Positions 1 through 64,000 of a stretch of 64,000 nucleotides of DNA are shown here, piece by piece; within the stretch, counting starts at the first letter, position 1, and every line of letters begins with the position of its first letter. Under the pieces are notes generated by a model. It was not told where the DNA came from, ran no database searches, and saw only the letters and a list, made by a program, of their open reading frames with translations. The DNA lies in IMG/VR virus record IMGVR_UViG_2923649072_000003, positions 1-64,000 of that record, one strand, 5' to 3'. The position numbers and the translations under genes were made by a program. This DNA comes from a virus. Lineage: Duplodnaviria; Caudoviricetes.

Positions 1-261
1 GTGGGATACCGAATCCGGGAAGACGTCGACCCGAAAGCCCTCATCAACGAGCGCGCGAAGGGCAGGCCTCTGGGTCCCTTGCGCCACCAGGACATCGCCG
101 AGCGCCTTGGCGTGGCCACGTCATCGGTGACGCAGGTGCTGGGCGGCCACCGGGATTGCTCCGAGAGTTTCGCGGTGCGGCTCCTGGACGTACTTGGACC
201 GCCGTATCTAGCCCTGGCCGACGTTTTCATCGACGGGACACCTGCGCCTGAAGTGGACTAG
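1..261 (+). CDS. XRE/Cro-like helix-turn-helix protein (start at window edge)
   Basis: HQDIAERLGVATSSVTQVLGGHR fits an XRE HTH; heads the long rightward early operon. Confidence 0.65.
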   Translation: MGYRIREDVDPKALINERAKGRPLGPLRHQDIAERLGVATSSVTQVLGGHRDCSESFAVRLLDVLGPPYLALADVFIDGTPAPEVD

Positions 262-397
262 TACGCAAGTCCATAAGGCACTCATGCAAGCCCGATCCAC
301 GGTCGAAAAGTTGCGGCCGACACGCCGCACCCATCCAGATCGCGGCCCCACCGCCTGCAAGCCCGAGGCCGCGACCCGAACGAACGAAAGGTAACCG

Positions 398-721
398 ATG
401 TTCGACAACGCTTACTCGTCCCCCGAGAAGCTCGGGCTCGAAATGATCGGCGAGGCCCAGTGGGGCGAGGCGGACTACAGCTTCGACCTGACCGTGGTCT
501 GGCGACACAAGGAGAGCGGCGATCTCTTCTACGCCGACGACTCGGGCTGCTCATGCCCGTCCCCATTCGAGGACTACAAGGGGATCGCCGACCTCACGAA
601 GGCCACTCGGCACGAGATCCTCAAACACATCGCCGACGTGGCCGCCGAACGTGAGACCTACTCAGGTGGGTCACTGATCGACGCGGCCGACCTTCTGTCG
701 AAGGTGGCGAGCCTTCGATGA
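398..721 (+). CDS. conserved phage hypothetical protein
   Basis: RBS GAAAGG, high GC3 codons, DSGCSCPSPF motif typical of actinophage small proteins. Confidence 0.7.
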   Translation: MFDNAYSSPEKLGLEMIGEAQWGEADYSFDLTVVWRHKESGDLFYADDSGCSCPSPFEDYKGIADLTKATRHEILKHIADVAAERETYSGGSLIDAADLLSKVASLR

Positions 722-906
722 GCATCTTCAGCCGCTACATCGGTCGCCACCACCCCGACCACGTGCCGGCCGCCGACGCAGCGGGCGCCGACCCGTTCGA
801 GCGTCTCGCTGACCGCCGCGAGATCAAGACGCTGACGCCGGCCGAGGCCGAGGCCGACCGCGACGCCGTCATGAACGCCGTGTTCGACGGGCAGGGGGCC
901 GCCTGA
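718..906 (+). CDS. hypothetical protein
   Basis: ATGA overlap with upstream stop, GC3 bias. Confidence 0.6.
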   Translation: MSIFSRYIGRHHPDHVPAADAAGADPFERLADRREIKTLTPAEAEADRDAVMNAVFDGQGAA

Positions 907-1091
907 TGACCGCCAAGCAGGTGAGGGCCCAGCGTCGGCAGGCGCGGGCCATACGAGGTGTGGCGAAGTCCTGGTCGCGGGCGCATGTGAACACGGAGAC
1001 CCAGGGGTTGTCCTGGCAGGCGTGGAATGACCGAACGGCTCACCTTGCGTATGCCCTGGTGCGGATGCCGACCTCCGGGAGGACCCGGTGA
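906..1091 (+). CDS. hypothetical protein
   Basis: TGATG coupling. Confidence 0.55.
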   Translation: MTAKQVRAQRRQARAIRGVAKSWSRAHVNTETQGLSWQAWNDRTAHLAYALVRMPTSGRTR

Positions 1092-1534
1092 CCATCCCGT
1101 TCCCCGCCCACGCCTGGCCGCTGCTCCGCGCTGCCCTGCAACACATCGCGGACCATCCGGAGGAATTCTGGATGCAGCAATTCACCACCTCCCCTGAGTA
1201 CGTGAAGGAACTGAGGGGCGTCGACTCTTGTTGGCTCCCGGCGCAGTTGCCGCCTCCTGGGGCGTGCGGGACCATCGCGTGCCTCGGGGGTCGTATCGCC
1301 CTCATCCATGACCCGAGCACTGTTCACGTCACCTCCTTTACGGTCATGCGGGCTCTGGGGCTTCCGGACATCTTCGACGACTACCACGAGAGGTGGGAGG
1401 ACGAGACGTCGCAAGCGCTCGATGACGTGTTCCAGGACATGGACATTGACAGCTACCCCGACCTGAAGAACGCTCTCCTCGCCCGCTTCACCTTCCCCGA
1501 GCCCCTCCCGTCCCCGTCGGCGGTGACGGCGTGA
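1088..1534 (+). CDS. hypothetical protein
   Basis: GTGA coupling; CGTIACLGG motif. Confidence 0.6.
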   Translation: MTIPFPAHAWPLLRAALQHIADHPEEFWMQQFTTSPEYVKELRGVDSCWLPAQLPPPGACGTIACLGGRIALIHDPSTVHVTSFTVMRALGLPDIFDDYHERWEDETSQALDDVFQDMDIDSYPDLKNALLARFTFPEPLPSPSAVTA

Positions 1535-1797
1535 CGACTACAGCGTTCGAGGCGGTGGATCTCCTGGCCGGGAAGTCGACGTGCGGTGCGCGTTCTCGTC
1601 GCCGACCGAGCGCGGAGTGGGTTCGCTGCCCCGAAGCAGCCACCCACAGCGCGATCCTGAAAGCACACTGCGGCACGATCGCCGACCGCCTCCTGTGCCA
1701 GCTCCACGCCGACATGGCGCTCACGTCCGAAACCAAGTGCAGTCACGGCCTTCCGGTACGACTGGTGGCCATCGAGACGATCGGAGGGAAGCTGTGA
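1531..1797 (+). CDS. Cys/His-rich hypothetical protein
   Basis: GTGA coupling; several Cys/His. Confidence 0.55.
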   Translation: MTTTAFEAVDLLAGKSTCGARSRRRPSAEWVRCPEAATHSAILKAHCGTIADRLLCQLHADMALTSETKCSHGLPVRLVAIETIGGKL

Positions 1798-2858
1798 CGT
1801 ACATTCCGAAGCCCGGTGACCGTGTCCGTGTGGCCCGTTGCACCAACAGCGGGGTTCACAACGACAGCGTCGGCGAGTTCGCCTATCCGGAGGGTCCGGC
1901 CTTCGTGGTCGAGATGCGCGAAGACGTCTTCTGCATCGCTGCCGAGGTCGCCCCCGTCTTCGCGGTCGGCCAGTCGATCACTCCCGAGATGGGTGAGCCG
2001 CCCGTGGGTTCGGTTGTCAACGTCGACGGGGCTGAGCTGGACCGCCACAGGACTTCTCGGGTGCCGTCGGCATGGATGACCGCGACGGGCGACCACCTCT
2101 CATGGGATCAAGTGTTGCTGCGGGCAGAGACTTCTAAAGTCTCGGTCGTCCTCGTCTCCCTCCCGGACGCCCAGACCGGTGAGCCCGAATCTCAGCGCGT
2201 GCGCGCCTGTGATGACAGTGAGCTCGGCCATGCGCCGGGGTGCGTCCATTTCGACTCGCAGTGGGAGCCCAAGCCGCTCAACATGCCCGAACCCGAGGGC
2301 GTGGGAACGGTTGTCGAGGTCCAGTACTCCCACAACCGGGTCCGCCTCACCCGAATCGACACCGACAGCCTTGAACGCTGGGCCACGGGGGAACGAGTCC
2401 CGCGCGCATGGTCCGCCATCCAGCGGGACAGCGTTTCCGTTCGAGTGGTCGGTGAGCCCGCCACGCAGCCGCAGACCCGCGAGGTGCCGCTGAATTACCT
2501 GCGTGACGGAGACACGGTCACGATCGTTTTCACCTACGACATGCAGGCCAAGGGCGGTCTTCCGCTGGGCGACGTATTGAGCTACGAGACCGCTGAGGCA
2601 CTTGGCCTTACGGAATCAGGGCTGGGGCAGTTGACGAACGCGCGGTTCACTATCACCCGCGAGACCAAGCCCCTGCCCATCAAGCCCGGCAGCGTCGGCG
2701 TCGCCACCGTGCGCAGGGTGCCGGGAGTTCGGGTGGTGCGGGTAATGGGCCCCGATCCCTTGCTCTGGGTTTCGTCCGTCAAGTGCGACGGATTGCTCTG
2801 GCACACCAGCGAGGACATCACCGACTACGAGCCACTTCTCGACGGTGAGGACTCGTGA
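1794..2858 (+). CDS. hypothetical protein (start GTG 1794)
   Basis: GTGA overlap at 1794-1797 with RBS GGAGGG; the track's 1581 start overlaps the previous gene. Confidence 0.6.
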   Translation: MTYIPKPGDRVRVARCTNSGVHNDSVGEFAYPEGPAFVVEMREDVFCIAAEVAPVFAVGQSITPEMGEPPVGSVVNVDGAELDRHRTSRVPSAWMTATGDHLSWDQVLLRAETSKVSVVLVSLPDAQTGEPESQRVRACDDSELGHAPGCVHFDSQWEPKPLNMPEPEGVGTVVEVQYSHNRVRLTRIDTDSLERWATGERVPRAWSAIQRDSVSVRVVGEPATQPQTREVPLNYLRDGDTVTIVFTYDMQAKGGLPLGDVLSYETAEALGLTESGLGQLTNARFTITRETKPLPIKPGSVGVATVRRVPGVRVVRVMGPDPLLWVSSVKCDGLLWHTSEDITDYEPLLDGEDS

Positions 2859-3070
2859 CCTCCCGCCGCTCACCCCTCAAGCCGACCACGGCAGCCGGCC
2901 GCCACTCGCTCATGGCCGACGCGATCCGTGACGCCCGCCAGTGCCTCGCCGACGTCATGCGCGAAAGCGAGATCGCGGGCGGCGACCCCAACTACACCAG
3001 ACGACGCTGGCGGGCCCAGTATCCCGGGCTCGCGGCAATCATCGACCACGCGGACGGAGTTAAGGCATGA
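2855..3070 (+). CDS. hypothetical protein
   Basis: coupled at both ends. Confidence 0.55.
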   Translation: MTSRRSPLKPTTAAGRHSLMADAIRDARQCLADVMRESEIAGGDPNYTRRRWRAQYPGLAAIIDHADGVKA

Positions 3071-3912
3071 CGATCTTTGCGAGCATCGCCCAGGACCAGG
3101 TCACCGTTGAGAACATCTCCCCGAAAGAGGCGGCCTCACTCCTCGGCACGCAGGTGCGCAACAGGCCCCTGAACAGGGCCCGCGTCGACCAGTACGCAGG
3201 CGACATGGAAGCAGGACGCTGGCGCCGCACCAAGTCCGTGATCAGCGTGGATCGCGACGGGCACCTCATCGACGGGCAGCACCGCCTGACCGCCGTCATC
3301 CTTTCCGGTTCCACTCAAGAGTTCATCGTGAGTCGCGGCCACGACCCCGAAGACCAGATGTACATGGACCTGACCGGGGTCCGTACGCCGCCGCAGCAGA
3401 TGGCCATGATGGGCTCCCGGCACGCCTCTCGACAGTCGACCGTCGCCAAGCACGTCCTCGCCTACGACACGGGCGTCATGCAGGCAAGCCCGGGAAACCG
3501 GGGCGGCGGCCGATACCCAGGCCTGCCCGCGATTATCGAGTTCCAGAAGAAGCATGAGGAGGACATCCTCTGGGCCATCGACCTGGTCCTGACGTACGGC
3601 ATCGCCAAGACTGCATTCGGCGAAGCAGCTCTCATGTCTACGGCGTTCCTCATCACCCGGGCCACTTCCAAGCCGGAGGTCGAATCCTTCTGGGACGAGT
3701 GGCTGAACCCGGAACACGCCACGAGCAGCAACGCCATCCTCCGCCTCGCCCGGCTCAACCCCGGCGAATACAAGAAAGAGGCTGCCAGCGGACAGATCTG
3801 CGCTCTCCTGCACGCCTGGAACGACTATCGGTCCGGCCGTGAACGCAAGCAGCGAATCATGCTGAAGCGCGCCGGGCAGTGGATCGCCTTCCCTGAGCGG
3901 ATCCTGCCGTGA
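3067..3912 (+). CDS. ParB/Srx N-terminal-domain-like protein
   Basis: NRPLNRARVDQYAGDM...GHLIDGQHRLTA matches the ParB-like GxxR box. Confidence 0.7.
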   Translation: MTIFASIAQDQVTVENISPKEAASLLGTQVRNRPLNRARVDQYAGDMEAGRWRRTKSVISVDRDGHLIDGQHRLTAVILSGSTQEFIVSRGHDPEDQMYMDLTGVRTPPQQMAMMGSRHASRQSTVAKHVLAYDTGVMQASPGNRGGGRYPGLPAIIEFQKKHEEDILWAIDLVLTYGIAKTAFGEAALMSTAFLITRATSKPEVESFWDEWLNPEHATSSNAILRLARLNPGEYKKEAASGQICALLHAWNDYRSGRERKQRIMLKRAGQWIAFPERILP

Positions 3913-3985
3913 CCGACGACGACCTGTCCCGCGAAATCGAAGCCCAGGCAGACAAGCTCGTCGACCAGTACGCGAAGGAGTGGCT

Positions 3986-4276
3986 GTGAGCGACATCCTC
4001 GGAACGATCGGCTTCTTGGGCTCCACCTTCTTCACTGTCGGTGGTCTTGGTCTACTCATGTGGACCGAGACAGACGGGTACGCCGAGCGAATCCGAATCC
4101 GCAAAGCCCGCAACCAGATCGCTCTCGACAAGGCCCGCCGAGAAGCCGACCTCGACCTGAAACTCCGCGAGTGGCAGCAGACAGCATCGCTCGAAGACCT
4201 CACCCGCCACCGGGAGCGGATGGAGCAGGGCATCGACGAGCAGTACGGCTTCAAGCCAGAGGGGGAGCGAGCATGA
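3986..4276 (+). CDS. membrane-anchored hypothetical protein
   Basis: N-terminal TM segment then coiled coil; a 26-aa coupled ORF (3909-3989) precedes it. Confidence 0.55.
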   Translation: MSDILGTIGFLGSTFFTVGGLGLLMWTETDGYAERIRIRKARNQIALDKARREADLDLKLREWQQTASLEDLTRHRERMEQGIDEQYGFKPEGERA

Positions 4277-4710
4277 GCGCGCGGATGAACGAAGAAGTCG
4301 GCCGCCTGTGGGTCGCCGAGCTCCGGTCAGGGAAGTGGGTGCAGACCAAGGGCAAGCTCGGGCTCGCCAACACCAATCAGCGGTGTTGCCTAGGTGTCCT
4401 TCAGGAGTGCGCCCAAGCAGCAGGCGTCTTCGGGCCCGAAGACGTGATGGTCCGAGTCACCAGCGACGGAGACCTGTTGGGCTACCGCGAAGACCCGACC
4501 AAGGGCCGCGCCTGGGAAGAGGGCGTCCTTTCCGACAAGGTCCAGGCTTGGGCTGCATTGGCCGAGGATAACCCCACGGTGTTCATCCCGGACGAGGATG
4601 AGCCCGATGTCGACTCTCGAACTTCTCTCGCCGACCTGAACGATGAGGGTCGATCCTTCGCCGAGATCGCCGACCTGATCGAATCCCAGCTGCTCGGTGG
4701 TGCCCAGTGA
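4273..4710 (+). CDS. phage hypothetical protein
   Basis: ATGA coupling; W..ELRSG..Q...CCLGV and LNDEG.SF.EIAD motifs. Confidence 0.65.
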   Translation: MSARMNEEVGRLWVAELRSGKWVQTKGKLGLANTNQRCCLGVLQECAQAAGVFGPEDVMVRVTSDGDLLGYREDPTKGRAWEEGVLSDKVQAWAALAEDNPTVFIPDEDEPDVDSRTSLADLNDEGRSFAEIADLIESQLLGGAQ

Positions 4711-5636
4711 GCGCGCCCACCGACGTGCGGATCCCGGAGCAGCGCGCAGGCGGAAAGCTGCTGATTGACGAGCCGGGGGTTTACGACCTCCCGGAGGAGG
4801 ACTATCACCGCGATCCGGTAGCCGGCGGGTCCCTCTCGGCCACGGGCATGAAGAAGCTTGTCGATGAGGACGGTTGGACTCCCGCCCACTTTCAGGCGTG
4901 GATGAAGGAGGGCAACCGCGAACCGTCCGAGTCCCAGAACTTCGGCTCAGCAACGCACACTGCCGTTCTCGGACGCGGCCCCGAAGTGGTCGCCTTCCCC
5001 AGGGCGGACGGCCGAACCAAAGAGGGCAAGGCCATCAAGGCCGACGCGGATGCGGCACGCGGCGAAGGGAAGATCGTCGTCACGGAGGAGGAGGCCGAAG
5101 TCATCGCCGGCATGCGCGACGCCATCCAGCGTAGCCAGTGGGCAACAACCCTCCTCAATCACGAGTTCGGCAAACCCGAGCAGACGATGATCTGGCGGGA
5201 CGAGGGTACCGGCGTCTGGTGCCGCAGCCTCGTGGACTTCCTTCGCAAGCCAGAGCAAGACGGCCGGCTATGGCTCGTGGACTTCAAGACCGCCGACTCG
5301 GCCGCGCCCAGCAAGTGGATCCGTAAAGCATTCGACTGGGGCTACCACATTCAGCGGAGCCAGTACGCGGCCGGGGCGCGGATGCTCAACCTTGCAGAAG
5401 AGGTCGAGTTCGTCTTCCTCATCCAGGAAAAGCGCAAGCCCTACCTGGTCAACCAGATCAGGCTCGACGCGAAGGGCATCGCCATCGGCGACTACGTACG
5501 AGCGAAGGCGCTCAACACGTACGCCGAATGCATGTCCCGATACGGCTGGGACCAGCAGTGGCCTGGCTACCCCGAAGAACTCGTTACCGCTGAGACGCCC
5601 GGCTACATCTCCTACCAGTACCCCGAGGTGGACTGA
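4707..5636 (+). CDS. recE: RecE-like exonuclease VIII (PD-(D/E)XK, DUF3799-like)
   Basis: YH...LSATG, FGSATH, CRSLVD...LVDFKT, YHIQ...Y, FVFLIQEK motifs. Confidence 0.85.
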   Translation: MSAPTDVRIPEQRAGGKLLIDEPGVYDLPEEDYHRDPVAGGSLSATGMKKLVDEDGWTPAHFQAWMKEGNREPSESQNFGSATHTAVLGRGPEVVAFPRADGRTKEGKAIKADADAARGEGKIVVTEEEAEVIAGMRDAIQRSQWATTLLNHEFGKPEQTMIWRDEGTGVWCRSLVDFLRKPEQDGRLWLVDFKTADSAAPSKWIRKAFDWGYHIQRSQYAAGARMLNLAEEVEFVFLIQEKRKPYLVNQIRLDAKGIAIGDYVRAKALNTYAECMSRYGWDQQWPGYPEELVTAETPGYISYQYPEVD

Positions 5637-5638
5637 CC

Positions 5639-6517
5639 ATGACCGCAGACCTTTCCCGCATCCCGAGCCAGATCGACCGGGGCCGACAGATCGCCTCGCA
5701 GGCCGCTGGCGTCGAGCACACCCGTGCCGCGGCCGAGGTTGCCGCCGCCGTCCAGGCCGCCCGCATGGTCCCGCGCGACCTGGAGTACGCCAAGGAGCAG
5801 ATGCGACGCGCATGCTCGAACTACAGCCTCGCCCAGCGCGCTTTCTACAGCTACCGGCAGGGCGGCCTCGTCGAAGGTGCCACCGTGTACCTGGCCCGGA
5901 CCCTGGCCGCCGTGTACGGCAACATCGACTGGGGCACCAAGGAACTCGAGCGTTCGGCCGGCCAGTCCGAGGTGCAGGCGTGGGCCTGGGATCAGGAAAC
6001 GAACTCCCGCAAGTCCCGGTCGATCATCATCCCACACGTCCAGTACACGGGCGGCAAGGGTCAGAAGACCCTCGAAGGCGCCCGCGAGATTGACCAGAAC
6101 AACAACTCTGTTGCGGCCCGCGCCGAACGGGAAATGCTCTTCGGCATAATGGATTCCGGGTACGTCGAGGAAGCCAAGCGGTTGTGCCGCGAGACCTTGG
6201 AGCGCGGCGAGAACGGGAAGTCCATCCCGGAGCGCGCCACGGCGGCAGTCGATGCCTTCGCCCGGAACATGAAGGTCACCCGGGCGCAGCTCGAGAAGAA
6301 CGTCGGCAGGTCCGTCAATCAGTGGTCAGCCCAGGACATCGCGAGCCTGGAAGTTCTCTACGGGTCGCTCAATCGGAACGAGATCAGCAAGGATGAAGCG
6401 TTCCCCCCGGAGGCCCCCAAGGTTGTCGACTTCGCGGGCGCACCCAAGCCTCCGGCGATCCAGGGCGAGCCGGACCCGACCGTCAATGGCGAGATGCCCA
6501 ACGGCGGCGTCCAGTGA
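5639..6517 (+). CDS. putative ssDNA-annealing/recombination partner (RecT position)
   Basis: directly after the RecE-like gene; FYSY.QGG.VEGATVYLAR...GNI motif; function inferred from context. Confidence 0.55.
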   Translation: MTADLSRIPSQIDRGRQIASQAAGVEHTRAAAEVAAAVQAARMVPRDLEYAKEQMRRACSNYSLAQRAFYSYRQGGLVEGATVYLARTLAAVYGNIDWGTKELERSAGQSEVQAWAWDQETNSRKSRSIIIPHVQYTGGKGQKTLEGAREIDQNNNSVAARAEREMLFGIMDSGYVEEAKRLCRETLERGENGKSIPERATAAVDAFARNMKVTRAQLEKNVGRSVNQWSAQDIASLEVLYGSLNRNEISKDEAFPPEAPKVVDFAGAPKPPAIQGEPDPTVNGEMPNGGVQ

Positions 6518-6711
6518 AGGCCTCCCAGAAGCACATGGCAGCCCTTTTCGGCGCTCTCACCCGGGCCGGCGTCCGTAACGCGGACCGCCACGAGTATGCG
6601 ACGGGCGTCCTGGGTCGCGACGTGACCACGTTCTCGGACCTGTCCACGGCCGACGTCAACCGTCTGATGACCGCGATCGCAGCGGCGAACACGCATGAGG
6701 AGGTGGCATGA
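6514..6711 (+). CDS. hypothetical protein
   Basis: coupled at both ends. Confidence 0.55.
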   Translation: MKASQKHMAALFGALTRAGVRNADRHEYATGVLGRDVTTFSDLSTADVNRLMTAIAAANTHEEVA

Positions 6712-7025
6712 CCAGCGTGAAGTGGCCGATGCGGCGGGGGAGTGTCGTCGCGTCCAGCAAGGGCGACGACTGGCGGCACGAAGCGGCGTGCCGCGACGTC
6801 GACCTGGAGGAGATCCAGTTCTTCCCGGGCGATGACGAAGCCCGCAACTGGGATCCGATGCCCGCACTGAAAGTCTGTTCGCGGTGCCCCGTCATGCAGC
6901 AGTGCCGGATCGAGGCCGACGTCAGCGAGGGGCGGGCTGACGGGAAAGTCCAGGGCGTGTGGGGTGGCGAAACGGCAGGGACGAGGATCGCCCGGCGACG
7001 GGCGAAGAGGAAGGCGAGCGCCTGA
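6708..7025 (+). CDS. whiB: WhiB-family Fe-S transcription factor
   Basis: W...AAC...FFP...C..CPV..QC...GVWGG, basic C-terminal tail. Confidence 0.9.
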   Translation: MTSVKWPMRRGSVVASSKGDDWRHEAACRDVDLEEIQFFPGDDEARNWDPMPALKVCSRCPVMQQCRIEADVSEGRADGKVQGVWGGETAGTRIARRRAKRKASA

Positions 7026-7546
7026 TGGTCAACAAGTCTGGTCGGATCGGCACGGCGGGCGAGTCGGGCGTGTGTAAGTACCTCGCCGCGAACGGATTTC
7101 CGCTGGCCGAGCGGCGACGTCTGCGCGGGAACCTAGACGGGGGCGACCTGGTCACGGTTCCCGGGCTCGTCGTCGAGGTGAAGTCGGGTGCAGCGGCGAA
7201 GAATGCTTCCGTGGAGCGCGTCTCGGACTGGCTCGGCGAGACCGAACAGGAACGCTTGAACGCGGGCGCCAACATTGGTCTCCTCGTCGTGCAGCGCCGC
7301 GGGTACTCGCCCGACCGTGCAGGGTTCTGGCGGGCCATCATGCCGATCGGGCAGTGGGTTTCGCTGTTTGGGTACGAACCGAAGACCGGGCTTGCGCACA
7401 GGCCTGTCGAACTGTTCCTCATCGACGCCGTCAACGCTTTGCGCCGCGGAGGGTACGGCGACGCGCTCGACGACGAGGTGAGCTCCGGGCTTGAGGTGGA
7501 CGACCCGTGGGGGCCGGCCGCGTACGCGAAGGGGACGGCGACATGA
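7025..7546 (+). CDS. Holliday junction resolvase (Hjc-like PD-(D/E)XK)
   Basis: GTAGE..V..YL...ERR...D.GD...VEVK motif. Confidence 0.7.
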   Translation: MVNKSGRIGTAGESGVCKYLAANGFPLAERRRLRGNLDGGDLVTVPGLVVEVKSGAAAKNASVERVSDWLGETEQERLNAGANIGLLVVQRRGYSPDRAGFWRAIMPIGQWVSLFGYEPKTGLAHRPVELFLIDAVNALRRGGYGDALDDEVSSGLEVDDPWGPAAYAKGTAT

Positions 7547-7941
7547 CTGACATCCTCGCGGCCATCGACGCCGTACTCGACCAGCAGCCTGACCTTTTCG
7601 AGCACGTGCTCGTCGAAGCATTCGGAGACGTGGTCTGGCTCGACCCGGAAGGAAACGGCGAGGGAGCCGAGGTCGACCTCGAAAGCCCCTGTGGTGACTC
7701 ATGCCAAGAGCGCACACTCTTGAAAACTTTTGCTGGCACCGAGTTCACCCTCGTCCGGACCCTCTGTACCGACATCCAGAAGTGGAACCCGTTCGCCGAC
7801 CACTACGGCTACGAGGACACCCTCGCCGCCTACCATGCCGGACTCAACGGATACCGGGCCATGCGGCCAGTCGGGCGTAACCAGGTTTGCGCCTACGACA
7901 TGGGCCGCGAACTCGCCGACCAGATCAGGTGGCAGCCATGA
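7543..7941 (+). CDS. hypothetical protein
   Basis: ATGA coupling, GC3 bias. Confidence 0.55.
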   Translation: MTDILAAIDAVLDQQPDLFEHVLVEAFGDVVWLDPEGNGEGAEVDLESPCGDSCQERTLLKTFAGTEFTLVRTLCTDIQKWNPFADHYGYEDTLAAYHAGLNGYRAMRPVGRNQVCAYDMGRELADQIRWQP

Positions 7942-8177
7942 TCGTGCGCCTCAAGGCGGACTGCCAGAACTGCGGGCTCCCCGCCGACGACCAGCCGCAA
8001 GCCTTCACAGTCGCCGCCATCCATCAAGGCCTCGCACTCACCTGGCCCTGCCCCTACTGCGGCGACGGACTACGCATGCTCGGACGAGCCGCCGGCCTCG
8101 CAGCACTGAGATCCGGAGCGATCATCGACCCCTCGGCACGCACGTACACAGCACGCACACACGGACCACTGCTCTAA
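7938..8177 (+). CDS. Zn-ribbon hypothetical protein
   Basis: CQNC and CPYC pairs. Confidence 0.55.
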   Translation: MIVRLKADCQNCGLPADDQPQAFTVAAIHQGLALTWPCPYCGDGLRMLGRAAGLAALRSGAIIDPSARTYTARTHGPLL

Positions 8178-8181
8178 CCCG

Positions 8182-8217
8182 GATGGGCGCGGACTCCAAC
8201 ACGGAGCCGCGCCCATC
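8182..8217 (+). terminator. strong hairpin after operon segment
   Basis: GATGGGCGCGG...CCGCGCCCATC 11-bp stem. Confidence 0.5.
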
Positions 8218-8356
8218 GTGGGCTTGCAAGGTATCCCTGAGGTAGGGTGTGGACGTCCTGCGGGCACACTGCTCCCCCTGAGCTTGGCGGCAAGGGGGAG
8301 AGCTCCGGGAGACCAGCTCAACCGAATAAGCACGACGACCGCTAGGAGGTCATCGA

Positions 8357-8683
8357 ATGCCTACGAAGCAGGCTACCAAGCCCCGTGGGGGCCAATACCT
8401 CTGGACCGACGAGGAACTCCTCATCGAAGTCCACATGTGCCACACCGGCGACACGTTCAACAACCTCGCACGCCGACTCGGCTACGCGCCCGACACCCTC
8501 GCCGACCGCCTCAAAGCCATGGGGCAGACCGCACTCCTCGAACGTCTCCGCCCCGCCCCCCTCGACCCCGCCATGCAGCGCGGCGGCACCATCGTCCGCC
8601 GGCCCAACGAGCAACGGCGCATCGACGAGAAGCGTGCGCAGCGGGCCGAGCAGGACCAGGCGCGGCGGGAGGTGGCGGCATGA
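8357..8683 (+). CDS. HTH-like hypothetical protein
   Basis: RBS AGGAGG; NNLARRLGYAPDTL resembles an HTH. Confidence 0.55.
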   Translation: MPTKQATKPRGGQYLWTDEELLIEVHMCHTGDTFNNLARRLGYAPDTLADRLKAMGQTALLERLRPAPLDPAMQRGGTIVRRPNEQRRIDEKRAQRAEQDQARREVAA

Positions 8684-10332
8684 TGCTGCGACTGAACGAC
8701 TGGTTCTGCGGGGCGGGCGGCGCGACCCAGGGTGCTCACACGGTCCCGGGTGTAGAGCCCATCCTGGCCGCGAACCACAACGAACAGGCCATCGCCACGC
8801 ACTCGGCGAACTTCCCGGACGTCGAGCACTTCCGAGGCGACATCAAGGACCTCGACGTGGCCGGCCACCCGTACGCGGAGATCTTCTGGGCTTCGCCCGA
8901 GTGCACGAACTGGTCGGTGGCCAAGGGGAAGAAGGTCGACTACGACGGCAGCAACGCTCAACTCGGCCTGTTCGGTGACGTCGAGATCGAGGACGACGTC
9001 ATGCGTTCCCGGGCGCTCATGCAGGACGTCATCCGCTACCTCGAAGGCATGGACCTCCGGCAGCAACCAGTCCTCGCCGGGGTCGTCGAGAACGTCACCG
9101 ACATCCGCAAGTGGGAGCACTGGCACGCCTGGCGGTCCCGGATCGAGAAGATCGGCTACCGGACACGTCTCATCGCGCTGAACTCAATGCACGCCGAGTC
9201 CACTCGGGCTCCCCGGGCGCCGCAGTCCCGCGACCGCCTGTACCTGGCCTACTGGCACACAAAGATCGGCCGCGACCCGGACTGGGACCGCTGGCTGCGC
9301 CCGTCCGCGCACTGCCCGACCTGCGACCGTGACATCGCCGCCGTGCAGTCGTGGAAGAAGCCCGGCGTCGACATGGGCCGATACCGGTCCCAGTACGTCT
9401 ACCGGTGCCCGACCACCTCATGCCGCGGCCAGGTCGTCGAGCCCGTGTTCGTCCCAGCCGCCGCTGCGATCGACTGGACACTCCCAGGAACCCGAATCGG
9501 CGACCGCGCCAAGCCTCTCGCCGACAAGACCCTGGCCCGGATCCGAGCCGGCATCGAGAAGTACGCCCGCCCGGTCGTCGTGCGGAACAACAGCGTCCGG
9601 GCGGGCGAGAGCGCCGCACACCTGTCGGTGCCCGTGCAGCGGGCGATGGGCGCTCTCACCACGGCGGGCCACCAGTCGATCGCTGTCCCGCCGATGCTCG
9701 TACCCGCCGGGGGCACCTGGAATGAGACCGGGCAGCCCGTCTCGCTGCCTATGCGGGCCCGGACTACCCGCGAGACCGAAGGCATTCTCGTCCCGCCTCT
9801 CCTGATCCCCGTCGAAGGCCGTGAAGGCAAGCAAGCGGCCTCGAGCCAGGAGCACCTGCGGACCATGACGACTCGCAACGAGACAGGCCTACTGATCCCG
9901 CCGTTCATCACCGAGCTCCGCGGTGGCGGCTCTGACCACCGGCCCCTCAGCGAATCTCTCGCCACGATCACGGCATCCGGAAACCATCACGGGCTCGTCA
10001 CCATGCAGGCCTGGGCGTCCCTGTACGGCTACGACAGCGGCGAACTCCGCGACCACTTGCGCAACCCACTGCCGACGCAGACCACCGTCCAGGGCGACGG
10101 CGTACTCACCGGCAGCGGGCTGCCCGCCGTCGAGGACTGCCTGTTCCGCATGCTCGAGCCCCACGAGATCCACGCCGGAATGGCCTTCGTGCCCGGGTAC
10201 ATCGTCCTCGGCAGCAAGCGGGACAAGGTCCGTCAGCTTGGTAACGCCGTCACGCCGCCGGTCGCCGAGGTGCTCGTCTCCGCGCTCGTCGAGTGCATCT
10301 CCGGCGAGCAGATCGAGCGAGCCGCCGCGTGA
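8680..10332 (+). CDS. DNA (cytosine-5)-methyltransferase
   Basis: motif I FCGAGG, IV SPEC, VI ENV, VIII QSRDR, X GNAV; true start ATG 8680. Confidence 0.9.
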   Translation: MMLRLNDWFCGAGGATQGAHTVPGVEPILAANHNEQAIATHSANFPDVEHFRGDIKDLDVAGHPYAEIFWASPECTNWSVAKGKKVDYDGSNAQLGLFGDVEIEDDVMRSRALMQDVIRYLEGMDLRQQPVLAGVVENVTDIRKWEHWHAWRSRIEKIGYRTRLIALNSMHAESTRAPRAPQSRDRLYLAYWHTKIGRDPDWDRWLRPSAHCPTCDRDIAAVQSWKKPGVDMGRYRSQYVYRCPTTSCRGQVVEPVFVPAAAAIDWTLPGTRIGDRAKPLADKTLARIRAGIEKYARPVVVRNNSVRAGESAAHLSVPVQRAMGALTTAGHQSIAVPPMLVPAGGTWNETGQPVSLPMRARTTRETEGILVPPLLIPVEGREGKQAASSQEHLRTMTTRNETGLLIPPFITELRGGGSDHRPLSESLATITASGNHHGLVTMQAWASLYGYDSGELRDHLRNPLPTQTTVQGDGVLTGSGLPAVEDCLFRMLEPHEIHAGMAFVPGYIVLGSKRDKVRQLGNAVTPPVAEVLVSALVECISGEQIERAAA

Positions 10333-10538
10333 GCCCCGAACGCGCCGAAGTCGAGGGCTTCTGCTCGGCCGCCTACCCGCACGCCCACACCCTGCCGCCG
10401 GAACCAGACACCGCGGATGCATGGCAGGCCGGCGTCGAACGGGGGAGCGGTGGGGACCAGGAAGCGGCTGACCTCGCGTACCTGGCCGCCGGATTCACCA
10501 ACCTCGCCTTCATGGGCGCGACGAGAGGGGCTGCCTGA
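10329..10538 (+). CDS. hypothetical protein
   Basis: GTGA coupling. Confidence 0.45.
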   Translation: MSPERAEVEGFCSAAYPHAHTLPPEPDTADAWQAGVERGSGGDQEAADLAYLAAGFTNLAFMGATRGAA

Positions 10539-10584
10539 TGGCCCGCGAACTGTTCCAGGCGGCGGAAACACAGGAGGTCCCCGA

Positions 10585-11223
10585 ATGAAGTGGCGCTCAA
10601 TGCCGGCACCCCTGCCGACGGAAGAGTCGGACCTCGAAGGTCTGAGCATCGTTGCCCAGTGGACCCTCATGCGCCTCACGCTCTCCAATGACCTCAAGGC
10701 TGACGGATGCGCGCCTCTGATGATCATCAGGTGGGGCAACCGCTGGGCCGCCCAGCCCTGCATTGCTGAGGTTCAGGCGGGGCTCGCGGAGTTGGAGCAG
10801 GCGTCCCTTGTGGCAATGGATCACGGGAAGGGGGAGATCTTCCATCGGCGATTCTTTGCCTGGGAGCGAATCGGTAGGCAGCCGCGCCGGGTGGCCGCCG
10901 CCTGGGATCAATCCCTAACTCGCGGGGCAGTCATCAAGGAGCTGGCCCAAGACGCACTCATGGCCGAGGTTGCGGCCGGTGCGGGCGAGAGCCGGCCGCT
11001 AAGCAAGGGGCGTGCGTTCGTCTTCGAGCGCGACGGCTGGCGTTGCGTTGCGTGCGGATGGGGACCCGGTGATGCCGTGCCGCTGGCGCCTACCGGGCGG
11101 CCCATGCATCGCGGCCTTGAAGTGGATCACGTCTTTCCAAAGTCCAAGGGCGGCGTGGATGGTCCCGAAAATTTCCAGACGCTCTGCACGTCCTGCAATG
11201 CCAGCAAGGGGGCGCGGATCTGA
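10585..11223 (+). CDS. HNH endonuclease with N-terminal replication-initiator-like domain
   Basis: RDGWRCVACG...EVDHVFPKSKGG...NFQTLCTSCN..KG; RBS AGGAGG. Confidence 0.85.
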   Translation: MKWRSMPAPLPTEESDLEGLSIVAQWTLMRLTLSNDLKADGCAPLMIIRWGNRWAAQPCIAEVQAGLAELEQASLVAMDHGKGEIFHRRFFAWERIGRQPRRVAAAWDQSLTRGAVIKELAQDALMAEVAAGAGESRPLSKGRAFVFERDGWRCVACGWGPGDAVPLAPTGRPMHRGLEVDHVFPKSKGGVDGPENFQTLCTSCNASKGARI

Positions 11224-12215
11224 TGCGCATCCGAACCATCAAGCCCGAGTTCTGGACATCCGAAGACGTGGCGTCCATGGACTGGGAAACCCGCCTGGTG
11301 TTCCTGGGCCTCTGGTCTTACGTGGATGACAACGGGGTGGGTCGCGATAACGAGAAGCTGATCGTCGCCGACCTTTTCCCCTTGGAGGATGACCCTCGCG
11401 AGGCTCTCGCGAGAGTGTCGCGAGGGTTGCAGATCCTCGAATCAGGGGGGCAGATCGCGCGGTACGAAATCGGCGGCCGGAGGTTCATGTTCATTCGGCA
11501 GTGGGACAGGCACCAGAGGATCGATCGACCCGGCAAGATTCGCTACCCCCGCCCTGACCTGCAGGAAGTGCCGGATCCGCCAGACGATGAAGTTCATTCG
11601 CGAGAGTCTCGCGATGAACTCGCGCCTGGAACAGGGGAACAGGGGAACAGGGGAACAACTACTCGTTCATCTGACGATGAACCTGTCCGGGCCGGTGAAC
11701 AGGGCGTGCTGTTGGTTGCCGTACCGGCTCAGCGCAGCGGGGCCACGGAGCCAAAGAAGCGCCTGACCCTTGATGATCATTTCGAGGCCTGGTGGAAGCT
11801 CTACCCGCGCAAGCAGGCCAAGGGCGCCGCGCGCGACTCATGGGATCGCGCCCGGAAGCTGATCTCGATTGAGGAACTCCTCGCCGCCGTTCAGAGGCTC
11901 GTCGATGACCCCAACCTCCCCAGGAACCGGGCGAAGCTGCCCCTCCCGGCCACGTGGCTGAACCAGAAGCGGTGGGACGACGACCCGTACCCCGCCGACC
12001 AGGAAGCTCCCGGCCACCGCGGCGCCGACGGCGAACTCGACGAGGACACGATCGTCGCGGTTCTCGGCCGTGACACCTGGATGCCGCCAACCCCGCCCGA
12101 AGACCTCCAGCCAGGATCCGCAGCGTTCCGCCAGTGGAACCGAGACATATGGGCCGAACATCACCGCGACCGCCGACGGCAGGCCGAATCTGCTCTCGCG
12201 AGGAGGACCGCATGA
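11223..12215 (+). CDS. phage replication initiation protein
   Basis: MRIRTIKPEFW...DDNG.G N-terminus; FEAWWKLYPRK..K...PATWLNQKRW.D C-terminal domain; precedes DnaB. Confidence 0.8.
   Translation: MRIRTIKPEFWTSEDVASMDWETRLVFLGLWSYVDDNGVGRDNEKLIVADLFPLEDDPREALARVSRGLQILESGGQIARYEIGGRRFMFIRQWDRHQRIDRPGKIRYPRPDLQEVPDPPDDEVHSRESRDELAPGTGEQGNRGTTTRSSDDEPVRAGEQGVLLVAVPAQRSGATEPKKRLTLDDHFEAWWKLYPRKQAKGAARDSWDRARKLISIEELLAAVQRLVDDPNLPRNRAKLPLPATWLNQKRWDDDPYPADQEAPGHRGADGELDEDTIVAVLGRDTWMPPTPPEDLQPGSAAFRQWNRDIWAEHHRDRRRQAESALARRTA
11396..11656. repeat. putative replication origin iterons within the initiator gene
   Basis: TCGCGA at 11396/11407/11418 and 11598/11609 (11-bp period); near-palindrome 11591-11620; (GGAACAGG)x3.6 at 11628-11656. 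Confidence 0.6.
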
Positions 12216-13528
12216 CCGCCGAACTGCATGACGTTGAGGCCATCCACATCGGCCGATATGACCTCGAGGCTGAGCGTTACGTGCTCGGCGCGATCCTGGC
12301 GACCTCGGGCCGAGCGCTCTTCGAGATCGGCCAGCTCGCCCCTGCGGACTTCTTTCGCCCCGAGCATGAGCAGCTGTTCGCACTCATGCACGGCATGCAC
12401 GGGCGCGGTGACGTCGTAGAGGTCCAGGCGGTCGCGCAACGACTCGTCGGATCCCCCATTCGTGGCATTGGCCTGCCGCAGCTGGTCGACATGTTCTCGT
12501 CCTGCGTTACCGCGGCGAACGCGAGCTACTATGCGCAGACCGTGCGTCAGCTGGGCAGGCTGCGGCGACTGCAGGCGGCCTCGATGCGGATCGCGCAGAT
12601 GACGGGATCGTGCGACATCTCGGCTGTCGACGAGGTTGTGGAGCAGGCTCGTGCGGAGATCGACTCGGCGGGCGACAACTCGAGCACGGGCGAGATCAGC
12701 TCACTGGGCGAACTTCTGTCGACGGCGATGCAGCGATGGCAGTCGCCTGAGACGGGGATCCTGCCGACTGGGCTGCTGGACTTCGATGACATGCTGGCCG
12801 GCGGCCTGCGACCGGGGCATCTGCTGATCGTTGGTGCGCGCCCGGCTGTCGGGAAGTCCGTTGTGGCGTCGGTGATCGCCCACGCAGTGGCCCGCCGCGG
12901 AGTCGGAACGTTGTTCTGTTCGCTTGAGATGTCCCGGGACGAGGTGACCGACCGGGTTGCCGCAGACATTGCCAGCGTGGACGTGGGCCGCTTGACTCGA
13001 CGGGAACTGCGCCCCGAGGACTGGGAGCGGCTTAAGACTGCTCAGGCTTCAGCTTCAGGCTGGCCCCTGAAGGTGGTCGACAGGGCCGATCAGACGGTCT
13101 CCGGGGTCAGGGCCCGCGCGCGCGACGTTAGTCGCCGTAAGGGCGGCCTGGGGCTCGTGGTCGTTGACTACCTGCAGTTGATGAAGCCCTCCGACAGCAA
13201 GGCTCCCCGCCAGGAGCAGGTGGCGAGCATCTCGCGAGGCCTGAAGTTGTTGGCCAAGGAGATGCAGGTTCCGGTGGTGGCGCTGGCGCAGGTGAACCGT
13301 GGTCCGATGAATCGCACGGACAAGCGACCAGCCATGTCCGATCTTCGCGAGTCAGGGTCGATTGAGGCTGACGCAGACGAGATCGTCCTGCTCCATCGGG
13401 ATGACAAGGAGTCGCCGGGGGAAATCGAGTTCATCGTCGAGAAGAACCGCCACGGACGAACCGGGACGGTAGCTCTCGCGTGGGCGCCGCACTTCTCGCG
13501 GGTTGCCTCGATGGCGAGGGGGTTCTGA
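12212..13528 (+). CDS. dnaB: replicative DNA helicase
   Basis: GARPAVGKS Walker A, SLEM, VVDYLQL, LAQVNR, DLRESGSIE.DAD, KNRHG. Confidence 0.95.
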   Translation: MTAELHDVEAIHIGRYDLEAERYVLGAILATSGRALFEIGQLAPADFFRPEHEQLFALMHGMHGRGDVVEVQAVAQRLVGSPIRGIGLPQLVDMFSSCVTAANASYYAQTVRQLGRLRRLQAASMRIAQMTGSCDISAVDEVVEQARAEIDSAGDNSSTGEISSLGELLSTAMQRWQSPETGILPTGLLDFDDMLAGGLRPGHLLIVGARPAVGKSVVASVIAHAVARRGVGTLFCSLEMSRDEVTDRVAADIASVDVGRLTRRELRPEDWERLKTAQASASGWPLKVVDRADQTVSGVRARARDVSRRKGGLGLVVVDYLQLMKPSDSKAPRQEQVASISRGLKLLAKEMQVPVVALAQVNRGPMNRTDKRPAMSDLRESGSIEADADEIVLLHRDDKESPGEIEFIVEKNRHGRTGTVALAWAPHFSRVASMARGF

Positions 13529-13869
13529 TGTCCGCTCTGAAGTGGCATTGCCACCGTCGCCGTTTCGAGATCGCCGACGGTGAGGGTGTCGTCTACTGCC
13601 ACGAGTGGAAGGCGCGTTCCGGAGATCAGGGATCACGGCGCTTGTCGGAGATCCTGAACGAGGAGGAGGCGCGTTGGCAGGCCGCCCACCTCGCCTGTTT
13701 CAAGGACGATGAGGACCAGGGGTACGCGTGGGCGGTTGAGCGTTTGCGGACGCTGCCCGGGCTGCTCGAGTTCCATTTCCATGTGGCGGACAAGATGTGG
13801 TCTGCCGGTACGGATTTGAACTGGTTCACCTACGAGGCCGTTAAGCGCTGCTGGGCGGAGGCATCGTGA
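13528..13869 (+). CDS. hypothetical protein
   Basis: TGATG coupling. Confidence 0.55.
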   Translation: MSALKWHCHRRRFEIADGEGVVYCHEWKARSGDQGSRRLSEILNEEEARWQAAHLACFKDDEDQGYAWAVERLRTLPGLLEFHFHVADKMWSAGTDLNWFTYEAVKRCWAEAS

Positions 13870-14228
13870 CCCGCCCGATAACGGGCCGTAGCCCGCGTCA
13901 TCCCGCCCAGCCTCCTGGTCGCCGCGGCCGGCGCGCTGCCGTGGATCCGTTCCCGTGGCTGCCATTGGCTGCTGGTGCCGGAGCGTTCGTCGCCCTGGCG
14001 CTGGCGATCTCCGGAAGCTGGCTGTATTTGGCGGCTCTCGCGTGCGCCGGCCTTCTGGCCGCCGGCATGTGGTGGGCGATCCCCGGCCCGGTGCGTTGGG
14101 CGTCTGCTGCGGACACGGTGATCGAGCACCCGTCGGAGGTGGTGGCGCGTGCGCATGAGGTGTCGGGTACGACGACGGTTCACATGGAGAGGGGTGTGTG
14201 GGTGGGTGACGACGGGGCCCCGTGGTGA
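13866..14228 (+). CDS. membrane protein
   Basis: two hydrophobic segments; GTGA coupling. Confidence 0.55.
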   Translation: MTRPITGRSPRHPAQPPGRRGRRAAVDPFPWLPLAAGAGAFVALALAISGSWLYLAALACAGLLAAGMWWAIPGPVRWASAADTVIEHPSEVVARAHEVSGTTTVHMERGVWVGDDGAPW

Positions 14229-14473
14229 TCCGACATTGATCCGACAGGGCTACTACGCGATCCCGCAGGGCTTGCGTAGGGCCCCTCGCCGTGCAATGCT
14301 GGCATCAGTCCAGTCGGCAGGACCATCGGTCCGGCCCGGTAGCCCAGGGAGGGCGTCATGCGGACCAAGCCTGACTCGTTCGAGGAACTCATTGCAGCCC
14401 TCAATGCTTGCATCAGCCGTCACGGTCGCATGCGGGCAAAGTCCCGTCGGCTCGCGTGGATTGGAGCTGGACG

Positions 14474-14902
14474 GTGAGCATCCCGACCCAGCGCACCGCC
14501 ATCCAGCCGTCCCTGATCTGGCACCGCGAGGGTGACTTCTACTCGGAGCCGCTGGAACTCGGCGTGAACGGCCGAGGGACCGTGAACGACGCAGCACAGC
14601 GCCTGTTGGAGATGCCCGACGTGGTTCGTGCCGATCTCCGTCTCGGTGACCGGGTCGACATTCGGTACACGGACGGCAGTACCGCCAGCTACTACGGCGT
14701 TTCGTGCCTGCCGTCGGATGTAACCTGCGATGACGTCGCCAACCACTTCGCCTGGCTGCCTGCGACTCCCGCTAACCGTGCGCTGGAAGAGCTGCTGGCG
14801 CAGGTCGCCGACGACGCGCAGGTGGCCGACGTTCCTCTCCGTGAGGGGCGTCTCTTGGTCGCGACCGTCGGCCCGGATGTTGCCCTGAGGGAGGGCGTCT
14901 GA
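14474..14902 (+). CDS. hypothetical protein
   Basis: GTG with GGAG RBS; GC3 bias. Confidence 0.55.
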   Translation: MSIPTQRTAIQPSLIWHREGDFYSEPLELGVNGRGTVNDAAQRLLEMPDVVRADLRLGDRVDIRYTDGSTASYYGVSCLPSDVTCDDVANHFAWLPATPANRALEELLAQVADDAQVADVPLREGRLLVATVGPDVALREGV

Positions 14903-16198
14903 TGCGTCGCCAGCGCGTGTATCTGCCGCCGGGCATGGACCCGGATGACCTGCCGGACCCCAGGGATCTCGCTGAGGACGCGGCGGATTTCGCGGCCGAA
15001 CAGAAGGCGGCCCGTCAACGTCGGGCGCTCGAGCAGGTGCCGCAGCAGAGGAGCGACCGTGAGTGACGTGACGCTGCCGACGGGTGACCGGCTGGTGGCT
15101 GAGATCCGGCGTCTGCGCGGGCTCAATCGCGACCCGCACGTGGCGACGTTGCAGCTAGCTCTCGGCTTGGGGCGTACCGGCGTGGACTATCACGGCGAGA
15201 AGCTCGAGCGGGCCGGGCGTCTGAAGTTTCAGCATGACTCGTCGGGACGCCGACTATGGGCGACGGTCGAGGTGGTCGAGCCGTGAGCGCCTTCTGGTGG
15301 TCGTCGAATGGTGACCTGTTGAAGTCGACGGCCCGGTGCACGGCTGAGCAGTTCGCTGCGGTGCTCGCCGAGTGGCCCGTCTTCCGTGCTAGTGGCGCAG
15401 AAGTCACAGTTGTCGATGAGCGTCGCGTCGATGTTGTGACGCGCCACGGGGTCATGACTTTCACTGGCGCTGACAGTGAGAGTCCCCGTCAGGTGGCCGA
15501 AGTCGCCACCAGCGAGATCTGAACCACCCCCATCCTTCACGCGCCCGAGTGGGTGCGTCCACTAAGCACGCCCACACACGGGAGAAGACATGAAGAAGTG
15601 GCGACTGGCCTGGAGCGAAGACGACTCCGAGGTCTACACCGACAAGCAGGGCCTGCGCGACGGGATCAAGACGGTCCGGGCCGCCTGGCAGGGCGGGGAT
15701 TTCAAGAGCCCGTGGGTGGAGGTCTGGTTCACGGAGGGCTACGGGTGGGAGGCGCAGGAGAGGTTCAGCCTCGCCGTCCCCGACGTCACCGAGGTACTCG
15801 CCGAGCTGCGTGATCGGGCTCAGGGGGCTGCGGCCAAGCTGTCCGCTGCGGCGGCCAAGGCTGAGAGTCCGGCCGAGAAGTACCGCCTGTCGGGCAAGGT
15901 CGAGGGCGTGAAGCTCGTCGAGTCGTACTTCCACGACGTCGAACGCCGTCTGGCGGGTGAGTGACATGAGCACGCCGATCCCGGACTACTTCGACGAGGA
16001 CTGGGACGACGAAGAGTACGACGACATCACCGACTACGACCGGACCCGAACCGACCTGCTGTACGCGGATTTGGAGCGCCACGGATGAGCGTCGTCGTGA
16101 AGCCTTTCGTGGCTGCGTATGCGGCGGTCGTGACGGTGGGATTCCTCGCGTGGTGGGGGATCACGAGCGTGTGGCAGCGAATTAAGGGGGAGAAGTGA
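14902..16198 (+). other. run of small phage ORFs: 14902-15066, 15059-15286, 15283-15522, 15590-15964, 15966-16088, 16085-16198
   Basis: mostly overlapping start/stop codons and RBSs; no recognisable domains. Confidence 0.55.
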
Positions 16199-16581
16199 GC
16201 GACAAGCCCGAGTGGCCCGAATGCCAGCCGTTCAACTGGCACCAGTTGCAGCCTGATTCGTTCCTGTACTGGATGCTGCCGGTCGTCCTGCCGCGAGGTG
16301 AGGCATTCGAGGAGCTCGCCAAGGCCAGCGACGACTTCAAGTCCGTCGACCTGCGGATCACGGCGAACGGCATCGAGATGGACGCCCTTGCCTTCCTTCG
16401 CGGCGTGCACGCGAACATGCGTCTCTTCGCGCACCGCGAGGCCGAGCGGATCGTGATGGAGGAGACGTCTCTCACGAAGGTCGAAGAAACCATGGCCAGC
16501 ATCCGCGAGCAGGTCGAACGGCACCTGCGAGAAGAGCTGACCGCGGCCGGGGTTCAGCTCCGAGATGAGGAGGGCTGGTGA
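16195..16581 (+). CDS. hypothetical protein
   Basis: coupled; GC3 bias. Confidence 0.6.
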   Translation: MSDKPEWPECQPFNWHQLQPDSFLYWMLPVVLPRGEAFEELAKASDDFKSVDLRITANGIEMDALAFLRGVHANMRLFAHREAERIVMEETSLTKVEETMASIREQVERHLREELTAAGVQLRDEEGW

Positions 16582-17237
16582 TGGCCTGGTTCAACACGTC
16601 TGGCCGCTACCTCCCGGAGATCATGGCGGCGGTGAATGCTGAGTCGGGCGGCCGGATGTCGTCGCCGATCTGCGGCAACGAGTCCGAGCCTTCCCCGGAC
16701 GGTGAGGTTTACGTCTGCACGCGCGCACCGCAGCACAAGGCTTGGCGGCACATCGCCGTCGGAGCCGGGGTTGTCGCTGCATGGCCCCGGGATCATGAGC
16801 CCGTTCTCGCCGACGTGGGCGAGGCGGCCGTTGCCACCCCGCCCGCTATCCCTGATCAGCCGGCGGAAGGCGCGATCTTCGCTGAAGTGTGCGTGATCGC
16901 TGAACATGTCTGTGTTCCCGTGGCCGGCTGCAACTGTGATCACGATCCGGAAATGGGCATGGGCCATCAGGCGCATTGCGGCTGGGAACCCGTAGCGATG
17001 CTGTCGGAGGTCCCGAAACTGCTGGCCGAGCGTGACCGTGCCCGCGCCACCGCCGCGAGCCTGGAAGCGCGCTGGGAGGGATTCCGGCGGCTCTTGCTCG
17101 GCATGTGGGGCGACGCGTCCGATGCCGCTGACTCTTCGGGCGGTGCTGAGCACCGCTATCGAAAGCTGGCGCTTAGCGACGCGCTTGATGCCATGCGTGA
17201 GTACCCGCACGGGGACGAGGGGAGTGACCGTGGCTGA
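16578..17237 (+). CDS. hypothetical protein
   Basis: coupled; Cys/His clusters. Confidence 0.55.
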   Translation: MMAWFNTSGRYLPEIMAAVNAESGGRMSSPICGNESEPSPDGEVYVCTRAPQHKAWRHIAVGAGVVAAWPRDHEPVLADVGEAAVATPPAIPDQPAEGAIFAEVCVIAEHVCVPVAGCNCDHDPEMGMGHQAHCGWEPVAMLSEVPKLLAERDRARATAASLEARWEGFRRLLLGMWGDASDAADSSGGAEHRYRKLALSDALDAMREYPHGDEGSDRG

Positions 17238-17613
17238 CGTCTCATACCGCACCGTCTGGTCATACGTCGGCGGGCGTGCCCCTGTCTGCCAGCCCCACGC
17301 GACCATCGATGCGGCCTATGCTGACCGCGATCAGTTGGCAGCGGAGCCGGACATCGCCCGGGCCTGGGTCGAGTCTGCCGAGTGGCTCCCTGTCGGCGAA
17401 GAGCACCCGCTGGTGCGGGAGAACGCCCGGCTACTGTCGCTTTTGGCTGCCGTTCGCAGGGCGAACAATGCTGCGCTCGATGAGGGGCCGCGTCGTCACG
17501 CGATCGGTTCTCTGGTGCGCGCTGCTGGACGCCTGCCTGCACACGCAATCAATCGCGGTAGGGAAATCTACGCCGACATCGTGGCGAAAGAAGGCGGTGG
17601 GTCGAGTGACTGA
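17230..17613 (+). CDS. hypothetical protein
   Basis: GTG after GAGGGGAG RBS. Confidence 0.55.
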   Translation: MADVSYRTVWSYVGGRAPVCQPHATIDAAYADRDQLAAEPDIARAWVESAEWLPVGEEHPLVRENARLLSLLAAVRRANNAALDEGPRRHAIGSLVRAAGRLPAHAINRGREIYADIVAKEGGGSSD

Positions 17614-18149
17614 CGCAATCCGTGAGGCGGTCCGCGTGAACCGCCGTCTGATCCGCAAGCAGGCCGCCGCTGAGGGCGATCTGGCGACGGTCGCCGAGAT
17701 GGACGAACTCGACGCCTACGAGGCTGCCACCTACCAGGCAGACGACCCGAACACGAAGGCACACGCCTACATCCGTGCTCTGGAACGGCAGCTCGAGGAG
17801 TCGAAGGCCTGCACCGACGCCCTGTACGCCAAGAACGAGCGTCTCGAGCAGGAGATGCAGGAGGCCCTGCGGTCGGGGATGGAGCGGCAGGTCGCGACCA
17901 CGGAAGCTATCCGGAGGGAAGCGAACGAGGATGCGCGCCGGTATCAGGGTGCGGCGGCTCGCCGGGAAACACGTCGCGCACCGGGCGTTCCTGGTCGCGG
18001 CGATCCAGTGGGAGAAGGCTATCGCCGACTCGACTGGTGGCGTTGAGACGTGGCCCGCCGACGACTTCCGACGGGTGGCTGACGCGCGGCGACAGGCGCT
18101 CGAGTCCGCTCTCCGGGCGTTCGACGGTGACGAGGGGAGCGAGCGATGA
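17606..18149 (+). pseudogene. coiled-coil protein split by an apparent 1-bp insertion near 17947
   Basis: removing one G in CAGGGTG joins the frames; the C-terminal half (AHRAFLVAAI...FDGDE) is paralogous to the next gene. Confidence 0.5.
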
Positions 18150-18496
18150 GCACGGTCACGTTCTCAACGAGCGGCCAGTGCCGTCTCTGCGGCGAGCCTT
18201 TCAGGGGTGACGATCTGACGCTGCGAACTCTGCGCCCATGGGGGCTCGTCCACGCCAAACACATCCCGGAGTTCGAGGTGGCCGTTGGCCAGCGCAATGA
18301 CACGCAGCGCGTACTGGACGCCCACCGCGCATTCCTGGTTCAGGCCATCCGAGATGAGGCTCTGCAGGACGCGGGTGCAGCGAAGAGCCCGTACCCGGAG
18401 GACCACGACGGGACCTGGCGGCATCGAGGCGAGGCATTCAAGGAAGCACTCGAAAACCTCGACGGCGACGAGAAGGAGGTGGGCGACGGTGAGTGA
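18146..18496 (+). CDS. hypothetical protein
   Basis: CRLCG; AHRAFLVQAI...LDGDE C-terminus. Confidence 0.6.
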   Translation: MSTVTFSTSGQCRLCGEPFRGDDLTLRTLRPWGLVHAKHIPEFEVAVGQRNDTQRVLDAHRAFLVQAIRDEALQDAGAAKSPYPEDHDGTWRHRGEAFKEALENLDGDEKEVGDGE

Positions 18497-19505
18497 CGAC
18501 CGGATGCGCTACCGGGTGGCGGTTGTCGTGTTCGCGGACGTCCGGGGCGTTGACTACGTGGATGCGACTGCGGGTGCCGTGCAGGCCATCCGGTCGGCGC
18601 TGACCGACGGTTTCACGAAACCCGTGCCCGTCGACCTGCCGAACCCGTACGCCAGTGAAGAGCGGTTCAAGGACCACGACATGAGCTGCCGGGCCGTCGC
18701 GGTCATGGATCTCGGGATGGCGGCCGGCAACGGCTACCTCTGGACCGAGCCGACCGCACGAGCCTGGACCAACTACGGCAACGACCTGCCCGACATTGCT
18801 CGGCGGACCTGGAAGGTCGAGGAGCCCGAGCCGGACGAAGAGGAGGTGCCCGGTGAGTGAAACCATCAGCCCCACCTACCGCACCAACGGCCACGTGATC
18901 GAGCGTGACGGACAGGTCATCGGTGTGACGATGCGCCCCACGGACGCGATCGAAATCGTCGGCGGCCTGAACTTCGGGCAGTCGTCGTTCGGGCCACTAT
19001 CGGTCGGGTTCGAGCAGGGCGGGTCGGCCGACCTGTACGCCAACGAGATCCGGCTTGCCGCTTTCTTCGACTTCGCCGACGCCGAACTGGTTGCCGAGGC
19101 GCTGAACCGGGCGGGTGGTCAGGGTGAGTGAGCTCCTGAAGGCCGGCGACCGGGCCATCTGCGAAGGTCTCCGCAGAGCTCACATCGCGATCGGCGACGG
19201 CGGTCGTGTGCTCTGCAAGGAAGTCATCCTCTGGGGTCTCATTGGATCACCTGGTGAGCGAAGCCGGTCGTGGATCGCCGCCGCCGAGACGCCCACCTGC
19301 AAGACGTGCGTGAAGCGGGCCGAGGCTGCGGCGCGGAAGGCGGGGGAGTCGGATGCTTGAGCTGATCTGCATCCTTATCGGCATCGCCCTCGTCATCATC
19401 GGCCTAAGCGTCCCATCGACGGTCGCGCTGATCGTGGGGGTCATCTTCCTTGCGATCGGCGGCGTCTGGGTGTTCCTCGTCGACTCGGACGGGGACTGGT
19501 TCTAA
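18489..19505 (+). other. small coupled ORFs: 18489-18860, 18853-19131, 19124-19360, 19353-19505 (2-TM membrane peptide)
   Basis: 8-bp start/stop overlaps, RBSs. Confidence 0.55.
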
Positions 19506-19936
19506 TGCCTGACCTCGACCGCACGACCGTGATCCTGTCGATCCACGGCCGCCACATCAATCTGATGCAGGCCGACCTGAAAGACGTTGAGTGGCGACGC
19601 CGGATGCTGCCGGGCGCGGTTAAGAACGTCATCATGTGGCGGACCGCAACCCCAAAATGCCCCGGATACCTTGACGGATGGTTCGAGGTGAGCGAGCAGG
19701 TCTCCGGCACCGCCGAAGCCGTGAAGGCGTGGTGTCATCTTCACTCCTACTGGGCCGGGCTGAGCTTGGCGGAACTCGTCGAGTATGCAGGAAAGCCAGA
19801 AGGTCAAGTAACGGCGATACGTCGAGGTAGGACTACCTGGCTTCAGGCGGGGCAGACATTGGGCCTCACCCGCGGCCCGCAAGCCTTTCAGTACGCGCCG
19901 GCTGACTGGCGCGAGCGGCTGGAGGTGGCGTGGTGA
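19505..19936 (+). CDS. ASCH/PUA-like domain protein
   Basis: ILSIHGRHINLMQADLKDVEWRR resembles the ASCH start (LSI...K..E.R). Confidence 0.55.
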   Translation: MPDLDRTTVILSIHGRHINLMQADLKDVEWRRRMLPGAVKNVIMWRTATPKCPGYLDGWFEVSEQVSGTAEAVKAWCHLHSYWAGLSLAELVEYAGKPEGQVTAIRRGRTTWLQAGQTLGLTRGPQAFQYAPADWRERLEVAW

Positions 19937-20728
19937 ACCCCGTCCTCATCGTCGCTCTCTTCGCTACCTGTTGGCTGATCCTCAGACTGCTGGACTCTGT
20001 GATTCGATTCGACTGGACGACCTGCGTCGTAGCCTGCCTCGTATATGTCATCTCCGGGTTCTCACGCGCCGATGAACTGGTCGCTGCGGCCTGCAACTTC
20101 GGGATCGCTGGCTGGTACGCCTACCTGGCGTGGAAGCGTCGACCGCCGCGTAAACGGCGTGAGGCGAAGGCTCCTGGGCGAGTTAAGGACCTGGGGCACA
20201 AGCTGGTGGTCTCGTCGTGAAGTTCACCGTCGGCCAGCAGGTCCAGTACATCTGGGGCGCGTGGCGGGTCACGTCGGCCGCCGCTGGTCAGTACGTGATC
20301 GAGCCCGAAGACGACACCGCCCGGGAGGAGTTCCGGAAGATGGAGCCGCACCATCGGCGTCGGAAGTGGACGCCCGGAGACGTTCTCGACCGGGGGAGGC
20401 TCTTGGTATCCGGGAAGTCATTGCGCGCCTCCGAAACGGGGACGGGAGGAAGGGCATGAGCAACGTGACCCCGCTCCGCAAGCCGTCTCCCACGCCTCAT
20501 CTCGGCGCCCTCGACTGCACGTGGGCGGTCGACGTGAACCGCCATGACGCGGTCCGTCTCGTCGCTCGCCGCACCTCGGGGATCGTGACTGTGCAGTGGA
20601 AGCTCGAGCAGTGCGCCGGCGACCTCGACCCGCAGCATGTCGCGCGCCTGCATCGGCTGGTCTTGGGGGATGTCGAGCCGGGGGTGTCTGCGCTGATGTA
20701 CGCGGACATTGAGGCCGGGCAGCTGTAA
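19933..20728 (+). other. small coupled ORFs: 19933-20220 (membrane), 20217-20459, 20456-20728
   Basis: GTGA/ATGA overlaps. Confidence 0.55.
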
Positions 20729-20841
20729 CCCCATCGAACTCCCGCCCGGCCTGAGTGGGGAAGCTCGGGTCGGGCGGGGCAACACTCTGGGCGCGAGAAG
20801 CGTCTGAGCATCGAATCACCCACTGAGGAAGAGAGATCCGA

Positions 20842-21252
20842 GTGAAGAGCAAGAGACGTACCGCCGTTGCCGCCGCCATCATGGCCGGGGTCGCCGCGTT
20901 CGGCCTGTCCGCCTGTACCACCGAGGCCGAGAGCGTCAACGACAACCTCAGCAAGGACGCGGACAACTTCAAGGTCGCCCGCAAGATCACGTTCGTGAAC
21001 GGGATCACCGACAAGGTCATCCTCGAAGCGCAGGGCCTCTGCTCGGTCGACCCCGGCGACGGCAACAGAATGTTCGTCACGTGCAAGGACTCCGACGGCA
21101 AGTACGTCCGGCACTCACTCGGCAAGTCCGACAACGTGTTCTGGTTCGTCGAGCAACTCGAAGCGACCAACACGTCCACCAGCGCGTACCGGTTCGTCGT
21201 CCGGCCGGACTCGCTGATCCCTGAGGTGTCGGTTGAGGACGACGATCGGTGA
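20842..21252 (+). CDS. phage lipoprotein
   Basis: lipobox LSAC after signal peptide; NLS.DADNF...R.I.F.NGITD motif of a widespread phage family. Confidence 0.75.
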   Translation: MKSKRRTAVAAAIMAGVAAFGLSACTTEAESVNDNLSKDADNFKVARKITFVNGITDKVILEAQGLCSVDPGDGNRMFVTCKDSDGKYVRHSLGKSDNVFWFVEQLEATNTSTSAYRFVVRPDSLIPEVSVEDDDR

Positions 21253-21458
21253 CCACCTTCACCGAGTACGCCGAAGCGTTCGCGATCTTCGCCAAGTATC
21301 AGCCGCAAGGATCGAACGTTTCCGCCGAGCACGACGAAATCTGGGCTGGCCCTGCCGAAGGGTACGGGCCCATCAGCAACGAGGACCAGGGCCGACTCCG
21401 CGAACTTGGGTGGACCCACGACGGAGACGACAGCTACGGCTGGCACCTCTACGTGTAG
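21249..21458 (+). CDS. hypothetical protein
   Basis: SAEHDEIW...L.ELGW motif; coupled. Confidence 0.6.
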   Translation: MTTFTEYAEAFAIFAKYQPQGSNVSAEHDEIWAGPAEGYGPISNEDQGRLRELGWTHDGDDSYGWHLYV

Positions 21459-21468
21459 TAAGCGCAGT

Positions 21469-21499
21469 GACGCCCCGGCAGGAGGGTTGCCGGGGCGTC
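21469..21499. terminator. bidirectional terminator
   Basis: perfect 12-bp stem GACGCCCCGGCA/TGCCGGGGCGTC between convergent genes. Confidence 0.75.
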
Positions 21500-21512
21500 C
21501 GTCTGTGTGCGT

Positions 21513-21791
21513 TCAGGCGGTGCGCTGCAGGGGAATGTAGGCGAGCTGAGTGCCGGCCTGGGCGACGTACTCGCGGAAGGTCTCGATGGGGACGACGTTG
21601 CGGCCGAGAGCGGCGACAACGACGCCCGTGTGGTGGCGGGTGATGAGCGCGTAGAGCGATCCGGCCTGGATGATGCGGTGGCAGCCTGGGTCTTCTACGC
21701 CGGGCGGGACCGGGAGGGTGTGGAGCTTGGTGTCGCACCAGGGCTCGGTGTGCGTGGTCTCTCTGTCGTCGATGTCTGACGTCGCTGTCAT
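21513..21791 (-). CDS. hypothetical protein
   Basis: RBS GAGGGG; H..PWC...H motif. Confidence 0.5.
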   Translation of the reverse strand: MTATSDIDDRETTHTEPWCDTKLHTLPVPPGVEDPGCHRIIQAGSLYALITRHHTGVVVAALGRNVVPIETFREYVAQAGTQLAYIPLQRTA

Positions 21792-22166
21792 GGGTAGCAG
21801 CCCCCTCGTCGGCCGTGGTCCCGGCCCCTTGTGTCGTCGACCCTTCTCGGTGCCCGCTGGTGCCCGCATGCCCGCCATTGTCACTCGGTGAGTGAGACAT
21901 CCTGACCCGATACACGAGGGGATGCACGGGTGGTTACCCCCTCATTGCGGGAACGATCCAACATTTGAACACTCGGCCTACCGGCGGGTGCCACTCGGAG
22001 GTGCTACCCATCAGTCAAATGGATGGTGAATCGGTATTCATGTGGCCGATGGGGTTATGAGCTGATCGGCCACTCAGTATGCGGATTGCGCATCAGACAG
22101 GCCCTCATGGTCCGCCAATGCGCCAGGGGGAGACGCCAGAGGAGGTCGCACTCAAAGCTCGGATGC

Positions 22167-22421
22167 ATGGCCGACGACCTGCGCTCGGCGGTCGCCAGCG
22201 CAGTACGCGCCAGGCGAACCCTTGCCGGCCTCACGCAGGGCCAGCTCGCCGGCGCCATGGGAGTCGACCAGGCCGTCATCTCACGTATCGAAGCCGCGGT
22301 TCGTCCGATCCCACTCGGTGACGAACTGGTCAGGCTCTGCGAGCAGCTCGGCTGCACACTTCGGCAGCTCCTGGAAGACGCAAACCCCGAACAGCGTCGC
22401 GCGCTAGGAATCCGCGACTAA
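22167..22421 (+). CDS. XRE-family transcriptional regulator
   Basis: VRARRTLAGLTQGQLAGAMGVDQAVISRIE. Confidence 0.85.
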   Translation: MADDLRSAVASAVRARRTLAGLTQGQLAGAMGVDQAVISRIEAAVRPIPLGDELVRLCEQLGCTLRQLLEDANPEQRRALGIRD

Positions 22422-22693
22422 AGAGACGTGTCCTCGTACGGGGGGAGGCCGACAGCCTCACGATCGTCCGGGTCCAAGAGCTGCAGTAGCTGACGCAGCG
22501 GCCGGCCGAGCGCCCTGCAGACACCCGCGGCCTCTTCGAGCCTGATCGAGGCCTCGCCCATCTCGACGCGGGACACGTGCTTCTGGTCCCAGCCCTCGAC
22601 ACGTTCGGCGAGTTCGGCCTGAGATAGGCCGGCCGCGACTCGCCACATCTTCACGGCACGGCGGATGGCTAGGCGCCCGCTCGTGCTCGTCAC
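22418..22693 (-). CDS. XRE-family transcriptional regulator
   Basis: WRVAAGLSQAELAERV...VSRVEMG. Confidence 0.85.
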   Translation of the reverse strand: MTSTSGRLAIRRAVKMWRVAAGLSQAELAERVEGWDQKHVSRVEMGEASIRLEEAAGVCRALGRPLRQLLQLLDPDDREAVGLPPYEDTSL

Positions 22694-22813
22694 GCACCGA
22701 CATTCACAGCGGCCGGGACATCTTGTCCCATTCGCTGTCTGCGGTAGACGCTTATGGTCTAGCGTACGAGGCAGATCGTCACAGAGCAGTCACCGGCCGT
22801 CGGGGGAGACGCC

Positions 22814-23098
22814 ATGGCAGCAGTGATCGGGATCATCGTCGTCGCGGCAGTCGTCTGCGTGCTGACCGTCAGATACCTCTGCCGCCGCTACAGGCCCGCA
22901 CTCAAAGACGGCGAGGTGGACTACCACGGGGTGGCCGTGAAGATGCAGCCCCACCCTCGCCGGCCCGACGCGCTGCATGTGTTCACCAGGACCGCCAGTG
23001 ACGCGCGCCGCGTACATGCTCGGCTCACCCGGGACCCAGGCATCGCGTCCGCCCAGATCATCGGCCCGGACCAGCGCACCATCTTCATCACCCACTAG
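22814..23098 (+). CDS. membrane-anchored hypothetical protein
   Basis: N-terminal TM; RBS GGGGAG. Confidence 0.6.
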   Translation: MAAVIGIIVVAAVVCVLTVRYLCRRYRPALKDGEVDYHGVAVKMQPHPRRPDALHVFTRTASDARRVHARLTRDPGIASAQIIGPDQRTIFITH

Positions 23099-23232
23099 TC
23101 GACCCCACCCCTGACGTCCCCTCGCCTGGGGTGGGGTGCCGCACCCGGTGCACTGCGGGACCGGGTGCGACGAGGGCCCCTGACCGCTGCGGCGAGACGG
23201 TCAGGGGCCCTCACCCTCTTGGAGGCATCATC

Positions 23233-23460
23233 ATGGTCGAGTTGCACGGCGGTCTCGCGGACGGACTGTGCTGTGGTGGGATCCCCTGGGGATGGCCGTG
23301 CGTGTGGATCACCGTCGACCGTGGCGTGGCCCTTGCGCTGCTCGATGCGCAGCGGTGGCCCGGGATGCTCGTCACCGACCCTGAGGTGCAGTGGACGATG
23401 TACGTGCCGCAGCGGCGGGGAGTGTGGCGGGCTCTCGGGGAGCGAAGCCCGTGGCGCTAG
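23233..23460 (+). CDS. hypothetical protein
   Basis: RBS GGAGG; VELHGG..DG start. Confidence 0.5.
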   Translation: MVELHGGLADGLCCGGIPWGWPCVWITVDRGVALALLDAQRWPGMLVTDPEVQWTMYVPQRRGVWRALGERSPWR

Positions 23461-23546
23461 TCGGGCTGAACGCAGTAGGCCCCGCCATCGGCTCTACCCC
23501 GTGATCAGCGAGGTCGGCGAGCGAACGGCGGGGCCTGTCAGTGAGG

Positions 23547-23888
23547 CTACTCGCCGCGCTGCTCGAGCTCGGCGATGCGGCGCTTCAGCTCCGGGATCTC
23601 AGCGAGCTGCTCGGTGACCTGATCCCGCCAGGCCTGCCATCCGACAGGATCGGGCGGGATAGGGAGCGCGAAGTAGCCTGCCCCGCGACGCCTCTCAATG
23701 ACGCCCTCGACGGCGAGTGCCTCCATTGCGTCCTTGATGACCTGTACGCCGACGCCCTGCTTGGCCCATTGGCTCTGGCTGGGCAGTTGCTCGCCCGGCT
23801 TGATTTCGCCTGCTGCGATGCGGCGCCTGAGGTCGTCGGCGATCTCTCTCCACTGGGCTGGCACGTGCTCATGATGCCCGACCATCAC
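23547..23888 (-). CDS. GntR-family wHTH regulator (KorA/TraR-like); start may be GTG 23864
   Basis: WREIADDLRRRIAAGEIKPGEQLPS...L..EG.IERRRGAGYF. Confidence 0.85.
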   Translation of the reverse strand: MMVGHHEHVPAQWREIADDLRRRIAAGEIKPGEQLPSQSQWAKQGVGVQVIKDAMEALAVEGVIERRRGAGYFALPIPPDPVGWQAWRDQVTEQLAEIPELKRRIAELEQRGE

Positions 23889-23928
23889 TCGCTCGGAGCA
23901 GGCAACTGAAGTTACCTCCCCGTTCGAC

Positions 23929-23963
23929 TTGACCTAGGTCTTGCCTAGGTCTCTACTTAGGTT
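23929..23963. promoter_or_regulatory. divergent promoter/operator with CCTAGGT repeats
   Basis: palindrome GACCTAGGTC 23931-23940, then GCCTAGGTC and CTTAGGT; TTGACC -35-like. Confidence 0.55.
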
Positions 23964-23965
23964 CC

Positions 23966-24166
23966 ATGAAGGAACGGAGCAATGGGAGCAGGTTCCTGAC
24001 GACAGGTCAGGTCGCCGACCTCCTGGGGCTCTCCCGCTGGACCATCCGCCGCAAGTGCGAGGCAGGCGACTACAAGGGCGCCGACCGTCCCGCCGGACCC
24101 ACCGGCCAATGGCGCATTCCCGCCGCGGCGATCCAGCACGACGACCCACGGAAGGAACCGTCATGA
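23966..24166 (+). CDS. excisionase-like (HTH_17/MerR-type) DNA-binding protein
   Basis: FLTTGQVADLLGLSRWTIRR...GQWRIP. Confidence 0.8.
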   Translation: MKERSNGSRFLTTGQVADLLGLSRWTIRRKCEAGDYKGADRPAGPTGQWRIPAAAIQHDDPRKEPS

Positions 24167-25076
24167 CCGCCACCGCCACCCGCCGGAAGCCCCGCGTCGC
24201 AGGCCATCCCAAGTGCCCGATCGGATGCCCCGACTGTCACCTCCCCATCAAGGGAAAGACCCGACGGGAACGGGACTTCTTCATTGGCGTCCATCGGGGC
24301 ATGCACCACGGCGTTCGCTAACCGAAACCACAGCATCCACGGGGGAAACGATGATGCTCGCCGTACGAGAGACCTACACCGGAGTCGCCCGCGAATGGCG
24401 GATCCTGCGCTCCGGCAATGAAGTCCGCACCGAACACATGACCCGCGAACAGGTCAACGACCTCCTGCGGGACCTCAACCAGATCGACGACTGTTACTCG
24501 GCGGAGGCGGCCTGATGGCGAATCTCAGCGAACACGTCACCGCGATGACGGGCGACAACGACATCCCCAGCATCCGTGAACGGCGCCAGTTCCCGTGGCG
24601 CCGGGCCGTCCACTGGCTCGGGTGGGGGATCTTCCTTCCCGGCATGTGGTTCGTGATGACCGGATTCCTCGATGTCCTCTCAAGTGGAGCGGGTCTTCCC
24701 GTCTCTGCTCCTGACCCGACGACCTTCGCGGTGCGCCAGATCGCGGGAATTGCTGCAGTGGGCCTTGGCTCGCTGATGTGGGAGAAGCGGCCGTGAGTGA
24801 CGACCGATGCTGTCAGGCCTGCGGACATCGCAAGTCCGACGTGCAGCCCAGGAACGTGCCTGCCAAGGGTGGGTGGCCGGCCGTGCGAGATGCGCTGCTG
24901 TGCGGTGGGTGCGCGAAGGATCTGGGGGCGTCGTGAACGTCCTGATCTACGTGCTTGCCGCAGTCGGGGTGCTGACTCTGTCGGCCATCGTCACCGGTGA
25001 TCCGCTGTGGATCCCGTCCCACGTCGGGGTGGTCGTGGCGCACCTGGCGGACGCGATCGAAAGTCTCTTCAAGTAG
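24163..25076 (+). other. small ORFs ahead of the tra operon: 24163-24321 (Zn-finger-like), 24351-24515, 24515-24796 (2 TM), 24933-25076 (TM)
   Basis: coupling, RBSs, hydrophobic segments. Confidence 0.5.
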
Positions 25077-25149
25077 TCCTCCGGCAAGAAGGAGGCGTTC
25101 AGTGTCATCCGAGTTGCCAGACCGCTGGCAATTAGCAGAGGAGTCCGTA

Positions 25150-25425
25150 ATGCACGCAGTTCACCAGGGCGCAGTCTGGCTCGCCAGCGAGACCGACGGT
25201 CCGTCCTTCAACTCGAACGGCCTCGTCGAGTGGGGCGTCCAGAACATCATCCCTCTGGTTCTGCTTGTCATCGGTATCGGCATCATTGCCAGCGCCCGCA
25301 AGGGGGCGATGAAGGACAACGCGAACACGGTGACGAACGTGATCATTGGGCTCTGTGTCATCGCCGGAGCAGCCGTGCTCTACGGGTTCGCTGGCCAGCT
25401 TACTGACCTGATGTTCTCCGCCTGA
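25150..25425 (+). CDS. TcpD/VirB2-like small membrane protein
   Basis: 91 aa, two TM helices separated by a basic loop, first gene of the T4SS-like operon. Confidence 0.55.
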   Translation: MHAVHQGAVWLASETDGPSFNSNGLVEWGVQNIIPLVLLVIGIGIIASARKGAMKDNANTVTNVIIGLCVIAGAAVLYGFAGQLTDLMFSA

Positions 25426-25781
25426 TGAGGTCCCGCCCCGATGACCTGATTTACCAGGCGGACACGGTCTGGCTCGGGCCCCAAGGCATGACGTGGCCCT
25501 GGGTGGCTCGCTACAAGGCGTACGGCGTCTGGCTCCTGACCTTCCTCGGGATCCTCCTCGTCGAGGCCATCACCCCCTTGAAGGTCGGTATCCCTCCCGT
25601 CTGGGAGCTGTGCATCTCGATCCTCGCCACGTACGCCGTGATGAGCCTCGTCACCCACGAACGCCCCCTGTCGAGCCTGTGGCGCGTCCTGCTCGCGGAG
25701 GTGAAAACCCCTCGAGCGCAGCGTGTACGCCGGTCCCGCCCCGTGGACCGCTCCCTGAAAATCGTCCGGAAGGCACCCTGA
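25425..25781 (+). CDS. TcpE/VirB3-like conjugation membrane protein
   Basis: two TM helices, directly upstream of the VirB4 ATPase. Confidence 0.6.
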   Translation: MRSRPDDLIYQADTVWLGPQGMTWPWVARYKAYGVWLLTFLGILLVEAITPLKVGIPPVWELCISILATYAVMSLVTHERPLSSLWRVLLAEVKTPRAQRVRRSRPVDRSLKIVRKAP

Positions 25782-28441
25782 TGTTCCGCAAGAACAAACC
25801 CGCAGGCGAGGTGATGCCCAAGTCGCCGCTCGCCGCTTCCATGATCGACGGTCACATCGTCTACACCGGATCCGACGTGTGGGCGTGGCACGAGATCCCC
25901 ACCCAGCGGTGGGCGTTCCGTGCCGACGGTGAGCGCCTGAACCTGATCCTCGACATCGCCTCCCGGACCGCCGCATTGCAGGGACGGCAGATCCGCATGC
26001 GGGTCACAGCTCAGCCCCTCGACGCCGCACGGTGGGCCGACACTCTCGGCGGGGAACTGACACCGGCCCCGCTGCCTGGGTACGGCGAGCATCTCGCCAC
26101 GGTCCGCGACCACCTCTCCGAGGGGGTCGGTGCGCTCAAGCGCGCCTACATCGGCGTTCGGCTCACGGCCCGCCAGGGCGGCGGGCCGGTGAACGCGGCG
26201 TTCGACAAGGTGATGGGCCGGGCATCGCAGGGCCTCGAGAAGAAGGTCCGCGACGACGCGGCCATCGTCGCGGAAACCCTGGCCGGGGTGGGTATCGAGG
26301 CTGAGCCGGCGAGCGCGGCTTCGATGGAGTGGCTGATGCGTCGCTCTATCGAGCTGGGTATGCCCGCCCCGCAGGAACTCTCTCCGAGCGAGGCCGAGGG
26401 GCGCTGGGACTCCGGGGACCTGCACGAGCTGACCGAGAACGTCTCCCACGAGGCGGGCATGCTGTCCGACGAGGTGAAGGTGATCGGGCGTGGCCGGCTC
26501 GCCGGTCTCGAGCGGTGGGTGTCCGTGCTGACGGTGGGGCGGGTCGATCAGATCGAGATCCCGGACCCGGCGCACGTGCCGTGGCTCGCCGAGACCGACC
26601 GGCTCCCCTTCCCCGTCGAGTGGTCGATGAACCTGACCGTCCTGGACGGCGATCAGGCGAAGAAGGCCGTGCAGCGCAAGCTCCTCGTCATCCGGGACAT
26701 GCAGAAGCACTACGCGGAGCACGGCCTGGACGAGCCGCTCGCCCTTGAGCGGCAGGTCGAGCAGGCCCGGCAGGTCGAGGACGAGATGACGACGGGCCGC
26801 GACGTTCAGGCGACCCGCGTGCACGGCTGGTACCGGGTGGCCGTGTGGGGTGAGACCCGAGAGGAGTGCCGTGAGCGCGCCCGGATCCTGATCGACCGGT
26901 ACCGCAAGCGTCAGGTCACGATCGCGCGGCCGAAGGGCCAGTGGGGGCTGCTGCGTGAGTTCATCCCGGGTGAGCCGCTGTCGGACGCCGCGTACCAGCG
27001 GCGGCTCCCGGCCCTGTACTTCGCCGCCGGGGTCCCGCAGACCGCGTCGGCTCTCGGTGACGGCCGCGGCCCGTACATCGGTCACACGACGGGCGCCGGC
27101 CACCAGGCCGTCAACTTCGACACGCACTTCTCCACGGAGGTCCGGGAGACCTCAGGTCTCGTACCGATCGTCGGTGGCCTCGGGGCCGGCAAGTCGGTCC
27201 TCGCGGGGCTCATCACCTATGAGGCCGTGCGTCGCGGTGTTACGTCCGTGATGCTCGACCCGTCCGGGCCTCTCGCGGCACTGACGAAGCTCCCCGAGCT
27301 GCAGGAACACTCGCGGCACATCGACCTGATGGCCGCCCCGGCGGGCACACTGAACCCGTACGCGGTCGTCGCGCAGCCGCGGTCGGTCGACTACTTCGGC
27401 CGGCCCGACGAGCTGGAGGAGGCCCGGACGCTCGCGGCGCAGGACCGCAAGCTCCTCGCGATCGACGTGGCGACCATGCTGCTGCCCGCCGACCTGGCGA
27501 CACAGGGCCGCGCCCGGCTCCTGATCACCGAGGCGGTGCGCTCGACTCGGGGCCTGCCGACGGCGTCGCTGTGGCAGGTCGTGAAGTACCTCGAGCAGGA
27601 GAGCGACGGCAAGGACATTGCCGCGTACATGCGGGACATGGCCGAGATGCCGATGGCCCGCCTGTTCTTCCCCAATGAGGGAGACGGCCAGGCGCAGAAC
27701 GACGACTCGGACGAGGCGAAGCTGACGGTCCTCACGATGGCGGGTCTGGTTCTCCCGCCGAGCTCGGTCCCGCGCGAGCACTGGTCGACGACCGAGCAGC
27801 TCGCGGTGCCGCTGCTGCACCTCGCGTCCTGGTACGCGACTCGCACGATCTACGGCCGGCCCCGGGACGAACGCAAGCTCGTGGCCCTCGACGAGACCCA
27901 CTTCCTCGGCGAATGGGGTGCGGGCCGGGCGCTGTTCAACCGACTCGGCCGTGACTCCCGGAAGTGGAACACGTGCGTTCTGGCCGCGTCGCAGAACCCG
28001 GCGGACGTGCTGGGCATGGAGGTGTCGAACTTCGTGTCGGCAGCGTTCGTGGGTCGGATCCAGGACGAGAAGGTCGCGGAGGATGCTCTGCGGCTGCTGA
28101 ACGTCCCGGTCGGTGACGGGTACGAGGGTGCGCTTGCTCGGTTGTCGCCCCGGTCGATGTCGGGTCAGCGGTCGGGTGTGCGCGAGTTCGTGATGCGTGA
28201 CGTCGATGGGCGCGTGGACAAGATGCGCGTCGACCTGGATCACCTGCCGAGTCTGCTGGCTGCGCTCGACACAACTGCGGCGCCAAGTTTGCCGCGACCG
28301 GAGCCGGCAGCCGACCACCATGCGGCCACGATCGAAAGCTTTGAGGAGCGGACCATTCGGCTGCCACAGCCGGCGCGGACGCGCCGGGCGATGCCAGCCG
28401 CAGTGGATAACGTCACCGCCGGGCTGGGCGGTGGCCAGTGA
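25781..28441 (+). CDS. virB4: VirB4/TcpF-like conjugation ATPase
   Basis: ~886 aa; Walker A GGLGAGKS, LDPSG, Walker B LVALDETHF, RDSRKWN..LAASQN. Confidence 0.85.
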   Translation: MFRKNKPAGEVMPKSPLAASMIDGHIVYTGSDVWAWHEIPTQRWAFRADGERLNLILDIASRTAALQGRQIRMRVTAQPLDAARWADTLGGELTPAPLPGYGEHLATVRDHLSEGVGALKRAYIGVRLTARQGGGPVNAAFDKVMGRASQGLEKKVRDDAAIVAETLAGVGIEAEPASAASMEWLMRRSIELGMPAPQELSPSEAEGRWDSGDLHELTENVSHEAGMLSDEVKVIGRGRLAGLERWVSVLTVGRVDQIEIPDPAHVPWLAETDRLPFPVEWSMNLTVLDGDQAKKAVQRKLLVIRDMQKHYAEHGLDEPLALERQVEQARQVEDEMTTGRDVQATRVHGWYRVAVWGETREECRERARILIDRYRKRQVTIARPKGQWGLLREFIPGEPLSDAAYQRRLPALYFAAGVPQTASALGDGRGPYIGHTTGAGHQAVNFDTHFSTEVRETSGLVPIVGGLGAGKSVLAGLITYEAVRRGVTSVMLDPSGPLAALTKLPELQEHSRHIDLMAAPAGTLNPYAVVAQPRSVDYFGRPDELEEARTLAAQDRKLLAIDVATMLLPADLATQGRARLLITEAVRSTRGLPTASLWQVVKYLEQESDGKDIAAYMRDMAEMPMARLFFPNEGDGQAQNDDSDEAKLTVLTMAGLVLPPSSVPREHWSTTEQLAVPLLHLASWYATRTIYGRPRDERKLVALDETHFLGEWGAGRALFNRLGRDSRKWNTCVLAASQNPADVLGMEVSNFVSAAFVGRIQDEKVAEDALRLLNVPVGDGYEGALARLSPRSMSGQRSGVREFVMRDVDGRVDKMRVDLDHLPSLLAALDTTAAPSLPRPEPAADHHAATIESFEERTIRLPQPARTRRAMPAAVDNVTAGLGGGQ

Positions 28442-30357
28442 TGCGGCGGGTACTGGCGGCCCTTCTGCTGGCGGTCGTTGCGCTGGTCGGTCTTGCTGGC
28501 TCGGCGGCGGCGAAAGATGGCCCAGACGTCCCGGACCCGACGAACCCGAACTGCTGGCTGTCTCCCAAGCCCGACTGCTCCGGCACGACCGACAACCTGG
28601 TCTCGGACGTCGCGGACTGCAAGGACGCCCCGGACCCCGAGGTGCCCGGCCGAGGCATCACGGGCTTCTTCACCCACAAGCCCGACAAGCTCCCAGCGGA
28701 CGAAGACCCGTTCGCTGATGGTGCCCGCGTGTCGATCTACCAGGTGTACGGGTACGCAGGCCTGCGGTTCAACACGTACGACCTGGGCTGCGGTGGCGAC
28801 ATCGTTCGTAACCCCGACGCCGTGGTTGGTAACGCCATAGCGAACTGGATTTTCCAGGTTCCTAAGTCGGTGATCTCGGCGACCGCGGCGCTGGCCGGCG
28901 CCGCGTTGCAGCCGGAGTTCCTGACCGCGTTCAACCCGCTCGTTCAGAATGTCGTGGACGCGCTGCACGCGGCACTGTTCTTGAAGTGGGGGTGGATCGC
29001 GGTCGCTCTCACCGGCGGCATGCTGATCTACAACTCGCGGAAGCAGGCACTCTCGTCGTCGGCAGGCATGGTCGGCTGGGTGCTCCTGGTCATGATCGTG
29101 GTGTCCGCCGTGCTCCGCTGGCCGCTCGCGGCGGGTGAAGCTGCGGACAAGACGTCGGCTGCGGTGCTCACGTCCGTGTCGTCCGGGATCACGGGCACCG
29201 ACCCTGCGATGGCGTCGAGCCCGGGTGAGTCTGGCGCTTCGCTGATGCACGAGTCGGTGCTGTATGACTCTTGGCTGTCTGGCACTTTCGGCAGCAGCGA
29301 CTCGAAGACCGCTAGGGAGTATGGGCCGAAGATCTTCGCGGCGACTGCGCTGACGTGGCGTGAGGCTGCGGTTCTCGAGCAGGACCCTGATGAGGGCAAG
29401 AAGATCATCGAGGAGAAGAAGGAAGCCTTCAAGGAGCTCGCCGACCGGCTGAAGGAAGAAGACCCCGACGCGTACGCGAACCTCTCCGGGAAGCGATCCG
29501 ACACCCGGGTCGGGTTCACATTTCTCGCGCTGGCCGCCGCGTTCTGCCTTGTCCCGTTCCTCTTCATGGCCGCGCTCCTCGTCATCGGGGCGCTGATCAT
29601 CATCCGCGTCGGCGTCATGGTCACACCCGGCCTCGCGACCCTCGCCCTCTTCCACCAGGCCCGGGGAATCCTCATCGGGATCGGCAGCACCATGGCCGCC
29701 GCGATGGTCAACAGCCTCGTCTTCGGGTCCATGTCGAGCGTCTTCATCCTCGCAATGGGACAGCTCATGGTCTCCGATGGCATCCCCGGCTGGCTGCGGA
29801 TCATCCTCATGCTCTTGCTGACCGTGGTGTTCTGGGTGGCTCTGCGGCCTTTCCGGAAGTTGACGCGAATGGTGTCGGCATCCAGCCTGCAGAGCACGTT
29901 CCGGGACGCCGCAGGCTCACCTCTGGCCGAGGCGAAGAAGGGCGCGAAGACCGTCGGGAAGATCGCGACCACAGCTGCCGGGGTGTTCGCCGGGGCTCGG
30001 CTCGACGCTGCCGTCGGTGACCTGAAGTCGGAGCCGAAGAAGCGCGCAGAGGCCGACCCCGACGTCACCGTTGAGGTCCGGGACCTGCCGGCATCCCCGC
30101 CACCGCCCCGCCGCCGGGCGATCGAGGCGCCGCCGAAGCCGCAGCTGCCCGGTCCGCCGAGCGGGAATCCGTCGCCCATGGGGCCCGGGCCGACCCCGCC
30201 CGCACTCCCTCCGGCCGCGGCGCCCGAGCCGCCGGACTCTCCCGCCCCGGTCAGGAAGATCGTGACCCGCCCCGGCGACGACGGACAGCCCCTGGAAGGC
30301 GTCGTCATCCCGCCGTCGTGGATGCCGCCGGTCCGCTACGAGATGGAGGACGCGTGA
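28438..30357 (+). CDS. VirB6/TcpH-like polytopic membrane channel protein
   Basis: signal peptide, many TM helices, Pro-rich C-terminal tail; follows VirB4. Confidence 0.7.
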   Translation: MMRRVLAALLLAVVALVGLAGSAAAKDGPDVPDPTNPNCWLSPKPDCSGTTDNLVSDVADCKDAPDPEVPGRGITGFFTHKPDKLPADEDPFADGARVSIYQVYGYAGLRFNTYDLGCGGDIVRNPDAVVGNAIANWIFQVPKSVISATAALAGAALQPEFLTAFNPLVQNVVDALHAALFLKWGWIAVALTGGMLIYNSRKQALSSSAGMVGWVLLVMIVVSAVLRWPLAAGEAADKTSAAVLTSVSSGITGTDPAMASSPGESGASLMHESVLYDSWLSGTFGSSDSKTAREYGPKIFAATALTWREAAVLEQDPDEGKKIIEEKKEAFKELADRLKEEDPDAYANLSGKRSDTRVGFTFLALAAAFCLVPFLFMAALLVIGALIIIRVGVMVTPGLATLALFHQARGILIGIGSTMAAAMVNSLVFGSMSSVFILAMGQLMVSDGIPGWLRIILMLLLTVVFWVALRPFRKLTRMVSASSLQSTFRDAAGSPLAEAKKGAKTVGKIATTAAGVFAGARLDAAVGDLKSEPKKRAEADPDVTVEVRDLPASPPPPRRRAIEAPPKPQLPGPPSGNPSPMGPGPTPPALPPAAAPEPPDSPAPVRKIVTRPGDDGQPLEGVVIPPSWMPPVRYEMEDA

Positions 30358-30836
30358 TGAAGCTCCTGTTGCAGCACAAGTGGGCCGTGACCGTGGCGGT
30401 CATCGCAGCGATCGCGATCGTAGTGTCCGGTCGTTTCGGCGGGCGCGACCTGGCGCCGCCCGCCCCGACGTCTACGGCGCCGGCCGGTGCGTATACGGTC
30501 GACAGTCTCCTGTCGGTCAGCCGGGCCGCCGAAGCCGCGCAGAATTTCGTGCGCCTGTGGGCATTGCCCCTGCCTGGCGACACGACCGAAACGTGGGAGG
30601 AGCGGCTCGATGGGCTCGTCACCCACGACCTCGGGCGCGGGCTGCAGGTCACCGACCTTGGCAACCTGCCGCGTCTCGGCCTGTCGAAGGCGACGCCGCC
30701 GGACGTGCGAGCGGTGTCGACGCGATCGGCGACGGTCGTCGTGACCCTGGAGGACGGCTCGGAGATTGCGTGCGAGGTCGTCATTTACGGGCCTGGATAT
30801 GCGGTCGGCAGCTTCGCCGGGATCGACGGCGACTGA
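30357..30836 (+). CDS. VirB8/TcpC-like bitopic protein
   Basis: single N-terminal TM plus AAQNFVRLW NTF2-like soluble domain; operon position. Confidence 0.5.
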   Translation: MKLLLQHKWAVTVAVIAAIAIVVSGRFGGRDLAPPAPTSTAPAGAYTVDSLLSVSRAAEAAQNFVRLWALPLPGDTTETWEERLDGLVTHDLGRGLQVTDLGNLPRLGLSKATPPDVRAVSTRSATVVVTLEDGSEIACEVVIYGPGYAVGSFAGIDGD

Positions 30837-31870
30837 TGCGCAAGGGATGGGTTATCGCAGGCCTCTTGGCTCTCGCCGCGCCGCTGTCGCTGATCGTGCC
30901 GGTCGTCGGGATGGTCATGGTCACCGGCATCTCGACCGACGGGGAGGTGCCGCCCAGCGGCACGCAGCCTGTGTCGTGTGGGCAGCCCGCCGGTGAGGCG
31001 ATCAGCCTCACGTCGGCGGAGCAGCGGGCGAACGCGAAGACGATCATCTCGGTCGGTGTCGAGCTGGGCGTGCCAACCAAGGGCCTGATCATCGCAATCG
31101 CCGTGGCCCGGCAGGAAAGTCGGATCGAGAACCTGCCGTACGGCGACCGTGACTCGGTCGGCCTGTTCCAGCAGCGGGCCGGCTGGGGCACTCTCGCTGA
31201 GCGCATGGATCCGCCGACCTCGGCCCGGAAGTTCTTCACCGGCGGAACCGAGGCCGGGACCACCGGGCTCCTCGACACGCCCGGCTGGGAGGGCATGTCG
31301 GTCGCCCGGGCGGCGCAGGCAGTCCAGCGCTCTGCTTACCCGGCGGCGTACGCACAGTGGGAGGGGATGGCGACCACCGTCGTGCAGCAGGTCCTCGGGT
31401 CCGGGCCGGCTCAGGAGTGCACGCCCGAGCAGACGCCGGGCGCATGTCCCGCCTCGACGGACCTGTCCGGCTACCCGAACGGCGAGATCCCGTCATCCGC
31501 ACTGTGCAAGATCGCGTTCGCACCTGAGCATCGACTGCGGTCTGACGCCGCACTGGGGCTCGAGCGCCTCAATGTCGCCTATCGCGAGCACTTCCGCCGG
31601 GACATCTGCATCACCGACTCTTACCGTGACCTAGCTACCCAAGTTCGCCTGAAGCGGGAAAAGGGGGCCCTTGCGGCGACCCCGGGGACAAGTAACCACG
31701 GGTGGGGCCAGGCGCTCGACCTCTGCGACGGGATCAACACGGGGCCCTCCGCGGAGACATACCGGTGGATGAAGACGAACGCCCCGACGTACGGCTGGGT
31801 ACATCCCGCCTGGGCTGAACCCGGCGGCTCAGGGCCCCTCGAGTTTTGGCACTGGGAGTTCGACACATGA
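30836..31870 (+). CDS. conjugation peptidoglycan hydrolase: lysozyme-like domain plus M15 (VanY-like) peptidase
   Basis: AVARQES...DSVGLFQQR..WG...AQAVQRS; DSYR...Q...PGTSNHGWG.ALD...E.WHWEF. Confidence 0.85.
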   Translation: MRKGWVIAGLLALAAPLSLIVPVVGMVMVTGISTDGEVPPSGTQPVSCGQPAGEAISLTSAEQRANAKTIISVGVELGVPTKGLIIAIAVARQESRIENLPYGDRDSVGLFQQRAGWGTLAERMDPPTSARKFFTGGTEAGTTGLLDTPGWEGMSVARAAQAVQRSAYPAAYAQWEGMATTVVQQVLGSGPAQECTPEQTPGACPASTDLSGYPNGEIPSSALCKIAFAPEHRLRSDAALGLERLNVAYREHFRRDICITDSYRDLATQVRLKREKGALAATPGTSNHGWGQALDLCDGINTGPSAETYRWMKTNAPTYGWVHPAWAEPGGSGPLEFWHWEFDT

Positions 31871-31968
31871 CGATCAACCCCGCCTGGACCCGGGCGCCTA
31901 CTAATTACCAACTCGCTGGCAGCCAGCCGCTTGTTACCAGCCGATCAGCAAGTCGCTACCCTGCCCCC

Positions 31969-32271
31969 ATGGAGAAGCTGCCCGCCTCGTTCACTGAGCT
32001 GCTCAGCGTGATGATCCAGTACGTCGAGCTCAGGGACCGACTTCGGGACGTCCGCGAGACCGCGGCCGGCGACCTCCACGAGCTCGGATGGCCAGCCCAG
32101 CGAATCTCGGACGAGCTGAAGGCGCAGCTCGAGGCGCTGAACTTGTCCGACTCCCAGCTTCGTTCGCTCGGCGTGTCCAGGGCGACGATCGATGCGGACA
32201 TCCGGTCCTGGCGCCGGGAGCAGGAGAAGGCCGTGACGTCCGGTCGGCGGAAGCGAGTGTCCGGCGACTGA
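31969..32271 (+). CDS. small putative DNA-binding protein
   Basis: LGVSRATIDADIR resembles an HTH recognition helix; TACCCT 6 nt upstream suggests a leaderless start. Confidence 0.5.
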   Translation: MEKLPASFTELLSVMIQYVELRDRLRDVRETAAGDLHELGWPAQRISDELKAQLEALNLSDSQLRSLGVSRATIDADIRSWRREQEKAVTSGRRKRVSGD

Positions 32272-33355
32272 CCGGGTGATTGTCCGGCCTTCCGATGTCC
32301 GGCCGCCGGGGTTGAGGTTGTCCGGTCTGGTGGTGCGCGGTTCCGGCCGGCCGCTGAGCCGCCCACTTCACCTCTCGGGACTTCCCGGATTGATCGCGCT
32401 GAGCTTGCTCTCTCTTCGGTGAGGAAGCTTGCCCCGCAAGCTGATCCACCATTTCCCAGCTCTGGGTGCACTGCAGCTTGAGACCTCCTCGGTAAACCTC
32501 GTCGGCCTCAAGCTGAGCTTACCCATGCTGTCAACTAGTTGCTAGCTGGCTGGCAACTAGCAACCTGCGAGGAAGCATCCTCGCTGACTCATCCTGCTGT
32601 CACTTGCGATTCGCGGGCCCGCCGCTGAGCCTGGTCGCTCGTGTCGCTCTGCTAATTGCTAGCGGATTGGTAATGTGAAGTCATGTCCGAGCATCACCGC
32701 AGGCTGGGCGTCGATTACGCCCGGGATCACGACCGCCGCATGTCGGAGATCTATCCCGACGGCGACGAGCCGTGCCACTACCTCGCACGCCTGGACCTCG
32801 GGCACTGCGAAGGGAAGGTGAAGAACGAGGAGCACGGTCAGATCGCGAACGAACGGCACCACGTCAAGGAGCTCGCCGACAACCGGGGCAAAGACAACGC
32901 GAAGGTCACGGTCCCCGCATGCAGGAGGCATCACCAGATCATGACCAACGCGAACAAGGCCGCCCGGGCAGGCAAGCCCGTCGGCGGACAGACCCCGACG
33001 AGTCGAGGCGGACAACGACGCCCATCGAAGGGCGGACAACCGGGCGGACAGAACCCGGACAACGGAGCGGACAGCCAGCCCGCCTGGGTGCGCCGTCACC
33101 TACTCGCCGCTGGCGCCGTCCTCATGATCGGTGCCGTCCTGTGGATGGCGGACATGTCCGGGGAGGCCATCCTCCTCGGCTCGTGCACCGCGGTCTACGG
33201 GGCGGCGCTGGCCTACTACTTGAACGTCCGCTGGACCCGCGCCCGGGACCTTGCCGAAGTCCACTCGCTCGCTGTCCGGTCGATCAAGGCCGACCCGCGG
33301 ATGGTGCGTGTCGACCGGCCCCGGTGGCGGTGGCAGGCGGGCATGAAGGCGGACA
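32258..33355. repeat. divergent arrays of (G/C)CGGACA octamers
   Basis: TGTCCGG[C/T] at 32258/32281/32296/32319; GGCGGACA at 32983/33007/33031/33043/33147/33348, variants at 33054/33066. Confidence 0.65.
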
Positions 33356-35031
33356 TCGTCCGGTGCCGGATCTTCTTCCCCGGTGTCGAGTACATGACCG
33401 ACCCCGGCACGCGGGCCCGAGTCGAGAAAGACTTCTGGGTCGCGCTCCATGCCCGCATCGATTGGCCGGCTCATGCGCTCCACCCGCACTTCGATGTCCG
33501 AGTCGTGCCCGTGGATGCCGGGCCGGGTCGCGGACCGGTGGCCGTCGAGGCCGAGCCGCAGGAGGAGACCCGCGAGAAGATCCGCACCACGATCGAGGAG
33601 GACCTTCACAAGACGATGAAGTTGAAGGAGAAGCAGAAGCTGACCTTCACGATCGTCGAGCGTGACGCCGAGGGCCCGCTCGTGTGCACGCTGGACTACC
33701 CGGCCGGATTCCAGGACGGGTCCGAGGAGGCGTGCTACCTGGTCCAGGAGCGGATCAGTGCCCAGCTCGACGGGATCCGGTTCGTCGCTCAGTGGGATCG
33801 CCGGGCCGAGAAGAAGCGGCTGACCCTGACTCGTCGGCCCGAGCTGCCAGCCGAGGTGCCGTTCCGGTTCCCGGCCCCGGGGGAGCGGCTGGACCCGATG
33901 GTCATTCCGCTGGGGATCGATGAGACGCAGCGCGAGCGGGCCTGGAACCTTCGCGTTCACCCGCACATGATCTTCGCCGGGGCGACCGGGGCCGGGAAGT
34001 CATACACGCTCGCCGAGCTGATCTACCAGCTCCTCATCCGCGGGTGGCAGCTCATCCTGATCGACGGCAAGGGGACCACCTTCGCGCCGTTCCGGCGGTG
34101 GCCCGGCGTTGTGGGCTACGGCCTCGCGAACGCGCCTGAGTCAATGGCGCACTGGATGGAGCAGGGCAAGTACATCACCGAGGAGCGGTATGACCAGGCC
34201 ATCGATCACGACGTCGACCCGGCGAGTTTCCCCCGCCTGATGGTCCTGATCGATGAGCTGACCGAGGCTAACGAGAACGTCGCGGAGTGGTGGAAGGAGC
34301 TGCGTTCGAAGGAGAAGGAGCTGCCTCGGGAGTGCCCGGCGATCGGGGCGTGGGCTTCGGTGGCCCGGAAGGGTCGCGAGGGTGGAGTGCACCTGCTGGT
34401 GGCTACACAGCAACCCAACGCCTCTGACAACACGTTCGGGTCGACGGAGACGAAGGCCAACCTTGCAGGGCGGTTCTTCCTTGGCCCGACCGAACAGCAG
34501 TCAGCGCTCATGATGTTCGGGCGCTCGACCCTGGGCCGAGACATCCCCGAGGACACGAAGGGCCGCGGGACGCTGAAGGTGTCACCCCAGGAGCCCGGGG
34601 TCGAGGTACAGACGTACTTCACGCCGCGCCCCAAGCCTTCCGGCGCGATCGCCCCTGAGCATGAGACGTTCTTCGCGAAGCTCATGCCGCTCGTGGAGGC
34701 GGCGCAGGCGAAGGTGAAGCGGGTCGCCCCGGCTGGCGGGTCCATCGACATGCGCCCGGATCCTCGGTTCCGTGAGATCGAGCCGACGAAGCCGGCTCGG
34801 CAGCGAACCCTTCCACTCGAGCAGACCCCGACCATCGACGTGTGGGACCTGGCGGCCCGGCTGAAGGACGAGGACGTCGTGGAGTGCTGGCTGGACGGCG
34901 AGCGCCTAAAGGTCGTCGAGGTCATCGGTGAGGACGAAGTGGAGATCACCCACGTCGACGCGGAGGGCAAGCAGCAGACACTCATCGTGGACGACTCGGC
35001 CCGGTTCGAGCTGCGAGGTGAATCGTCGTGA
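32683..35031 (+). CDS. FtsK/SpoIIIE-family (TraB/TcpA-like) DNA translocase with N-terminal HNH-like domain
   Basis: 2 TM; PHMIFAGATGAGKS, LIDGKG, LMVLIDE, RKGREGGVHLLVATQ; N-terminal C..C..HHV..C.RHH. Confidence 0.85.
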   Translation: MSEHHRRLGVDYARDHDRRMSEIYPDGDEPCHYLARLDLGHCEGKVKNEEHGQIANERHHVKELADNRGKDNAKVTVPACRRHHQIMTNANKAARAGKPVGGQTPTSRGGQRRPSKGGQPGGQNPDNGADSQPAWVRRHLLAAGAVLMIGAVLWMADMSGEAILLGSCTAVYGAALAYYLNVRWTRARDLAEVHSLAVRSIKADPRMVRVDRPRWRWQAGMKADIVRCRIFFPGVEYMTDPGTRARVEKDFWVALHARIDWPAHALHPHFDVRVVPVDAGPGRGPVAVEAEPQEETREKIRTTIEEDLHKTMKLKEKQKLTFTIVERDAEGPLVCTLDYPAGFQDGSEEACYLVQERISAQLDGIRFVAQWDRRAEKKRLTLTRRPELPAEVPFRFPAPGERLDPMVIPLGIDETQRERAWNLRVHPHMIFAGATGAGKSYTLAELIYQLLIRGWQLILIDGKGTTFAPFRRWPGVVGYGLANAPESMAHWMEQGKYITEERYDQAIDHDVDPASFPRLMVLIDELTEANENVAEWWKELRSKEKELPRECPAIGAWASVARKGREGGVHLLVATQQPNASDNTFGSTETKANLAGRFFLGPTEQQSALMMFGRSTLGRDIPEDTKGRGTLKVSPQEPGVEVQTYFTPRPKPSGAIAPEHETFFAKLMPLVEAAQAKVKRVAPAGGSIDMRPDPRFREIEPTKPARQRTLPLEQTPTIDVWDLAARLKDEDVVECWLDGERLKVVEVIGEDEVEITHVDAEGKQQTLIVDDSARFELRGESS

Positions 35032-36032
35032 CCAAGGAGCGTTTCGACTGGGGCCGGCTGGTCATCGCCGTCGCCCTCATTGCGATCTTCACCGCGAGTA
35101 TTCACGCGGAGATCGAGGCCGGTAAGTTCGTCGGGCTGGGCGACTTCGCGTACGCGCTGCCTTTCGCGATCGACTCGTATGTGATCGCCTCCGTGATGAC
35201 TCGCCTCGACGTGGGCCAGGCATTCGCCGTCATGGGCGTCAGTGTTGGCGGCGGGCACTTCTTGATCGGCATGAAGAAGGGCGTTGAGTACGGCGCTGCG
35301 GCGGCAGCGATCGGGATCCTGCTGACCGTGGTTTTGTGGCGGGTCCACACGCTGATGGAAAAGCGGAAGGAGCGACGGGAAACCGCCGCTGCGGCCGTTG
35401 CTGCCGAGGAGCAGAAGGCCCGTGGCGCGGAGATTGCCGAGCGTGCGCGTCTGGCCCAGATTGCCCGCGATGACGCTGAGCACGCTGCCCGGCTCGAGGC
35501 TGAGCGCATCGAGCGTGAGGAGGCTGCCCGTCGTGCCCGCGTGCAGGCAGAGCTGGACCGCAAGGAGGCCGACGCCCGGATCGCCCGCGAGACCCGTGAG
35601 CACACGGCGCGTCTCGCCGCGGAGCAGGAGGAGCGCCGGCTGAAGTCGCAACGGGAGCGCGAGCAGGCCGAGGCCGCCCGGGTTGAGCGTGAGCGCCTGG
35701 CTGCGGAGGCTCGAGCTCGTGAGGCTGAGGCGAAGGCTGCGGCCGAGCGGGAGGCGGCGGAGCGGGCGAAGGCCGAGGCGTCGGCAGCTCGAGCAGCGAA
35801 GCCGAAGACCGCGACGGAGCGAGTTGAGCAGTCTGCTGGCCTTCGGGCAGTGCCGGCGCCGAAGGGCAAGCCGAAGTCGGCGTCAGAGCAGGCTCGCGGG
35901 CTGGCTCCTGAAGTCGTCGCCGGGCGAATCTCGCCGCGCGAAGCCGCGGAGCGAATTGGTTGCGACCCGAGCATCATCCGGCGCGCCGTCCGGGAGCTGA
36001 AGAGCGATCAGCCAGAGGCGGTGAACGCATAG
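35028..36032 (+). CDS. Spd-like membrane protein with coiled coil and C-terminal HTH
   Basis: 4 TM helices, long E/R/A coiled coil, SPREAAERIGCDPSIIRR. Confidence 0.6.
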   Translation: MTKERFDWGRLVIAVALIAIFTASIHAEIEAGKFVGLGDFAYALPFAIDSYVIASVMTRLDVGQAFAVMGVSVGGGHFLIGMKKGVEYGAAAAAIGILLTVVLWRVHTLMEKRKERRETAAAAVAAEEQKARGAEIAERARLAQIARDDAEHAARLEAERIEREEAARRARVQAELDRKEADARIARETREHTARLAAEQEERRLKSQREREQAEAARVERERLAAEARAREAEAKAAAEREAAERAKAEASAARAAKPKTATERVEQSAGLRAVPAPKGKPKSASEQARGLAPEVVAGRISPREAAERIGCDPSIIRRAVRELKSDQPEAVNA

Positions 36033-36881
36033 TGCTCAATTCGACACACGGACCTACAGGCTCGCTGGCCGGAATCCTCGCCATGCGGGCCGGGATCGCT
36101 TTCGGTGCGGCGCCTGCCGACCCCGCCCTCGCCATCTGGCACGTCGCCGGCGCGACGGCGGGCGGCATGCTCCCCGACGCCGACCATCACGCGTCCTCGA
36201 CGGCGAAGGTGTGGGGTCCGCTCACGTCGATTCCGGCGCGCTGGTTCGGGCGGATGGTTGGCGGGGCACCGGGCCGGCAGTCATGACCTGAGTAAGGGTG
36301 CGCCGGTCCTGTTCGCCGCGGTGTTCGCGGTCGGCCTGCTGGCGCCTCGGCTGGTCGAGTTCGCTGTGTCGCCTGAGCCTTCACCGGTGGGGGACTGGGC
36401 TCGGCTGGTCGCCAGGCTGACGGGGATGGGTGTCGTCGCGTTGATCGCGGGCCTGTGTTTCGTTGCTCTTGCCGCTCTGATCCCGGGGCGCTGGGAGGGT
36501 TCGGGTGCCGGCAATCTGGTCGCGTCGTGGATTACGGCGCTGTGGGTGACGCACTGGTACCCGGCGGGTCTTCCGTGGCAGGTTGTCGCGATGGCCGCCG
36601 GGGGCATGGCGCTGGGTGCGACGACGGCGATCCTGCAGGACGCGTGCACGATCTCGGGTGTCCCGTTCGGGGTGGAGGAGGTCGAGCGGGAGGTGCGGGG
36701 TGTGACGCTAGTGAAGACTCGCGAGCGGCGCCTGCACCTGCTGCCGAGGGACTTCCGGATCCGCACTGCGTCTGCGTTCGAGCGGCACTTCATCCGGTTC
36801 CCCGTGCTGTGCCTGGTCGTGTGGCAGTCGTTCGAGCTGGCTGCTGATTGTGGCCTGTTCGGGAGCCCGTTCGCGTTGTAA
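36032..36881 (+). pseudogene. membrane metal-dependent hydrolase (YdjM-like), frameshifted near 36263
   Basis: STH, LPDADH in one frame; HRAGSH and DACT.SGVP in the other; one extra G in GGGG. Confidence 0.7.
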
Positions 36882-36905
36882 ACCCGCAAGCAGAGGCGGG
36901 TTTCA

Positions 36906-37004
36906 CTCAAGACTGGCCATCGACGGTCGATGGTCGTGTAAGGGCTCGCCCCGGCTCCACTCGCACGGTTGCACCCGCGTGAGCTTCGACGCCAAGGGCG
37001 AGCT
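36906..37004 (+). promoter_or_regulatory. sigma28/WhiG-like promoter plus structured leader (copy A)
   Basis: CTCA-N16-GTCGAT; stem GCTCGCCC/GGGCGAGC; near-copy at 45771. Confidence 0.6.
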
Positions 37005-37034
37005 GTCCACCCGATCCCAAGGAGATCGAGCGAC

Positions 37035-38462
37035 ATGTCCTACCTTTCCATGCCCGGGTTCGTGCGTCGTGGAGGCGTGCGTCGGGTGTTCGCCGGAGCT
37101 TCACTCGGTTGTCTGGCGGTGGCTGGGGCGATCCTGGTCCCCGGTCCGGCGCAGGCTGCTGAGGCTCCGATCCAGGCGGCTGCGTGCCGGGAGCTCGGCT
37201 ATCAGCTCGACGCCGGCCCCAAGCTGAAGGCCGCGGCAGGGTTCCGGACCGAGTGGATCGGCAACCTGTGCGTCGACGGACGCGCGGGGATCTGCGACGA
37301 CTACGGCCTGTCCGCACCGGACGGCCAGTGGATCGACAAGCCTGCGAAGCGCCGGCCCGGGAGCGATCGGGCGACGCAGGTCGAGCAGTACATCGCCAAC
37401 GCGCACCCGACCGCGATGACCGACTCGAAGACGACGTCCGCGGCGTACAAGTCGGCGATCAACCGGGCCGTCAGCAAAGGCTTCCGCTCGGACTGGGAGT
37501 CCACGTACAAGCCCAAGTTCCGCAGCCTCGACCCGCAGGTCATCAAGCTCGCCGACGCGTGGCTCGCCGACGCCGAGAGGAACGCTGGCCCCGTGAAGGT
37601 GACGGGAGGGCTCACGTCCAAGCCGCTGCCGGGCGGGAAGGGCCGGATCAGCATCACGGCAACGGGCAACGGGAAGGCGCTGACGGGTGCCCAGGTTTCA
37701 TGGAAGGTGTCCGGTGGCAAGGTCCTCACGTTCTCTAAGACCACCACGGCGAAGGGGCAGGCCGTACTCGACTTCACGCGCGGGTCGGGCCCGGTGAGTT
37801 TCGCGGCGGTGGTGACGTCTCCGGAGTGGCGCACGTCGATGTGGTCGCGGCCGACGTCGGGGAAGAAGCAGCACCTGATTCGCGGTGGGGTCACGGTGAA
37901 GACGACGATCACCGGGAGGTTCGACTCGTTCCCCGGGATCACGGCGTCGACGAAGTGTGTCCCGGACTGCAAGGGCCGCCCGCCAGTGACGCTCGCCGCG
38001 AAGTCGTCGGGGTCGCCGATGCGCTGGCAGGCTCTCGTCGGGGGCAAGGTCGTGAAGACGCTCGAGGTCAGTGCCGGGAAGACGGCGGCCGGCACGTTCA
38101 CGGGTGTCGACGGCCAGCGGGTGGCCTTCCGCTACCAGGTGCAGGTCGGCGGGAAGTGGTCCGGGTGGCGCACGGTCAGCAGGACGTTCGACGTCGTGTG
38201 CCCGGCCGTGCCGCTGTTCAGCATCACGGGCACGTGTGACTGTGGGGGGCACGGCATGGTCGCCCTCCACATCCAGGCGCCCGGTGGACCCCGCACCTAC
38301 GACGTGACCTACGGCGGCGAGACGAAGCGGATTAGTGGCAGCGCGGCGGTCGACTTCCAGGTGCCGATGGCTCAGCTCGCCGGCGCGCGGGTCACGTACG
38401 ACGCGCTTGACTCGGCGGGGAAGCGGCTCGGCGGGGGAGTGCTGACGCCGTGGACGCGGTGA
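37035..38462 (+). CDS. secreted beta-rich (Ig-like) protein
   Basis: signal peptide ending PAQA; T/G/K-rich beta-strand pattern, paired Cys. Confidence 0.7.
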   Translation: MSYLSMPGFVRRGGVRRVFAGASLGCLAVAGAILVPGPAQAAEAPIQAAACRELGYQLDAGPKLKAAAGFRTEWIGNLCVDGRAGICDDYGLSAPDGQWIDKPAKRRPGSDRATQVEQYIANAHPTAMTDSKTTSAAYKSAINRAVSKGFRSDWESTYKPKFRSLDPQVIKLADAWLADAERNAGPVKVTGGLTSKPLPGGKGRISITATGNGKALTGAQVSWKVSGGKVLTFSKTTTAKGQAVLDFTRGSGPVSFAAVVTSPEWRTSMWSRPTSGKKQHLIRGGVTVKTTITGRFDSFPGITASTKCVPDCKGRPPVTLAAKSSGSPMRWQALVGGKVVKTLEVSAGKTAAGTFTGVDGQRVAFRYQVQVGGKWSGWRTVSRTFDVVCPAVPLFSITGTCDCGGHGMVALHIQAPGGPRTYDVTYGGETKRISGSAAVDFQVPMAQLAGARVTYDALDSAGKRLGGGVLTPWTR

Positions 38463-38474
38463 CCTGAGCATGCG

Positions 38475-38514
38475 AGCGGCCCCCGACCGGATTGGTTGGG
38501 GGCCGCTTTGTTTT
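38475..38514. terminator. intrinsic terminator
   Basis: AGCGGCCCCC/GGGGGCCGCT stem followed by TTGTTTT. Confidence 0.8.
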
Positions 38515-38516
38515 GG

Positions 38517-38771
38517 CTAGTCGCGCTTGAGTCGTTCGGCATGGTCTTTGTAGCGACCAGTTGCTTCGATCCCTGATTCCCGGGCGACGCGTCGGACGTA
38601 TGCGGGTGACCAGCCGGAGAGGTGGACGAGCTCCGTGGGGCCGATGCCTGCTTTGAGTCCTGCGGCGACGAGTTCGCGCATGGCTTCGCCGTCCTTGGCG
38701 CTGGCTTGGTCGTGTCGCGCCTTCGACTTCGCCCTGGCGGCGAGGTCTCGGCGGATGTCGTCCGGGTTCAT
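38517..38771 (-). CDS. small HTH DNA-binding protein
   Basis: GIGPTELVHLSGWSPAYVRRVAR; TACACT 6 nt upstream (leaderless). Confidence 0.65.
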   Translation of the reverse strand: MNPDDIRRDLAARAKSKARHDQASAKDGEAMRELVAAGLKAGIGPTELVHLSGWSPAYVRRVARESGIEATGRYKDHAERLKRD

Positions 38772-38780
38772 GCGTTCAGT

Positions 38781-38853
38781 GTAGCGCTACCGGGTTGCGC
38801 AACGCCAAGGGGTCGGTCTACTCTGGACGCAGAGCGCAACCGAGGGGCGCTAC
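38781..38853. promoter_or_regulatory. operator array GT(A/T)GCGC(A/T)AC
   Basis: palindromes at 38781 and 38794, half-degenerate copies at 38831 and 38844. Confidence 0.55.
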
Positions 38854-38873
38854 TTAGTAGCCAGGGAGCCGAC

Positions 38874-39575
38874 ATGAGCGAGACCACCTACCGAGTCCGT
38901 CTCCACATCGAGGGCGACGACTTCCCGCCGCAGACCATGACCGCCGCCGAGATCGACGAGCTTGAGCCCGGCAGCTACGAGATCGTCGGGACGAATTGAC
39001 CACCGTAAGCCGCTAGGGGAGAGCGAGACTCGCAATGACCAACCTGAACGAGACGCAGCGGGCCGCGATCCTCTCGGCGGCCGAAGAGCTCGAAGGTATT
39101 GATGAATCGGTCCGACGAGGCCAGCGCGCGCACTGGGGAACGTACGGCGAAAGCCGCAGGGACTTGGATTCAGTGGACTCGGACCTGCTCGACCTTGCCG
39201 AGCGCGTGTCGGCTCTCGCGACCGCCATCGCCGATGCGTTCCGTAAACGCTGACCGCCAGAAGCCAAGCATCCGAGGGGAAGTCATGAGCATCGAGATTC
39301 CGGACCAGGCCGTTAAGGCCGCCGACCTGTGGGGCGGGCAGATCCCGTCGAGCAACCTGGAAGAGGCGTTGTACGAGGCGCTGCCTTTCATCGCGGGGGC
39401 GATCTACGCCGACCTGCGAGCCAGACTGGGCGAGCTGGCTTCCGGCATGCACGTCGCCGGGAAGGACCACTCGACGGGCGACGAGCGTAAGCGCTACTAC
39501 GCCAAGGCCGAGGGCATGCGGATGGCGATCTCGGCGATCGACAACGCCGCCGCCGAACTTTCCACCGAAGACTGA
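38874..39575 (+). other. small ORFs 38874-38999, 39035-39253, 39285-39575
   Basis: strong RBSs, GC3 bias. Confidence 0.55.
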
Positions 39576-39596
39576 CCAGCGCACCGAGGGGGAGTC

Positions 39597-40025
39597 ATGA
39601 GCGAGACCAGCACCCAGCCGACCGTCACGCCCGCAGCCCGCATGCTGCTCGACCGTTCACGCGGAAGCCTCACACAGGCCTGCAGTTCACGAGTCACGGC
39701 CGAGCGGTACGTCCAGGCCCACCTCGCGGCACTGCGTGCCGGGGTCGCGGTTCTCGCAGGGGTGAGCAATCCCGGCCAGCGGGGAGTCAGCGTCTGGGAG
39801 AGCTTGTCCAGCTACGTTCCCAGTCTGGCCAAATGGGCGGCCTACTTCGCGTCCACGGGGCAACGCCGCGCCGCTGTCGAAGCTGGCCGCACCGACACCG
39901 TGTCCGCCCGCGAGGCCCACGACCTGCTCCGTGACGCCGAAGCGTTCTACCACCTGGTCGAGTCCATGCTCGGTCTGCCCTACCAGCAGGTGCTTCCGGC
40001 GACACTGCCGGCCATCGAAGACTGA
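39597..40025 (+). CDS. SAV_6107-family HEPN domain protein
   Basis: ERYVQAHLAALRA...SVWE.L...WAAYF...RAAVEAG...REA.DLLRDAE.F. Confidence 0.8.
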   Translation: MSETSTQPTVTPAARMLLDRSRGSLTQACSSRVTAERYVQAHLAALRAGVAVLAGVSNPGQRGVSVWESLSSYVPSLAKWAAYFASTGQRRAAVEAGRTDTVSAREAHDLLRDAEAFYHLVESMLGLPYQQVLPATLPAIED

Positions 40026-40040
40026 TCCTGAGGGGGAGAC

Positions 40041-40512
40041 ATGGCGCAGATGATCGTGAAGGCCGAGCTGTCGCGAGTGGACGAGAACGGCGTCCCGCAC
40101 TACGCGGTCTTCATGTGGCAGAAGTCCGACGGAACGAACGTCGGCTGGTGCTCGAATCAGGCCGGTGACGCGCTGAAAGGCATGTGCCCGGCCGGAGGTG
40201 GCTGGCACATCACGAGCTACTACAACAACTACTGACCACCCCGGAACGCCGACCGCACAGGAGAAACCGATGAGCAGCATCCCGCAGTACGCGTTCTGTG
40301 AGTCCGTGTACGCCGGACCGCAAGCCGTCGAGCACATCCGCGTCGTGGGCCCGGAGGGACTCAAGATCGGGGGTGGCGTGAAGGGCCCGACTCTCTGTGG
40401 GCGCACCTGGCCGAACGGCTGGGATGTTGCCGGAGAAGTAAACGCCGAGAACGTGTTCAACGACCACACGTGCCGCAAGTGCGCCGAGCAGTCCATGTAC
40501 AACCAGGCTTAG
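40041..40512 (+). other. small ORFs 40041-40235 and 40270-40512
   Basis: RBSs; second has H..LCG..C..C motif. Confidence 0.55.
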
Positions 40513-40521
40513 GAGAAACCG

Positions 40522-40791
40522 ATGAGCACGAAGACCCGCCCGTGGGAGCAGATCGACGTCCGGACGATGGGCGAGGCCGCGAAGACCGAAGCGCCGGAAC
40601 CGTTCGCGTTCCTCTGGCGCGGCCGGCTCTACATCGTCCGGGAAGTCATTGGCACCTGGACCGAACCGCACATGGACGGCGCCACGGTCTACAGAGTCAC
40701 CGCTTCCACTGGACGCGGATACGGCGATGCCGTCTACGACATCCGTCTGCACGCCGGGCTGTGGGCCATCCAGCAGGTACGCGACTACTGA
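40522..40791 (+). CDS. DUF6504-like protein
   Basis: P..FLWRGRLYIVREVIG.W...YRV.A...VYD....W.I..V.D. Confidence 0.7.
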   Translation: MSTKTRPWEQIDVRTMGEAAKTEAPEPFAFLWRGRLYIVREVIGTWTEPHMDGATVYRVTASTGRGYGDAVYDIRLHAGLWAIQQVRDY

Positions 40792-40819
40792 CTGCACGAG
40801 AAGCCAGCAGGAGGAAGAC

Positions 40820-42596
40820 ATGTCTCGGTGGAACGACACTCGCATTGACGACCTCAAGACCGACAGCACACTCGTCAGAGCCACAGGCAACGGCCGGATT
40901 GAGTTTCGCCTGTACGACCCGAACGGCTTTGGCGCCTATGCCCCTGCCTCCTTCTCCAAGGAGGAGGCCGAAGAGCTCCGCGACAACCTGGACAAGGCGC
41001 TGGCCCTCGACGTGAAGCAGGAGCAGAAGTGACGGTCGAGATTCTCGGCATCCATTGCCCCGATTGTGGAACGCGTGACCCGCTGAACTGGTCCTGCTCG
41101 CCAGGCATCCCGGACTACTGCCTCGGGTGCGACGATCGGGGACCCGAACTGGTGGATGGCTGCGAGGCGATGTGCACACACGGGACGGTCGACGACCGCC
41201 CGCGCTACATATACGAAGCCGATGAGTTCCGTGCGCTAACGGTCGGCATGAGCGTTCCCGCCCCGGAATCCATGTGGGCACACCCGGACATGAAAGAGCT
41301 GGCCGTTCTGGCTGCCAACTACTACGAGGAGCAGTCGTGACCGAGATCCCGGACGCCGCAGTCGAAGCGGCCTTCCCACACATCAAGGGCTTGGCCGGAA
41401 CTAGGGAGCGCGAGAACGCCCGTGCAAGCCTTGAGGCCGCCTACCCGCACCTGGTGGCCGCCGCCAAGCGTGAGGTGCTGGCCGAGCTGCGGGAGCGACT
41501 GGAGACGGAGCTGTGTGATTACGTCGAGAACACGCGGCTGAACCGTGTGACCAAAGGGATCGAAATTGCGCTCTCGTTCATCGGGGACGCGGAGAGGGAG
41601 CTGGCATGAAGGCGCTAATCCTGGTCGCCCAGGTGGTAGACGACACCGGCAACGAGTGGACCGAGGCGCTGGCAATCGCCGACGAGGGGAAGCAACGACG
41701 TATCCCCGGCCATCTTCGGACGATGCTGGACTTCGCCCGCGACGACTACGAGCAGGTCCACTACGGCTACATCGACATCGAGATCCCCGACGAAGTGATT
41801 GCTTCCGTCCTACGGCAGTACGCGGACGCCGGAATGGTGGACGCGCGGCCGGCAGTCGAGGAGGCGCGGTGAAGGACACGACACCGGAAGTCATCTGGAC
41901 CGAAGAGCAGGAACTCTCCGGTGATGGCACGGCCGCCGAGGCCCTCAAGATGCTCGCTGTCGGCGTCCGCACTGAATGGATCGAGGGCGTCACCCCGACG
42001 GGCGTCTGGTGAGGGCGTGAACGCCGCCGAGCACAAGGCAAAGGGGTACACGTGGTGCCCGTCGTGCGGCGAGCTGGTGCCGGATCATCACCGGTGCAGC
42101 TCGTGAAGGTCTACACCCCCGCCGACCCTGCACCCGCCGTCGCTGCGGGCGCTCTCGCTGTCGTGCACTGGGGCGACTACCGCCGCCAGGAAGTATGGGT
42201 GGCCAGCGGCGCGAACGTGGGAAACTGGTACCCGCTCGGGAACGAGTTCCACCGCACCCCTGCCAAGAACCATCCCGTCTGGGATGACGTCGTCGCCCGC
42301 GGCCCAGTGGTTCTCGTTGCGCCAGGGGATAATGCGGGTTACCAGCAGGGCTGGGTCGACGGGCGCCGCCGATTGGCCGCTCAAGTCGAAGAACTGGCGG
42401 AGGAGGAAAGCTGATGGACTATGCCGACATCAGTCTGAGCTATTTCGAGGTCGACTGCGACGGGAGTGCCTGTGGTTCAGGGAATGTGGGGGAGCACCTG
42501 CATCCGGCCCAGTTCGGCGCCCCACCGATCGCTCGCGTGATCTTCCGGAAGGGTGAGCGCGTCCGATACGAGGGGGCCCGATGGTCCGCGGCGTGA
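40820..42596 (+). other. small mostly coupled ORFs: 40820-41032, 41029-41340, 41337-41609, 41606-41872, 41869-42012, 42017-42106, 42103-42414, 42414-42596
   Basis: GTGA/ATGA/TGATG overlaps. Confidence 0.55.
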
Positions 42597-42607
42597 CCGC
42601 AACACAG

Positions 42608-42644
42608 TGAAGCCCCCACCTCGACCCGCGAGGTGGGGGCTTCA
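42608..42644. terminator. bidirectional terminator
   Basis: perfect 16-bp stem TGAAGCCCCCACCTCG/CGAGGTGGGGGCTTCA. Confidence 0.8.
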
Positions 42645-42656
42645 GTACGTTCTGGG

Positions 42657-43355
42657 CTAGCGGACGGCGAGCGTTCCCTGCTGTTCGCGCATGAGTCGCT
42701 TGTGGAGCTCCGCCAGTCCCTTCCCGGTGACACGGGCCGTGGTCGACAGCTCAGGCTCGCCGGTCTTCGGGTGGTCGAACACGCCGACCTTCGCCGCGAG
42801 CCGACCATTTTCGATCTCCCGCTGGTACGGGTGGCCGGTCCGGTCGACCCACTTGATCTGCCGCAGGTACGCCATCAACCGGTTCCGGCCGGTGATGACA
42901 CCGCCACGGTTCAGAGCCTTCGCTGCGTCGCCTAGAGCCAGGTCGGAGCCGGCTGCGATCATCCGCTGAGCGATCACCGCGAGGGGCTCGAGCGCCGCGA
43001 CTTTCGCGGTGGCCTCGATCGCCTTCGTCTCGGCGACATCGGCTCGGAGCTCAGCGGCCTCCCGGGCTTCTGCTTCGGCGATCACCATGAGGGCGAGGGC
43101 CTTGCGGTCGACCTGCGTCACGTCGACCTCGGCCGGCTGGCGTTGGGTCGGGATCTGGCCGCGACGGAGGCTGGGAAGGACCTCGCCAAAGACCCACTTC
43201 TGAAAGCCCTCGACGGTGGCGCGAGTGTTTAGATCCTTCACTCGGTTGCTCTGCCTCTGACCAAGTACCCGATAGAAGCCGGGTTCGGTGATGTACCAAA
43301 CACGCTGGTCGCCACCGGGGGTGGGAGCTGTCTCCCATCCCTTGTCCTCGTCGGG
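42657..43355 (-). pseudogene. phage antirepressor (BRO-N plus ANT/KilAC), 5'-truncated
   Basis: PDEDKG...TPGGDQ...ITEPGFY...FQKWVFGEVLPSLR; AK.L...GRNRL..YLR...VTGKG; in-frame stop just upstream. Confidence 0.8.
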
Positions 43356-43533
43356 GAACTACAACTCCGAAGACCTCGACGAGATCTACGCCCACTGGCG
43401 CAACCGCTTCGACTGGCCAGGCAAGTTCGCCCAGAGCCTCGGCATCAGCATCAGCGGCTTCCTCGGCTCCAACGGCCTCGACCTCGGCCTGTACACCGAG
43501 GATGAGGATCCAGACTTCGACATGTACGCCTAG
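43354..43533 (+). pseudogene. 3' remnant of a gene lacking its start
   Basis: high GC3 codons begin abruptly at the antirepressor break. Confidence 0.45.
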
Positions 43534-43545
43534 GAGGACCGCAGG

Positions 43546-43968
43546 ATGACCGAAGATCGACACCTACCCTCCGCGCCCACACTGCGGCTCGCGGAAGCTC
43601 TGCCCTCGCCCCTTGCCGAAGACGCACCGAACCCCATGCCAACGGCGACCCGCGCGGTCCCGGCACAAAGGGGCAAGCGGCGGGATAATCCCGTGCGCAT
43701 CATCAAGGTGCCACCGGGCCTTACATGCTTCCGCTGCGACGAGCCGGCCGAGTTCCGCATTCTCGTCGACGGCGAGCCCAGGGCCTCGGTTTGTCAGCAC
43801 CACAAGACGAACGAGTATTTCCGGATGCGCCGTGCGTTGGGGTTCACGGTCTCGAAGCCTGGAACCAGGCAACGTCGACCGCGCCCTACCTCTACCGACT
43901 CCCGGGGAGGTTCGGAGCGGTTGGGCGCTCTCTCGCTCGCTCCGCCGACCTTGAAAGCCGACGGCTAG
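43546..43968 (+). CDS. hypothetical protein
   Basis: RBS AGGAGG; C..C...C.HH. Confidence 0.45.
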   Translation: MTEDRHLPSAPTLRLAEALPSPLAEDAPNPMPTATRAVPAQRGKRRDNPVRIIKVPPGLTCFRCDEPAEFRILVDGEPRASVCQHHKTNEYFRMRRALGFTVSKPGTRQRRPRPTSTDSRGGSERLGALSLAPPTLKADG

Positions 43969-43991
43969 GCAGGGTGCGACCCGTCGTGGAG

Positions 43992-44309
43992 CTAACTGTC
44001 GACCGACGGCGCGAACATATCCGGCGGCCACACGTCCACGACGATGTCGATGAGCTGCACCTCGCCGTGCTCCTCGGACCACTGGCCGACAACGGACCAC
44101 GCGCCGAGTGAGCCGGCGCCGGGGAGGAAACGGTACTCGGGGAGCTCCGAGTACAGGTTCGCCATGTGCCCCCAGGCGAGCGCGACGGCCTTGAGGATGT
44201 CGCCGAGCTCGTACGCCGCGAACTGGTGCCAGTTCGGTTCCTGCGTGGCGGGGAGGGCGCGTTCGAGGGCTTCCCAGAAGGCGGGGGTGGTGACGACCCG
44301 GGACTTCAC
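43992..44309 (-). CDS. hypothetical protein, possible RelE-like toxin
   Basis: VVTTPAFWEAL start; coupled by GTGA to an upstream 70-aa gene. Confidence 0.4.
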   Translation of the reverse strand: MKSRVVTTPAFWEALERALPATQEPNWHQFAAYELGDILKAVALAWGHMANLYSELPEYRFLPGAGSLGAWSVVGQWSEEHGEVQLIDIVVDVWPPDMFAPSVDS

Positions 44310-44518
44310 GACGCGGCGCGGTCCTGACGGCGGTTGCGGAGGGCCTGGGCCTGGTGCTGGAAGATCGACCGGTGGGGTTCGGGCATGCGGTCGATCTCTT
44401 CGACGGACCGCACGGCAGAGTCGGCGAAGTAGGCGGCGCGCTCGTCGGCGGTGAGCTGGTCGAGCTGAGCCGGCGTCAGGAACCGTCCGGTCTGCTGCCA
44501 CGTCTGGATCTGGTCCAT
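44306..44518 (-). CDS. small hypothetical protein (possible antitoxin)
   Basis: RBS GGAGG; coupled pair. Confidence 0.45.
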   Translation of the reverse strand: MDQIQTWQQTGRFLTPAQLDQLTADERAAYFADSAVRSVEEIDRMPEPHRSIFQHQAQALRNRRQDRAAS

Positions 44519-44603
44519 GCTTCCTCCCCTGGTCACCCTGGATACGGTACCTCTGCCCGCGCGCCTAGGTCACCGAATCGGGATCGGTGGGCACACTCCG
44601 TAC

Positions 44604-44843
44604 ATGAAGTGGGGGACCGGCGGGCTCGAAGGAATCCATCGTCATGCTGCTGCGGCGGCGGAGAAGGGCAACTTCGTTCATGTGATCAAGCTGGCGGCCA
44701 AGTTGGGCGTCGCGGATCCGGACGGCTGGGCTGACGAGATCGCCGCAGTGGAGTCGGCCGGCTGGGTGCTCACGCACTGGTCGGTGGTGTTCGAGCCGGA
44801 GTTCAATCGGTACGTGGCGTGGCCCGTGTTCCATCGCCGCTGA
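44604..44843 (+). CDS. hypothetical protein
   Basis: CACACT 6 nt upstream; IAAVESAGW.L..W. Confidence 0.45.
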   Translation: MKWGTGGLEGIHRHAAAAAEKGNFVHVIKLAAKLGVADPDGWADEIAAVESAGWVLTHWSVVFEPEFNRYVAWPVFHRR

Positions 44844-44852
44844 AAGATCCCA

Positions 44853-45056
44853 CTACCCGAGCAGCAGTAGAACGACGATCGCCACGAAGATCAGCGCCGC
44901 GATGATGTAAGGCAGGATCTGGAACACGAACTGGATGGTCGCCAGGATGTACGCCACCCTCGACCATCGGTTCGCGGACGACGCTTGTCGGTAGGCCTCG
45001 TCAAGGTGCGCCTGGATCTCGGCCTGTGATTGCGCGTCATCGGCCGGCTGGGTCAC
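44853..45056 (-). CDS. membrane protein
   Basis: long hydrophobic C-terminus. Confidence 0.55.
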   Translation of the reverse strand: MTQPADDAQSQAEIQAHLDEAYRQASSANRWSRVAYILATIQFVFQILPYIIAALIFVAIVVLLLLG

Positions 45057-45778
45057 ATCCGGACCTTGACCTTCACTGCCTTCGAGTAGCCGACCTTGGA
45101 GATTCCGTCACCGGGGACCCTGACGCGCATCTCGAGAGCACCCGCGTACTTCGAGTAGAACGGTTCGCGGTAGCAACCGGTGCCGTCGGTGTAGGCATAC
45201 ATCAGGCGCTTCCAGGGCCGACCCTTCCAGTGGTACTCGATCGCGACCTGGCGGTAGGCCTGGCGCTTGCTGTGGGCGGTGACGCATCCGCGAATGTTGG
45301 TGGTCTGGTTGGTCTTCAGCGTGGCGTCGCCGACCTTGACGGTGGCGCGGGTGGTTGCCTTGCGGATGGTGAAGGTCAGGAGGGACTCATCGGTGGTGAC
45401 GTCCCCGTAGTTCTCGTCTTTGACGTCGACGATGACGGTCGCCGTGTACCGGCCGGGTAGGTCTTGCTCGCACCACTGGATGCCCGTGGTGCCCTTCGCC
45501 GGGCCGGTGTCGTAGTCGAATCCGCCGCTGTAAAAGTCGGATTGGACGTCGATGGTCCAGTTGTAGTCGGCTGGCATCCGTGACAGGTCGTAGTGGATGG
45601 GGATGTTGATGCACGAGCTGGTCGTGATGACGACTTCGGGCATGTAGACGCGTCCGCCGTACACGTCGCCACTGTCGGCGCGCGCAGGGGTGGCGGTCAA
45701 AGCCCCTGCCGCACAGAGCGTTACGGCCAAACCTAAGCGTTGAGCCGTTCGGATGGGCGTGCGGAATCGACTCAACAT
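45053..45778 (-). CDS. secreted beta-rich protein
   Basis: signal peptide ending PARA; Ig-like C-terminal strands. Confidence 0.65.
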   Translation of the reverse strand: MLSRFRTPIRTAQRLGLAVTLCAAGALTATPARADSGDVYGGRVYMPEVVITTSSCINIPIHYDLSRMPADYNWTIDVQSDFYSGGFDYDTGPAKGTTGIQWCEQDLPGRYTATVIVDVKDENYGDVTTDESLLTFTIRKATTRATVKVGDATLKTNQTTNIRGCVTAHSKRQAYRQVAIEYHWKGRPWKRLMYAYTDGTGCYREPFYSKYAGALEMRVRVPGDGISKVGYSKAVKVKVRM

Positions 45779-45875
45779 CTGGTCCCCCCGGCCGATGTTC
45801 ATGGTGTCAAGGGCTCGCCCCCGACTCCCCACAAGGTGTTAGCGCACCGAGCGGATCGAGGCCAGGGACGAGCTG
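45771..45875 (+). promoter_or_regulatory. sigma28/WhiG-like promoter plus structured leader (copy B)
   Basis: CTCA-N16-GCCGAT; AAGGGCTCGCCC...TCGAGGCCAGGGACGAGCTG. Confidence 0.6.
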
Positions 45876-45905
45876 CCAAGCACCTGCCGTTAACAGGAGC
45901 TCAGC

Positions 45906-46442
45906 ATGAGTGACTTTGTCACCCCTCCCGTGACCACACCGGGAGCGACCCGCACCACGAACACCCGACCCGGCCGCGGCTACGAGGCCCAGCCGCCCAT
46001 CGTCCGGACGGCCAGCCGGAAGCGCACGATCCTCGCGACCCTGGGTGCCGCTGCGGCTCTCGCTGCGGGGACCATGGTGTTCGCTGGTGTCGGGCAGGCT
46101 CAGGCCGCCGTCGACACGATGCCGACCGTGCACGCCGAGCAGGGCCCGGTGCGCACGCCGTCCGGTCGTGTCCGGTGCACGGGGCCGGGGGAGTGGCACG
46201 CGACCGCTTTCGTCCCGACGACCCGCCGCGAGCACGGCAAGCACTGGGCGCAGGTGTCGATCCAGTACCGCCACGGCGGCCGGGCGACGATCGCCGGCAC
46301 CGCGAGCCGTACGAGCCGGGTCGTGCCGGTGACGTTCTGCATCACGCCCAGCAAGGTCCAGGGCGGGCACGGTCCGATCCGGGGTATCGCCACGGATCTC
46401 GTCGACGGCCGCTCCCGGTCCTTCCCGATCAGCTTCCGTTAA
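45906..46442 (+). CDS. secreted protein
   Basis: RKR plus hydrophobic core plus AQA signal; RBS AGGAG. Confidence 0.65.
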   Translation: MSDFVTPPVTTPGATRTTNTRPGRGYEAQPPIVRTASRKRTILATLGAAAALAAGTMVFAGVGQAQAAVDTMPTVHAEQGPVRTPSGRVRCTGPGEWHATAFVPTTRREHGKHWAQVSIQYRHGGRATIAGTASRTSRVVPVTFCITPSKVQGGHGPIRGIATDLVDGRSRSFPISFR

Positions 46443-46492
46443 TTCCAAGTCTCGGCGTCGGGACTTGGGATTCCAGTCTTAAATTCCAAGTC
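46441..46492. promoter_or_regulatory. AATTCCAAGTC repeat cluster (putative operator)
   Basis: exact copies at 46441 and 46482, inverted 1-mismatch copy at 46462. Confidence 0.5.
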
Positions 46493-46541
46493 CTGCGCCG
46501 GGCTTTCCTCCCCCATCAGACTTTCCGAAAGCAGGCGCATC

Positions 46542-46814
46542 ATGTCCAGTACCACGACCATGCTCGAGCTCCCGATGGACCACGAGCAGATCCAGGCGAT
46601 GCTGTCCCTCGCGATCGGCGCGCTCGGTGAATCCCGGCTCCTGATCGACACTCTCGGCCGCACCGGATACGCCGTCGACCCCGAAAAGCTCCACCAGGCG
46701 CAGTACGGGCTCATGCAGATCCTCAACCACGTTCCCGACGGGCATCCGGCGCCGAAGCTGTCGCAGGTGCACGCCGCGCGGGTCGAGACCGCGATGACGG
46801 GGGTGACCCAGTGA
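46542..46814 (+). CDS. hypothetical protein
   Basis: GC3 bias, coupled to next gene. Confidence 0.55.
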   Translation: MSSTTTMLELPMDHEQIQAMLSLAIGALGESRLLIDTLGRTGYAVDPEKLHQAQYGLMQILNHVPDGHPAPKLSQVHAARVETAMTGVTQ

Positions 46815-47248
46815 GGCGGAACCGGCGGGTCATGACGATCCCGTGCACGGTGAAACTCAGGCAGGCTCCGGCGCGGCACATGCAGCCGGTGATGTTCTCG
46901 TTCGATGCGGCCGAGCCGTTCGTCGTCCGGCTGGAAGTCCAGACGTCAGTGGAGGGAATCTTCGCGAAGTTCAATGTGTCACGGGAACTCCTGGCCAACG
47001 GATCGGGCGTGGCCGCGGGCGACCTGAAGCACCGGGTGTACCCGGATGACGGGCAGATCGTCATCAACCTGACCGACGAGAAGGGCACCATCACGTTCCG
47101 GGCCCTGCGCATCAACATCGACGCGTTCCTCGGGCAGACGTACCAGATCCGGCCCGTGCAGGCCGACGCCCCGTCCCTCGACGTCGACCCCAGTCTCGCG
47201 GCGGCTCTCGATGCGTGGATCGAGCACAGTCTGAAGGAGGCGTCGTGA
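46811..47248 (+). CDS. SsgA-like protein (SALP; sporulation/cell-division family)
   Basis: F...EPFVV.L...SRELL..G...AG....RVYP...I.L....G...AFL.QTY...LDVD pattern. Confidence 0.75.
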   Translation: MRRNRRVMTIPCTVKLRQAPARHMQPVMFSFDAAEPFVVRLEVQTSVEGIFAKFNVSRELLANGSGVAAGDLKHRVYPDDGQIVINLTDEKGTITFRALRINIDAFLGQTYQIRPVQADAPSLDVDPSLAAALDAWIEHSLKEAS

Positions 47249-48108
47249 GCATCTCTGGCGACCGTGAGCACCGGAAGGCCCTGACCTGCCAGCGGCGCAA
47301 GCTGCGGATCGTGCAGGGGCGCCGCGACCGGTGGATGCGTGACCTGCTGCGTCTGCCGGCTCGTGGGGATCGGACGTTCGCCGAGCAGGACTTGGCCGAA
47401 TGGCTTCACGGGCAGTTGATGCAGGTCGACGCGAAGGCTGACCTGCTGGCCGCGGACCTGTACTCGATCGAGGAGGCAGCATGACCGCGCGCACCGAACA
47501 CCTGCTGGTGATCGCTCGCCAGCGGCGGGAGCAGGTCGAGGCTGAGCTGTCCGCGCTGGACGCTCAGATCGACGAGTTGCAGGGTGGTCGGCCCGGGAGT
47601 TTCGTGATCGACGTGGAGAAGGCTCCGCCCGCGATGGAGGCGCTGCTCGCGGACCCGGTGGGGTTCCACCGTCGGGCGCTGGCCGAGCAGGGGGTGGAGG
47701 TCTGATGGGCGCGGGGATGCTCGCGGTTCCTCGCCAGTGTCGTCAGGTGCAGGCTCCGGCGCCGACGTCCGATCACGCCCTGCGCGAGTACCTGGCGAAG
47801 CTGAGGAGGGAACGGAACCGGCTGCTGGATCAGGCGGACACTGCCCGCGTGAAGGCGTATGCGGCCGATCTGGCGGCTCTGGCTGTGGAGCGGGAGATCG
47901 CGCACGTGACGGATGGGTGGGCGTCGTGAGCGCGGCGGGGGTCACTGAGGCCGACGAGATCCGCTTCAGCGTCCACGCGCCCCGCTCGACGTCGGATGCT
48001 CTGCTGGCTCTCGCGTCCCGGTGGGTGCAGGTGTCGTCGGAGCAGCGGTGGTCTGGTCGTGTCGTGGTCCGGGTGGGCCGGCTGCGGGTCGGGGTGGTGG
48101 TCGAGTGA
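47245..48108 (+). other. small coupled ORFs 47245-47484, 47481-47705, 47705-47929, 47926-48108
   Basis: overlapping start/stop codons, RBSs. Confidence 0.5.
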
Positions 48109-48605
48109 GCGCCCGGATACGTCGTGCGACGGCGGAGGATGCGTCTGCCGCGCGGGAGGTCGACACGCTGGCGTTCCCCGCGGCCGGCGTGGTCAGTCAC
48201 CGGTCGGATCCGGGTGGCGTCGAGGCGTCCGTGGTGGCGGGCGAGGTGTTGGTGGCTGAGGTTGACGGGCGGGTGGTCGCGTACGCGCAGCGTGAGCCTG
48301 TCGCGGCTGGGGTCGAGCTCCTGAATGGGATGGGTGTGATCCCGGATTTTCAGGGTCGGGGGTTGGGGCGGCGCCTGCTGGGGCGCATGTGCGCGGAGGT
48401 TCGGGCGGCCGGGCTTGAGCTGGTGACGGTGACGTCGCCCCTGAATGTGGTGATGTTGTCGGTGCTGATGCGGGAGGGGTTCGTCGTGACCGCTTACCTG
48501 CCGGATTATTTCGGCCCTGGGCGTGATCGTCTGGCGCTTCAGCTGGGTACTGGCGGGGTGCTCGAGTCGCCTTACCGGTGGCCGGCGATGCAGGGACTGT
48601 CGTGA
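48105..48605 (+). CDS. GNAT-family acetyltransferase
   Basis: IRRATAED, VAEVDGRVVAY, V.PDFQGRGLGRRL acetyl-CoA motif. Confidence 0.85.
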   Translation: MSARIRRATAEDASAAREVDTLAFPAAGVVSHRSDPGGVEASVVAGEVLVAEVDGRVVAYAQREPVAAGVELLNGMGVIPDFQGRGLGRRLLGRMCAEVRAAGLELVTVTSPLNVVMLSVLMREGFVVTAYLPDYFGPGRDRLALQLGTGGVLESPYRWPAMQGLS

Positions 48606-49133
48606 GCGAGCCGGAACGCGACGACGACCTTGTCTACGACTCGTGGCCGGACCTGGATCCGATCAGTTTCGTGTCCGAGCGTCGCGGCCTCGGCCTGGTG
48701 CTCGCCGCCTTGTCGGTGCTGGTCATCGTGATCGTGTGCGTGGGTGCGTTGTGAGCCCGGACGTGCTGCAGGAGTGGCGTCGGTACGAGCGTGCGAACGA
48801 GGCCGCCCGTGAGCGTTACGACGTGGATCGGGACTCGATCGACGCCCGGTATGACGTGGTCCGGCCGGGGAAAGAGGGCTGGTACGTGCGTGATGTGGTC
48901 AGGGTGGCGTGAGTGGCTTCTGGACCCCGGGACCTGACGTCGAGCGGCCGAGGGTTACGGTCACGGGTGTGCAACCAGGGATGGACGATGCGACGCTCAC
49001 GGAGCTGATGGGACCGAAGTGCCCCGAATGTGGCTGGCGCGGTGACCAGCATCGGGTGCCCGTGATGGACGTACCCGCGTGCTCGAGCTGGGATCCGGCG
49101 GTTCAGCCGAAGCGGGTCCGGCAAGAGGGCTGA
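48602..49133 (+). other. small coupled ORFs 48602-48754 (TM), 48751-48912, 48909-49133 (CPEC)
   Basis: GTGA overlaps. Confidence 0.5.
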
Positions 49134-49146
49134 CAAAATGCGTGCA

Positions 49147-49179
49147 GGCCCCGCACTCAGGATCGAGGAGTGCGGGGCC
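49147..49179. terminator. bidirectional terminator
   Basis: GGCCCCGCACTC/GAGTGCGGGGCC stem between convergent genes. Confidence 0.7.
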
Positions 49180-49182
49180 GCT

Positions 49183-49449
49183 TTACGCGTCGGGCTCGTA
49201 CCTGCTCCAACCACGGTGAACGAGCAGCACGCCTTTCCAGGGCCACTCGCCGTGATCTTCTAGCCGCCACGACTGCAGCATCATCTGCCGGCCGATCTGG
49301 ATCATCTCTGGCTGGCCGAGTGAGGCGCGGTCGCAGGTGGTGTCTTGCGCGGTGATCTGGATCTCCCAGTCGCCCTCGTCGAGCTGCCAGGCGTGCGCGA
49401 AGTGCCAGCGGGCGAGGGTCGCGAGTTCCTGCGGGGTCCAGTCGAGCAT
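49183..49449 (-). CDS. hypothetical protein
   Basis: TAGCCT 6 nt upstream (leaderless). Confidence 0.5.
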   Translation of the reverse strand: MLDWTPQELATLARWHFAHAWQLDEGDWEIQITAQDTTCDRASLGQPEMIQIGRQMMLQSWRLEDHGEWPWKGVLLVHRGWSRYEPDA

Positions 49450-49458
49450 GGGGGCAGG

Positions 49459-50019
49459 CTAGTCCTGGTCCCCGGGCTTAATGGAACCCCCGACCTTTAG
49501 GACTTGGGCGAGCCGACCTCGATGACGGACCCACTCCTTGCCTGCCGCGTCCCGGAACTCGAGGATCAGTGCGGCCGAGTAGGAGTCATTGGGTTTGACC
49601 AGGCTCATCGAGACATCGCGAATGTCGGTCGCTTGCGGCGGCAAGACCTCAAAATTTATTGGCTCGGCGTTGCCGTCGAGAGCGCGGACCCGAACCTCAT
49701 AGACCGGCTGATTTGAGAGGTTGGAGATGTGCAGGCGCGCAAGTGACGGGCCGGGCTGGCCCATCTCGGCCATCGATTGCGGCGTGTAGTCGGGGTCGGG
49801 CTTCACCTCAAACCAGGCGCCGATCAGTCGAGCCTGCTCCCTAATACTTTGCATCTCATTCGCTGCGTCGCGGCCCCGCTCAACCTGCAGCAGGTTGTGG
49901 CTACTCGCCGCAGCTCGCTTCGCGTAAACCGCGGCGACACTGGCTGCGATCAGCGCCCCTGCAGTGCTGAACCCTCCGATGATGTCCGCCCAGTCAACCC
50001 ATGTCCCCAATGCGCCCAT
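49459..50019 (-). CDS. membrane-anchored moron-like protein
   Basis: N-terminal TM, E.....QA..I.AW, F.DA.G..W.R motif; lower-GC codons. Confidence 0.6.
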   Translation of the reverse strand: MGALGTWVDWADIIGGFSTAGALIAASVAAVYAKRAAASSHNLLQVERGRDAANEMQSIREQARLIGAWFEVKPDPDYTPQSMAEMGQPGPSLARLHISNLSNQPVYEVRVRALDGNAEPINFEVLPPQATDIRDVSMSLVKPNDSYSAALILEFRDAAGKEWVRHRGRLAQVLKVGGSIKPGDQD

Positions 50020-50109
50020 GGCGCGCATTATGCCGGGCCTACCCCAGCTCCCGAAGCTAAAACGACCTGGCGATTCAGGTTACGAACGAGTCGTGCCGAG
50101 GTCGGCCGC

Positions 50110-50406
50110 ATGATGAGACCGATCGATTGGTGGCGCGACGAACTGCGGGAGACCGAGCGTCGGGGGATCGCTAGTGGTGGGGGCTTGGATGACGGCGAGT
50201 TTCCTGACGAGCGTTGGCCGCTTGTGGTCCAGGCTCGCAGGTGGCATCAGGCGACAGTGGAAATGCGAGTCACCGCCGTTGAGCGGTCTCGCGAGCAGCG
50301 CATTGGCCGAAGCCTGCAGAACGATCCTTCCCATGACTTCATCCGATGGGTGGACAGGGAGGCGTCCGTGGAGTTCTGGGCCTTTCCGCTCGCCGGCGAC
50401 CGGTAG
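50110..50406 (+). CDS. hypothetical protein
   Basis: GAGG RBS; weak support. Confidence 0.4.
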   Translation: MMRPIDWWRDELRETERRGIASGGGLDDGEFPDERWPLVVQARRWHQATVEMRVTAVERSREQRIGRSLQNDPSHDFIRWVDREASVEFWAFPLAGDR

Positions 50407-50408
50407 CG

Positions 50409-50912
50409 ATGTCCTGGGAGCCAGTGATTCCTGGCGTGTTCGCTCTTGGGGGTGTGCTCTTGAGCATGACCGGAGGAGCCGTGTCTGCGACTTACAGGAA
50501 CCGTCGGGCGGACCGGGCTGAGGTTAGGCGTGGTCGCGATCAGAGGCTTGTGGCCGTCTCGGTGGAGCTGTCGACGTTCGTGGCGAACATGATTCCGATC
50601 GTGTCTGACGATCGGCTCACGCTGGGTTCGCTACTGTGGAAACAAGCCCACCAAGAGCGTCAGCACCTCCTGGAGCGCAACGTGCGGGTGTACGCGAACG
50701 TTCGGACACTTCGTTTTGAGTTGCTGAGGTTCGGCCCCGACCGGGGGGTCCCGCTTGTCGACGAGGCGCTGACCCTGATGGAGAAATCGCAGCACGCGGT
50801 CACCCGCGACCCGATAGGTCGCGTTCCTGACAAGGCCGCGAATGCAGTGCGCGAATGGCTGGTTCGCTTAAGGGGCATCGCTGACGATCTCGCAACGCTG
50901 GCGCCAAACTAG
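50409..50912 (+). CDS. membrane-anchored moron-like protein
   Basis: N-terminal TM then helical domain. Confidence 0.55.
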   Translation: MSWEPVIPGVFALGGVLLSMTGGAVSATYRNRRADRAEVRRGRDQRLVAVSVELSTFVANMIPIVSDDRLTLGSLLWKQAHQERQHLLERNVRVYANVRTLRFELLRFGPDRGVPLVDEALTLMEKSQHAVTRDPIGRVPDKAANAVREWLVRLRGIADDLATLAPN

Positions 50913-50916
50913 CGAA

Positions 50917-50947
50917 ACGGCCCACCCCCGGCGCGAGGGTGGGCCGT
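50917..50947. terminator. bidirectional terminator ending the late operon
   Basis: ACGGCCCACCC/GGGTGGGCCGT stem. Confidence 0.7.
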
Positions 50948-50968
50948 ATCGAGCAAGCCGGGCATGCC

Positions 50969-52579
50969 TTACGAGACCAGGCCGCGTCTCGTGAGGTTCT
51001 CCATGGTGAGCTGCGCGACAGACAGTGCCACCCCCGCGCCCGTGACCGACATTCGGAACTGCATCGTCGTCGCGCCAGCCGGCACGGTCTCCTCTGCGGT
51101 CCAGACCGACCAGGACGGCACGTCGGCTGTCAGTTGCAGGTCGGTGAGGTTGCCGGGCGTGACGCCGCCGCCGTAGAAGACTTGCAGGCGGACGGCTCCC
51201 GAATTGATGTCCAGGCCGGACACTTTGAGCATGAACCCGACCCGGATGCGGTCTCCGGCAACGAAGTCGGTGCCGACGGCAAGGGCGGGTCCCTCGCCGA
51301 TGCGGATCGCGTATGCGCCTCCCGTGATGGTGAAGATGTTCCCCGCGATCCCGGTCTCCGTGGTGATGCTGCCCGTGGAGGTCGGCTCGCCGTAGAACCC
51401 CCAACCGGTGGGCGCGGTGGCCCCATTGACGGCGGGCAGGAGCGCGCCGTTCGAGGTGCCTCCGGTCTGGTTCTGGCGGGCGCCGAGCATCGTGCCGGTG
51501 TATCTAGGGTCGATCGACATCCACCCGAGTGCGGCGCGGGGGAACATGTCTTGCAGTTTCGACCACGCATTGACGCCCATGTCTCGCTGCGTGAGGGCGT
51601 CAGGGTGGACGCCGTCTTGCGTCATGCCCGCCTTGAAAAGCCCGGTGGCCGCGTCGGTCAGGATGAGGTACTGGTCGACGAGGGGCAGGCCGTACTTCTG
51701 CGCGAGACCTAGCGCGACCTGACGGATCGAGCTGATCTGCGTGGCGAGAGGCACCGCGGGGGAGACGCCGGGAATGTTGCCGGGAACGTTCTCGGTCGAG
51801 TTGCCCGACCCGAGAACATCGGCGGTGGGCGGCTGCTGGGCCGTGGGGGTCAGGCCGTTGTCGACGAAGTAGGGGTACGTGTCGGCGCGTCCGTAGCCTT
51901 CCCCGATCCCGCCGATGAACCCCCACGTCGATGATCCCTGAGTCCGCCGGTAGATGTGCCAGCGTGCGACGTTCTGCCGCGGCCATTTCAGGTTCACGGT
52001 GCCGGTGGCCGAGAGAGTCACGGGCACGGTCGCGACCGGTAGCCCTTCCTGGCCGCCCGCGCCGCCGGACACCCTTCCCGTGATGGTGTATTCGTAGCTG
52101 CCGGCTGCGAGAGTGCCGGAGCTGGTGAAGGTCGTAGCGGTGATCGAAGCCGTTGACGGAGAAACAAATTTCGGCATGCCCCGGGGCGGGGGAGTCAGGA
52201 GCCCGACAGCTATGCCCTTGGCCCGGGCCTGCTGGATCATCGATTCGAGACTGGCGAGAGTCTCCGTGGTCCAGTTGATGTCGTTCGTGCCGGTCGCGAT
52301 CAGGATGATCCTCGAGTTCTCGCTCAGTACGTCGTTGGGGAATCGCGCGGCGATAGCCGTCGTGCGCTGGCCGCCGATCGCGTAGTTACGGACCAGCCGC
52401 ATCCGCCCGCCGGACGCGAGAGCCATGTACGTCGCCCACGTGTCACCGTGACTGTTGTTGGTGGCCGACGAGTTTGCCTGGGTGATGCTGTCGCCCGTGA
52501 CGACCGTGGAGTAGCCTGGCTGAACACTCTTCGGCACCCCGCCACTCGGCGTAATGCGGGCGGAGCTGAATGCGCTCAC
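50969..52579 (-). CDS. SGNH/GDSL esterase tail-associated protein with inserted beta domain
   Basis: GDSIT, GTND, DGVHP; CBM-like C-terminus. Confidence 0.8.
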   Translation of the reverse strand: MSAFSSARITPSGGVPKSVQPGYSTVVTGDSITQANSSATNNSHGDTWATYMALASGGRMRLVRNYAIGGQRTTAIAARFPNDVLSENSRIILIATGTNDINWTTETLASLESMIQQARAKGIAVGLLTPPPRGMPKFVSPSTASITATTFTSSGTLAAGSYEYTITGRVSGGAGGQEGLPVATVPVTLSATGTVNLKWPRQNVARWHIYRRTQGSSTWGFIGGIGEGYGRADTYPYFVDNGLTPTAQQPPTADVLGSGNSTENVPGNIPGVSPAVPLATQISSIRQVALGLAQKYGLPLVDQYLILTDAATGLFKAGMTQDGVHPDALTQRDMGVNAWSKLQDMFPRAALGWMSIDPRYTGTMLGARQNQTGGTSNGALLPAVNGATAPTGWGFYGEPTSTGSITTETGIAGNIFTITGGAYAIRIGEGPALAVGTDFVAGDRIRVGFMLKVSGLDINSGAVRLQVFYGGGVTPGNLTDLQLTADVPSWSVWTAEETVPAGATTMQFRMSVTGAGVALSVAQLTMENLTRRGLVS

Positions 52580-53790
52580 GGGGCGGCAGCCGCAACGAGA
52601 TCCGGAAGATTACTGACGTCGAAGACGCCCACCTCACCGATCCGAGCCTGTACGTTCTGACCAGTCGGCAGGCCTACCTGCATCACGAGGTTGAGTCCCG
52701 TGACTCCGGCGGGGACGGTGTAGATGCTCTGGATGAAGTCGGGGACCCTCGGGATGAGGGCGCCGAAGTTCGCGCGGGACACGAACGCCTGGTCGTGCAG
52801 GCGTAGAGCAACGGTCGCGGTCGGGCCGGCGCCCTGGGCGGCGTTGTAGTAGCCGCCCGCGATGTCGACGACCTGCATCCGCGCGGTGATGAGCAGCTTC
52901 TGGCCAGGCGTGACGGTGCCGACCGGGTAGACGAAGTAGCGGTTACCTCCGGAAGCTGTTGCATCAAAGGCCATCTGAGCCCATTTGCCGAACCGCAAAG
53001 TCCCAGAAGTGTCGGTCACCACGGAGTATGTCGGGGCCGTGCCGGTGCCCCCCGGCTGCTCGTACCAACCCGTCGTGTTCGTGAGGAACTGCGGGTTGGT
53101 GATCATGTTGAACGGGCCGCCGACTGAGTCGACGATGTGTGGCACGTCTGGGGTCAGCAGCTCGAGAAACGCCTTGACGAAGGCTTCAGCGATCTTCTGG
53201 TGGCCGACCGTCTCAGGGTGGATGCCGTCGGTGTCGTAGCCGCCCGCCATGCCGTAGCCGCCGCCGCTGACCAACGCGCTGTAGACGTCCGCGATCTTGA
53301 TGCCCTGGGTTGGCGCCCAGATCCGCAACCATGCGTTGAACTGGGCGACCCGCAGGTGATTCGCGGCCGGGCGGGATCCGCCGAGCGGCGGCGTCGTGCC
53401 GATGATCAGCGTTATGCCGTCCTGCCTCGCCTTCGCCGCGATGCCCTTGATGGCCGCTGCGTACCTTGAGAGGTCCTGCTGCCCGGCATCGTTCGTGCCC
53501 GCCATGAGCATGACGACCTGGGCGCCGTTCGCGCGCACGTCCATGTCGTACCGGGCGAGCATCTCGTCCGACCGCTGTCCCGGGTAGCCGCGTTCGATCC
53601 AGTTCTGGCTGATCCGCCCGCCGAGCATCTTGGCGACCTGGTCCACGAATCGCTGCCCCGCGCTGGCGGTGCTGCCATGGGTGATGCTGTCGCCGAGGAA
53701 GACCAGCTTCGCGCCCGGCGGCGGAGGCTGGGTCGGCGTCCCGGGCCAGCGCGACTGCTGCGGCGCTGAGGTCACGATGCGGGCGGTCAT
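52576..53790 (-). CDS. SGNH/GDSL esterase tail-associated protein
   Basis: FLGDSIT, GTND, DGIHP; true start ATG 53790 coupled to upstream stop. Confidence 0.85.
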   Translation of the reverse strand: MTARIVTSAPQQSRWPGTPTQPPPPGAKLVFLGDSITHGSTASAGQRFVDQVAKMLGGRISQNWIERGYPGQRSDEMLARYDMDVRANGAQVVMLMAGTNDAGQQDLSRYAAAIKGIAAKARQDGITLIIGTTPPLGGSRPAANHLRVAQFNAWLRIWAPTQGIKIADVYSALVSGGGYGMAGGYDTDGIHPETVGHQKIAEAFVKAFLELLTPDVPHIVDSVGGPFNMITNPQFLTNTTGWYEQPGGTGTAPTYSVVTDTSGTLRFGKWAQMAFDATASGGNRYFVYPVGTVTPGQKLLITARMQVVDIAGGYYNAAQGAGPTATVALRLHDQAFVSRANFGALIPRVPDFIQSIYTVPAGVTGLNLVMQVGLPTGQNVQARIGEVGVFDVSNLPDLVAAAAP

Positions 53791-54479
53791 GCGGGCAGCT
53801 CCGCCCCGCAGAGGGTGAAGGTGCACGCCGGTGCGGTGCCCGCGCCTGCCGGGCCGCCGGAAGTAGTGGCCGTGCCCGTGTCGGTGTAGCTGAGGGTGCT
53901 CTGGCCGGTGACCGCGGCCAGCAGGCTCAGGTTGCCGCTGCTCGTGCCGCGGTACACCTTGTAGCCGGTGGCGCCGCCGACCTTCGGCCAGGACAGAGCG
54001 ACGGACGAGGTGGAGCCGGTGACCGCGACCGGGCCGATCTCGAGGCAGGCCGGCGACTCCCCCTTCGCGTTCGTGGCCGCGTACCGGTAGAAGTAGCTCC
54101 CGGCCGCCAGGGTGCCGCCGGTCGAAGACGCGACGGACGACATCTGCGGCGCCATCGGGATCGAGTCCGACTGCCCCCACAGGGTGTCACCGGGCCGCAG
54201 AGTGGTCGGCACGTCGCTCTCGTAGGTCGAGTTCGCCGGGATGACCAGCCCACCGACGAGCGACTGACTGCCGTTGGCGGTCTGACCCTGCTTCACCTGC
54301 AGAAGCTGGACAGCCACGGAACTGTTGGTGGGGTTCGCGATACGGATGCTGGTGACCTGTGTGCGCGCACCGCCACCGGTGGCTCCGGGCGCGGTGTAGA
54401 CGGTTTCGCCAGCGACCGCGGGCTGGTCGAGATAGAGCCGGTCGAGGTTGACCCCGAGGGCCGAGAGCGAGATTGGCAT
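53787..54479 (-). CDS. structural protein with FN3-like domain
   Basis: GTL.AGSYFY...GES...LSW..V.GATGYKVYRGT..YTDTG. Confidence 0.65.
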   Translation of the reverse strand: MPISLSALGVNLDRLYLDQPAVAGETVYTAPGATGGGARTQVTSIRIANPTNSSVAVQLLQVKQGQTANGSQSLVGGLVIPANSTYESDVPTTLRPGDTLWGQSDSIPMAPQMSSVASSTGGTLAAGSYFYRYAATNAKGESPACLEIGPVAVTGSTSSVALSWPKVGGATGYKVYRGTSSGNLSLLAAVTGQSTLSYTDTGTATTSGGPAGAGTAPACTFTLCGAELPA

Positions 54480-54489
54480 GGGGGTCTCC

Positions 54490-54798
54490 TCAGAGTCCGA
54501 TCAGGGAAAAGATGAGGGCGGTACCGGCGGCGTCTGTAGCCGAGATGTTTCCGGCCGTCCCGCCGGGACCGTAGGTGCCGGGGAGTGCGCCGAAGGCCGT
54601 ATTCACGTCACTGGTGTTCGCCTTGCCGGTCAGGGCGCTGGCTGCGCCGCTCGCCGTCGACTGTGCGGCACCAGCTGCTGCGAGCGCCTCGTCAGCGACC
54701 TGGGCTGCGGCAAAGATGCCGTCTTGCATGTGCTGGTCGCGGGCGGCGTTGTACGGGGTCTGCCCGTCGGTGGCGGGTGCGGGCTTCGTGTAGGTCAT
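54490..54798 (-). CDS. small tail fibre/adaptor protein
   Basis: TPYNAARDQHMQDGI N-terminal motif, Ala-rich. Confidence 0.55.
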   Translation of the reverse strand: MTYTKPAPATDGQTPYNAARDQHMQDGIFAAAQVADEALAAAGAAQSTASGAASALTGKANTSDVNTAFGALPGTYGPGGTAGNISATDAAGTALIFSLIGL

Positions 54799-54809
54799 GT
54801 GAGTTTCCC

Positions 54810-56339
54810 TTACAGGTCGCCGGGGTTCACGCCGAGCGCGGTCAGGTCGAGGATGTCAAGGCAGCCGAGGCGGAACTTGACGTGCGCTCCGGTGGGTAGG
54901 CCAACCTTCCATTCGATCTTGCATGTGGTCACGCCCGTCGGGAGCCGGAACATCGTCAAGAACGGACCGGGGGTCGGGTCCCACGTGTTCGTCGCCCCGG
55001 AAATACCCGTGTATAGGACGCTTCCGTTGTCGGACAGGACACTGACGCCCCACCCGCCCGCGCCAGTCCCGAACGCTGCGACACCACCGGAGATGTCCTC
55101 AAGCTCAACCTGAGCGACCAGCGCGCACAAGCCGCCGGCGGTCAGCCCTGTCATGCCCTTGGCCAGCCCCGTGAAACCTCCTTGAGTGGCCGTGCAGTCG
55201 AGTTGCGCCCACTTCCCGGCAGCCAAAGCGGAACCAGCGGCCGGATCCACGCAGGCATAATCAGGCGTCGTCATCGTCGAGCCGAAAAGCGCCTGATAGC
55301 CAGTCGGGCCGCCGCCAGCAGTCGCCATCAGCGGGTTGCTGTTCACGCCCACACCAGCGGACGCGATCAGAGGCGCGACGGGCGGACGGACCGCCGCGAT
55401 TGCGGGCCCGATCACCTTGCCCATAGCGATGTGACCGGTGTTGACCGGGTGGATGCCGTCGCCGTTGTGGTCGCTGCGGATCCAGCCCGTCGCAGGGTCG
55501 ACCATCGCCCGGTGCGTGTCGGCGAGTGGCACGTCGTTCGCGGGCGCCCACTGCCTCAGCCAGAGGTTCTGCGCGTTGATGAACGCCCGGCGGTCGCTTG
55601 CGTTCGCGACGGTGGACCCGACGGGCGGCACCGTTCCGATGACCATGGGGATGCCGAGAGCGCGGACCTTCGCGCGGATCGCCTTGATGTTCGACTGCCA
55701 CTGCGCCAGCGTGTTACGGCCGAAGTCATTCGTCCCGGCGAGCAGGAACACGCCGCCGGGCTTCGTCGCGATCACATCCGTGTCGAACCGGTTGAGGAGC
55801 TGCCCCGAGTCCTCCCCGGGGAAACCGCAGATGCTGGAAATACCGCCAGCGGGCGGGTTCTGGGCGCCCGGAGCGGCAGGCGACCGAAGGTTCGCGACGC
55901 GTGCCGTGCCGCCCGCCGTTGAGACCGCCACGTAAGGGAAACTCACGCCCGGGTCTGCGTTCGCGCCGTTCGTGATGCTGTCCCCGAGGAAAGTCCACGC
56001 ACGCCCGGCGATCAACCGGGTCGGCGCGGCGCTGCTCGTGTACGCGAACGCCAGGGATGGGCTCGCCGCGATCTGCGGCAGCGACATCGTGGCGGCGGCA
56101 CCGAGACCAAGGTTGTTACGGGCCGCCACGGCCGAGGGGAGGTCGGCAAGGTTCGACGACTTCTGCACCGACCCGGCGATGCGGGTGTCGCCCTGGATCG
56201 CGGCGTCTACGCTTTCGCTGAGCTGTTCCTGCGAGATGACGCGGGCCAGAGCAGCTGCAATCGCGGCGTTCTGGATGACAGAGGCGTTACCCGGGTCGAG
56301 ATGGACGCCGGAGCCCACGAGGGAGCCTGGTGCGGTCAT
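54810..56339 (-). CDS. tail fibre/spike with SGNH esterase domain
   Basis: NLADL..ARNNLGLG fibre motif; FLGDSIT, GTND, DGIHP. Confidence 0.85.
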   Translation of the reverse strand: MTAPGSLVGSGVHLDPGNASVIQNAAIAAALARVISQEQLSESVDAAIQGDTRIAGSVQKSSNLADLPSAVAARNNLGLGAAATMSLPQIAASPSLAFAYTSSAAPTRLIAGRAWTFLGDSITNGANADPGVSFPYVAVSTAGGTARVANLRSPAAPGAQNPPAGGISSICGFPGEDSGQLLNRFDTDVIATKPGGVFLLAGTNDFGRNTLAQWQSNIKAIRAKVRALGIPMVIGTVPPVGSTVANASDRRAFINAQNLWLRQWAPANDVPLADTHRAMVDPATGWIRSDHNGDGIHPVNTGHIAMGKVIGPAIAAVRPPVAPLIASAGVGVNSNPLMATAGGGPTGYQALFGSTMTTPDYACVDPAAGSALAAGKWAQLDCTATQGGFTGLAKGMTGLTAGGLCALVAQVELEDISGGVAAFGTGAGGWGVSVLSDNGSVLYTGISGATNTWDPTPGPFLTMFRLPTGVTTCKIEWKVGLPTGAHVKFRLGCLDILDLTALGVNPGDL

Positions 56340-56372
56340 GAGATCTCCTGAAGTTGAAGCGTCCGGTACATG

Positions 56373-56876
56373 TCAGGCCCCGATCACGAAGGGCACCGCG
56401 AGGTTCGGGCCGATGACCGAACCGCCTGGGTCGGGAATCGCGCTCGGTGCCGTCCACGCTGCCGTCGTCGCCGAAGTCGCCATCAGCACGTACCCGGCCT
56501 GCGGCGTGCCGGACACGGTCACACCGCGGATCCGTGCCACGGTTGGCGCCTCGGCGGTGCCGGCCAAGTCCCCGGCTGGCCGGGCGTACGTGTTGCGGAA
56601 GGCGTCCTCAGACGCGAGCTGACCGACGGAACGAGTCGCCGACGAGCCAAGCCCTAACGCCACCCGGCCCGTCTGCGCGTTCACGTTCGACAGGTCGTCC
56701 CGCGCGAGATTGCTGGTCGCGAACTCTGCGACAGCCTCCGCGACCGCCTCGGCCAGCTGTTCTTGCGTGACGACACGAGCGAGCAGATTGGCGATTGCCG
56801 CGTTCTGCACGGCCGCGAAAGTCGCGGGATCCATGTTGACCGCCGAGCCCACTCGCGAGCCAGGAATGCCACCCAT
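56373..56876 (-). CDS. tail fibre-like protein
   Basis: N-terminus paralogous to 54810-56339; R.ALGLGSSAT, GDLAGT..PTV motifs. Confidence 0.65.
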   Translation of the reverse strand: MGGIPGSRVGSAVNMDPATFAAVQNAAIANLLARVVTQEQLAEAVAEAVAEFATSNLARDDLSNVNAQTGRVALGLGSSATRSVGQLASEDAFRNTYARPAGDLAGTAEAPTVARIRGVTVSGTPQAGYVLMATSATTAAWTAPSAIPDPGGSVIGPNLAVPFVIGA

Positions 56877-56884
56877 GTTGCCTC

Positions 56885-58060
56885 CTAGGCCAGTTCAAGA
56901 GAGACGTTGCCGAGGACAGGCGAGGCGAGGCCATTGCCGCCAGCCGTCGCCAGCCGCAGCCACTGATCGCCGGTCGAGGCGGCCGGCAGAGTCACCCACG
57001 CCGACGAGACGCCACCAGCTGCACCCAGGGACACTGACGGCCCGGATGCACCATCGAGAGCCACCCACACCTGCTGGTCGGTCGAACGCTGCACCAGCAG
57101 AGAGCCGACACCGGCACCAGCAATGACCGCCGTAAGTCGCGCCTTCACGTACCCGGTGAGGTCGAGGCGCGTACGGATCCGGGTGCTGCCGACCTCGAGC
57201 AGCTGGGCGCCGAGCAGGGCCAGCGTCAGGCCGCCGGTCGTCATGGTCAGTACCGCCGCACCGCGAGGACCAGCGTCCCCCTTGGCGCCAGTCCCGCCCG
57301 TGGGACCGGTGGCCCCTGCAGGTCCCGTCGCGCCTGCAGGCCCTGATGGACCTTGCGGGCCCGTGTCGCCCTTGGCGCCGGTTGGCCCTGCTGGCCCCGT
57401 GGCTCCGGTGGCGCCGGGTATTCCCTGGGAGCCCGTATCGCCCTTCGTTCCGGCGGGACCCGCTGGCCCCGGGACGCCCTGAGGGCCGGCCGAACCGGTC
57501 GCGCCTGTAGCGCCCTTGTCGCCCTGGGGGCCTGGCGGACCGACGGGACCAGCCACTCCGGCGGGACCCGCCGGGCCGGTCTCACCCTGGACGCCCTGCA
57601 GGCCGCGTTCACCTGTCGGCCCCGCGACCCCGTGTGCGCCATCCGCGCCGGGAGTTCCTGCCGGCCCGGGATCACCCTGCGGTCCGGGGATTCCGACGCC
57701 GTCTCGCCCGTCGACCCCTGGACTGCCCTGCGCACCCTGCGGGCCGACGTCACCCGCCGGCCCCTGAGGACCACGCGGGCCGGTCACGATCGTCACCGCG
57801 GACTCGTCGTCCGCGATCTCATGGCGGATCTGGATCAGCTGCGCGGCCACATCGGCAGCAAGCCGCTCAATGACCGCCTCAGTGACCTCGCCCAGCTGCT
57901 GCGCAACCTGCGCAGCCATCATCGCGGTCGCACGCTGCACATCAGCCATCGACGGCAAACGCCCAAGCTGATCAACCAGCGCCGACCGAGTCACATCCAC
58001 ATACAGGCCCGGATCCGTGATGCCGGTGCCGCCAACGCGAGGGCCAGGGGCGGGCGTCAC
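56885..58060 (-). CDS. collagen-like fibre protein
   Basis: long uninterrupted Gly-X-Y tract; likely start GTG 58060. Confidence 0.85.
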
Positions 58061-58101
58061 GCTATGCAGGCCCTGCTCTTCGTGCCGTCCATGAGCATGC
58101 C

Positions 58102-58572
58102 CTACAGGCCTTCGATCGCCGAAGTCGGCACGTAACCGACCGTGATCGAGAACCCGGTGAGAGCGGTGAGAGGTGGACATTGGAGCCGCACCGACAGTCG
58201 GCGCCCGGCCGAAACTCGCTGAGGTATTGACAGGTTCACACCCTCACGGATGAACAGGCCCAGAAAGGACGGCGGAACCTCGGCCTTCAGCACCACAGAG
58301 GCGACAGCCGTCTCCGCGCCCGCAACGCCCACGCCGACGTCGACGAATACGTTCCGATCCCGTGCAGCGTCGCCTGCCGTGCCGTAATCGGCACACAGGG
58401 CACTGACGCTCGTCAGGAGGAGGTCTGCGCCGACCGACGGAATCAGCGCCACCCACGGCGTGAACGTGCTACCCGTCGTGCTCAGGTTCGTGGTGGCGAG
58501 CTGCTGCGACACGGTGTCGGCTCGAGCGGTCAAAGCGCCACCACCACCAGGGGGCCAAGAACCCATCATCAA
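58102..58572 (-). CDS. structural beta-sandwich protein
   Basis: [10 protein letters not shown]..., in the fibre operon. Confidence 0.55.
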
Positions 58573-58582
58573 CCTCCGGTAA

Positions 58583-59434
58583 TCAGTGGCCTGCAGCCAT
58601 GAACGTGAGCGCGGATGAGCCGGCCGCCGTCACTGACTGGCCAGAAGGCAGGCCGTACGGCAAATCCAGCGTGAGTAGTCCACCGGGCGGGATTGGAGTC
58701 GACGCCAGCACGGCGACCCCCGCGAAGGTCACCGATGCTGTTGCTGTCGCCGTCCCGGAATTCGCCACCCACAGCTGATTCACGACCCGATCAGCGCCTG
58801 TTGCCGCGACCAGCGTCGCGCTCGACGTCACCGAAGCCAGGCCGAGGCGCGTCACAACGGCATCACTGCGGTAGCCGTAGCTGGCCAGCACCCCGACCGT
58901 TCCGCCCGAAGCGACAGCAGCCAGCGTCTCCCCGGGCGCGACCGGGATCAGCACCGGGAACTCACTGCCCCGAGCCGATGCCGTGAACGAGAACTTCGCG
59001 ACCGTCACGCCCGCCAGCGTCAACGTCAGCGACGAACCCGCTGGCCCGGACACGGTCAGGCTTTTCACGATGCGCCGCCCGGAGGTCGGCCCGGACACGA
59101 GAGTCGCCGACCCGGACGTTGACACGGGGACACCCGTCAGACCAGGCACCTCCACACCGGGGGCCGCCCAGGTCAGTAGCTCCGTGCCGCCGTGCGTGAC
59201 CCACGCCGTGCCGTCATCCCAGTAGCTGACACCCTGCAGCCCGGCATCGGTCGGCTTGAAGATCCGACCAGCCGTACCCGGTGCAGGTCGAGCCGAGAGC
59301 AGGCCTTGGCCGTAAAGGACTCCCGCAGAATCGAACTTGTTGCCGATCGAGCGCTGCGACAGCCTGTACGCGGTCACACTGTCAGTGCCGTCATTCGCGG
59401 GGATGACGATTCCGGTACGGGTCAGCGTGTCCAC
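58583..59434 (-). CDS. tail fibre protein
   Basis: G.LSARPAPGTAGR...TD...WDDGTAW fibre motif; follows baseplate wedge genes. Confidence 0.65.
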   Translation of the reverse strand: MDTLTRTGIVIPANDGTDSVTAYRLSQRSIGNKFDSAGVLYGQGLLSARPAPGTAGRIFKPTDAGLQGVSYWDDGTAWVTHGGTELLTWAAPGVEVPGLTGVPVSTSGSATLVSGPTSGRRIVKSLTVSGPAGSSLTLTLAGVTVAKFSFTASARGSEFPVLIPVAPGETLAAVASGGTVGVLASYGYRSDAVVTRLGLASVTSSATLVAATGADRVVNQLWVANSGTATATASVTFAGVAVLASTPIPPGGLLTLDLPYGLPSGQSVTAAGSSALTFMAAGH

Positions 59435-59462
59435 GTGACTCCCTCGCTAGTGCCCACTGGAC

Positions 59463-60110
59463 TCACGGAAGCTGGTACTCGAAGTCGCGGACGGTAGGCC
59501 ACGTCGTGTCCGCCTCGAGCCCGGCGATGGTCTGACCCGAAAGCGCGGTCTCCATCTCGTCGATCGTCCAGCCCGCCAGCACATCAACCGTCGGGATCAC
59601 GCCCGCCGGGATGGCTGCCCGGATGGACCGGTTGAGCTGCGCGACGTCCGTGGCCTCAGCCTCGTAGACGCGCACGCGCACCCGGTAGGCCGAGCCCAGG
59701 TGCCGCTCGGTGAGCTGCACCTGCCGGCCGCCCGTCAGCCACTGCTGCGCCGCCGCGACAATCGACGCCGGAGTGCCGCGCTGCCAGCCGAGCGCCGAAC
59801 GGACACGCAGCCGCTGCGAGGCGTCGTCGAGGCCAGGGGCGAGCTCGACGCCGACGAGCTGCGCAAGGAAACCCAGGTACGGCAACGGCACGGCGTCCAC
59901 GTCCAGCAGCGGCGACCAGCCGTGCCTGACGATGTCGCCGGCCTCGTCGACGACATCCGCGGCGAGATCCTGCGTGGCTTGCAGGGAGAGCGTCACCGCG
60001 TGGCACAGGTGCAGCAGGATCCATCGCTGCTCGTCGCCGACAGTCTGCGCGCCCAGGGCCTCGTACAGTTCCTCGGCGACGTCCGAGACGACCGGGCGAG
60101 GAGGCGCCAT
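59463..60110 (-). CDS. baseplate wedge protein (P2 gpI-like)
   Basis: PLPYLGFLAQLVG...RGTPASI. Confidence 0.75.
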   Translation of the reverse strand: MAPPRPVVSDVAEELYEALGAQTVGDEQRWILLHLCHAVTLSLQATQDLAADVVDEAGDIVRHGWSPLLDVDAVPLPYLGFLAQLVGVELAPGLDDASQRLRVRSALGWQRGTPASIVAAAQQWLTGGRQVQLTERHLGSAYRVRVRVYEAEATDVAQLNRSIRAAIPAGVIPTVDVLAGWTIDEMETALSGQTIAGLEADTTWPTVRDFEYQLP

Positions 60111-60111
60111 G

Positions 60112-61257
60112 TCAGGCCACCGTTCCTGTCATCGTCCCCGGCTGAGGCAGGGGAGCGATACCCGTCAACGTCAGGTCCGCCGCGGCACCATTCAAGGTCA
60201 GTGATCCGACCCAGGCGACGCCGTTCTCGGCTGCGATCACGTTCGACAGCGAGAAGTACCGGACCACCTTCGCTTCGGCGGACCAGATCGCGGGAGACAG
60301 GTCGCCGCCGCCCCAGACGCTCGGCGACAGAACGGCCGCCAGGGCGTCGTCGACGCGAGCGATGACTTCCTCCGCGACATACCCGTTGGCGATGTGCACG
60401 CTGTACGCCACGTTCACGACGACGTACGTCGGGTCTATCGTGTGGACCTGAAAGTTCACCTCGCGCAGGCTGTCCAGGTATTCGACGACCGCGAGGTGAG
60501 TGGCCGTCTCGACGGGCGTCCCGTCAGCAGCGACCAGCGCGACTGTCACCATCCGCTCGTGCGTGTCGGCGCCGTCCTCCGGGTCGTACCCGCTGATCCC
60601 CAGCCCTCTGTGAACCCCTGGGATCCGGGCAGCGAGAACCGCGAAGTCAGACGCCAGGATCGGTCGGGGCGCCAGCAGCTTCACCTCGGCCGACAGCCGG
60701 TCAAGGTAGGAGGCGTCAGACTCCGGGTCGATGCCACCGTCCGTTGCTGATGACACCGTCGCCGACGTCACGTAGCTCAGCGAATCGACCAGCTCCAGCG
60801 ACGTACCGGGGGCAATGCCATTCGCTGCCCGGCCCACGTCGACCGCGCGGACCGCGACCCCCGAAGCGCTCGTCGAGCCGGCCGGGACATCGACCTGAGT
60901 CACCGTCTCGAGAAGGATCATCGAGTCCCCGGACGTGCGATACCCGACCAGCGTGCCCGCAGGGATCGTCCATCCCTGGTCGGATTCCACCACCCACGTC
61001 GACAGACCCGCCGCGCGCTGACCGACAGACTGGTTGATGCCGAGCATCTGCGTCCCGAAAGCGCGGAAGACCTGCGGCGGCACCTCGCGCACCGCGTAGG
61101 CCAGCTCGGAGTTCATGCGCGCCAGAGCTTCGATCAGCCACACCTCAAGGTGACCGTCCGAGGGCTCCCAGCCCGGGATCACGGACTGCAGGTACGCGAC
61201 CGCATCGTCGGCGAGCTGATCGGCGTCGGCCGTGAAATCAATGTTCACGAAGCTCAT
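60112..61257 (-). CDS. baseplate J-like protein
   Basis: TIPAGT, GGIDPESD..YL.R, DF...A..IPGV motifs. Confidence 0.85.
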   Translation of the reverse strand: MSFVNIDFTADADQLADDAVAYLQSVIPGWEPSDGHLEVWLIEALARMNSELAYAVREVPPQVFRAFGTQMLGINQSVGQRAAGLSTWVVESDQGWTIPAGTLVGYRTSGDSMILLETVTQVDVPAGSTSASGVAVRAVDVGRAANGIAPGTSLELVDSLSYVTSATVSSATDGGIDPESDASYLDRLSAEVKLLAPRPILASDFAVLAARIPGVHRGLGISGYDPEDGADTHERMVTVALVAADGTPVETATHLAVVEYLDSLREVNFQVHTIDPTYVVVNVAYSVHIANGYVAEEVIARVDDALAAVLSPSVWGGGDLSPAIWSAEAKVVRYFSLSNVIAAENGVAWVGSLTLNGAAADLTLTGIAPLPQPGTMTGTVA

Positions 61258-61592
61258 GTCAGCCTCACGCCCGCCAGGATCACCGCGCGGGTCTCCGCGT
61301 CGTCACGGTCACCGGCAACACCCACGACCGATTCCAGGTCGACCTCAGCGCGAGGCTCCCACTCCGCGACCGCCGTCTCGACGCCCGCCGTTTCCAGCGC
61401 ACCGTCCCGGCTCATCACGAACGTCAGATCGCCGACCCCGTACTCGGGCACCTCAAGCCTCGATCCAACCGGCGTGTCCAGAAGCACGGCCACACACTGG
61501 GTCACGTCGTCGATGTCGCCGTCCTCGTTCACCGCGAACGCGCCCGCAGGAGAAAGCCGCAGCGGGATCGCCAGATGTGGGATGTCAGCCAC
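61254..61592 (-). CDS. baseplate wedge gp25/GPW-like
   Basis: LL.TP.GSR...PEYG...WEPR. Confidence 0.8.
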   Translation of the reverse strand: MADIPHLAIPLRLSPAGAFAVNEDGDIDDVTQCVAVLLDTPVGSRLEVPEYGVGDLTFVMSRDGALETAGVETAVAEWEPRAEVDLESVVGVAGDRDDAETRAVILAGVRLT

Positions 61593-61595
61593 GAC

Positions 61596-61892
61596 TCACC
61601 TCCACCACGCGAGAATCCACGGCTCATGGTCCGATCCGGCGTATGCGACCAGGCAGGTGTCCCCGACGCGTGGCCCGTAGCCGTCATCGAGAGCGTCCTG
61701 CGCGGTGTCGTACCCGCCCAGGCTCCAGCGTGCCGGGCCCCACGCGTGCGCAGGCGACCCGGGCAGCACGAATGTTGCGCCCGCCGCCGTGGTCTTCTTC
61801 ACGCGGCCGACCTCGACCGAATCGAAGCCGTCGCCCGTGGTCGATCCGGGAATGACGCCCGGCCCGAGAGGATCAAACCCGCCGCGCCCCAT
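61596..61892 (-). CDS. small baseplate spike-like protein
   Basis: P.VGD.CLVAY OB-fold-like motif; position between hub and gp25. Confidence 0.5.
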   Translation of the reverse strand: MGRGGFDPLGPGVIPGSTTGDGFDSVEVGRVKKTTAAGATFVLPGSPAHAWGPARWSLGGYDTAQDALDDGYGPRVGDTCLVAYAGSDHEPWILAWWR

Positions 61893-63316
61893 CAGGATCC
61901 GATCGGGATGTTGCCGTCGTCGGGACGCTTCGGGTACCGGCGCGGCTCGGTCCTGGCGTTGAACATGCCCGGCAACAAGCCGCCGTTCGTGAACCGGTCA
62001 CCGATGTTCCCGATCTTGCAGCCATAGGCGGACCCCATCGCTTCCATCGTCTTCCCGTTCCCCAGGCTGATCGCGATGTGATTCGTCTGCCCGACACCGA
62101 CCCGGATCAGCACGGCGCCCCGGGTACGCGACGCCTCCTCGATGGAGATCAGCTGACCCCGGTCCTTGCACAGGTCGTACATGTGCGACGTCGGCTTGCT
62201 GATCCCGCTGAAACCAGCTCGCGCGGCGCAGTACTGCACCAGGCCTGAGCAGTCGAACTTCCCAGGCCCGGACGCGCCCCAGTCGTAAGGCTTGCCGCGC
62301 TGGTCGAGGGCGGTCTGAACGAACTTCTCGACCTTCGGGTCCGCCGATTTCGTGCCCGTGGACAGGTCGGGATCGTCGGGCAGGTTGATCGAATCCCAGC
62401 CGTCTTCGCCGGCTTCACCGTCGCCGCCCCCGCCGCCGCTGGTCGCCGCCTCTTCCCGCTGCACCTCGATCGGCTCCGGAAGCGTCGGCAGCGGCAGGAT
62501 CAGGTTCACGCCGACCTGCTGCGAGAAAGCACTTCGCGTGATCGACTCGACCAGCCACACGCGGTCGCCCGGGCCCATGCCCTCGAGCTGCACGGCAGTG
62601 CCCGGCACCAGGCTCCGGAAACCCGCGCGGCCGGTCAGGGAAGCAGTCGCCGTCGGCTTGCCCACGTCGTAGTCGATATCGATGTCGTCGACGCCCTGCG
62701 AGTCCTCCGTCAGGACGTACGGACTCTGCGCCTTCAGGAACGTGTCCGGCAACAGATTCAGCGTCGACCGGTACGCCCACACCCGCCACTGGATCTCGCC
62801 CATGATCCGCCCGGCTGCGGTCCACGTGTCCTCAGGCTCGCCCGCCTGATCGTTGCTTTTCGCCGTGCCACGGGACAGTTCGACCTTCGCGGTCGGGCCC
62901 TGCGTCGTCCTGACCTTGATCCAGGAGGCGTCCGCGCGGACGAGCGACTCGATGAACGCTGCCCTCGACATCGCTCCGGGAGCGACCTTCCTGAAACTGT
63001 CCTGCCGGCGCAGCTTCGCAACCGCGAGATCCTCGAACACGATGCTGACGGTGGAGCCGGTCTTGCGGACCGCGGCGAGCTCGAACGCGGCACGGTCGAT
63101 CACCAGCGTCGATCGTTGCGTCAGCAGGCCCGACCGCAGAAGCGTCCGATCCGGATCCTCAAGAGTGAGATCGACCGTCGAAGCACCCGTGATCGTCTCG
63201 GTCATCGTCAGGGCTGTCAGTGCACCCACCAGCGATGCGTGGGTCTTCTTCGCGTCCGTCCCGTTCAGCTCAAGCCGGCCGAGGTCCAGTGCGCCCACAG
63301 GCGTCTTCTTCGCCAT
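61892..63316 (-). CDS. baseplate hub protein fused to an NlpC/P60 peptidase
   Basis: hub-like N-terminus; GKPYDWGASGP..FDCSGL...HIAI.LGNG..MEA. Confidence 0.8.
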   Translation of the reverse strand: MAKKTPVGALDLGRLELNGTDAKKTHASLVGALTALTMTETITGASTVDLTLEDPDRTLLRSGLLTQRSTLVIDRAAFELAAVRKTGSTVSIVFEDLAVAKLRRQDSFRKVAPGAMSRAAFIESLVRADASWIKVRTTQGPTAKVELSRGTAKSNDQAGEPEDTWTAAGRIMGEIQWRVWAYRSTLNLLPDTFLKAQSPYVLTEDSQGVDDIDIDYDVGKPTATASLTGRAGFRSLVPGTAVQLEGMGPGDRVWLVESITRSAFSQQVGVNLILPLPTLPEPIEVQREEAATSGGGGGDGEAGEDGWDSINLPDDPDLSTGTKSADPKVEKFVQTALDQRGKPYDWGASGPGKFDCSGLVQYCAARAGFSGISKPTSHMYDLCKDRGQLISIEEASRTRGAVLIRVGVGQTNHIAISLGNGKTMEAMGSAYGCKIGNIGDRFTNGGLLPGMFNARTEPRRYPKRPDDGNIPIGS

Positions 63317-64000
63317 CAGGACGCCGGAAGTTTCAGGCGCAGGCCGACCTTGAGATGCTTCGGGTCGCGGATGCTCGGGTTCAGCTTCTTGATGTCGGCC
63401 GCCCTCTTCGCGGACCCGAGCTGCTTCGCCGCGATCTTCCCCAGCGTGTCGCCCTGCTTCACGACATAGATCTTGGTCTTGCTCCCCGAACCCTGCTTCT
63501 CCTTGGACCGTTTCGCCGCCGACGTCTTGATGATCACGTCGCCCGGGACGTACTGCAGCAGACTCAGTGTCACCAGCGTCCGCAGCGGCACCCGATCCGA
63601 ACGGCGCACGATCGTCATCGCCGTATCGTCATCGACCTGCAGGCCATCACATACCCAGTGCATGGCCTCATCCAACGGCCAAGCCCCCAGCACCCGGAAT
63701 GCGGGAGGAACCAAAGCCCCGTTCGTCGGCGCGAAATGCCTCTCCAGGTATGCGATCGACTGGGCCTGAGACTGCCCCAGCCGGGACGCAGCGAACCCGT
63801 CGAACAGCATCTGCAGTGACGCGCGCATCGGCTGCGGGCCCTGCCACTCCGTCATCGACCTCTTACGGGGCCGGTCGATGATCTTCCAACCGCCGTAGCC
63901 GTCCTGAACTTTCGGCAGAGACGGACCAAACCGCGCACGCATCGCGATCCGCTTGTCAGAGACACGCACGAGCGTGCACAGCGGCGACGTCGTCTTCGGG
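63316..64000 (-). CDS. LysM-domain tail tube initiator (frame open to window edge)
   Basis: YVVKQGDTLGKIA...I..LN..I.DP..L.VG..LKLP. Confidence 0.8.
   Translation of the reverse strand, partial: PKTTSPLCTLVRVSDKRIAMRARFGPSLPKVQDGYGGWKIIDRPRKRSMTEWQGPQPMRASLQMLFDGFAASRLGQSQAQSIAYLERHFAPTNGALVPPAFRVLGAWPLDEAMHWVCDGLQVDDDTAMTIVRRSDRVPLRTLVTLSLLQYVPGDVIIKTSAAKRSKEKQGSGSKTKIYVVKQGDTLGKIAAKQLGSAKRAADIKKLNPSIRDPKHLKVGLRLKLPAS

Follow-up and report, generated by a model that had tools for sequence, protein, structure and literature searches.

Conjugal transfer of the Streptomyces plasmid SLP2 requires a six-gene cassette, and depends on an FtsK-type motor, a VirB4-like ATPase, membrane proteins and a hydrolase, according to the account in PMC2782261. 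A homologue of the phage cassette described here is found in the linear Streptomyces plasmid pSM17C, where it comprises a GntR regulator, a DUF2637 protein, a T4CP, small TM proteins, VirB4, a 781-aa protein and a hydrolase; this plasmid is typed as non-mobilizable, i.e. without a relaxase, in PLSDB. An apparently related chromosomal locus, cmdABCDEF of S. coelicolor, affects differentiation, sporulation and chromosome segregation, and as presented in the same source did not substitute for the SLP2 transfer genes (PMC2782261).

The window analysed here (64,000 nucleotides of the viral record IMGVR_UViG_2923649072_000003) is part of an integrated prophage in the 8.07-Mb chromosome of a soil actinomycete, and contains mid-genome a cassette matching the relaxase-less SLP2-type one of linear Streptomyces plasmids. 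Its gene content suggests a temperate phage carrying a resident actinomycete plasmid-type DNA-transfer cassette that is used to transfer phage DNA, a reading to which we give about an even chance. The prophage is 86.2 kb long, lies in a transporter gene and is flanked on both sides by a 24-bp direct repeat (window positions -870 and 85291), of which the scanned region holds only two copies at up to six mismatches and the genome only two exact copies. The congener G040 has an empty site at which both flanks overlap on exactly these 24 bp. The element's single tyrosine integrase adjoins attR, ~20 kb past the right end of the window, which corrects the original prediction, where no integrase was visible. 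An att-bounded ICE nested in the prophage, with its own integrase, had been named as an alternative; neither a serine recombinase, a second integrase nor a third att copy was found inside the element, and a search of the cassette borders (17-25.5 kb against 35-46 kb) gave no repeat of more than 15 bp. Misassembly was likewise considered and rejected, as contigs from three runs of two studies, possibly all of one strain, are colinear across 18501-38500 and show no mismatch in any listed piece. The phage-like codon style noted originally was borne out: the cassette has a GC3 of 0.835 and a codon use correlated at r = 0.971 with the remaining phage, compared with a GC3 of 0.902 and r = 0.902 for the host flanks. 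One att pair, one integrase, the lack of a third att site, phage-like codons and the homologous flanks of a second prophage (see below) together support the cassette being a resident part of one complete-looking temperate phage rather than a nested ICE.

The genes named in the original prediction, those of its phage arms included, were each recovered at or near their predicted positions. The early/replication arm contains a recombination exonuclease (PDDEXK, DUF3799; 4707..5636, +; PF12684 6.5e-16), a replication initiation protein (11223..12215, +; phrog_2149 5.1e-67) without a Pfam or PDB sequence match, and a DnaB-type replicative helicase (12134..13528, +; DnaB_C 1.5e-75, DnaB 2.2e-14). 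To the right of the cassette lie, on the minus strand, an antirepressor with a KilAC/ANT domain (42657..43241; PF03374 7e-17), three tail-fibre-like proteins with GDSL-hydrolase domains (50969..56339; Lipase_GDSL_2 1.1e-18, 6.1e-25 and 5.6e-21) and a Baseplate J-like protein (60112..61257; PF04865 2.7e-20). The virion module extends past the window to the terminase, with sheath, scaffold, SPP1 portal (4.6e-31), TerL (best match Arthrobacter phage Hum25, 66.8%) and M15 endolysin. Pfam identified no major capsid protein in the 86.2-kb element, which by its gene content appears to be a complete-looking temperate phage of myovirus type.

All ORFs of the cassette are intact. It is preceded by a convergent pair of XRE-type HTH regulators (22023-22421, +, and 22418-22693, -; HTH_3 7.8e-11 and 1.9e-9) and a divergent GntR-family regulator (23547..23888, -; PF00392 6.2e-13), followed, on the plus strand like all later cassette genes, by an excisionase-type HTH_17 protein that is probably a Xis/RDF or cassette activator (23966..24166; PF12728 2.3e-7) and a small conserved protein of ~54 aa (24351..24515; start inferred from the G039 alignment). 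The conserved T4SS core opens with two predicted 2-TM membrane proteins, of which the first (24997..25425) has a homologue in 56 of 80 metagenome loci and the second (25425..25781), in the VirB3/TcpD-E position, is translationally coupled to VirB4. Both had been called TcpD/E-like; they are indeed small 2-TM proteins upstream of VirB4, the likeness being one of position only. The 886-aa VirB4/TcpF-like T4SS ATPase (25781..28441; AAA_10 3.2e-29), whose start was placed by a GC3 frame switch and a TGATG overlap, matches NCBIfam TcpF at 1.5e-38, under that model's curated cut-off. A polytopic membrane protein with a signal peptide and at least six hydrophobic segments (28438..30357) occupies the VirB6/TcpH position and matches the CD3337/EF1877 mobilome membrane protein family of NCBIfam below cut-off (1.1e-6). 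The predicted VirB8-like protein (30354..30836; VirB8/TcpC/TraM-like) has the expected N-terminal TM helix and NTF2-like domain (AF2 model pLDDT 81.7), and the best VIA rows include TraM of pIP501 (Z 11.0, rmsd 2.6 Å, 99 aligned), 3ub1, an ‘Ntf2 like protein involved in plasmid conjugation’ (Z 10.7), and VirB8 (Z 10.1); its closer assignment is less firm, with generic NTF2 proteins scoring ~Z 9 and Foldseek by itself weak (best E 5.8e-3). The core continues with a bifunctional cell-wall hydrolase (30833..31870), in which a TM helix and a muramidase-like N-terminal motif go with a VanY/M15 peptidase at the C-terminus (VanY 1.7e-9). The N-terminal motif recurs in actinophage tape-measure proteins, and the segment 31144-31266 matches tape-measure genes of 265 phage records by blastn. 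A small soluble protein follows (31867..32271).

Downstream of the core is a 782-aa DNA motor of HNH-2TM-FtsK/TcpA type whose C-terminus forms a small beta domain (32683..35031; FtsK_SpoIIIE 3.3e-12), a putative coupling protein or translocase. Its best match in a PDB sequence search is TcpA (6o1w, 6.4e-7), and Foldseek places its AF2 model (pLDDT 82.9) near the FtsK motor (3.1e-15) and TcpA (1.0e-14). His60 and Cys80 of the HNH region are invariant in a 19-sequence alignment (A2), and HNH_5 and HNH match 5 and 4 of 39 family members respectively; the phage's own HNH region reaches no Pfam HNH threshold, and the central Asn position is not obvious. As originally predicted, a Pfam search found no relaxase in the element, so that DNA processing by the cassette is a matter of conjecture. 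The product of the next gene (35028..36032; DUF2637/SpdB-like) is a membrane protein by TM prediction, and has a long, charged coiled-coil stretch and an HTH-like C-terminal end. Its designation as Spd-like survives as a lead only: Atlas feature scores to DUF2637 clusters are 0.90-0.91, SpdB families rank lower, and no Pfam, PHROG or NCBIfam profile matches. The cassette closes with a predicted 258-aa membrane protein (36105..36881) and, as its last conserved gene, a secreted protein with a signal-like N-terminus and Ig-like repeats (37035..38462; Big_1 3.3e-4, below cut-off), a candidate adhesin or surface factor.

Arrayed around the start of the motor gene is a 7-8-bp motif. An upstream cluster of five SCGGACA copies, four of them inverted (32194..32326), is followed by ten copies of (G)GCGGACA, eight in plus orientation (32983..33355), which form a candidate clt/oriT-like cis site. 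The window contains 14 copies of the sequence GGCGGACA, compared with 5.55 ± 2.64 in shuffles, and six of the 14 fall within 32983..33355. The interval 32194-33355 has 15 SCGGACA copies in all, whereas the genome averages 0.40 per kb; no other of the 6720 1.2-kb bins across the 8-Mb genome is as dense. The downstream cluster lies inside the motor gene, towards its 5' end, where its copies occupy more than one codon phase. Counting against a cis-site reading, four of the ten coincide with in-frame GGQ codons, so that a peptide repeat could account for part of the array. No comparable array was found at this position in eight other loci and plasmids with related motor genes.

A prophage-like element in G039, another species of the same genus, carries a matching cassette gene for gene and in the same order, which answers the earlier call to look for the module in related phages. 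This element, interrupted by a contig end, terminates in an integrase 46% identical to that of the window phage; its virion genes are of siphovirus type, with a major head protein (phrog_29, 8.2e-60), a major tail protein and a tape measure of 1493 aa. Its listed cassette homologues are full-length ORFs throughout, with identities of 60-72% for the XRE pair, which precedes the cassette here also, 70% for HTH_17, 70% over 53 aa for the ~54-aa protein (ORF 13393-13557), 36% for VirB4, 28.5% for the polytopic protein, 49% over 339 aa for the hydrolase, 35% over 811 aa for HNH-FtsK, 47% for the SpdB-like protein, 50% over 203 aa for the 258-aa protein and 49% over 492 aa for the secreted protein. 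A gene also stands at the position of 31867..32271, with no detectable similarity, and BLASTP found no GntR counterpart in the element. Homologous phage genes flank the cassette in both prophages. The G039 motor gene has an array at the equivalent place, built on GTGGACA (one base different from the motif of the window phage); it holds 14 of the motif's 25 copies per 100 kb, in all three codon phases. Among 49 family genomes the HNH-FtsK protein occurs in two, each time inside one of these prophages, and the phage form of the cassette is known from these two genomes only. Since a second, differently tailed prophage carries the same cassette, such phages may pass DNA between touching cells besides spreading as virus particles.

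Such transfer would begin with Int and the HTH_17 Xis-like protein excising the prophage as a circle. The GntR/XRE-controlled operon would build a monoderm T4SS-like envelope channel from the two 2-TM proteins, the VirB4/TcpF ATPase, the VirB6-like protein, the VirB8-fold protein and the two-domain peptidoglycan hydrolase. The membrane-anchored motor, presumably hexameric, would recognize the GGCGGACA-type array flanking its own promoter as a clt-like site, where its fused HNH domain may nick or cut the DNA in place of a relaxase. It would then pump phage DNA into the touching cell, probably as a duplex entering end-first, the mode proposed for SLP2-type linear plasmids, with the SpdB/DUF2637-like, 258-aa and secreted Ig-like proteins perhaps aiding contact or spread, and Int would insert the DNA at the recipient's 24-bp attB.

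The T4SS core most closely resembles a chromosomal cluster with the host's composition, which leaves room for a role other than transfer. The six core genes have paralogues among housekeeping genes of the same genome (G000 2,100,795-2,108,556; GC3 0.914, codon use r = 0.895) at 57, 56, 65, 55, 40 and 48% identity, the 2-TM proteins 24997..25425 and 25425..25781 accounting for 57% and 56% and the polytopic protein for 55%. This cluster is present in 29 of 49 family genomes and its apparent Streptomyces counterpart is cmdABCDEF; phage VirB4 is 65-72% identical to the chromosomal form and in a quick tree nests within its clade (SH-aLRT 100 with P0001). The cassette might accordingly be a phage-borne cmd-like complex acting on host development or DNA segregation, for instance by pumping DNA of the phage or the host into spores or daughter compartments, or by altering hyphal differentiation as a lysogenic conversion. 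The effects of cmdABCDEF on sporulation and segregation, and its reported failure to replace the SLP2 transfer genes (PMC2782261), favour this account; however, the motor, SpdB-like protein, adhesin-like protein and repeat array are all absent from the chromosomal cluster and all kept by both phages. The accessory genes of the G039 phage are the same while its VirB4 core differs greatly, indicating that the conserved unit is the full transfer-type set, and we consider a developmental or segregational role unlikely.

A function within the infection cycle, in which the cassette crosses the envelope or handles DNA at entry, exit or superinfection exclusion without mating, would fit the tape-measure motif of the hydrolase and the PHROG matches of VirB4 (phrog_24614, unknown function; 3.3e-24) and the motor (phrog_1358, ‘FtsK/SpoIIIE-like protein’; 2.5e-27). 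It appears rather improbable given that among 50,697 phage records tblastn finds VirB4 in only three, each a Firmicutes record at ~25% identity, and the motor in 91, none covering 80% of the query. The cassette agrees gene for gene with one for plasmid transfer, and a cis-acting array beside the motor gene would be surprising in a device for exclusion or lysis.

For an FtsK-type motor, any DNA bearing its recognition repeats can serve as substrate. With up to six SCGGACA copies in other 1.2-kb bins of the genome and no relaxase found in cis by Pfam, the cassette might chiefly move host chromosomal DNA or other elements, or need a relaxase or helper in trans; this is distinctly improbable, as PF03432, PF08751 and PF02486 have no match across the entire genome and the densest array lies on the phage beside the motor gene in both phages, in phage-specific motif variants. 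Mobile elements commonly nest, and the presence of GntR here and its absence from the G039 element imply some turnover, but a decaying or hitch-hiking ICE/AICE remnant without function for the phage is very improbable in view of the missing internal integrase, recombinase, att copy and border repeats, the phage-like codon use, the shared phage flanks and ORFs that are all intact in two elements diverged to 28-50% protein identity.

If phage DNA is indeed transferred by the cassette, the phage would leave its host by two routes, lytically as virions and non-lytically by contact-dependent transfer. The hybrid T4SS-channel/TraB mechanism originally proposed is not a new one and corresponds to the known SLP2-type cassette, as far as that is described in PMC2782261 and in the sequence of pSM17C, whose proteins align with those of the phage by BLASTP (VirB4 37%; the 781-aa protein 32% to the polytopic protein; hydrolase 39%; a 117-aa protein 35% to 25425..25781; GntR 37% over the HTH). 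The residence of such a transfer cassette in tailed phages appears to be unreported so far; new features are its occurrence in a second, differently tailed prophage, the motor-start arrays with their one-base motif difference, and the host-composition chromosomal paralogue of the T4SS core.

The window corresponds to G000:C1:5850604-5914603 of its host genome (G000), which is assembled as one contig of 8.07 Mb. Its G+C content is 64-71%, with composition unbroken across the block of transfer genes (hereafter the cassette). Genes were called from GC3 and reading frame; host genes show a GC3 of ~0.90-0.96, and those from window position -670 to ~85,300 one of 0.75-0.89. The latter interval is bracketed by a 24-bp direct repeat at window -870 and 85291, which falls within the 5' portion of a gene resembling a transporter. 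Genome-wide there are two exact copies, and allowing up to 6 mismatches brings no third one to light in the scanned region. The original prediction had seen no integrase. This holds inside the cassette, but not for the element, which encodes one of the ten tyrosine recombinases (PF00589) of the genome next to attR (window 83978-85279; PF00589 match at 5,935,202-5,935,774, 6.3e-12), the gene ending 12 bp before the right repeat. Three PF00239 matches occur in the genome, none of them near the element. Both flanks of the element (left, 83 bp at 90% identity; right, 1152 bp at 88%) meet at a single locus of a congener (G040), where they overlap by exactly 24 bp, and this locus is an empty attB. 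Given one repeat pair, one integrase and the empty attB, the element is therefore a single insertion of 86.2 kb with one integrase.

The genes around the cassette are those of a contractile-tailed phage. The left arm encodes a DUF3799 exonuclease, a C5 methylase, an initiator (phrog_2149, 5.1e-67; no match in a PDB sequence search) and DnaB, and the right arm, on the minus strand, encodes three fibre-like proteins with GDSL domains, Baseplate_J (2.7e-20) and an NlpC/P60 protein. Beyond the window follow a sheath (1.7e-7), a scaffold (below cut-off), an SPP1 portal (4.6e-31), TerL and an M15 endolysin (2.6e-9). TerL matches 2036 phage records by tblastn, best Arthrobacter phage Hum25 (66.8%); no major capsid protein was recognised in the element by Pfam, and all Atlas scores of a 425-aa protein (1581-2858) are below 0.8. 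Several features of the prophage are of separate interest. The methylase domain (C5 cytosine DNA methylase, 1e-14) belongs to a 704-aa protein of the early arm (8218-10332), the GDSL lipase/acylhydrolase domains occur one in each of three large consecutive proteins in tail-fibre position (50969-56339), a SAV_6107-like HEPN domain protein (39597-40025; 2.3e-28) is found among small genes 3' of the cassette and a tRNA-Met (CAT) lies on the minus strand between the endolysin region and the integrase (L001 17519-17595, equal to window 81519-81595). Another contig from a source run matches 20902-21226 with 38 differences, and the gene at 20842-21252 therefore has a diverged second copy in the genome. 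G000 also contains a second prophage-like region (G000:C1 ~1,074,000-1,101,600) with a TerL of 35% identity (1,089,748-1,091,310), a tyrosine recombinase at 1,074,232, a serine recombinase at 1,101,200 and no VirB4 match.

The cassette extends from a pair of XRE genes (22023-22693) to ~38.5 kb. HTH_17 and small conserved proteins are encoded at its 5' end, a GntR regulator is encoded on the minus strand, and small TM proteins and two 2-TM proteins precede the VirB4-like gene, which starts at 25781 through a TGATG overlap (AAA_10, 3.2e-29). The nearest NCBIfam model to the VirB4-like protein is TcpF, at 1.5e-38 and far under the curated cut-off. A polytopic protein with a signal peptide and at least six hydrophobic segments follows; its nearest family is that of the 'mobilome membrane protein' CD3337/EF1877 (1.1e-6), at 27.8 bits where the cut-off is 120. 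The next product, a 160-aa protein with a TM segment and an NTF2-like domain (model pLDDT 81.7), gives no Foldseek match at E ≤ 0.001; by VIA it resembles TraM (Z 11.0), 3ub1 (Z 10.7) and VirB8 (Z 10.1), with generic NTF2 proteins at ~9, a margin of only ~1-2 Z. Its predicted fold is thus of the VirB8/TcpC/TraM type, by a small margin over generic NTF2. After a cell-wall hydrolase (start 30833; VanY, 1.7e-9) and a small soluble protein comes the motor (32683-35031), and 3' of this lie a 334-aa protein with a TM segment and coiled coil, then a membrane protein and, last, a secreted Ig-like protein (37035-38462). The 334-aa protein has no Pfam match and is a lead for a DUF2637/SpdB-like function, with Atlas feature scores of 0.90-0.91 for DUF2637 clusters and 0.78-0.83 for SpdB families. 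In codon use, the cassette (GC3 0.835) is closer to the rest of the phage (r = 0.971) than to host flanks (r = 0.902) or a chromosomal paralogue (r = 0.895), in agreement with the predicted match of module and phage. Misassembly, which the original prediction had named as a possible source of error, is ruled out by contigs of three runs from two studies that are colinear over 18501-38500, with no mismatches in the pieces listed; these contigs show no joints. Run X3 (2014; another study and organism label) covers 18501-38500 with single-base gaps only and probably comes from the same strain, filed under a different name, so this colinearity excludes misassembly but does not count as a second, independent find.

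A second phage with the same cassette is present in a sister species (G039), and this comparison carries the most weight. The TerL of the window phage matches contig G039:C2 at 32% identity, ~44 kb from the second VirB4 of that genome, and G039:C2 1-100000 was compared. Positions 1-71017 have a phage-like GC3 and end in an integrase 46% identical to that of the window phage, followed by host genes with GC3 >0.92. The cassette there has the same gene order: an XRE pair (60-72%), HTH_17 protein (70%), small protein (70%), VirB4 (36%), polytopic protein (28.5%), 169-aa TM protein, hydrolase (49% over 339 aa), 131-aa protein, HNH-FtsK protein (35% over 811 aa), SpdB-like protein (47%), membrane protein (50%) and secreted protein (49%). 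It is followed by homologues of six more genes from the 44-49.5-kb region of the window and an endolysin (62%); a GntR homologue was not found in the G039 element. The virion genes are unlike those of the window phage and of siphovirus type, with TerL (phrog_9), a protease, a major head protein (phrog_29, 8.2e-60), a major tail protein and a 1493-aa tape measure. Among the 49 family genomes, two encode the HNH-FtsK protein, each within one of these prophages. A recent cointegrate is ruled out because the cassette is common to two diverged phages with different virion modules. The genomes make a strong case for a cassette that is part of the phage and is maintained by selection. Both phages also have CTAG-rich palindromes (CAACTAG/GCTAGC-type boxes) in the low-GC spacer that precedes the motor gene (window 32440-32680; G039:C2 22100-22290), and these are probably an operator for a regulator common to the two.

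The 782-aa motor matches FtsK_SpoIIIE in Pfam (3.3e-12). Among proteins of solved structure, TcpA of pCW3 is closest to it in sequence (6o1w, 6.4e-7), ahead of EccC, TrwB and FtsK, and Foldseek on a model built from a 39-sequence alignment (pLDDT 82.9) ranks FtsK motor domains (3.1e-15) and TcpA (1.0e-14) together. By sequence and model, it is a putative coupling protein of the TcpA/FtsK type. A word-index search for relatives returned almost nothing, and exhaustive HMMER gave 2392 at E ≤ 0.001, of which 80 reach E ≤ 1e-30; many align from residues 53-59 onward. The N-terminal region codes in the motor frame by GC3 and contains a D/E-H...N...C..HH pattern, in which His60 and Cys80 do not vary across 19 aligned sequences (A2); the model places strands at 57-60 and 76-79 and a helix at 81-96 (pLDDT 54-86). 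Among the 39 members of a broader alignment (A4), FtsK_SpoIIIE is matched by all, HNH_5 by five (best 2.1e-8), HNH by four (best 8.3e-13) and FtsK_gamma by one, and the window's own motor has no match to Pfam HNH models. These HNH matches and the conserved N-terminal pattern probably place the motor in a family of HNH-2TM-FtsK fusions, in which its own predicted HNH domain is divergent.

A search of genome contigs with the motor alignment A3 found nothing, and a class-level search of 401 genomes, a stricter first look, returned 21 genomes at E ≤ 1e-30, only three of which (G068, G362 and G203) align from near the motor N-terminus. In G362, no VirB4 lies inside the 38 kb around its motor gene. 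A 15-kb contig of G203, from another actinomycete family, has at positions 32-9479 (L131, G203:C224) a VirB4-like protein (24%), a 772-aa protein, a hydrolase (51% over a motif), a 211-aa protein and, last, a FtsK-like motor of the HNH family; the gene order is that of the window. No relaxase was found by Pfam among ten neighbours of related motors in G203, G362 and the IMG/VR locus L023.

A dense array of short repeats surrounds the start of the motor gene. The 8-bp motif GGCGGACA is present in 14 copies in the window, compared with 5.55 +/- 2.64 in shuffled sequences, none of which (0/100) reached 14, and six of the 14 fall in 32983-33355. Its 7-mer SCGGACA occurs 15 times in 32194-33355, against 0.40 per kb genome-wide; in fixed 1.2-kb bins, eight or more copies are found in one of 6720, that of the array, and the neighbouring bin has six. 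The array consists of an upstream cluster of five copies, mostly inverted, at the end of the gene preceding the motor, and a downstream cluster of ten, mostly direct, within the 5' region of the motor gene. Of the six exact downstream copies of GGCGGACA, four are read as in-frame GGQ codons and two in another phase. In the G039 phage, 14 of the 25 GTGGACA copies in 100 kb lie within 21476-22995, in all three codon phases, and the layout is repeated, with a mixed cluster upstream and a direct one downstream in the 5' region of the motor gene. The motifs of the two phages differ by one base (GGCGGACA compared with GGTGGACA). By k-mer scans, none of eight other loci with related motors has a comparable array at the motor start; at L023, CGGATCC was counted six times inside the region and three times outside. 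The position, architecture and phage-specific variant of the array point to a DNA-level signal tied to the motor, and we infer a putative clt/oriT-like site. The 8-bp repeats grouped beside the motor gene resemble a clt with TraB recognition sequences. Elsewhere in the genome, four other 1.2-kb bins hold six SCGGACA copies each (G000:C1 3,783,601; 3,681,601; 2,878,801; 2,202,001), and one of these bins, ~4 kb from the gene of a tyrosine recombinase (2,874,800), could represent the repeats of a further transfer element.

As originally predicted, the system has no recognisable relaxase: Pfam detected no relaxase, plasmid Rep or partition family in 60 ORFs of the element, and PF03432, PF08751 and PF02486 had no match in six frames genome-wide, other MOB families being covered by ORF scans alone. 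Together with the genes found, the sheath and Baseplate_J, this bears out the observation of a relaxase-less transfer module in a contractile-tailed phage. The competing possibility of an att-bounded ICE inserted in a prophage, or a phage-ICE tandem, is ruled out, as there is no second integrase, third att copy, nearby serine recombinase or flanking repeat, direct repeats >15 bp being absent between 17-25.5 kb and 35-46 kb. A phage-plasmid is likewise ruled out, since the element is integrated between att repeats and has neither plasmid Rep nor partition genes.

Homology and the repeat arrays suggest a mechanism by which the phage might be transferred in mating, a reading to which we give even odds. 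The FtsK-type motor, fused to a putative HNH nuclease, would recognise the phage-specific 8-bp repeat array beside its own gene and may cut there. It would then pump the double-stranded phage genome through a channel of VirB4, VirB6 and VirB8-type proteins into a neighbouring cell.

The main alternative to transfer arises from a second copy of the channel core on the host chromosome. A cluster at 2.10 Mb (G000:C1:2100795-2108556), among housekeeping neighbours and with a GC3 of 0.92-0.95, has six paralogues in the order of the phage core: two 2-TM proteins (57% and 56%), VirB4 (65%), the polytopic protein (55%), the VirB8-like protein (40%) and the N-domain of the hydrolase (48%), which ends in NlpC/P60 rather than in the VanY of the phage version. 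VirB4 of the chromosomal type is found in 29 of 49 family genomes and in all six other genomes of the genus, and named database matches to VirB4 are annotated as 'ATP-binding protein' of Kineosporia, Spongisporangium, Kineosporiaceae and Nocardioides. By gene make-up, the cluster probably corresponds to cmdABCDEF (SCO4126-4131) of Streptomyces coelicolor. According to the accessible part of one source, this comprises five membrane proteins and an ATP/GTP-binding protein homologous to SLP2 transfer genes, affects sporulation and chromosome segregation and does not replace plasmid transfer genes (PMC2782261). The phage core shares this six-gene make-up and is 40-65% identical to the host cluster, so that a cmd-like role of the cassette in development or segregation is conceivable; the phage, however, has a motor, Spd-like gene, adhesin-like gene and repeat array, whereas the chromosomal cluster has none of these, and we regard such a role as unlikely.

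The relationship of the two clusters is also informative about the history of the core. The closest relative of the phage VirB4 is a metagenomic protein (P0001; 72% identity, from a 49.7-kb contig), with which it forms a pair (SH-aLRT 100) sister to the chromosomal clade of the family in a quick IQ-TREE analysis. In a FastTree phylogeny that includes G039, the VirB4 of the second phage sits on a long branch, apart from the chromosomal-type clade in which the VirB4 of the window phage is found. From these positions, it would follow that one phage replaced its channel core, with motor and accessory genes remaining orthologous, which suggests a swap between a phage and a chromosomal cluster. Between the two phages (window 25781-30357 and L134 14856-19537), the VirB4 and polytopic proteins are much less similar (36% and 28.5%) than the adhesin-like, SpdB-like and hydrolase proteins (47-50%).

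Other alternatives are less probable still. A function of the cassette in the infection cycle would suit a motif in the hydrolase common to tape-measure proteins; we consider this function improbable. The cassette might instead transfer other DNA or depend on a helper, for which the missing relaxase could speak and against which the phage-specific repeats beside the motor could be set, and this appears a little less probable again. That the cassette is a remnant without function is very improbable, as every cassette ORF is full length in both phages, despite 28-50% identity. In its widest form, the reading of transfer by mating would mean an actinophage lineage, with both tail types, that owns relaxase-free conjugation, spreads by lysis and by mating and can exchange its core with the cmd-like cluster of the host, a picture we offer tentatively and hold to be less probable than its negation.

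Phages and conjugative elements are usually seen as separate routes of gene flow that differ in host ranges, costs and defences. If transfer by mating is true, a tailed phage with a full contact-dependent transfer machine would blur this division: cells in contact or within a mycelium could pass it on with the donor left alive, it could evade receptor-based resistance and conjugation genes could be carried between plasmids, chromosomes and phages. The HNH-fused motor and its co-varying repeat array are a candidate for how the substrate is chosen and opened in relaxase-less SLP2-type cassettes, and the close chromosomal paralogue ties a poorly understood developmental cluster of the cmd type to mobile transfer systems.

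By tblastn against 50,697 phage records, VirB4 matches three, all of Enterococcus or Streptococcus at ~25% identity, and the motor matches 91, none covering 80% of the query. Matches of VirB4 to plasmids number 753 records, the best being Nonomuraea and Streptomyces plasmids (36-39% over 93% of the query). Single-protein queries of IMG/VR with VirB4 and with the motor returned no relative. The VirB4 alignment (A1) found four contigs there at 40-42% identity, three of which (L022-L024) have the core and an FtsK-like gene, and the motor alignment A3 gave five remote matches in the ATPase domain only. The three IMG/VR relatives examined are not assignable as phage-cassette hybrids, as phrog_9 TerL occurs in one (G050, ~66 kb from its VirB4) and a weak match to the portal of the window phage in one. 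A metagenome scan with P0001 yielded 80 loci, many of them short contigs and the contig of P0001 not among them, which have a four-gene core in common, with the 2-TM protein in 56, VirB4 in 72, the polytopic protein in 35, the hydrolase in 32, the motor in only two and other genes of the window phage in none.

The closest parts list is that of SLP2-type cassettes (SLP2.19-23 / pQC542.1c-6c), represented here by pSM17C (NZ_CP029341.1), SLP2 itself being compared by description. This 22-kb linear plasmid, typed as 'non-mobilizable' in PLSDB and with no relaxase recognised, encodes GntR, DUF2637, a T4CP, two small proteins, VirB4 and 781-aa, 187-aa and NlpC/P60 proteins. Six of its 13 proteins match the cassette by BLASTP (GntR, T4CP, 117-aa, VirB4, 781-aa and hydrolase), with identities of 37% for VirB4, 32% for the polytopic protein, 39% for the hydrolase, 35% for the 117-aa protein and 37% for GntR. 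The two share co-directional genes for an FtsK/T4CP-type motor, small TM proteins, a VirB4-like protein, a large polytopic protein, a small TM-anchored protein and a hydrolase, along with a GntR regulator and what may be a DUF2637 protein. However, the phage cassette resides in an integrated tailed phage rather than a linear plasmid, its motor lies downstream instead of upstream of the channel genes and has a predicted N-terminal HNH domain that the plasmid T4CP lacks, its hydrolase ends in VanY instead of NlpC/P60 and a dense repeat array flanks its motor gene. Six co-transcribed genes of SLP2 are needed for conjugal transfer, as stated in the part of PMC2782261 available to us, which cites Xu et al. 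2006. An emerging model dispenses with the nickase: an FtsK-type motor moves double-stranded DNA end-first, in some cases together with a VirB4-like partner and membrane proteins that resemble VirB6 and VirB8 (PMC13492992).

As in the Tcp locus of pCW3 and the MPF-FA/FATA T4SSs of Tn916, ICEBs1 and pIP501, the VirB4 relates to TcpF, the motor to TcpA/FtsK and the predicted fold of the 160-aa protein to VirB8/TcpC/TraM; NCBIfam scores, though, are far under the cut-offs. TcpA-type systems pair with MOB_T (Rep_trans) or TcpM relaxases, whereas Rep_trans is absent from this genome. According to PMC3548315, TcpA-type coupling proteins go with MOB_T relaxases, TcpA is assigned to Firmicutes and TraB to Actinobacteria, and Guglielmini et al. 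2012 are reported to find TcpA homologues in Firmicutes only. With the TraB/Spd systems of Streptomyces (pSVH1, pIJ101 and AICEs such as pSAM2), the phage shares a membrane FtsK-type motor, a possible SpdB/DUF2637-like neighbour and GntR-type control. Its motor C-terminus (residues 717-777) is modelled as a small all-beta domain with no winged helix, FtsK_gamma was matched by a single relative, and the AICE-type Rep is absent from the element. To our knowledge, TraB systems need no VirB4 channel.

Elements joining a virion route to another mobility route have been reviewed (PMC12282955, accessible in part), and partial texts describe E. coli p1002-1 as such a combined element (bioRxiv 10.1101/2025.03.14.643293) and phage-ICE tandems in Streptococcus (PMC13651849). 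Our literature search found no actinophage with a conjugation cassette, only phage-plasmids, the E. coli cointegrate and the Streptococcus tandems. Unlike these, the present element is integrated, with one att pair, one integrase and no plasmid replication or partition genes. Of the original interpretation, the cassette as an integral part of the phage therefore stands, with one att pair, one integrase and a second phage, but the hybrid of T4SS channel and TraB does not stand as a new mechanism, being of the known SLP2-type actinomycete kind by BLASTP to pSM17C and by the text available from PMC2782261. What appears to be new is an SLP2-type cassette within a temperate phage, its mechanism itself being of a known kind.

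Follow-up and report, generated by a model that had tools for sequence, protein, structure and literature searches.

A divergent HNH-like domain at the N-terminus of a putative FtsK-like coupling ATPase in a VirB4-type module among tailed-phage genes

Profile and alignment comparisons support the presence of a genuine but divergent HNH-type (His-Me finger) domain at the N-terminus of a virally encoded FtsK-like protein, fused before its transmembrane (TM) helices. The gene occupies 32683..35031 on the plus strand of the window, the 64,000-nt stretch of DNA analysed here, and its product of 782 aa comprises the HNH-like domain, a linker, two TM helices, an FtsK/SpoIIIE ATPase and a C-terminal region of ~90 aa. 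An HNH-like domain on an FtsK-type translocase had been proposed in a first-pass annotation, and this is borne out by profile-profile alignment (hhalign P 1.4e-6), a PF01580 match, the two TM helices and two homologues, G003 and P0006. A plausible reading, if one short of probable, is that the module is a zinc-stabilised HNH domain carried by the coupling ATPase of a VirB4 module, most likely nicking or cutting the element's own DNA. The fusion is rare, known to date from the window, G003 and the P0006 cluster alone, and may enable a DNA pump to prepare its own substrate.

The open reading frame begins with an ATG that is its earliest possible start, three codons past an upstream in-frame stop, and has a GC3 of 0.87 overall; codons 1-96 (GC3 0.88, GC2 0.39) resemble the remainder of the gene. 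The HNH-like domain (residues 1-95; 32683..32967, plus strand, as for all parts of the gene) is followed by a Gly/Gln/Pro/Arg-rich linker (residues 96-137; 32968..33093) that is longer in G003 and almost missing from P0006, then by a pair of TM helices at residues 138-160 and 162-180 (33094..33222), which are seen in all three homologues by Kyte-Doolittle hydropathy (at least 1.5 over 19 residues). Between the window and G003, dN/dS is near 1 for residues 97-185. The loop joining the helices is short (DMSGE) and the pair has Arg-rich flanks on either side, suggesting that both protein termini are cytoplasmic. The ATPase core, bounded by the Walker A motif GATGAGKS at residue 433 and the Walker B motif MVLIDE at residue 520, occupies 33979..34257. 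These motifs accompany a PF01580 (FtsK_SpoIIIE) match above the curated cut-off (46.8 bits vs 24; E 3.3e-12; best stretch 406-506), as expected of the FtsK/SpoIIIE family, and the FtsK/SpoIIIE-like phrog_1358 matches residues 390-647 (E 2.5e-27). The TrwB/VirD4 model is sub-threshold on the same protein (E 0.0064; 15.9 bits vs 20.5). Domain-model searches detected no C-terminal winged helix/HTH or FtsK_gamma in the window protein or P0013; FtsK_gamma is present in P0006 and P0009 (E 5.7e-20).

By profile comparison, the N-terminal module lies closest to HNH domains of the CxRHH type, which are common among actinobacteria. Aligned by hhalign with 32 such domains, the three N-termini gave a probability of 90.4%, P 1.4e-6 and a score of 37.1, where two accepted HNH families score 37.2 against each other. 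The alignment falls in the catalytic register, with ERHHV on CE(I/A)HHV, DGG on GG and ACRRHH on LCPRHH. None of 100 column shuffles scored above 20.6 (best E 0.0032), the reversed sequence scored 12.2, and the members taken singly gave P values of 6.8e-4, 6.1e-5 and 1.4e-4; a second HNH subfamily reached only P 0.024 in the profile-profile comparison. Unsupervised MAFFT also aligned the module over its entire length with HNH domains (alignment A3; 34 rows, comprising the three family members and 31 of the 32 templates, 31/31 of which match PF01844). The order of motifs matches the PF01844 type, R-D-x-x-C ... C ... E-x-H-H-V ... G-G ... C-x-R-H-H, though the spacer between the first two Cys runs to 9-14 residues rather than 4, the Asn is missing and the stretch from the GG motif to C80 is of a different length, with three residues fewer in G003 and P0006. 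Unlike the CxRHH-type domains, the family gives no PF01844 score and is fused to a membrane ATPase. CxRHH-type domains often form the C-terminal part of proteins of 450-900 aa, which are presumably of the DUF222/13E12 type.

The motif reading of the first-pass annotation, C-x10-C and then HH...C..HH ahead of two TM helices, agrees with the translation, in which C31-x10-C42 precedes E57-R-H-H-V-K-E-L-A-D-N-R-G-K-D-N-A-K-V-T-V-P-A-C80-R-R-H83-H84-Q-I-M-T. H59-H60 (32857..32862) align with the HH of CE(I/A)HHV in the 31 PF01844-positive domains, and C80-R-R-H83-H84 (32920..32934) with the C-x-R-H-H of the templates. Judged by position, C31 (32773-32775), C42 (32806-32808), C80 and H83 are putative zinc ligands and H84 a putative ligand of the catalytic metal; H60 would be the general-base His, from the alignment and general HNH enzymology. 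Throughout the 34 rows, C31, C42 and C80 are invariant, and H59, H60, H83 and H84 show at least 90% retention. Only two full-length homologues were found, the G003 protein (38% identity, E 7.4e-95) and P0006 (26%), so that conservation statistics rest on three family members and are thin. Both homologues retain the Cys/His residues C31, C42, H60, C80, H83 and H84 on which the proposal of an HNH-like domain depended, together with H32, Y33, G44, E57, R58, V61, E63, L64, D66, T76, A79, R82 and T88. For residues 2-96, dN/dS against G003 is ~0.45, a rough figure because dS is near saturation; this segment and the C-terminal one have the lowest dN/dS of the five gene segments compared.

Short repeats surround the 5' part of the gene. 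The word GGCGGACA occurs 14 times in the window vs 5.55 expected, a count that 0/100 shuffles reach, and 6/14 copies lie at 32983-33355. Seven (C)GGACA copies at 32985..33154 (plus strand), in the region coding for the linker and first TM helix, form a candidate clt-like cis site. CGGACA is present 9 times in 1.3 kb vs 0.67 expected, and the array copies occupy two reading frames; the G003 counterpart has seven TGGACA copies at the matching place in three frames. Four inverted copies (minus strand; TGTCCGG on the plus strand) lie at 32258..32325, 364-425 nt upstream of the start, and G003 has five TGTCCA copies at -807 to -678. The arrays flank the HNH-coding region in both elements, and the base that varies (C or T) differs between the elements in both arrays at once, giving lineage-specific pairs.

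These features suggest a mechanism in which the gene product would pump DNA as the coupling ATPase of a VirB4-type conjugation module from actinobacteria, with the flexible linker of ~40 residues tethering the HNH domain beside the motor. The domain would nick or cut the element's own DNA, probably at or near the GGACA arrays flanking the 5' part of the gene, and the cut could provide a free end or strand for the ring ATPase to thread.

A rival explanation, rather less likely, is that the HNH fold has been kept while cutting has been lost, leaving a zinc-finger DNA-binding or loading module that reads the GGACA arrays and takes the part of the sequence-reading winged helix (gamma in FtsK, the C-terminal HTH in TraB). 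The canonical Asn, which the first-pass annotation rightly reported as missing, is absent from all three members, its column in the 34-row alignment being occupied by K74 in the window protein and by Q in P0006 and gapped in G003; N72 of the window protein is not conserved in the homologues. Loss of this Asn lowers activity in known HNH enzymes. A specific reader would also be required by arrays that differ between elements (CGGACA vs TGGACA), and neither the window protein nor that of G003 has FtsK_gamma or another detected DNA-reading domain, though P0006 does. However, the general-base and helix His are usually the first residues lost in inactivated HNH domains, whereas H60 and H84 are invariant here and position 59 is occupied by His or, in P0006, by Asn, both able to bind metal. 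Moreover, P0006 has both the HNH and the gamma domain, and HNH is therefore no simple substitute for gamma.

The genomic setting bears on what an active domain would be for. The operon runs from a VirB4-like ATPase (AAA_10, E 3.2e-29) through a large membrane protein and a VanY cell-wall hydrolase to the HNH-FtsK gene, and the synteny of this VirB4-type module extends to G003, the plasmid pFiD188 of Rhodococcus fascians and a Cutibacterium acnes plasmid. The FtsK-like proteins of these two plasmids (WP_052049378.1 and WP_180231045.1) are 28-30% identical to the window protein over the ATPase half (E 2e-30 to 8e-28). As in the window, the gene order on both plasmids is a VirB4-like ATPase, then a membrane protein (~700 aa) and a peptidoglycan hydrolase, followed by small genes and lastly an FtsK-like protein with two TM helices ahead of its ATPase. 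In contrast to the window protein, however, the N-termini of these proteins, and likewise of L022-L024, are short tails that lack the Cys/His module.

With its N-terminal TM helices and FtsK-like ATPase encoded alongside VirB4, the window protein fits, on sequence features, the FtsK-like (TcpA-type) class of T4SS coupling proteins. The earlier label 'TraB' suits it only in part, as no C-terminal winged helix is detected. The apparent absence of a relaxase, also noted at first pass, is consistent with searches in which PF03432, PF08751, PF02486 and PF13814 found no match within the window and the first three of these also went unmatched across the entire genome at E <= 1; nor was a relaxase of a recognised type found among the 34 window ORFs scanned with Pfam, of 69 predicted, the remainder being mostly <130 aa. 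Relatives that share the operon but not the HNH domain are pFiD188, the Cutibacterium plasmid and L022-L024. In addition, of 269 plasmid records that contain an FtsK-like protein related to this one, MOB-suite types 169 as 'non-mobilizable', which denotes the lack of a recognised relaxase. A separate HNH ORF near the FtsK-like gene was found in none of 18 related loci (16 of them covered with 1.5-kb flanks only). The VirB4-type machine thus works, or at least persists, without a known relaxase and without HNH, and the nuclease is no general requirement of it. That same-operon relatives do without HNH counts against the idea that the domain replaces a relaxase in the window element, which is conjectural. 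By alignment the module is HNH-like rather than HUH, and a relaxase-like role would accordingly apply by analogy and not by membership.

The module is flanked by phage replication genes (DnaB and the replication initiator phrog_2149) on one side and tail/baseplate genes (phrog_6) on the other. In phages, HNH nucleases commonly act in conflict and packaging. It is conceivable, though unlikely, that an active nuclease in this position serves another purpose, such as attacking resident or competing DNA in the donor or recipient, shutting out related elements or acting at some stage of the adjoining prophage's life cycle; matches in the ESM Atlas feature search, which are mostly to small phage HNH clusters, would suit such a purpose. 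Against this, the domain is fused to a membrane-anchored pump encoded by the last large gene of a VirB4 operon, which points to DNA translocation, and no immunity-like gene was recognised beside the HNH-FtsK gene.

The divergence of the module also raises the question of whether its likeness to HNH is convergent, and whether it might be a different small Cys/His zinc domain, for example a protein-protein adaptor. PF01844, PF13391, PF13395 and PF14279 gave no match at E <= 10 in any of the three N-termini, a whole-genome scan with HNH models at the same threshold gave none at the position of the module, and no Pfam, NCBIfam or PDB-sequence model reaches it. The sole Pfam match is a sub-threshold one to a eukaryotic CXXC zinc-binding family (E 0.04), PHROG HNH matches are weak (E 0.015-0.26), and an HMM built from the three N-termini did not place HNH ORFs at the top among 1178 ORFs. 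Foldseek against PDB and BFVD returned nothing within E <= 0.001, and the VIA-align Z was 3.1 at most, with unrelated treble-clef zinc fingers (FYVE, GATA and ZAD) returned at equally weak Z. The beta-beta-alpha-Me fold expected of an HNH domain was only partly recovered. AlphaFold2 (AF2) run on the 34-row alignment gives, at moderate confidence, the beta-beta-alpha order at residues 57-95 (pLDDT 66.8, falling below 50 at residues 62-70), with helix 3-23, the Cys pair C31/C42, beta 57-61, beta 75-79 and helix 81-95; 31/34 of the input sequences are HNH domains, and this model is not independent of the HNH assumption. From the three homologues alone, AF2 gave a pLDDT of 46 and no strands. Convergence is nevertheless very unlikely in view of the profile-profile result, with its clean shuffle and reversal controls and correct catalytic register. 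In addition, three of the five best non-family matches of the module profile in 49 genomes are HNH domains, in 7/8 ESM Atlas structure rows the cluster has PF01844 on 55% or more of its members (TM 0.50-0.59), and an Atlas feature search with P0006 returned the same HNH clusters (0.92-0.94).

It is barely credible that translation begins downstream, leaving the Cys/His stretch as an untranslated leader, for although no Shine-Dalgarno sequence precedes the ATG and scanning 32250-32750 for the sigma-70 consensus gave no promoter, a (M/V)S-x-(N/H)-H start and the whole domain are common to the three homologues (26-55% identity), codons 1-96 have the GC3 and dN/dS given above, and in the window (TAATGT) as in G003 (TAGCTT) a TANNNT hexamer stands 6 nt ahead of the start codon, as would fit a leaderless mRNA.

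The proposed nuclease-bearing pump has both likenesses to and differences from known transfer systems. TcpA of Clostridium perfringens pCW3 and other Gram-positive FtsK-like coupling proteins have N-terminal TM helices and an FtsK/SpoIIIE ATPase and act beside a VirB4-like ATPase, and by this general description they resemble the window protein; TcpA-type proteins, however, are not known to carry a nuclease domain, and their systems have their own relaxase. Phage HNH endonucleases such as HK97 gp74 pair with the translocating ATPase of the terminase and cut at a defined site, but they are separate soluble proteins of capsid packaging with no membrane anchor. Full-text literature searching found no conjugative fusion of HNH with TraB/FtsK. 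TraB/Tra of Streptomyces plasmids and AICEs is described as a membrane-associated, FtsK-like hexameric pump that reads short clt repeats (PMC3429521, PMC5365140). Short repeat arrays also lie at the window gene, and the FtsK_gamma winged helix of P0006 has its parallel in TraB. However, TraB acts alone, without VirB4 and with no nuclease domain described, whereas the window gene has a VirB4-like partner and HNH; the C-terminal winged helix/HTH with which TraB reads its 8-bp clt repeats is not detected in the window protein. A precedent for nuclease-assisted pumping is provided by TdtA transjugation in Thermus thermophilus, where efficient donation of DNA by a relaxase-free FtsK/HerA-type pump needs two non-relaxase nucleases in cis, a type IIG enzyme that preferentially nicks and a NurA-like nuclease (PMC5365140). 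The TdtA system differs in that its nucleases are separate proteins of other folds, it has no T4SS and uptake is by competence (PMC5365140).

Taken further, the nuclease-bearing pump could be self-sufficient, the tethered HNH domain making a site-specific nick or cut in the GGACA-array locus, which overlaps the 5' coding region of its gene, and the one polypeptide then threading and pumping the DNA through a VirB4-type channel. This would amount to a relaxase-independent start of conjugation in an element lying among the tailed-phage genes of a cultured actinomycete with a full assembly, a scheme that should for now be regarded as doubtful. Conjugation is taught as the work of a relaxase and T4SS, which transfer a single strand, or of TraB alone, which transfers double-stranded DNA. 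The question of how circular double-stranded DNA is opened arises for TraB systems, and a like question attaches to the many actinobacterial plasmids with VirB4 and FtsK-like proteins but no recognised relaxase, pFiD188 being included in the 169 records noted above. As this HNH subtype evades Pfam, the number of such fusions is probably underestimated. An inactive domain would be a case of the HNH fold having been taken over for sequence reading in the place of FtsK gamma. If instead it cuts, as the favoured reading holds, a nuclease-bearing pump beside a lineage-specific repeat locus would offer a direct handle on how DNA is opened in relaxase-less plasmids.

The translocase gene (32683-35031, + strand) is a single open frame of 782 codons, in which the ATG at 32683 is the first start following the upstream stop and GC3 is 0.87 over the whole gene and 0.88 over codons 1-96. 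Its product opens with a Cys/His-rich module (residues 1-95), followed by a Gly/Gln/Pro/Arg-rich linker (residues 96-137), two hydrophobic helices (residues 138-160 and 162-180), a middle region and an FtsK/SpoIIIE ATPase (best stretch 406-506; PF01580 at 46.8 bits, cut-off 24). The ATPase carries Walker A at residue 433 and Walker B at residue 520, and the protein also matches phrog_1358 ('FtsK/SpoIIIE-like'; E 2.5e-27); its last ~90 residues have no family match. Arg-rich flanks on either side of the helix pair, together with the five-residue loop between the helices, suggest that both ends of the protein are cytoplasmic; if this topology holds, the N-terminal module would lie on the motor's side of the membrane.

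Only two full-length homologues were found, namely a 756-aa protein from the congeneric genome G003 (38% identity, E 7.4e-95), and P0006, an 866-aa metagenome protein (26% identity) from a cluster of four members that are all named 'hypothetical protein'. The window protein, the G003 protein and P0006 share the start (M/V)S-x-(N/H)-H and the whole module, which has a dN/dS against G003 of ~0.45, the lowest of the gene together with the C-terminal end, though this figure is only rough because dS is near saturation. On these grounds, a true start downstream of the domain, the outcome that would have removed the domain from the protein, is very unlikely. No Shine-Dalgarno sequence precedes the ATG, and a scan of 32250-32750 for the sigma-70 consensus and terminators returned 0 sites. 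In the window and in G003 alike, a TANNNT hexamer sits six bases 5' of the start codon and would fit a leaderless mRNA. Further upstream, a palindromic CTAGTTGCTAGC / GCTGGCAACTAG element occupies window positions 32535-32560, with a related second copy at 32652-32673, just before the start codon; a similar GCTAA..GCTAG..TGGTA stretch precedes the G003 start, and an operator or promoter role for the element is possible. In a second public assembly the gene recurs almost unchanged (P0002, P0010-P0012), annotated as a frameshifted product of 609 aa together with fragments. The N-terminus of this copy is identical, and the frameshift suggests that the ATPase part was sequenced or assembled differently.

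The N-terminal module is largely invisible to family libraries and direct sequence searches. Against Pfam, the best match of the N-termini was a sub-threshold eukaryotic CXXC family (E 0.04), NCBIfam gave zero matches to the N-terminus, and PF01844, searched over the whole genome at E <= 10, matched six places, none of them at the translocase module. A profile built from the three N-termini matched 6fnu_A alone among PDB sequences (E 0.096, irrelevant), and a word-indexed protein search with the same profile yielded 293 candidates, 0 of them at E <= 10. By tblastn against 50,697 phage records, the three N-termini matched 4, 6 and 2 records, none of which falls below E 0.5 or has an HNH annotation. 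An HMM of the three sequences failed to set HNH ORFs apart among 1178 ORFs: they ranked 3, 6, 13 and 29, the top two ranks being non-HNH frames. PHROGs returned nine weak families over the three homologues, of which three are annotated as HNH (phrog_333, E 0.015, in two of the three members; phrog_144, E 0.064; phrog_7785, E 0.26). The first clear lead to an HNH identity came from the ESM Atlas: among the structure rows for the window protein, seven of eight clusters carry PF01844 on 55-100% of their members (TM by query 0.50-0.59), while the feature search linked it to small HNH clusters at 0.91-0.92 and reached the same clusters from P0006 at 0.92-0.94.

Profile comparison carries the assignment. 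When the three-sequence profile was searched in six frames across 49 genomes of the host's family, three of the five best matches outside the translocase family were HNH domains (E 0.003-0.016 per genome) of the type C-E-x-H-H-V ... G-G ... N-L ... C-x-R-H-H; the remaining 15 of the 18 matches inspected were unrelated or Arg-rich wrong frames. A template set of 32 CxRHH-type HNH domains was collected from related genomes, and 31 of these (one being a duplicate place) entered a 34-row alignment with the three family members; PF01844 is detected at E <= 0.01 in 31/31 templates and 0/3 translocase family members. Aligned with the template set by hhalign, the three N-termini gave a probability of 90.4%, P 1.4e-6 and a score of 37.1, in a register that places E57-R-H-H-V on C-E-(I/A)-H-H-V, D-G-G on G-G and A-C-R-R-H-H on L-C-P-R-H-H. 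This score stands well above the controls of 100 column shuffles (score <= 20.6, best E 0.0032) and a reversed alignment (12.2); a comparison between two accepted HNH subfamilies yields 37.2. The register was unchanged when each family member was compared singly (P 6.8e-4, 6.1e-5 and 1.4e-4); the match to a 165-aa canonical HNH subfamily was weak (P 0.024, probability 2%). These comparisons bear out the first-pass annotation, which had proposed an HNH-like domain in front of the conjugative translocase.

Unsupervised alignment with MAFFT covered the whole module, leaving C31, C42 and C80 invariant in 34/34 rows and R13, D28, H59, H60, H83 and H84 kept in at least 90% of the 34 rows. The canonical Asn had been described as missing, and so it is: its column in the 34-row alignment holds K, a gap and Q in the three family members. 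By position, we take C31, C42, C80 and H83 to be putative zinc ligands, H60 a putative general base and H84 a putative catalytic-metal ligand, following the placement of these roles in known HNH enzymes. Judged from sequence, the module is a true HNH relative with its predicted catalytic histidines intact and its Asn lost, and an HNH fold is highly probable, mainly because of the profile comparison.

AlphaFold2 (AF2) run on the three sequences alone gave a model with pLDDT 46, which was discarded, and on the 34-row alignment a model with pLDDT 66.8, comprising a helix (3-23), two strands (57-61 and 75-79) and a second helix (81-95); this second model is nearer a homology model than an independent test because it leans on the HNH rows. 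Of the beta-beta-alpha fold expected for the domain, the order of elements and the expected positions of both His pairs on those elements are reproduced in the AF2 model. Support from structure searches is weak. With the 34-row model, Foldseek found nothing at E <= 0.001 in PDB or BFVD, returning one PDB match (E 5.6) and 25 BFVD matches (E 1.2-9.4), five of which are named HNH or EndoVII. A wide VIA-align search placed 29 of 48,161 chains at Z >= 2, headed by the Lsr2 dimerisation domain (Z 3.1), with the ZRANB3 HNH domain, T4 endonuclease VII, GVE2 HNH endonuclease and EcoKMcrA at ranks 3-6. Among these rows, we take 5mkw, 1e7d, 5h0o, 6ghc, 7rwm and 6ghs to be HNH/His-Me nucleases. Unrelated zinc fingers score like the HNH chains in this comparison, and the HNH rows are a weak pointer to the predicted fold.

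The HNH-translocase fusion is very rare among the sequences searched. Exhaustive phmmer with residues 1-100 against 1.84 billion representatives recovered only P0006 and the frameshifted copy P0002, and pattern scans combined with tblastn confirmed 0 of 159 stretches in species genomes, 0 of 82 in IMG/VR viral contigs and 0 of 194 in metagenome contigs. No further family member carrying the domain was found in a 401-genome class sample, nor any apart from G003 in the 49-genome search. A comparison of shared words detected nothing resembling the window outside its own genome. The next-closest ATPase relatives in the larger sample (from G076, G208 and G367; E 5e-70 to 3e-59) begin with a short tail and TM helices and lack the Cys/His module, as does the FtsK-like protein of the Rhodococcus fascians plasmid pFiD188, unlike the window protein. 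HNH was found in 0/8 IMG/VR relatives of the translocase ATPase; cultured phages gave matches only to ATPase cores (10 mycobacteriophage records), and a Rosetta-stone test of 18 related loci found no separate HNH ORF near the FtsK-like gene. P0006 and a similar metagenome protein, P0009, end in an FtsK_gamma winged helix (residues about 788-846, E 5.7e-20) and therefore have the architecture HNH + 2TM + FtsK ATPase + gamma; the winged helix is absent from the window and G003 proteins. Public names for the G003 protein are 'FtsK/SpoIIIE domain-containing protein' or 'hypothetical protein', leaving the HNH part unannotated. Full-text literature searches returned no description of a conjugative HNH-FtsK or HNH-TraB fusion, and the passages of two papers drawn on here describe no such HNH fusion (PMC2440964; PMC10853773). 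As a separate observation, FtsK-like ATPases on three low-GC viral contigs from IMG/VR (L127 3648-5810, L129 3744-5819 and L132 3753-5714) open with a conserved module, 'HWSYSS...F..P..(W/F)K', resembling a PD-(D/E)xK/Cas4-type nuclease; if it is one, these proteins would be another nuclease-pump fusion.

The translocase is preceded on the same strand by a 982-aa AAA_10 (VirB4-like) ATPase (E 3.2e-29) and then a 639-aa membrane protein, a small protein and a VanY-type hydrolase, and is followed by membrane, coiled-coil and secreted proteins. Window genes from ~15.6 to 49.4 kb occur in the same order in G003 (E <= 1e-5), and the core gene order of the window module recurs in pFiD188 and in a Cutibacterium plasmid. 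The block shared with G003 includes a HEPN SAV_6107-like gene (39597-40025, E 2e-28), a KilAC antirepressor gene (42657-43241, E 7e-17) and an SsgA-like gene (46811-47248, E 9e-11). Phage genes lie to its left (1-14000: DUF3799 nuclease, C5 methylase, a canonical HNH protein, replication initiator phrog_2149 and DnaB) and right (50900-64000: baseplate wedge phrog_6, tail proteins and three SGNH esterases), the nearest Phage_integrase match being ~21 kb past the window end. The canonical HNH gene (10417-11223, + strand; PF01844 E 7.7e-9, HNH_5 E 4.4e-9) lies directly 5' of the replication initiator and shares no sequence relationship with the translocase N-terminus. Treating the conjugation module and the flanking phage genes as one unit was set aside, given that G003 shares only the ~15.6-49.4 kb block; yet G003 also has an SGNH-esterase gene and a 1228-aa opposite-strand ORF after the module.

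Searches with the Relaxase, TrwC, Rep_trans and Replic_Relax families matched nothing within the window, and the first three matched nothing genome-wide at E <= 1; the 34 window ORFs scanned with Pfam (of 69 predicted, the rest mostly small) include 0 relaxases. The earlier suggestion that the HNH domain replaces the missing relaxase is weakened, because relatives without the domain also lack a recognised relaxase. Among the 269 plasmid records in which a related FtsK-like protein is encoded, MOB-suite types 169 as non-mobilizable, that is without a recognised relaxase, 96 as mobilizable and 4 as conjugative.

The 5' part of the gene is flanked by paired, oppositely oriented arrays of 6-8-nt repeats in the window (32140-33360) and at the corresponding G003 locus (L072; G003:C2 ~21490-22800). 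The window has 14 copies of GGCGGACA against 5.55 expected (at least 14 in 0/100 shuffles), six of them at 32983-33355. In coordinates relative to the translocase gene, the window array at +303 to +467 consists of seven (C)GGACA copies and the one at -425 to -364 of four in inverted orientation (TGTCCGG); the G003 arrays hold seven TGGACA copies (+281 to +496) and five TGTCCA copies (-807 to -678). The window motif is CGGACA/TGTCCG and the G003 motif TGGACA/TGTCCA, with a variable base that changes jointly in both arrays of each element. Since the copies are spread over two reading frames in the window and three in G003, the feature preserved is a DNA motif and not a peptide repeat. The arrays look like a candidate protein-binding cis locus, possibly a clt-like loading site, whose logic would resemble that of clt itself, where TraB recognises 8-bp repeats, as described in passages of two papers (PMC5365140; PMC3429521).

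The likeliest reading, though somewhat short of an even chance, is that the HNH domain would nick or cut the element's DNA close to the GGACA arrays, and that the tethered ring ATPase would then engage the nicked or cut DNA. Thermus TdtA provides a precedent, being a relaxase-free pump that depends on cis-encoded nucleases (PMC5365140). The main rival would make the HNH module a non-catalytic zinc-finger reader of the arrays, and is rather unlikely. A small clade has acquired the HNH domain as an accessory. Both kinds of protein are themselves known; what is new is their genuine fusion, a Pfam-invisible HNH domain fronting a TcpA/TraB-like conjugative pump, and as the fusion gene sits in a complete genome, it is open to test.
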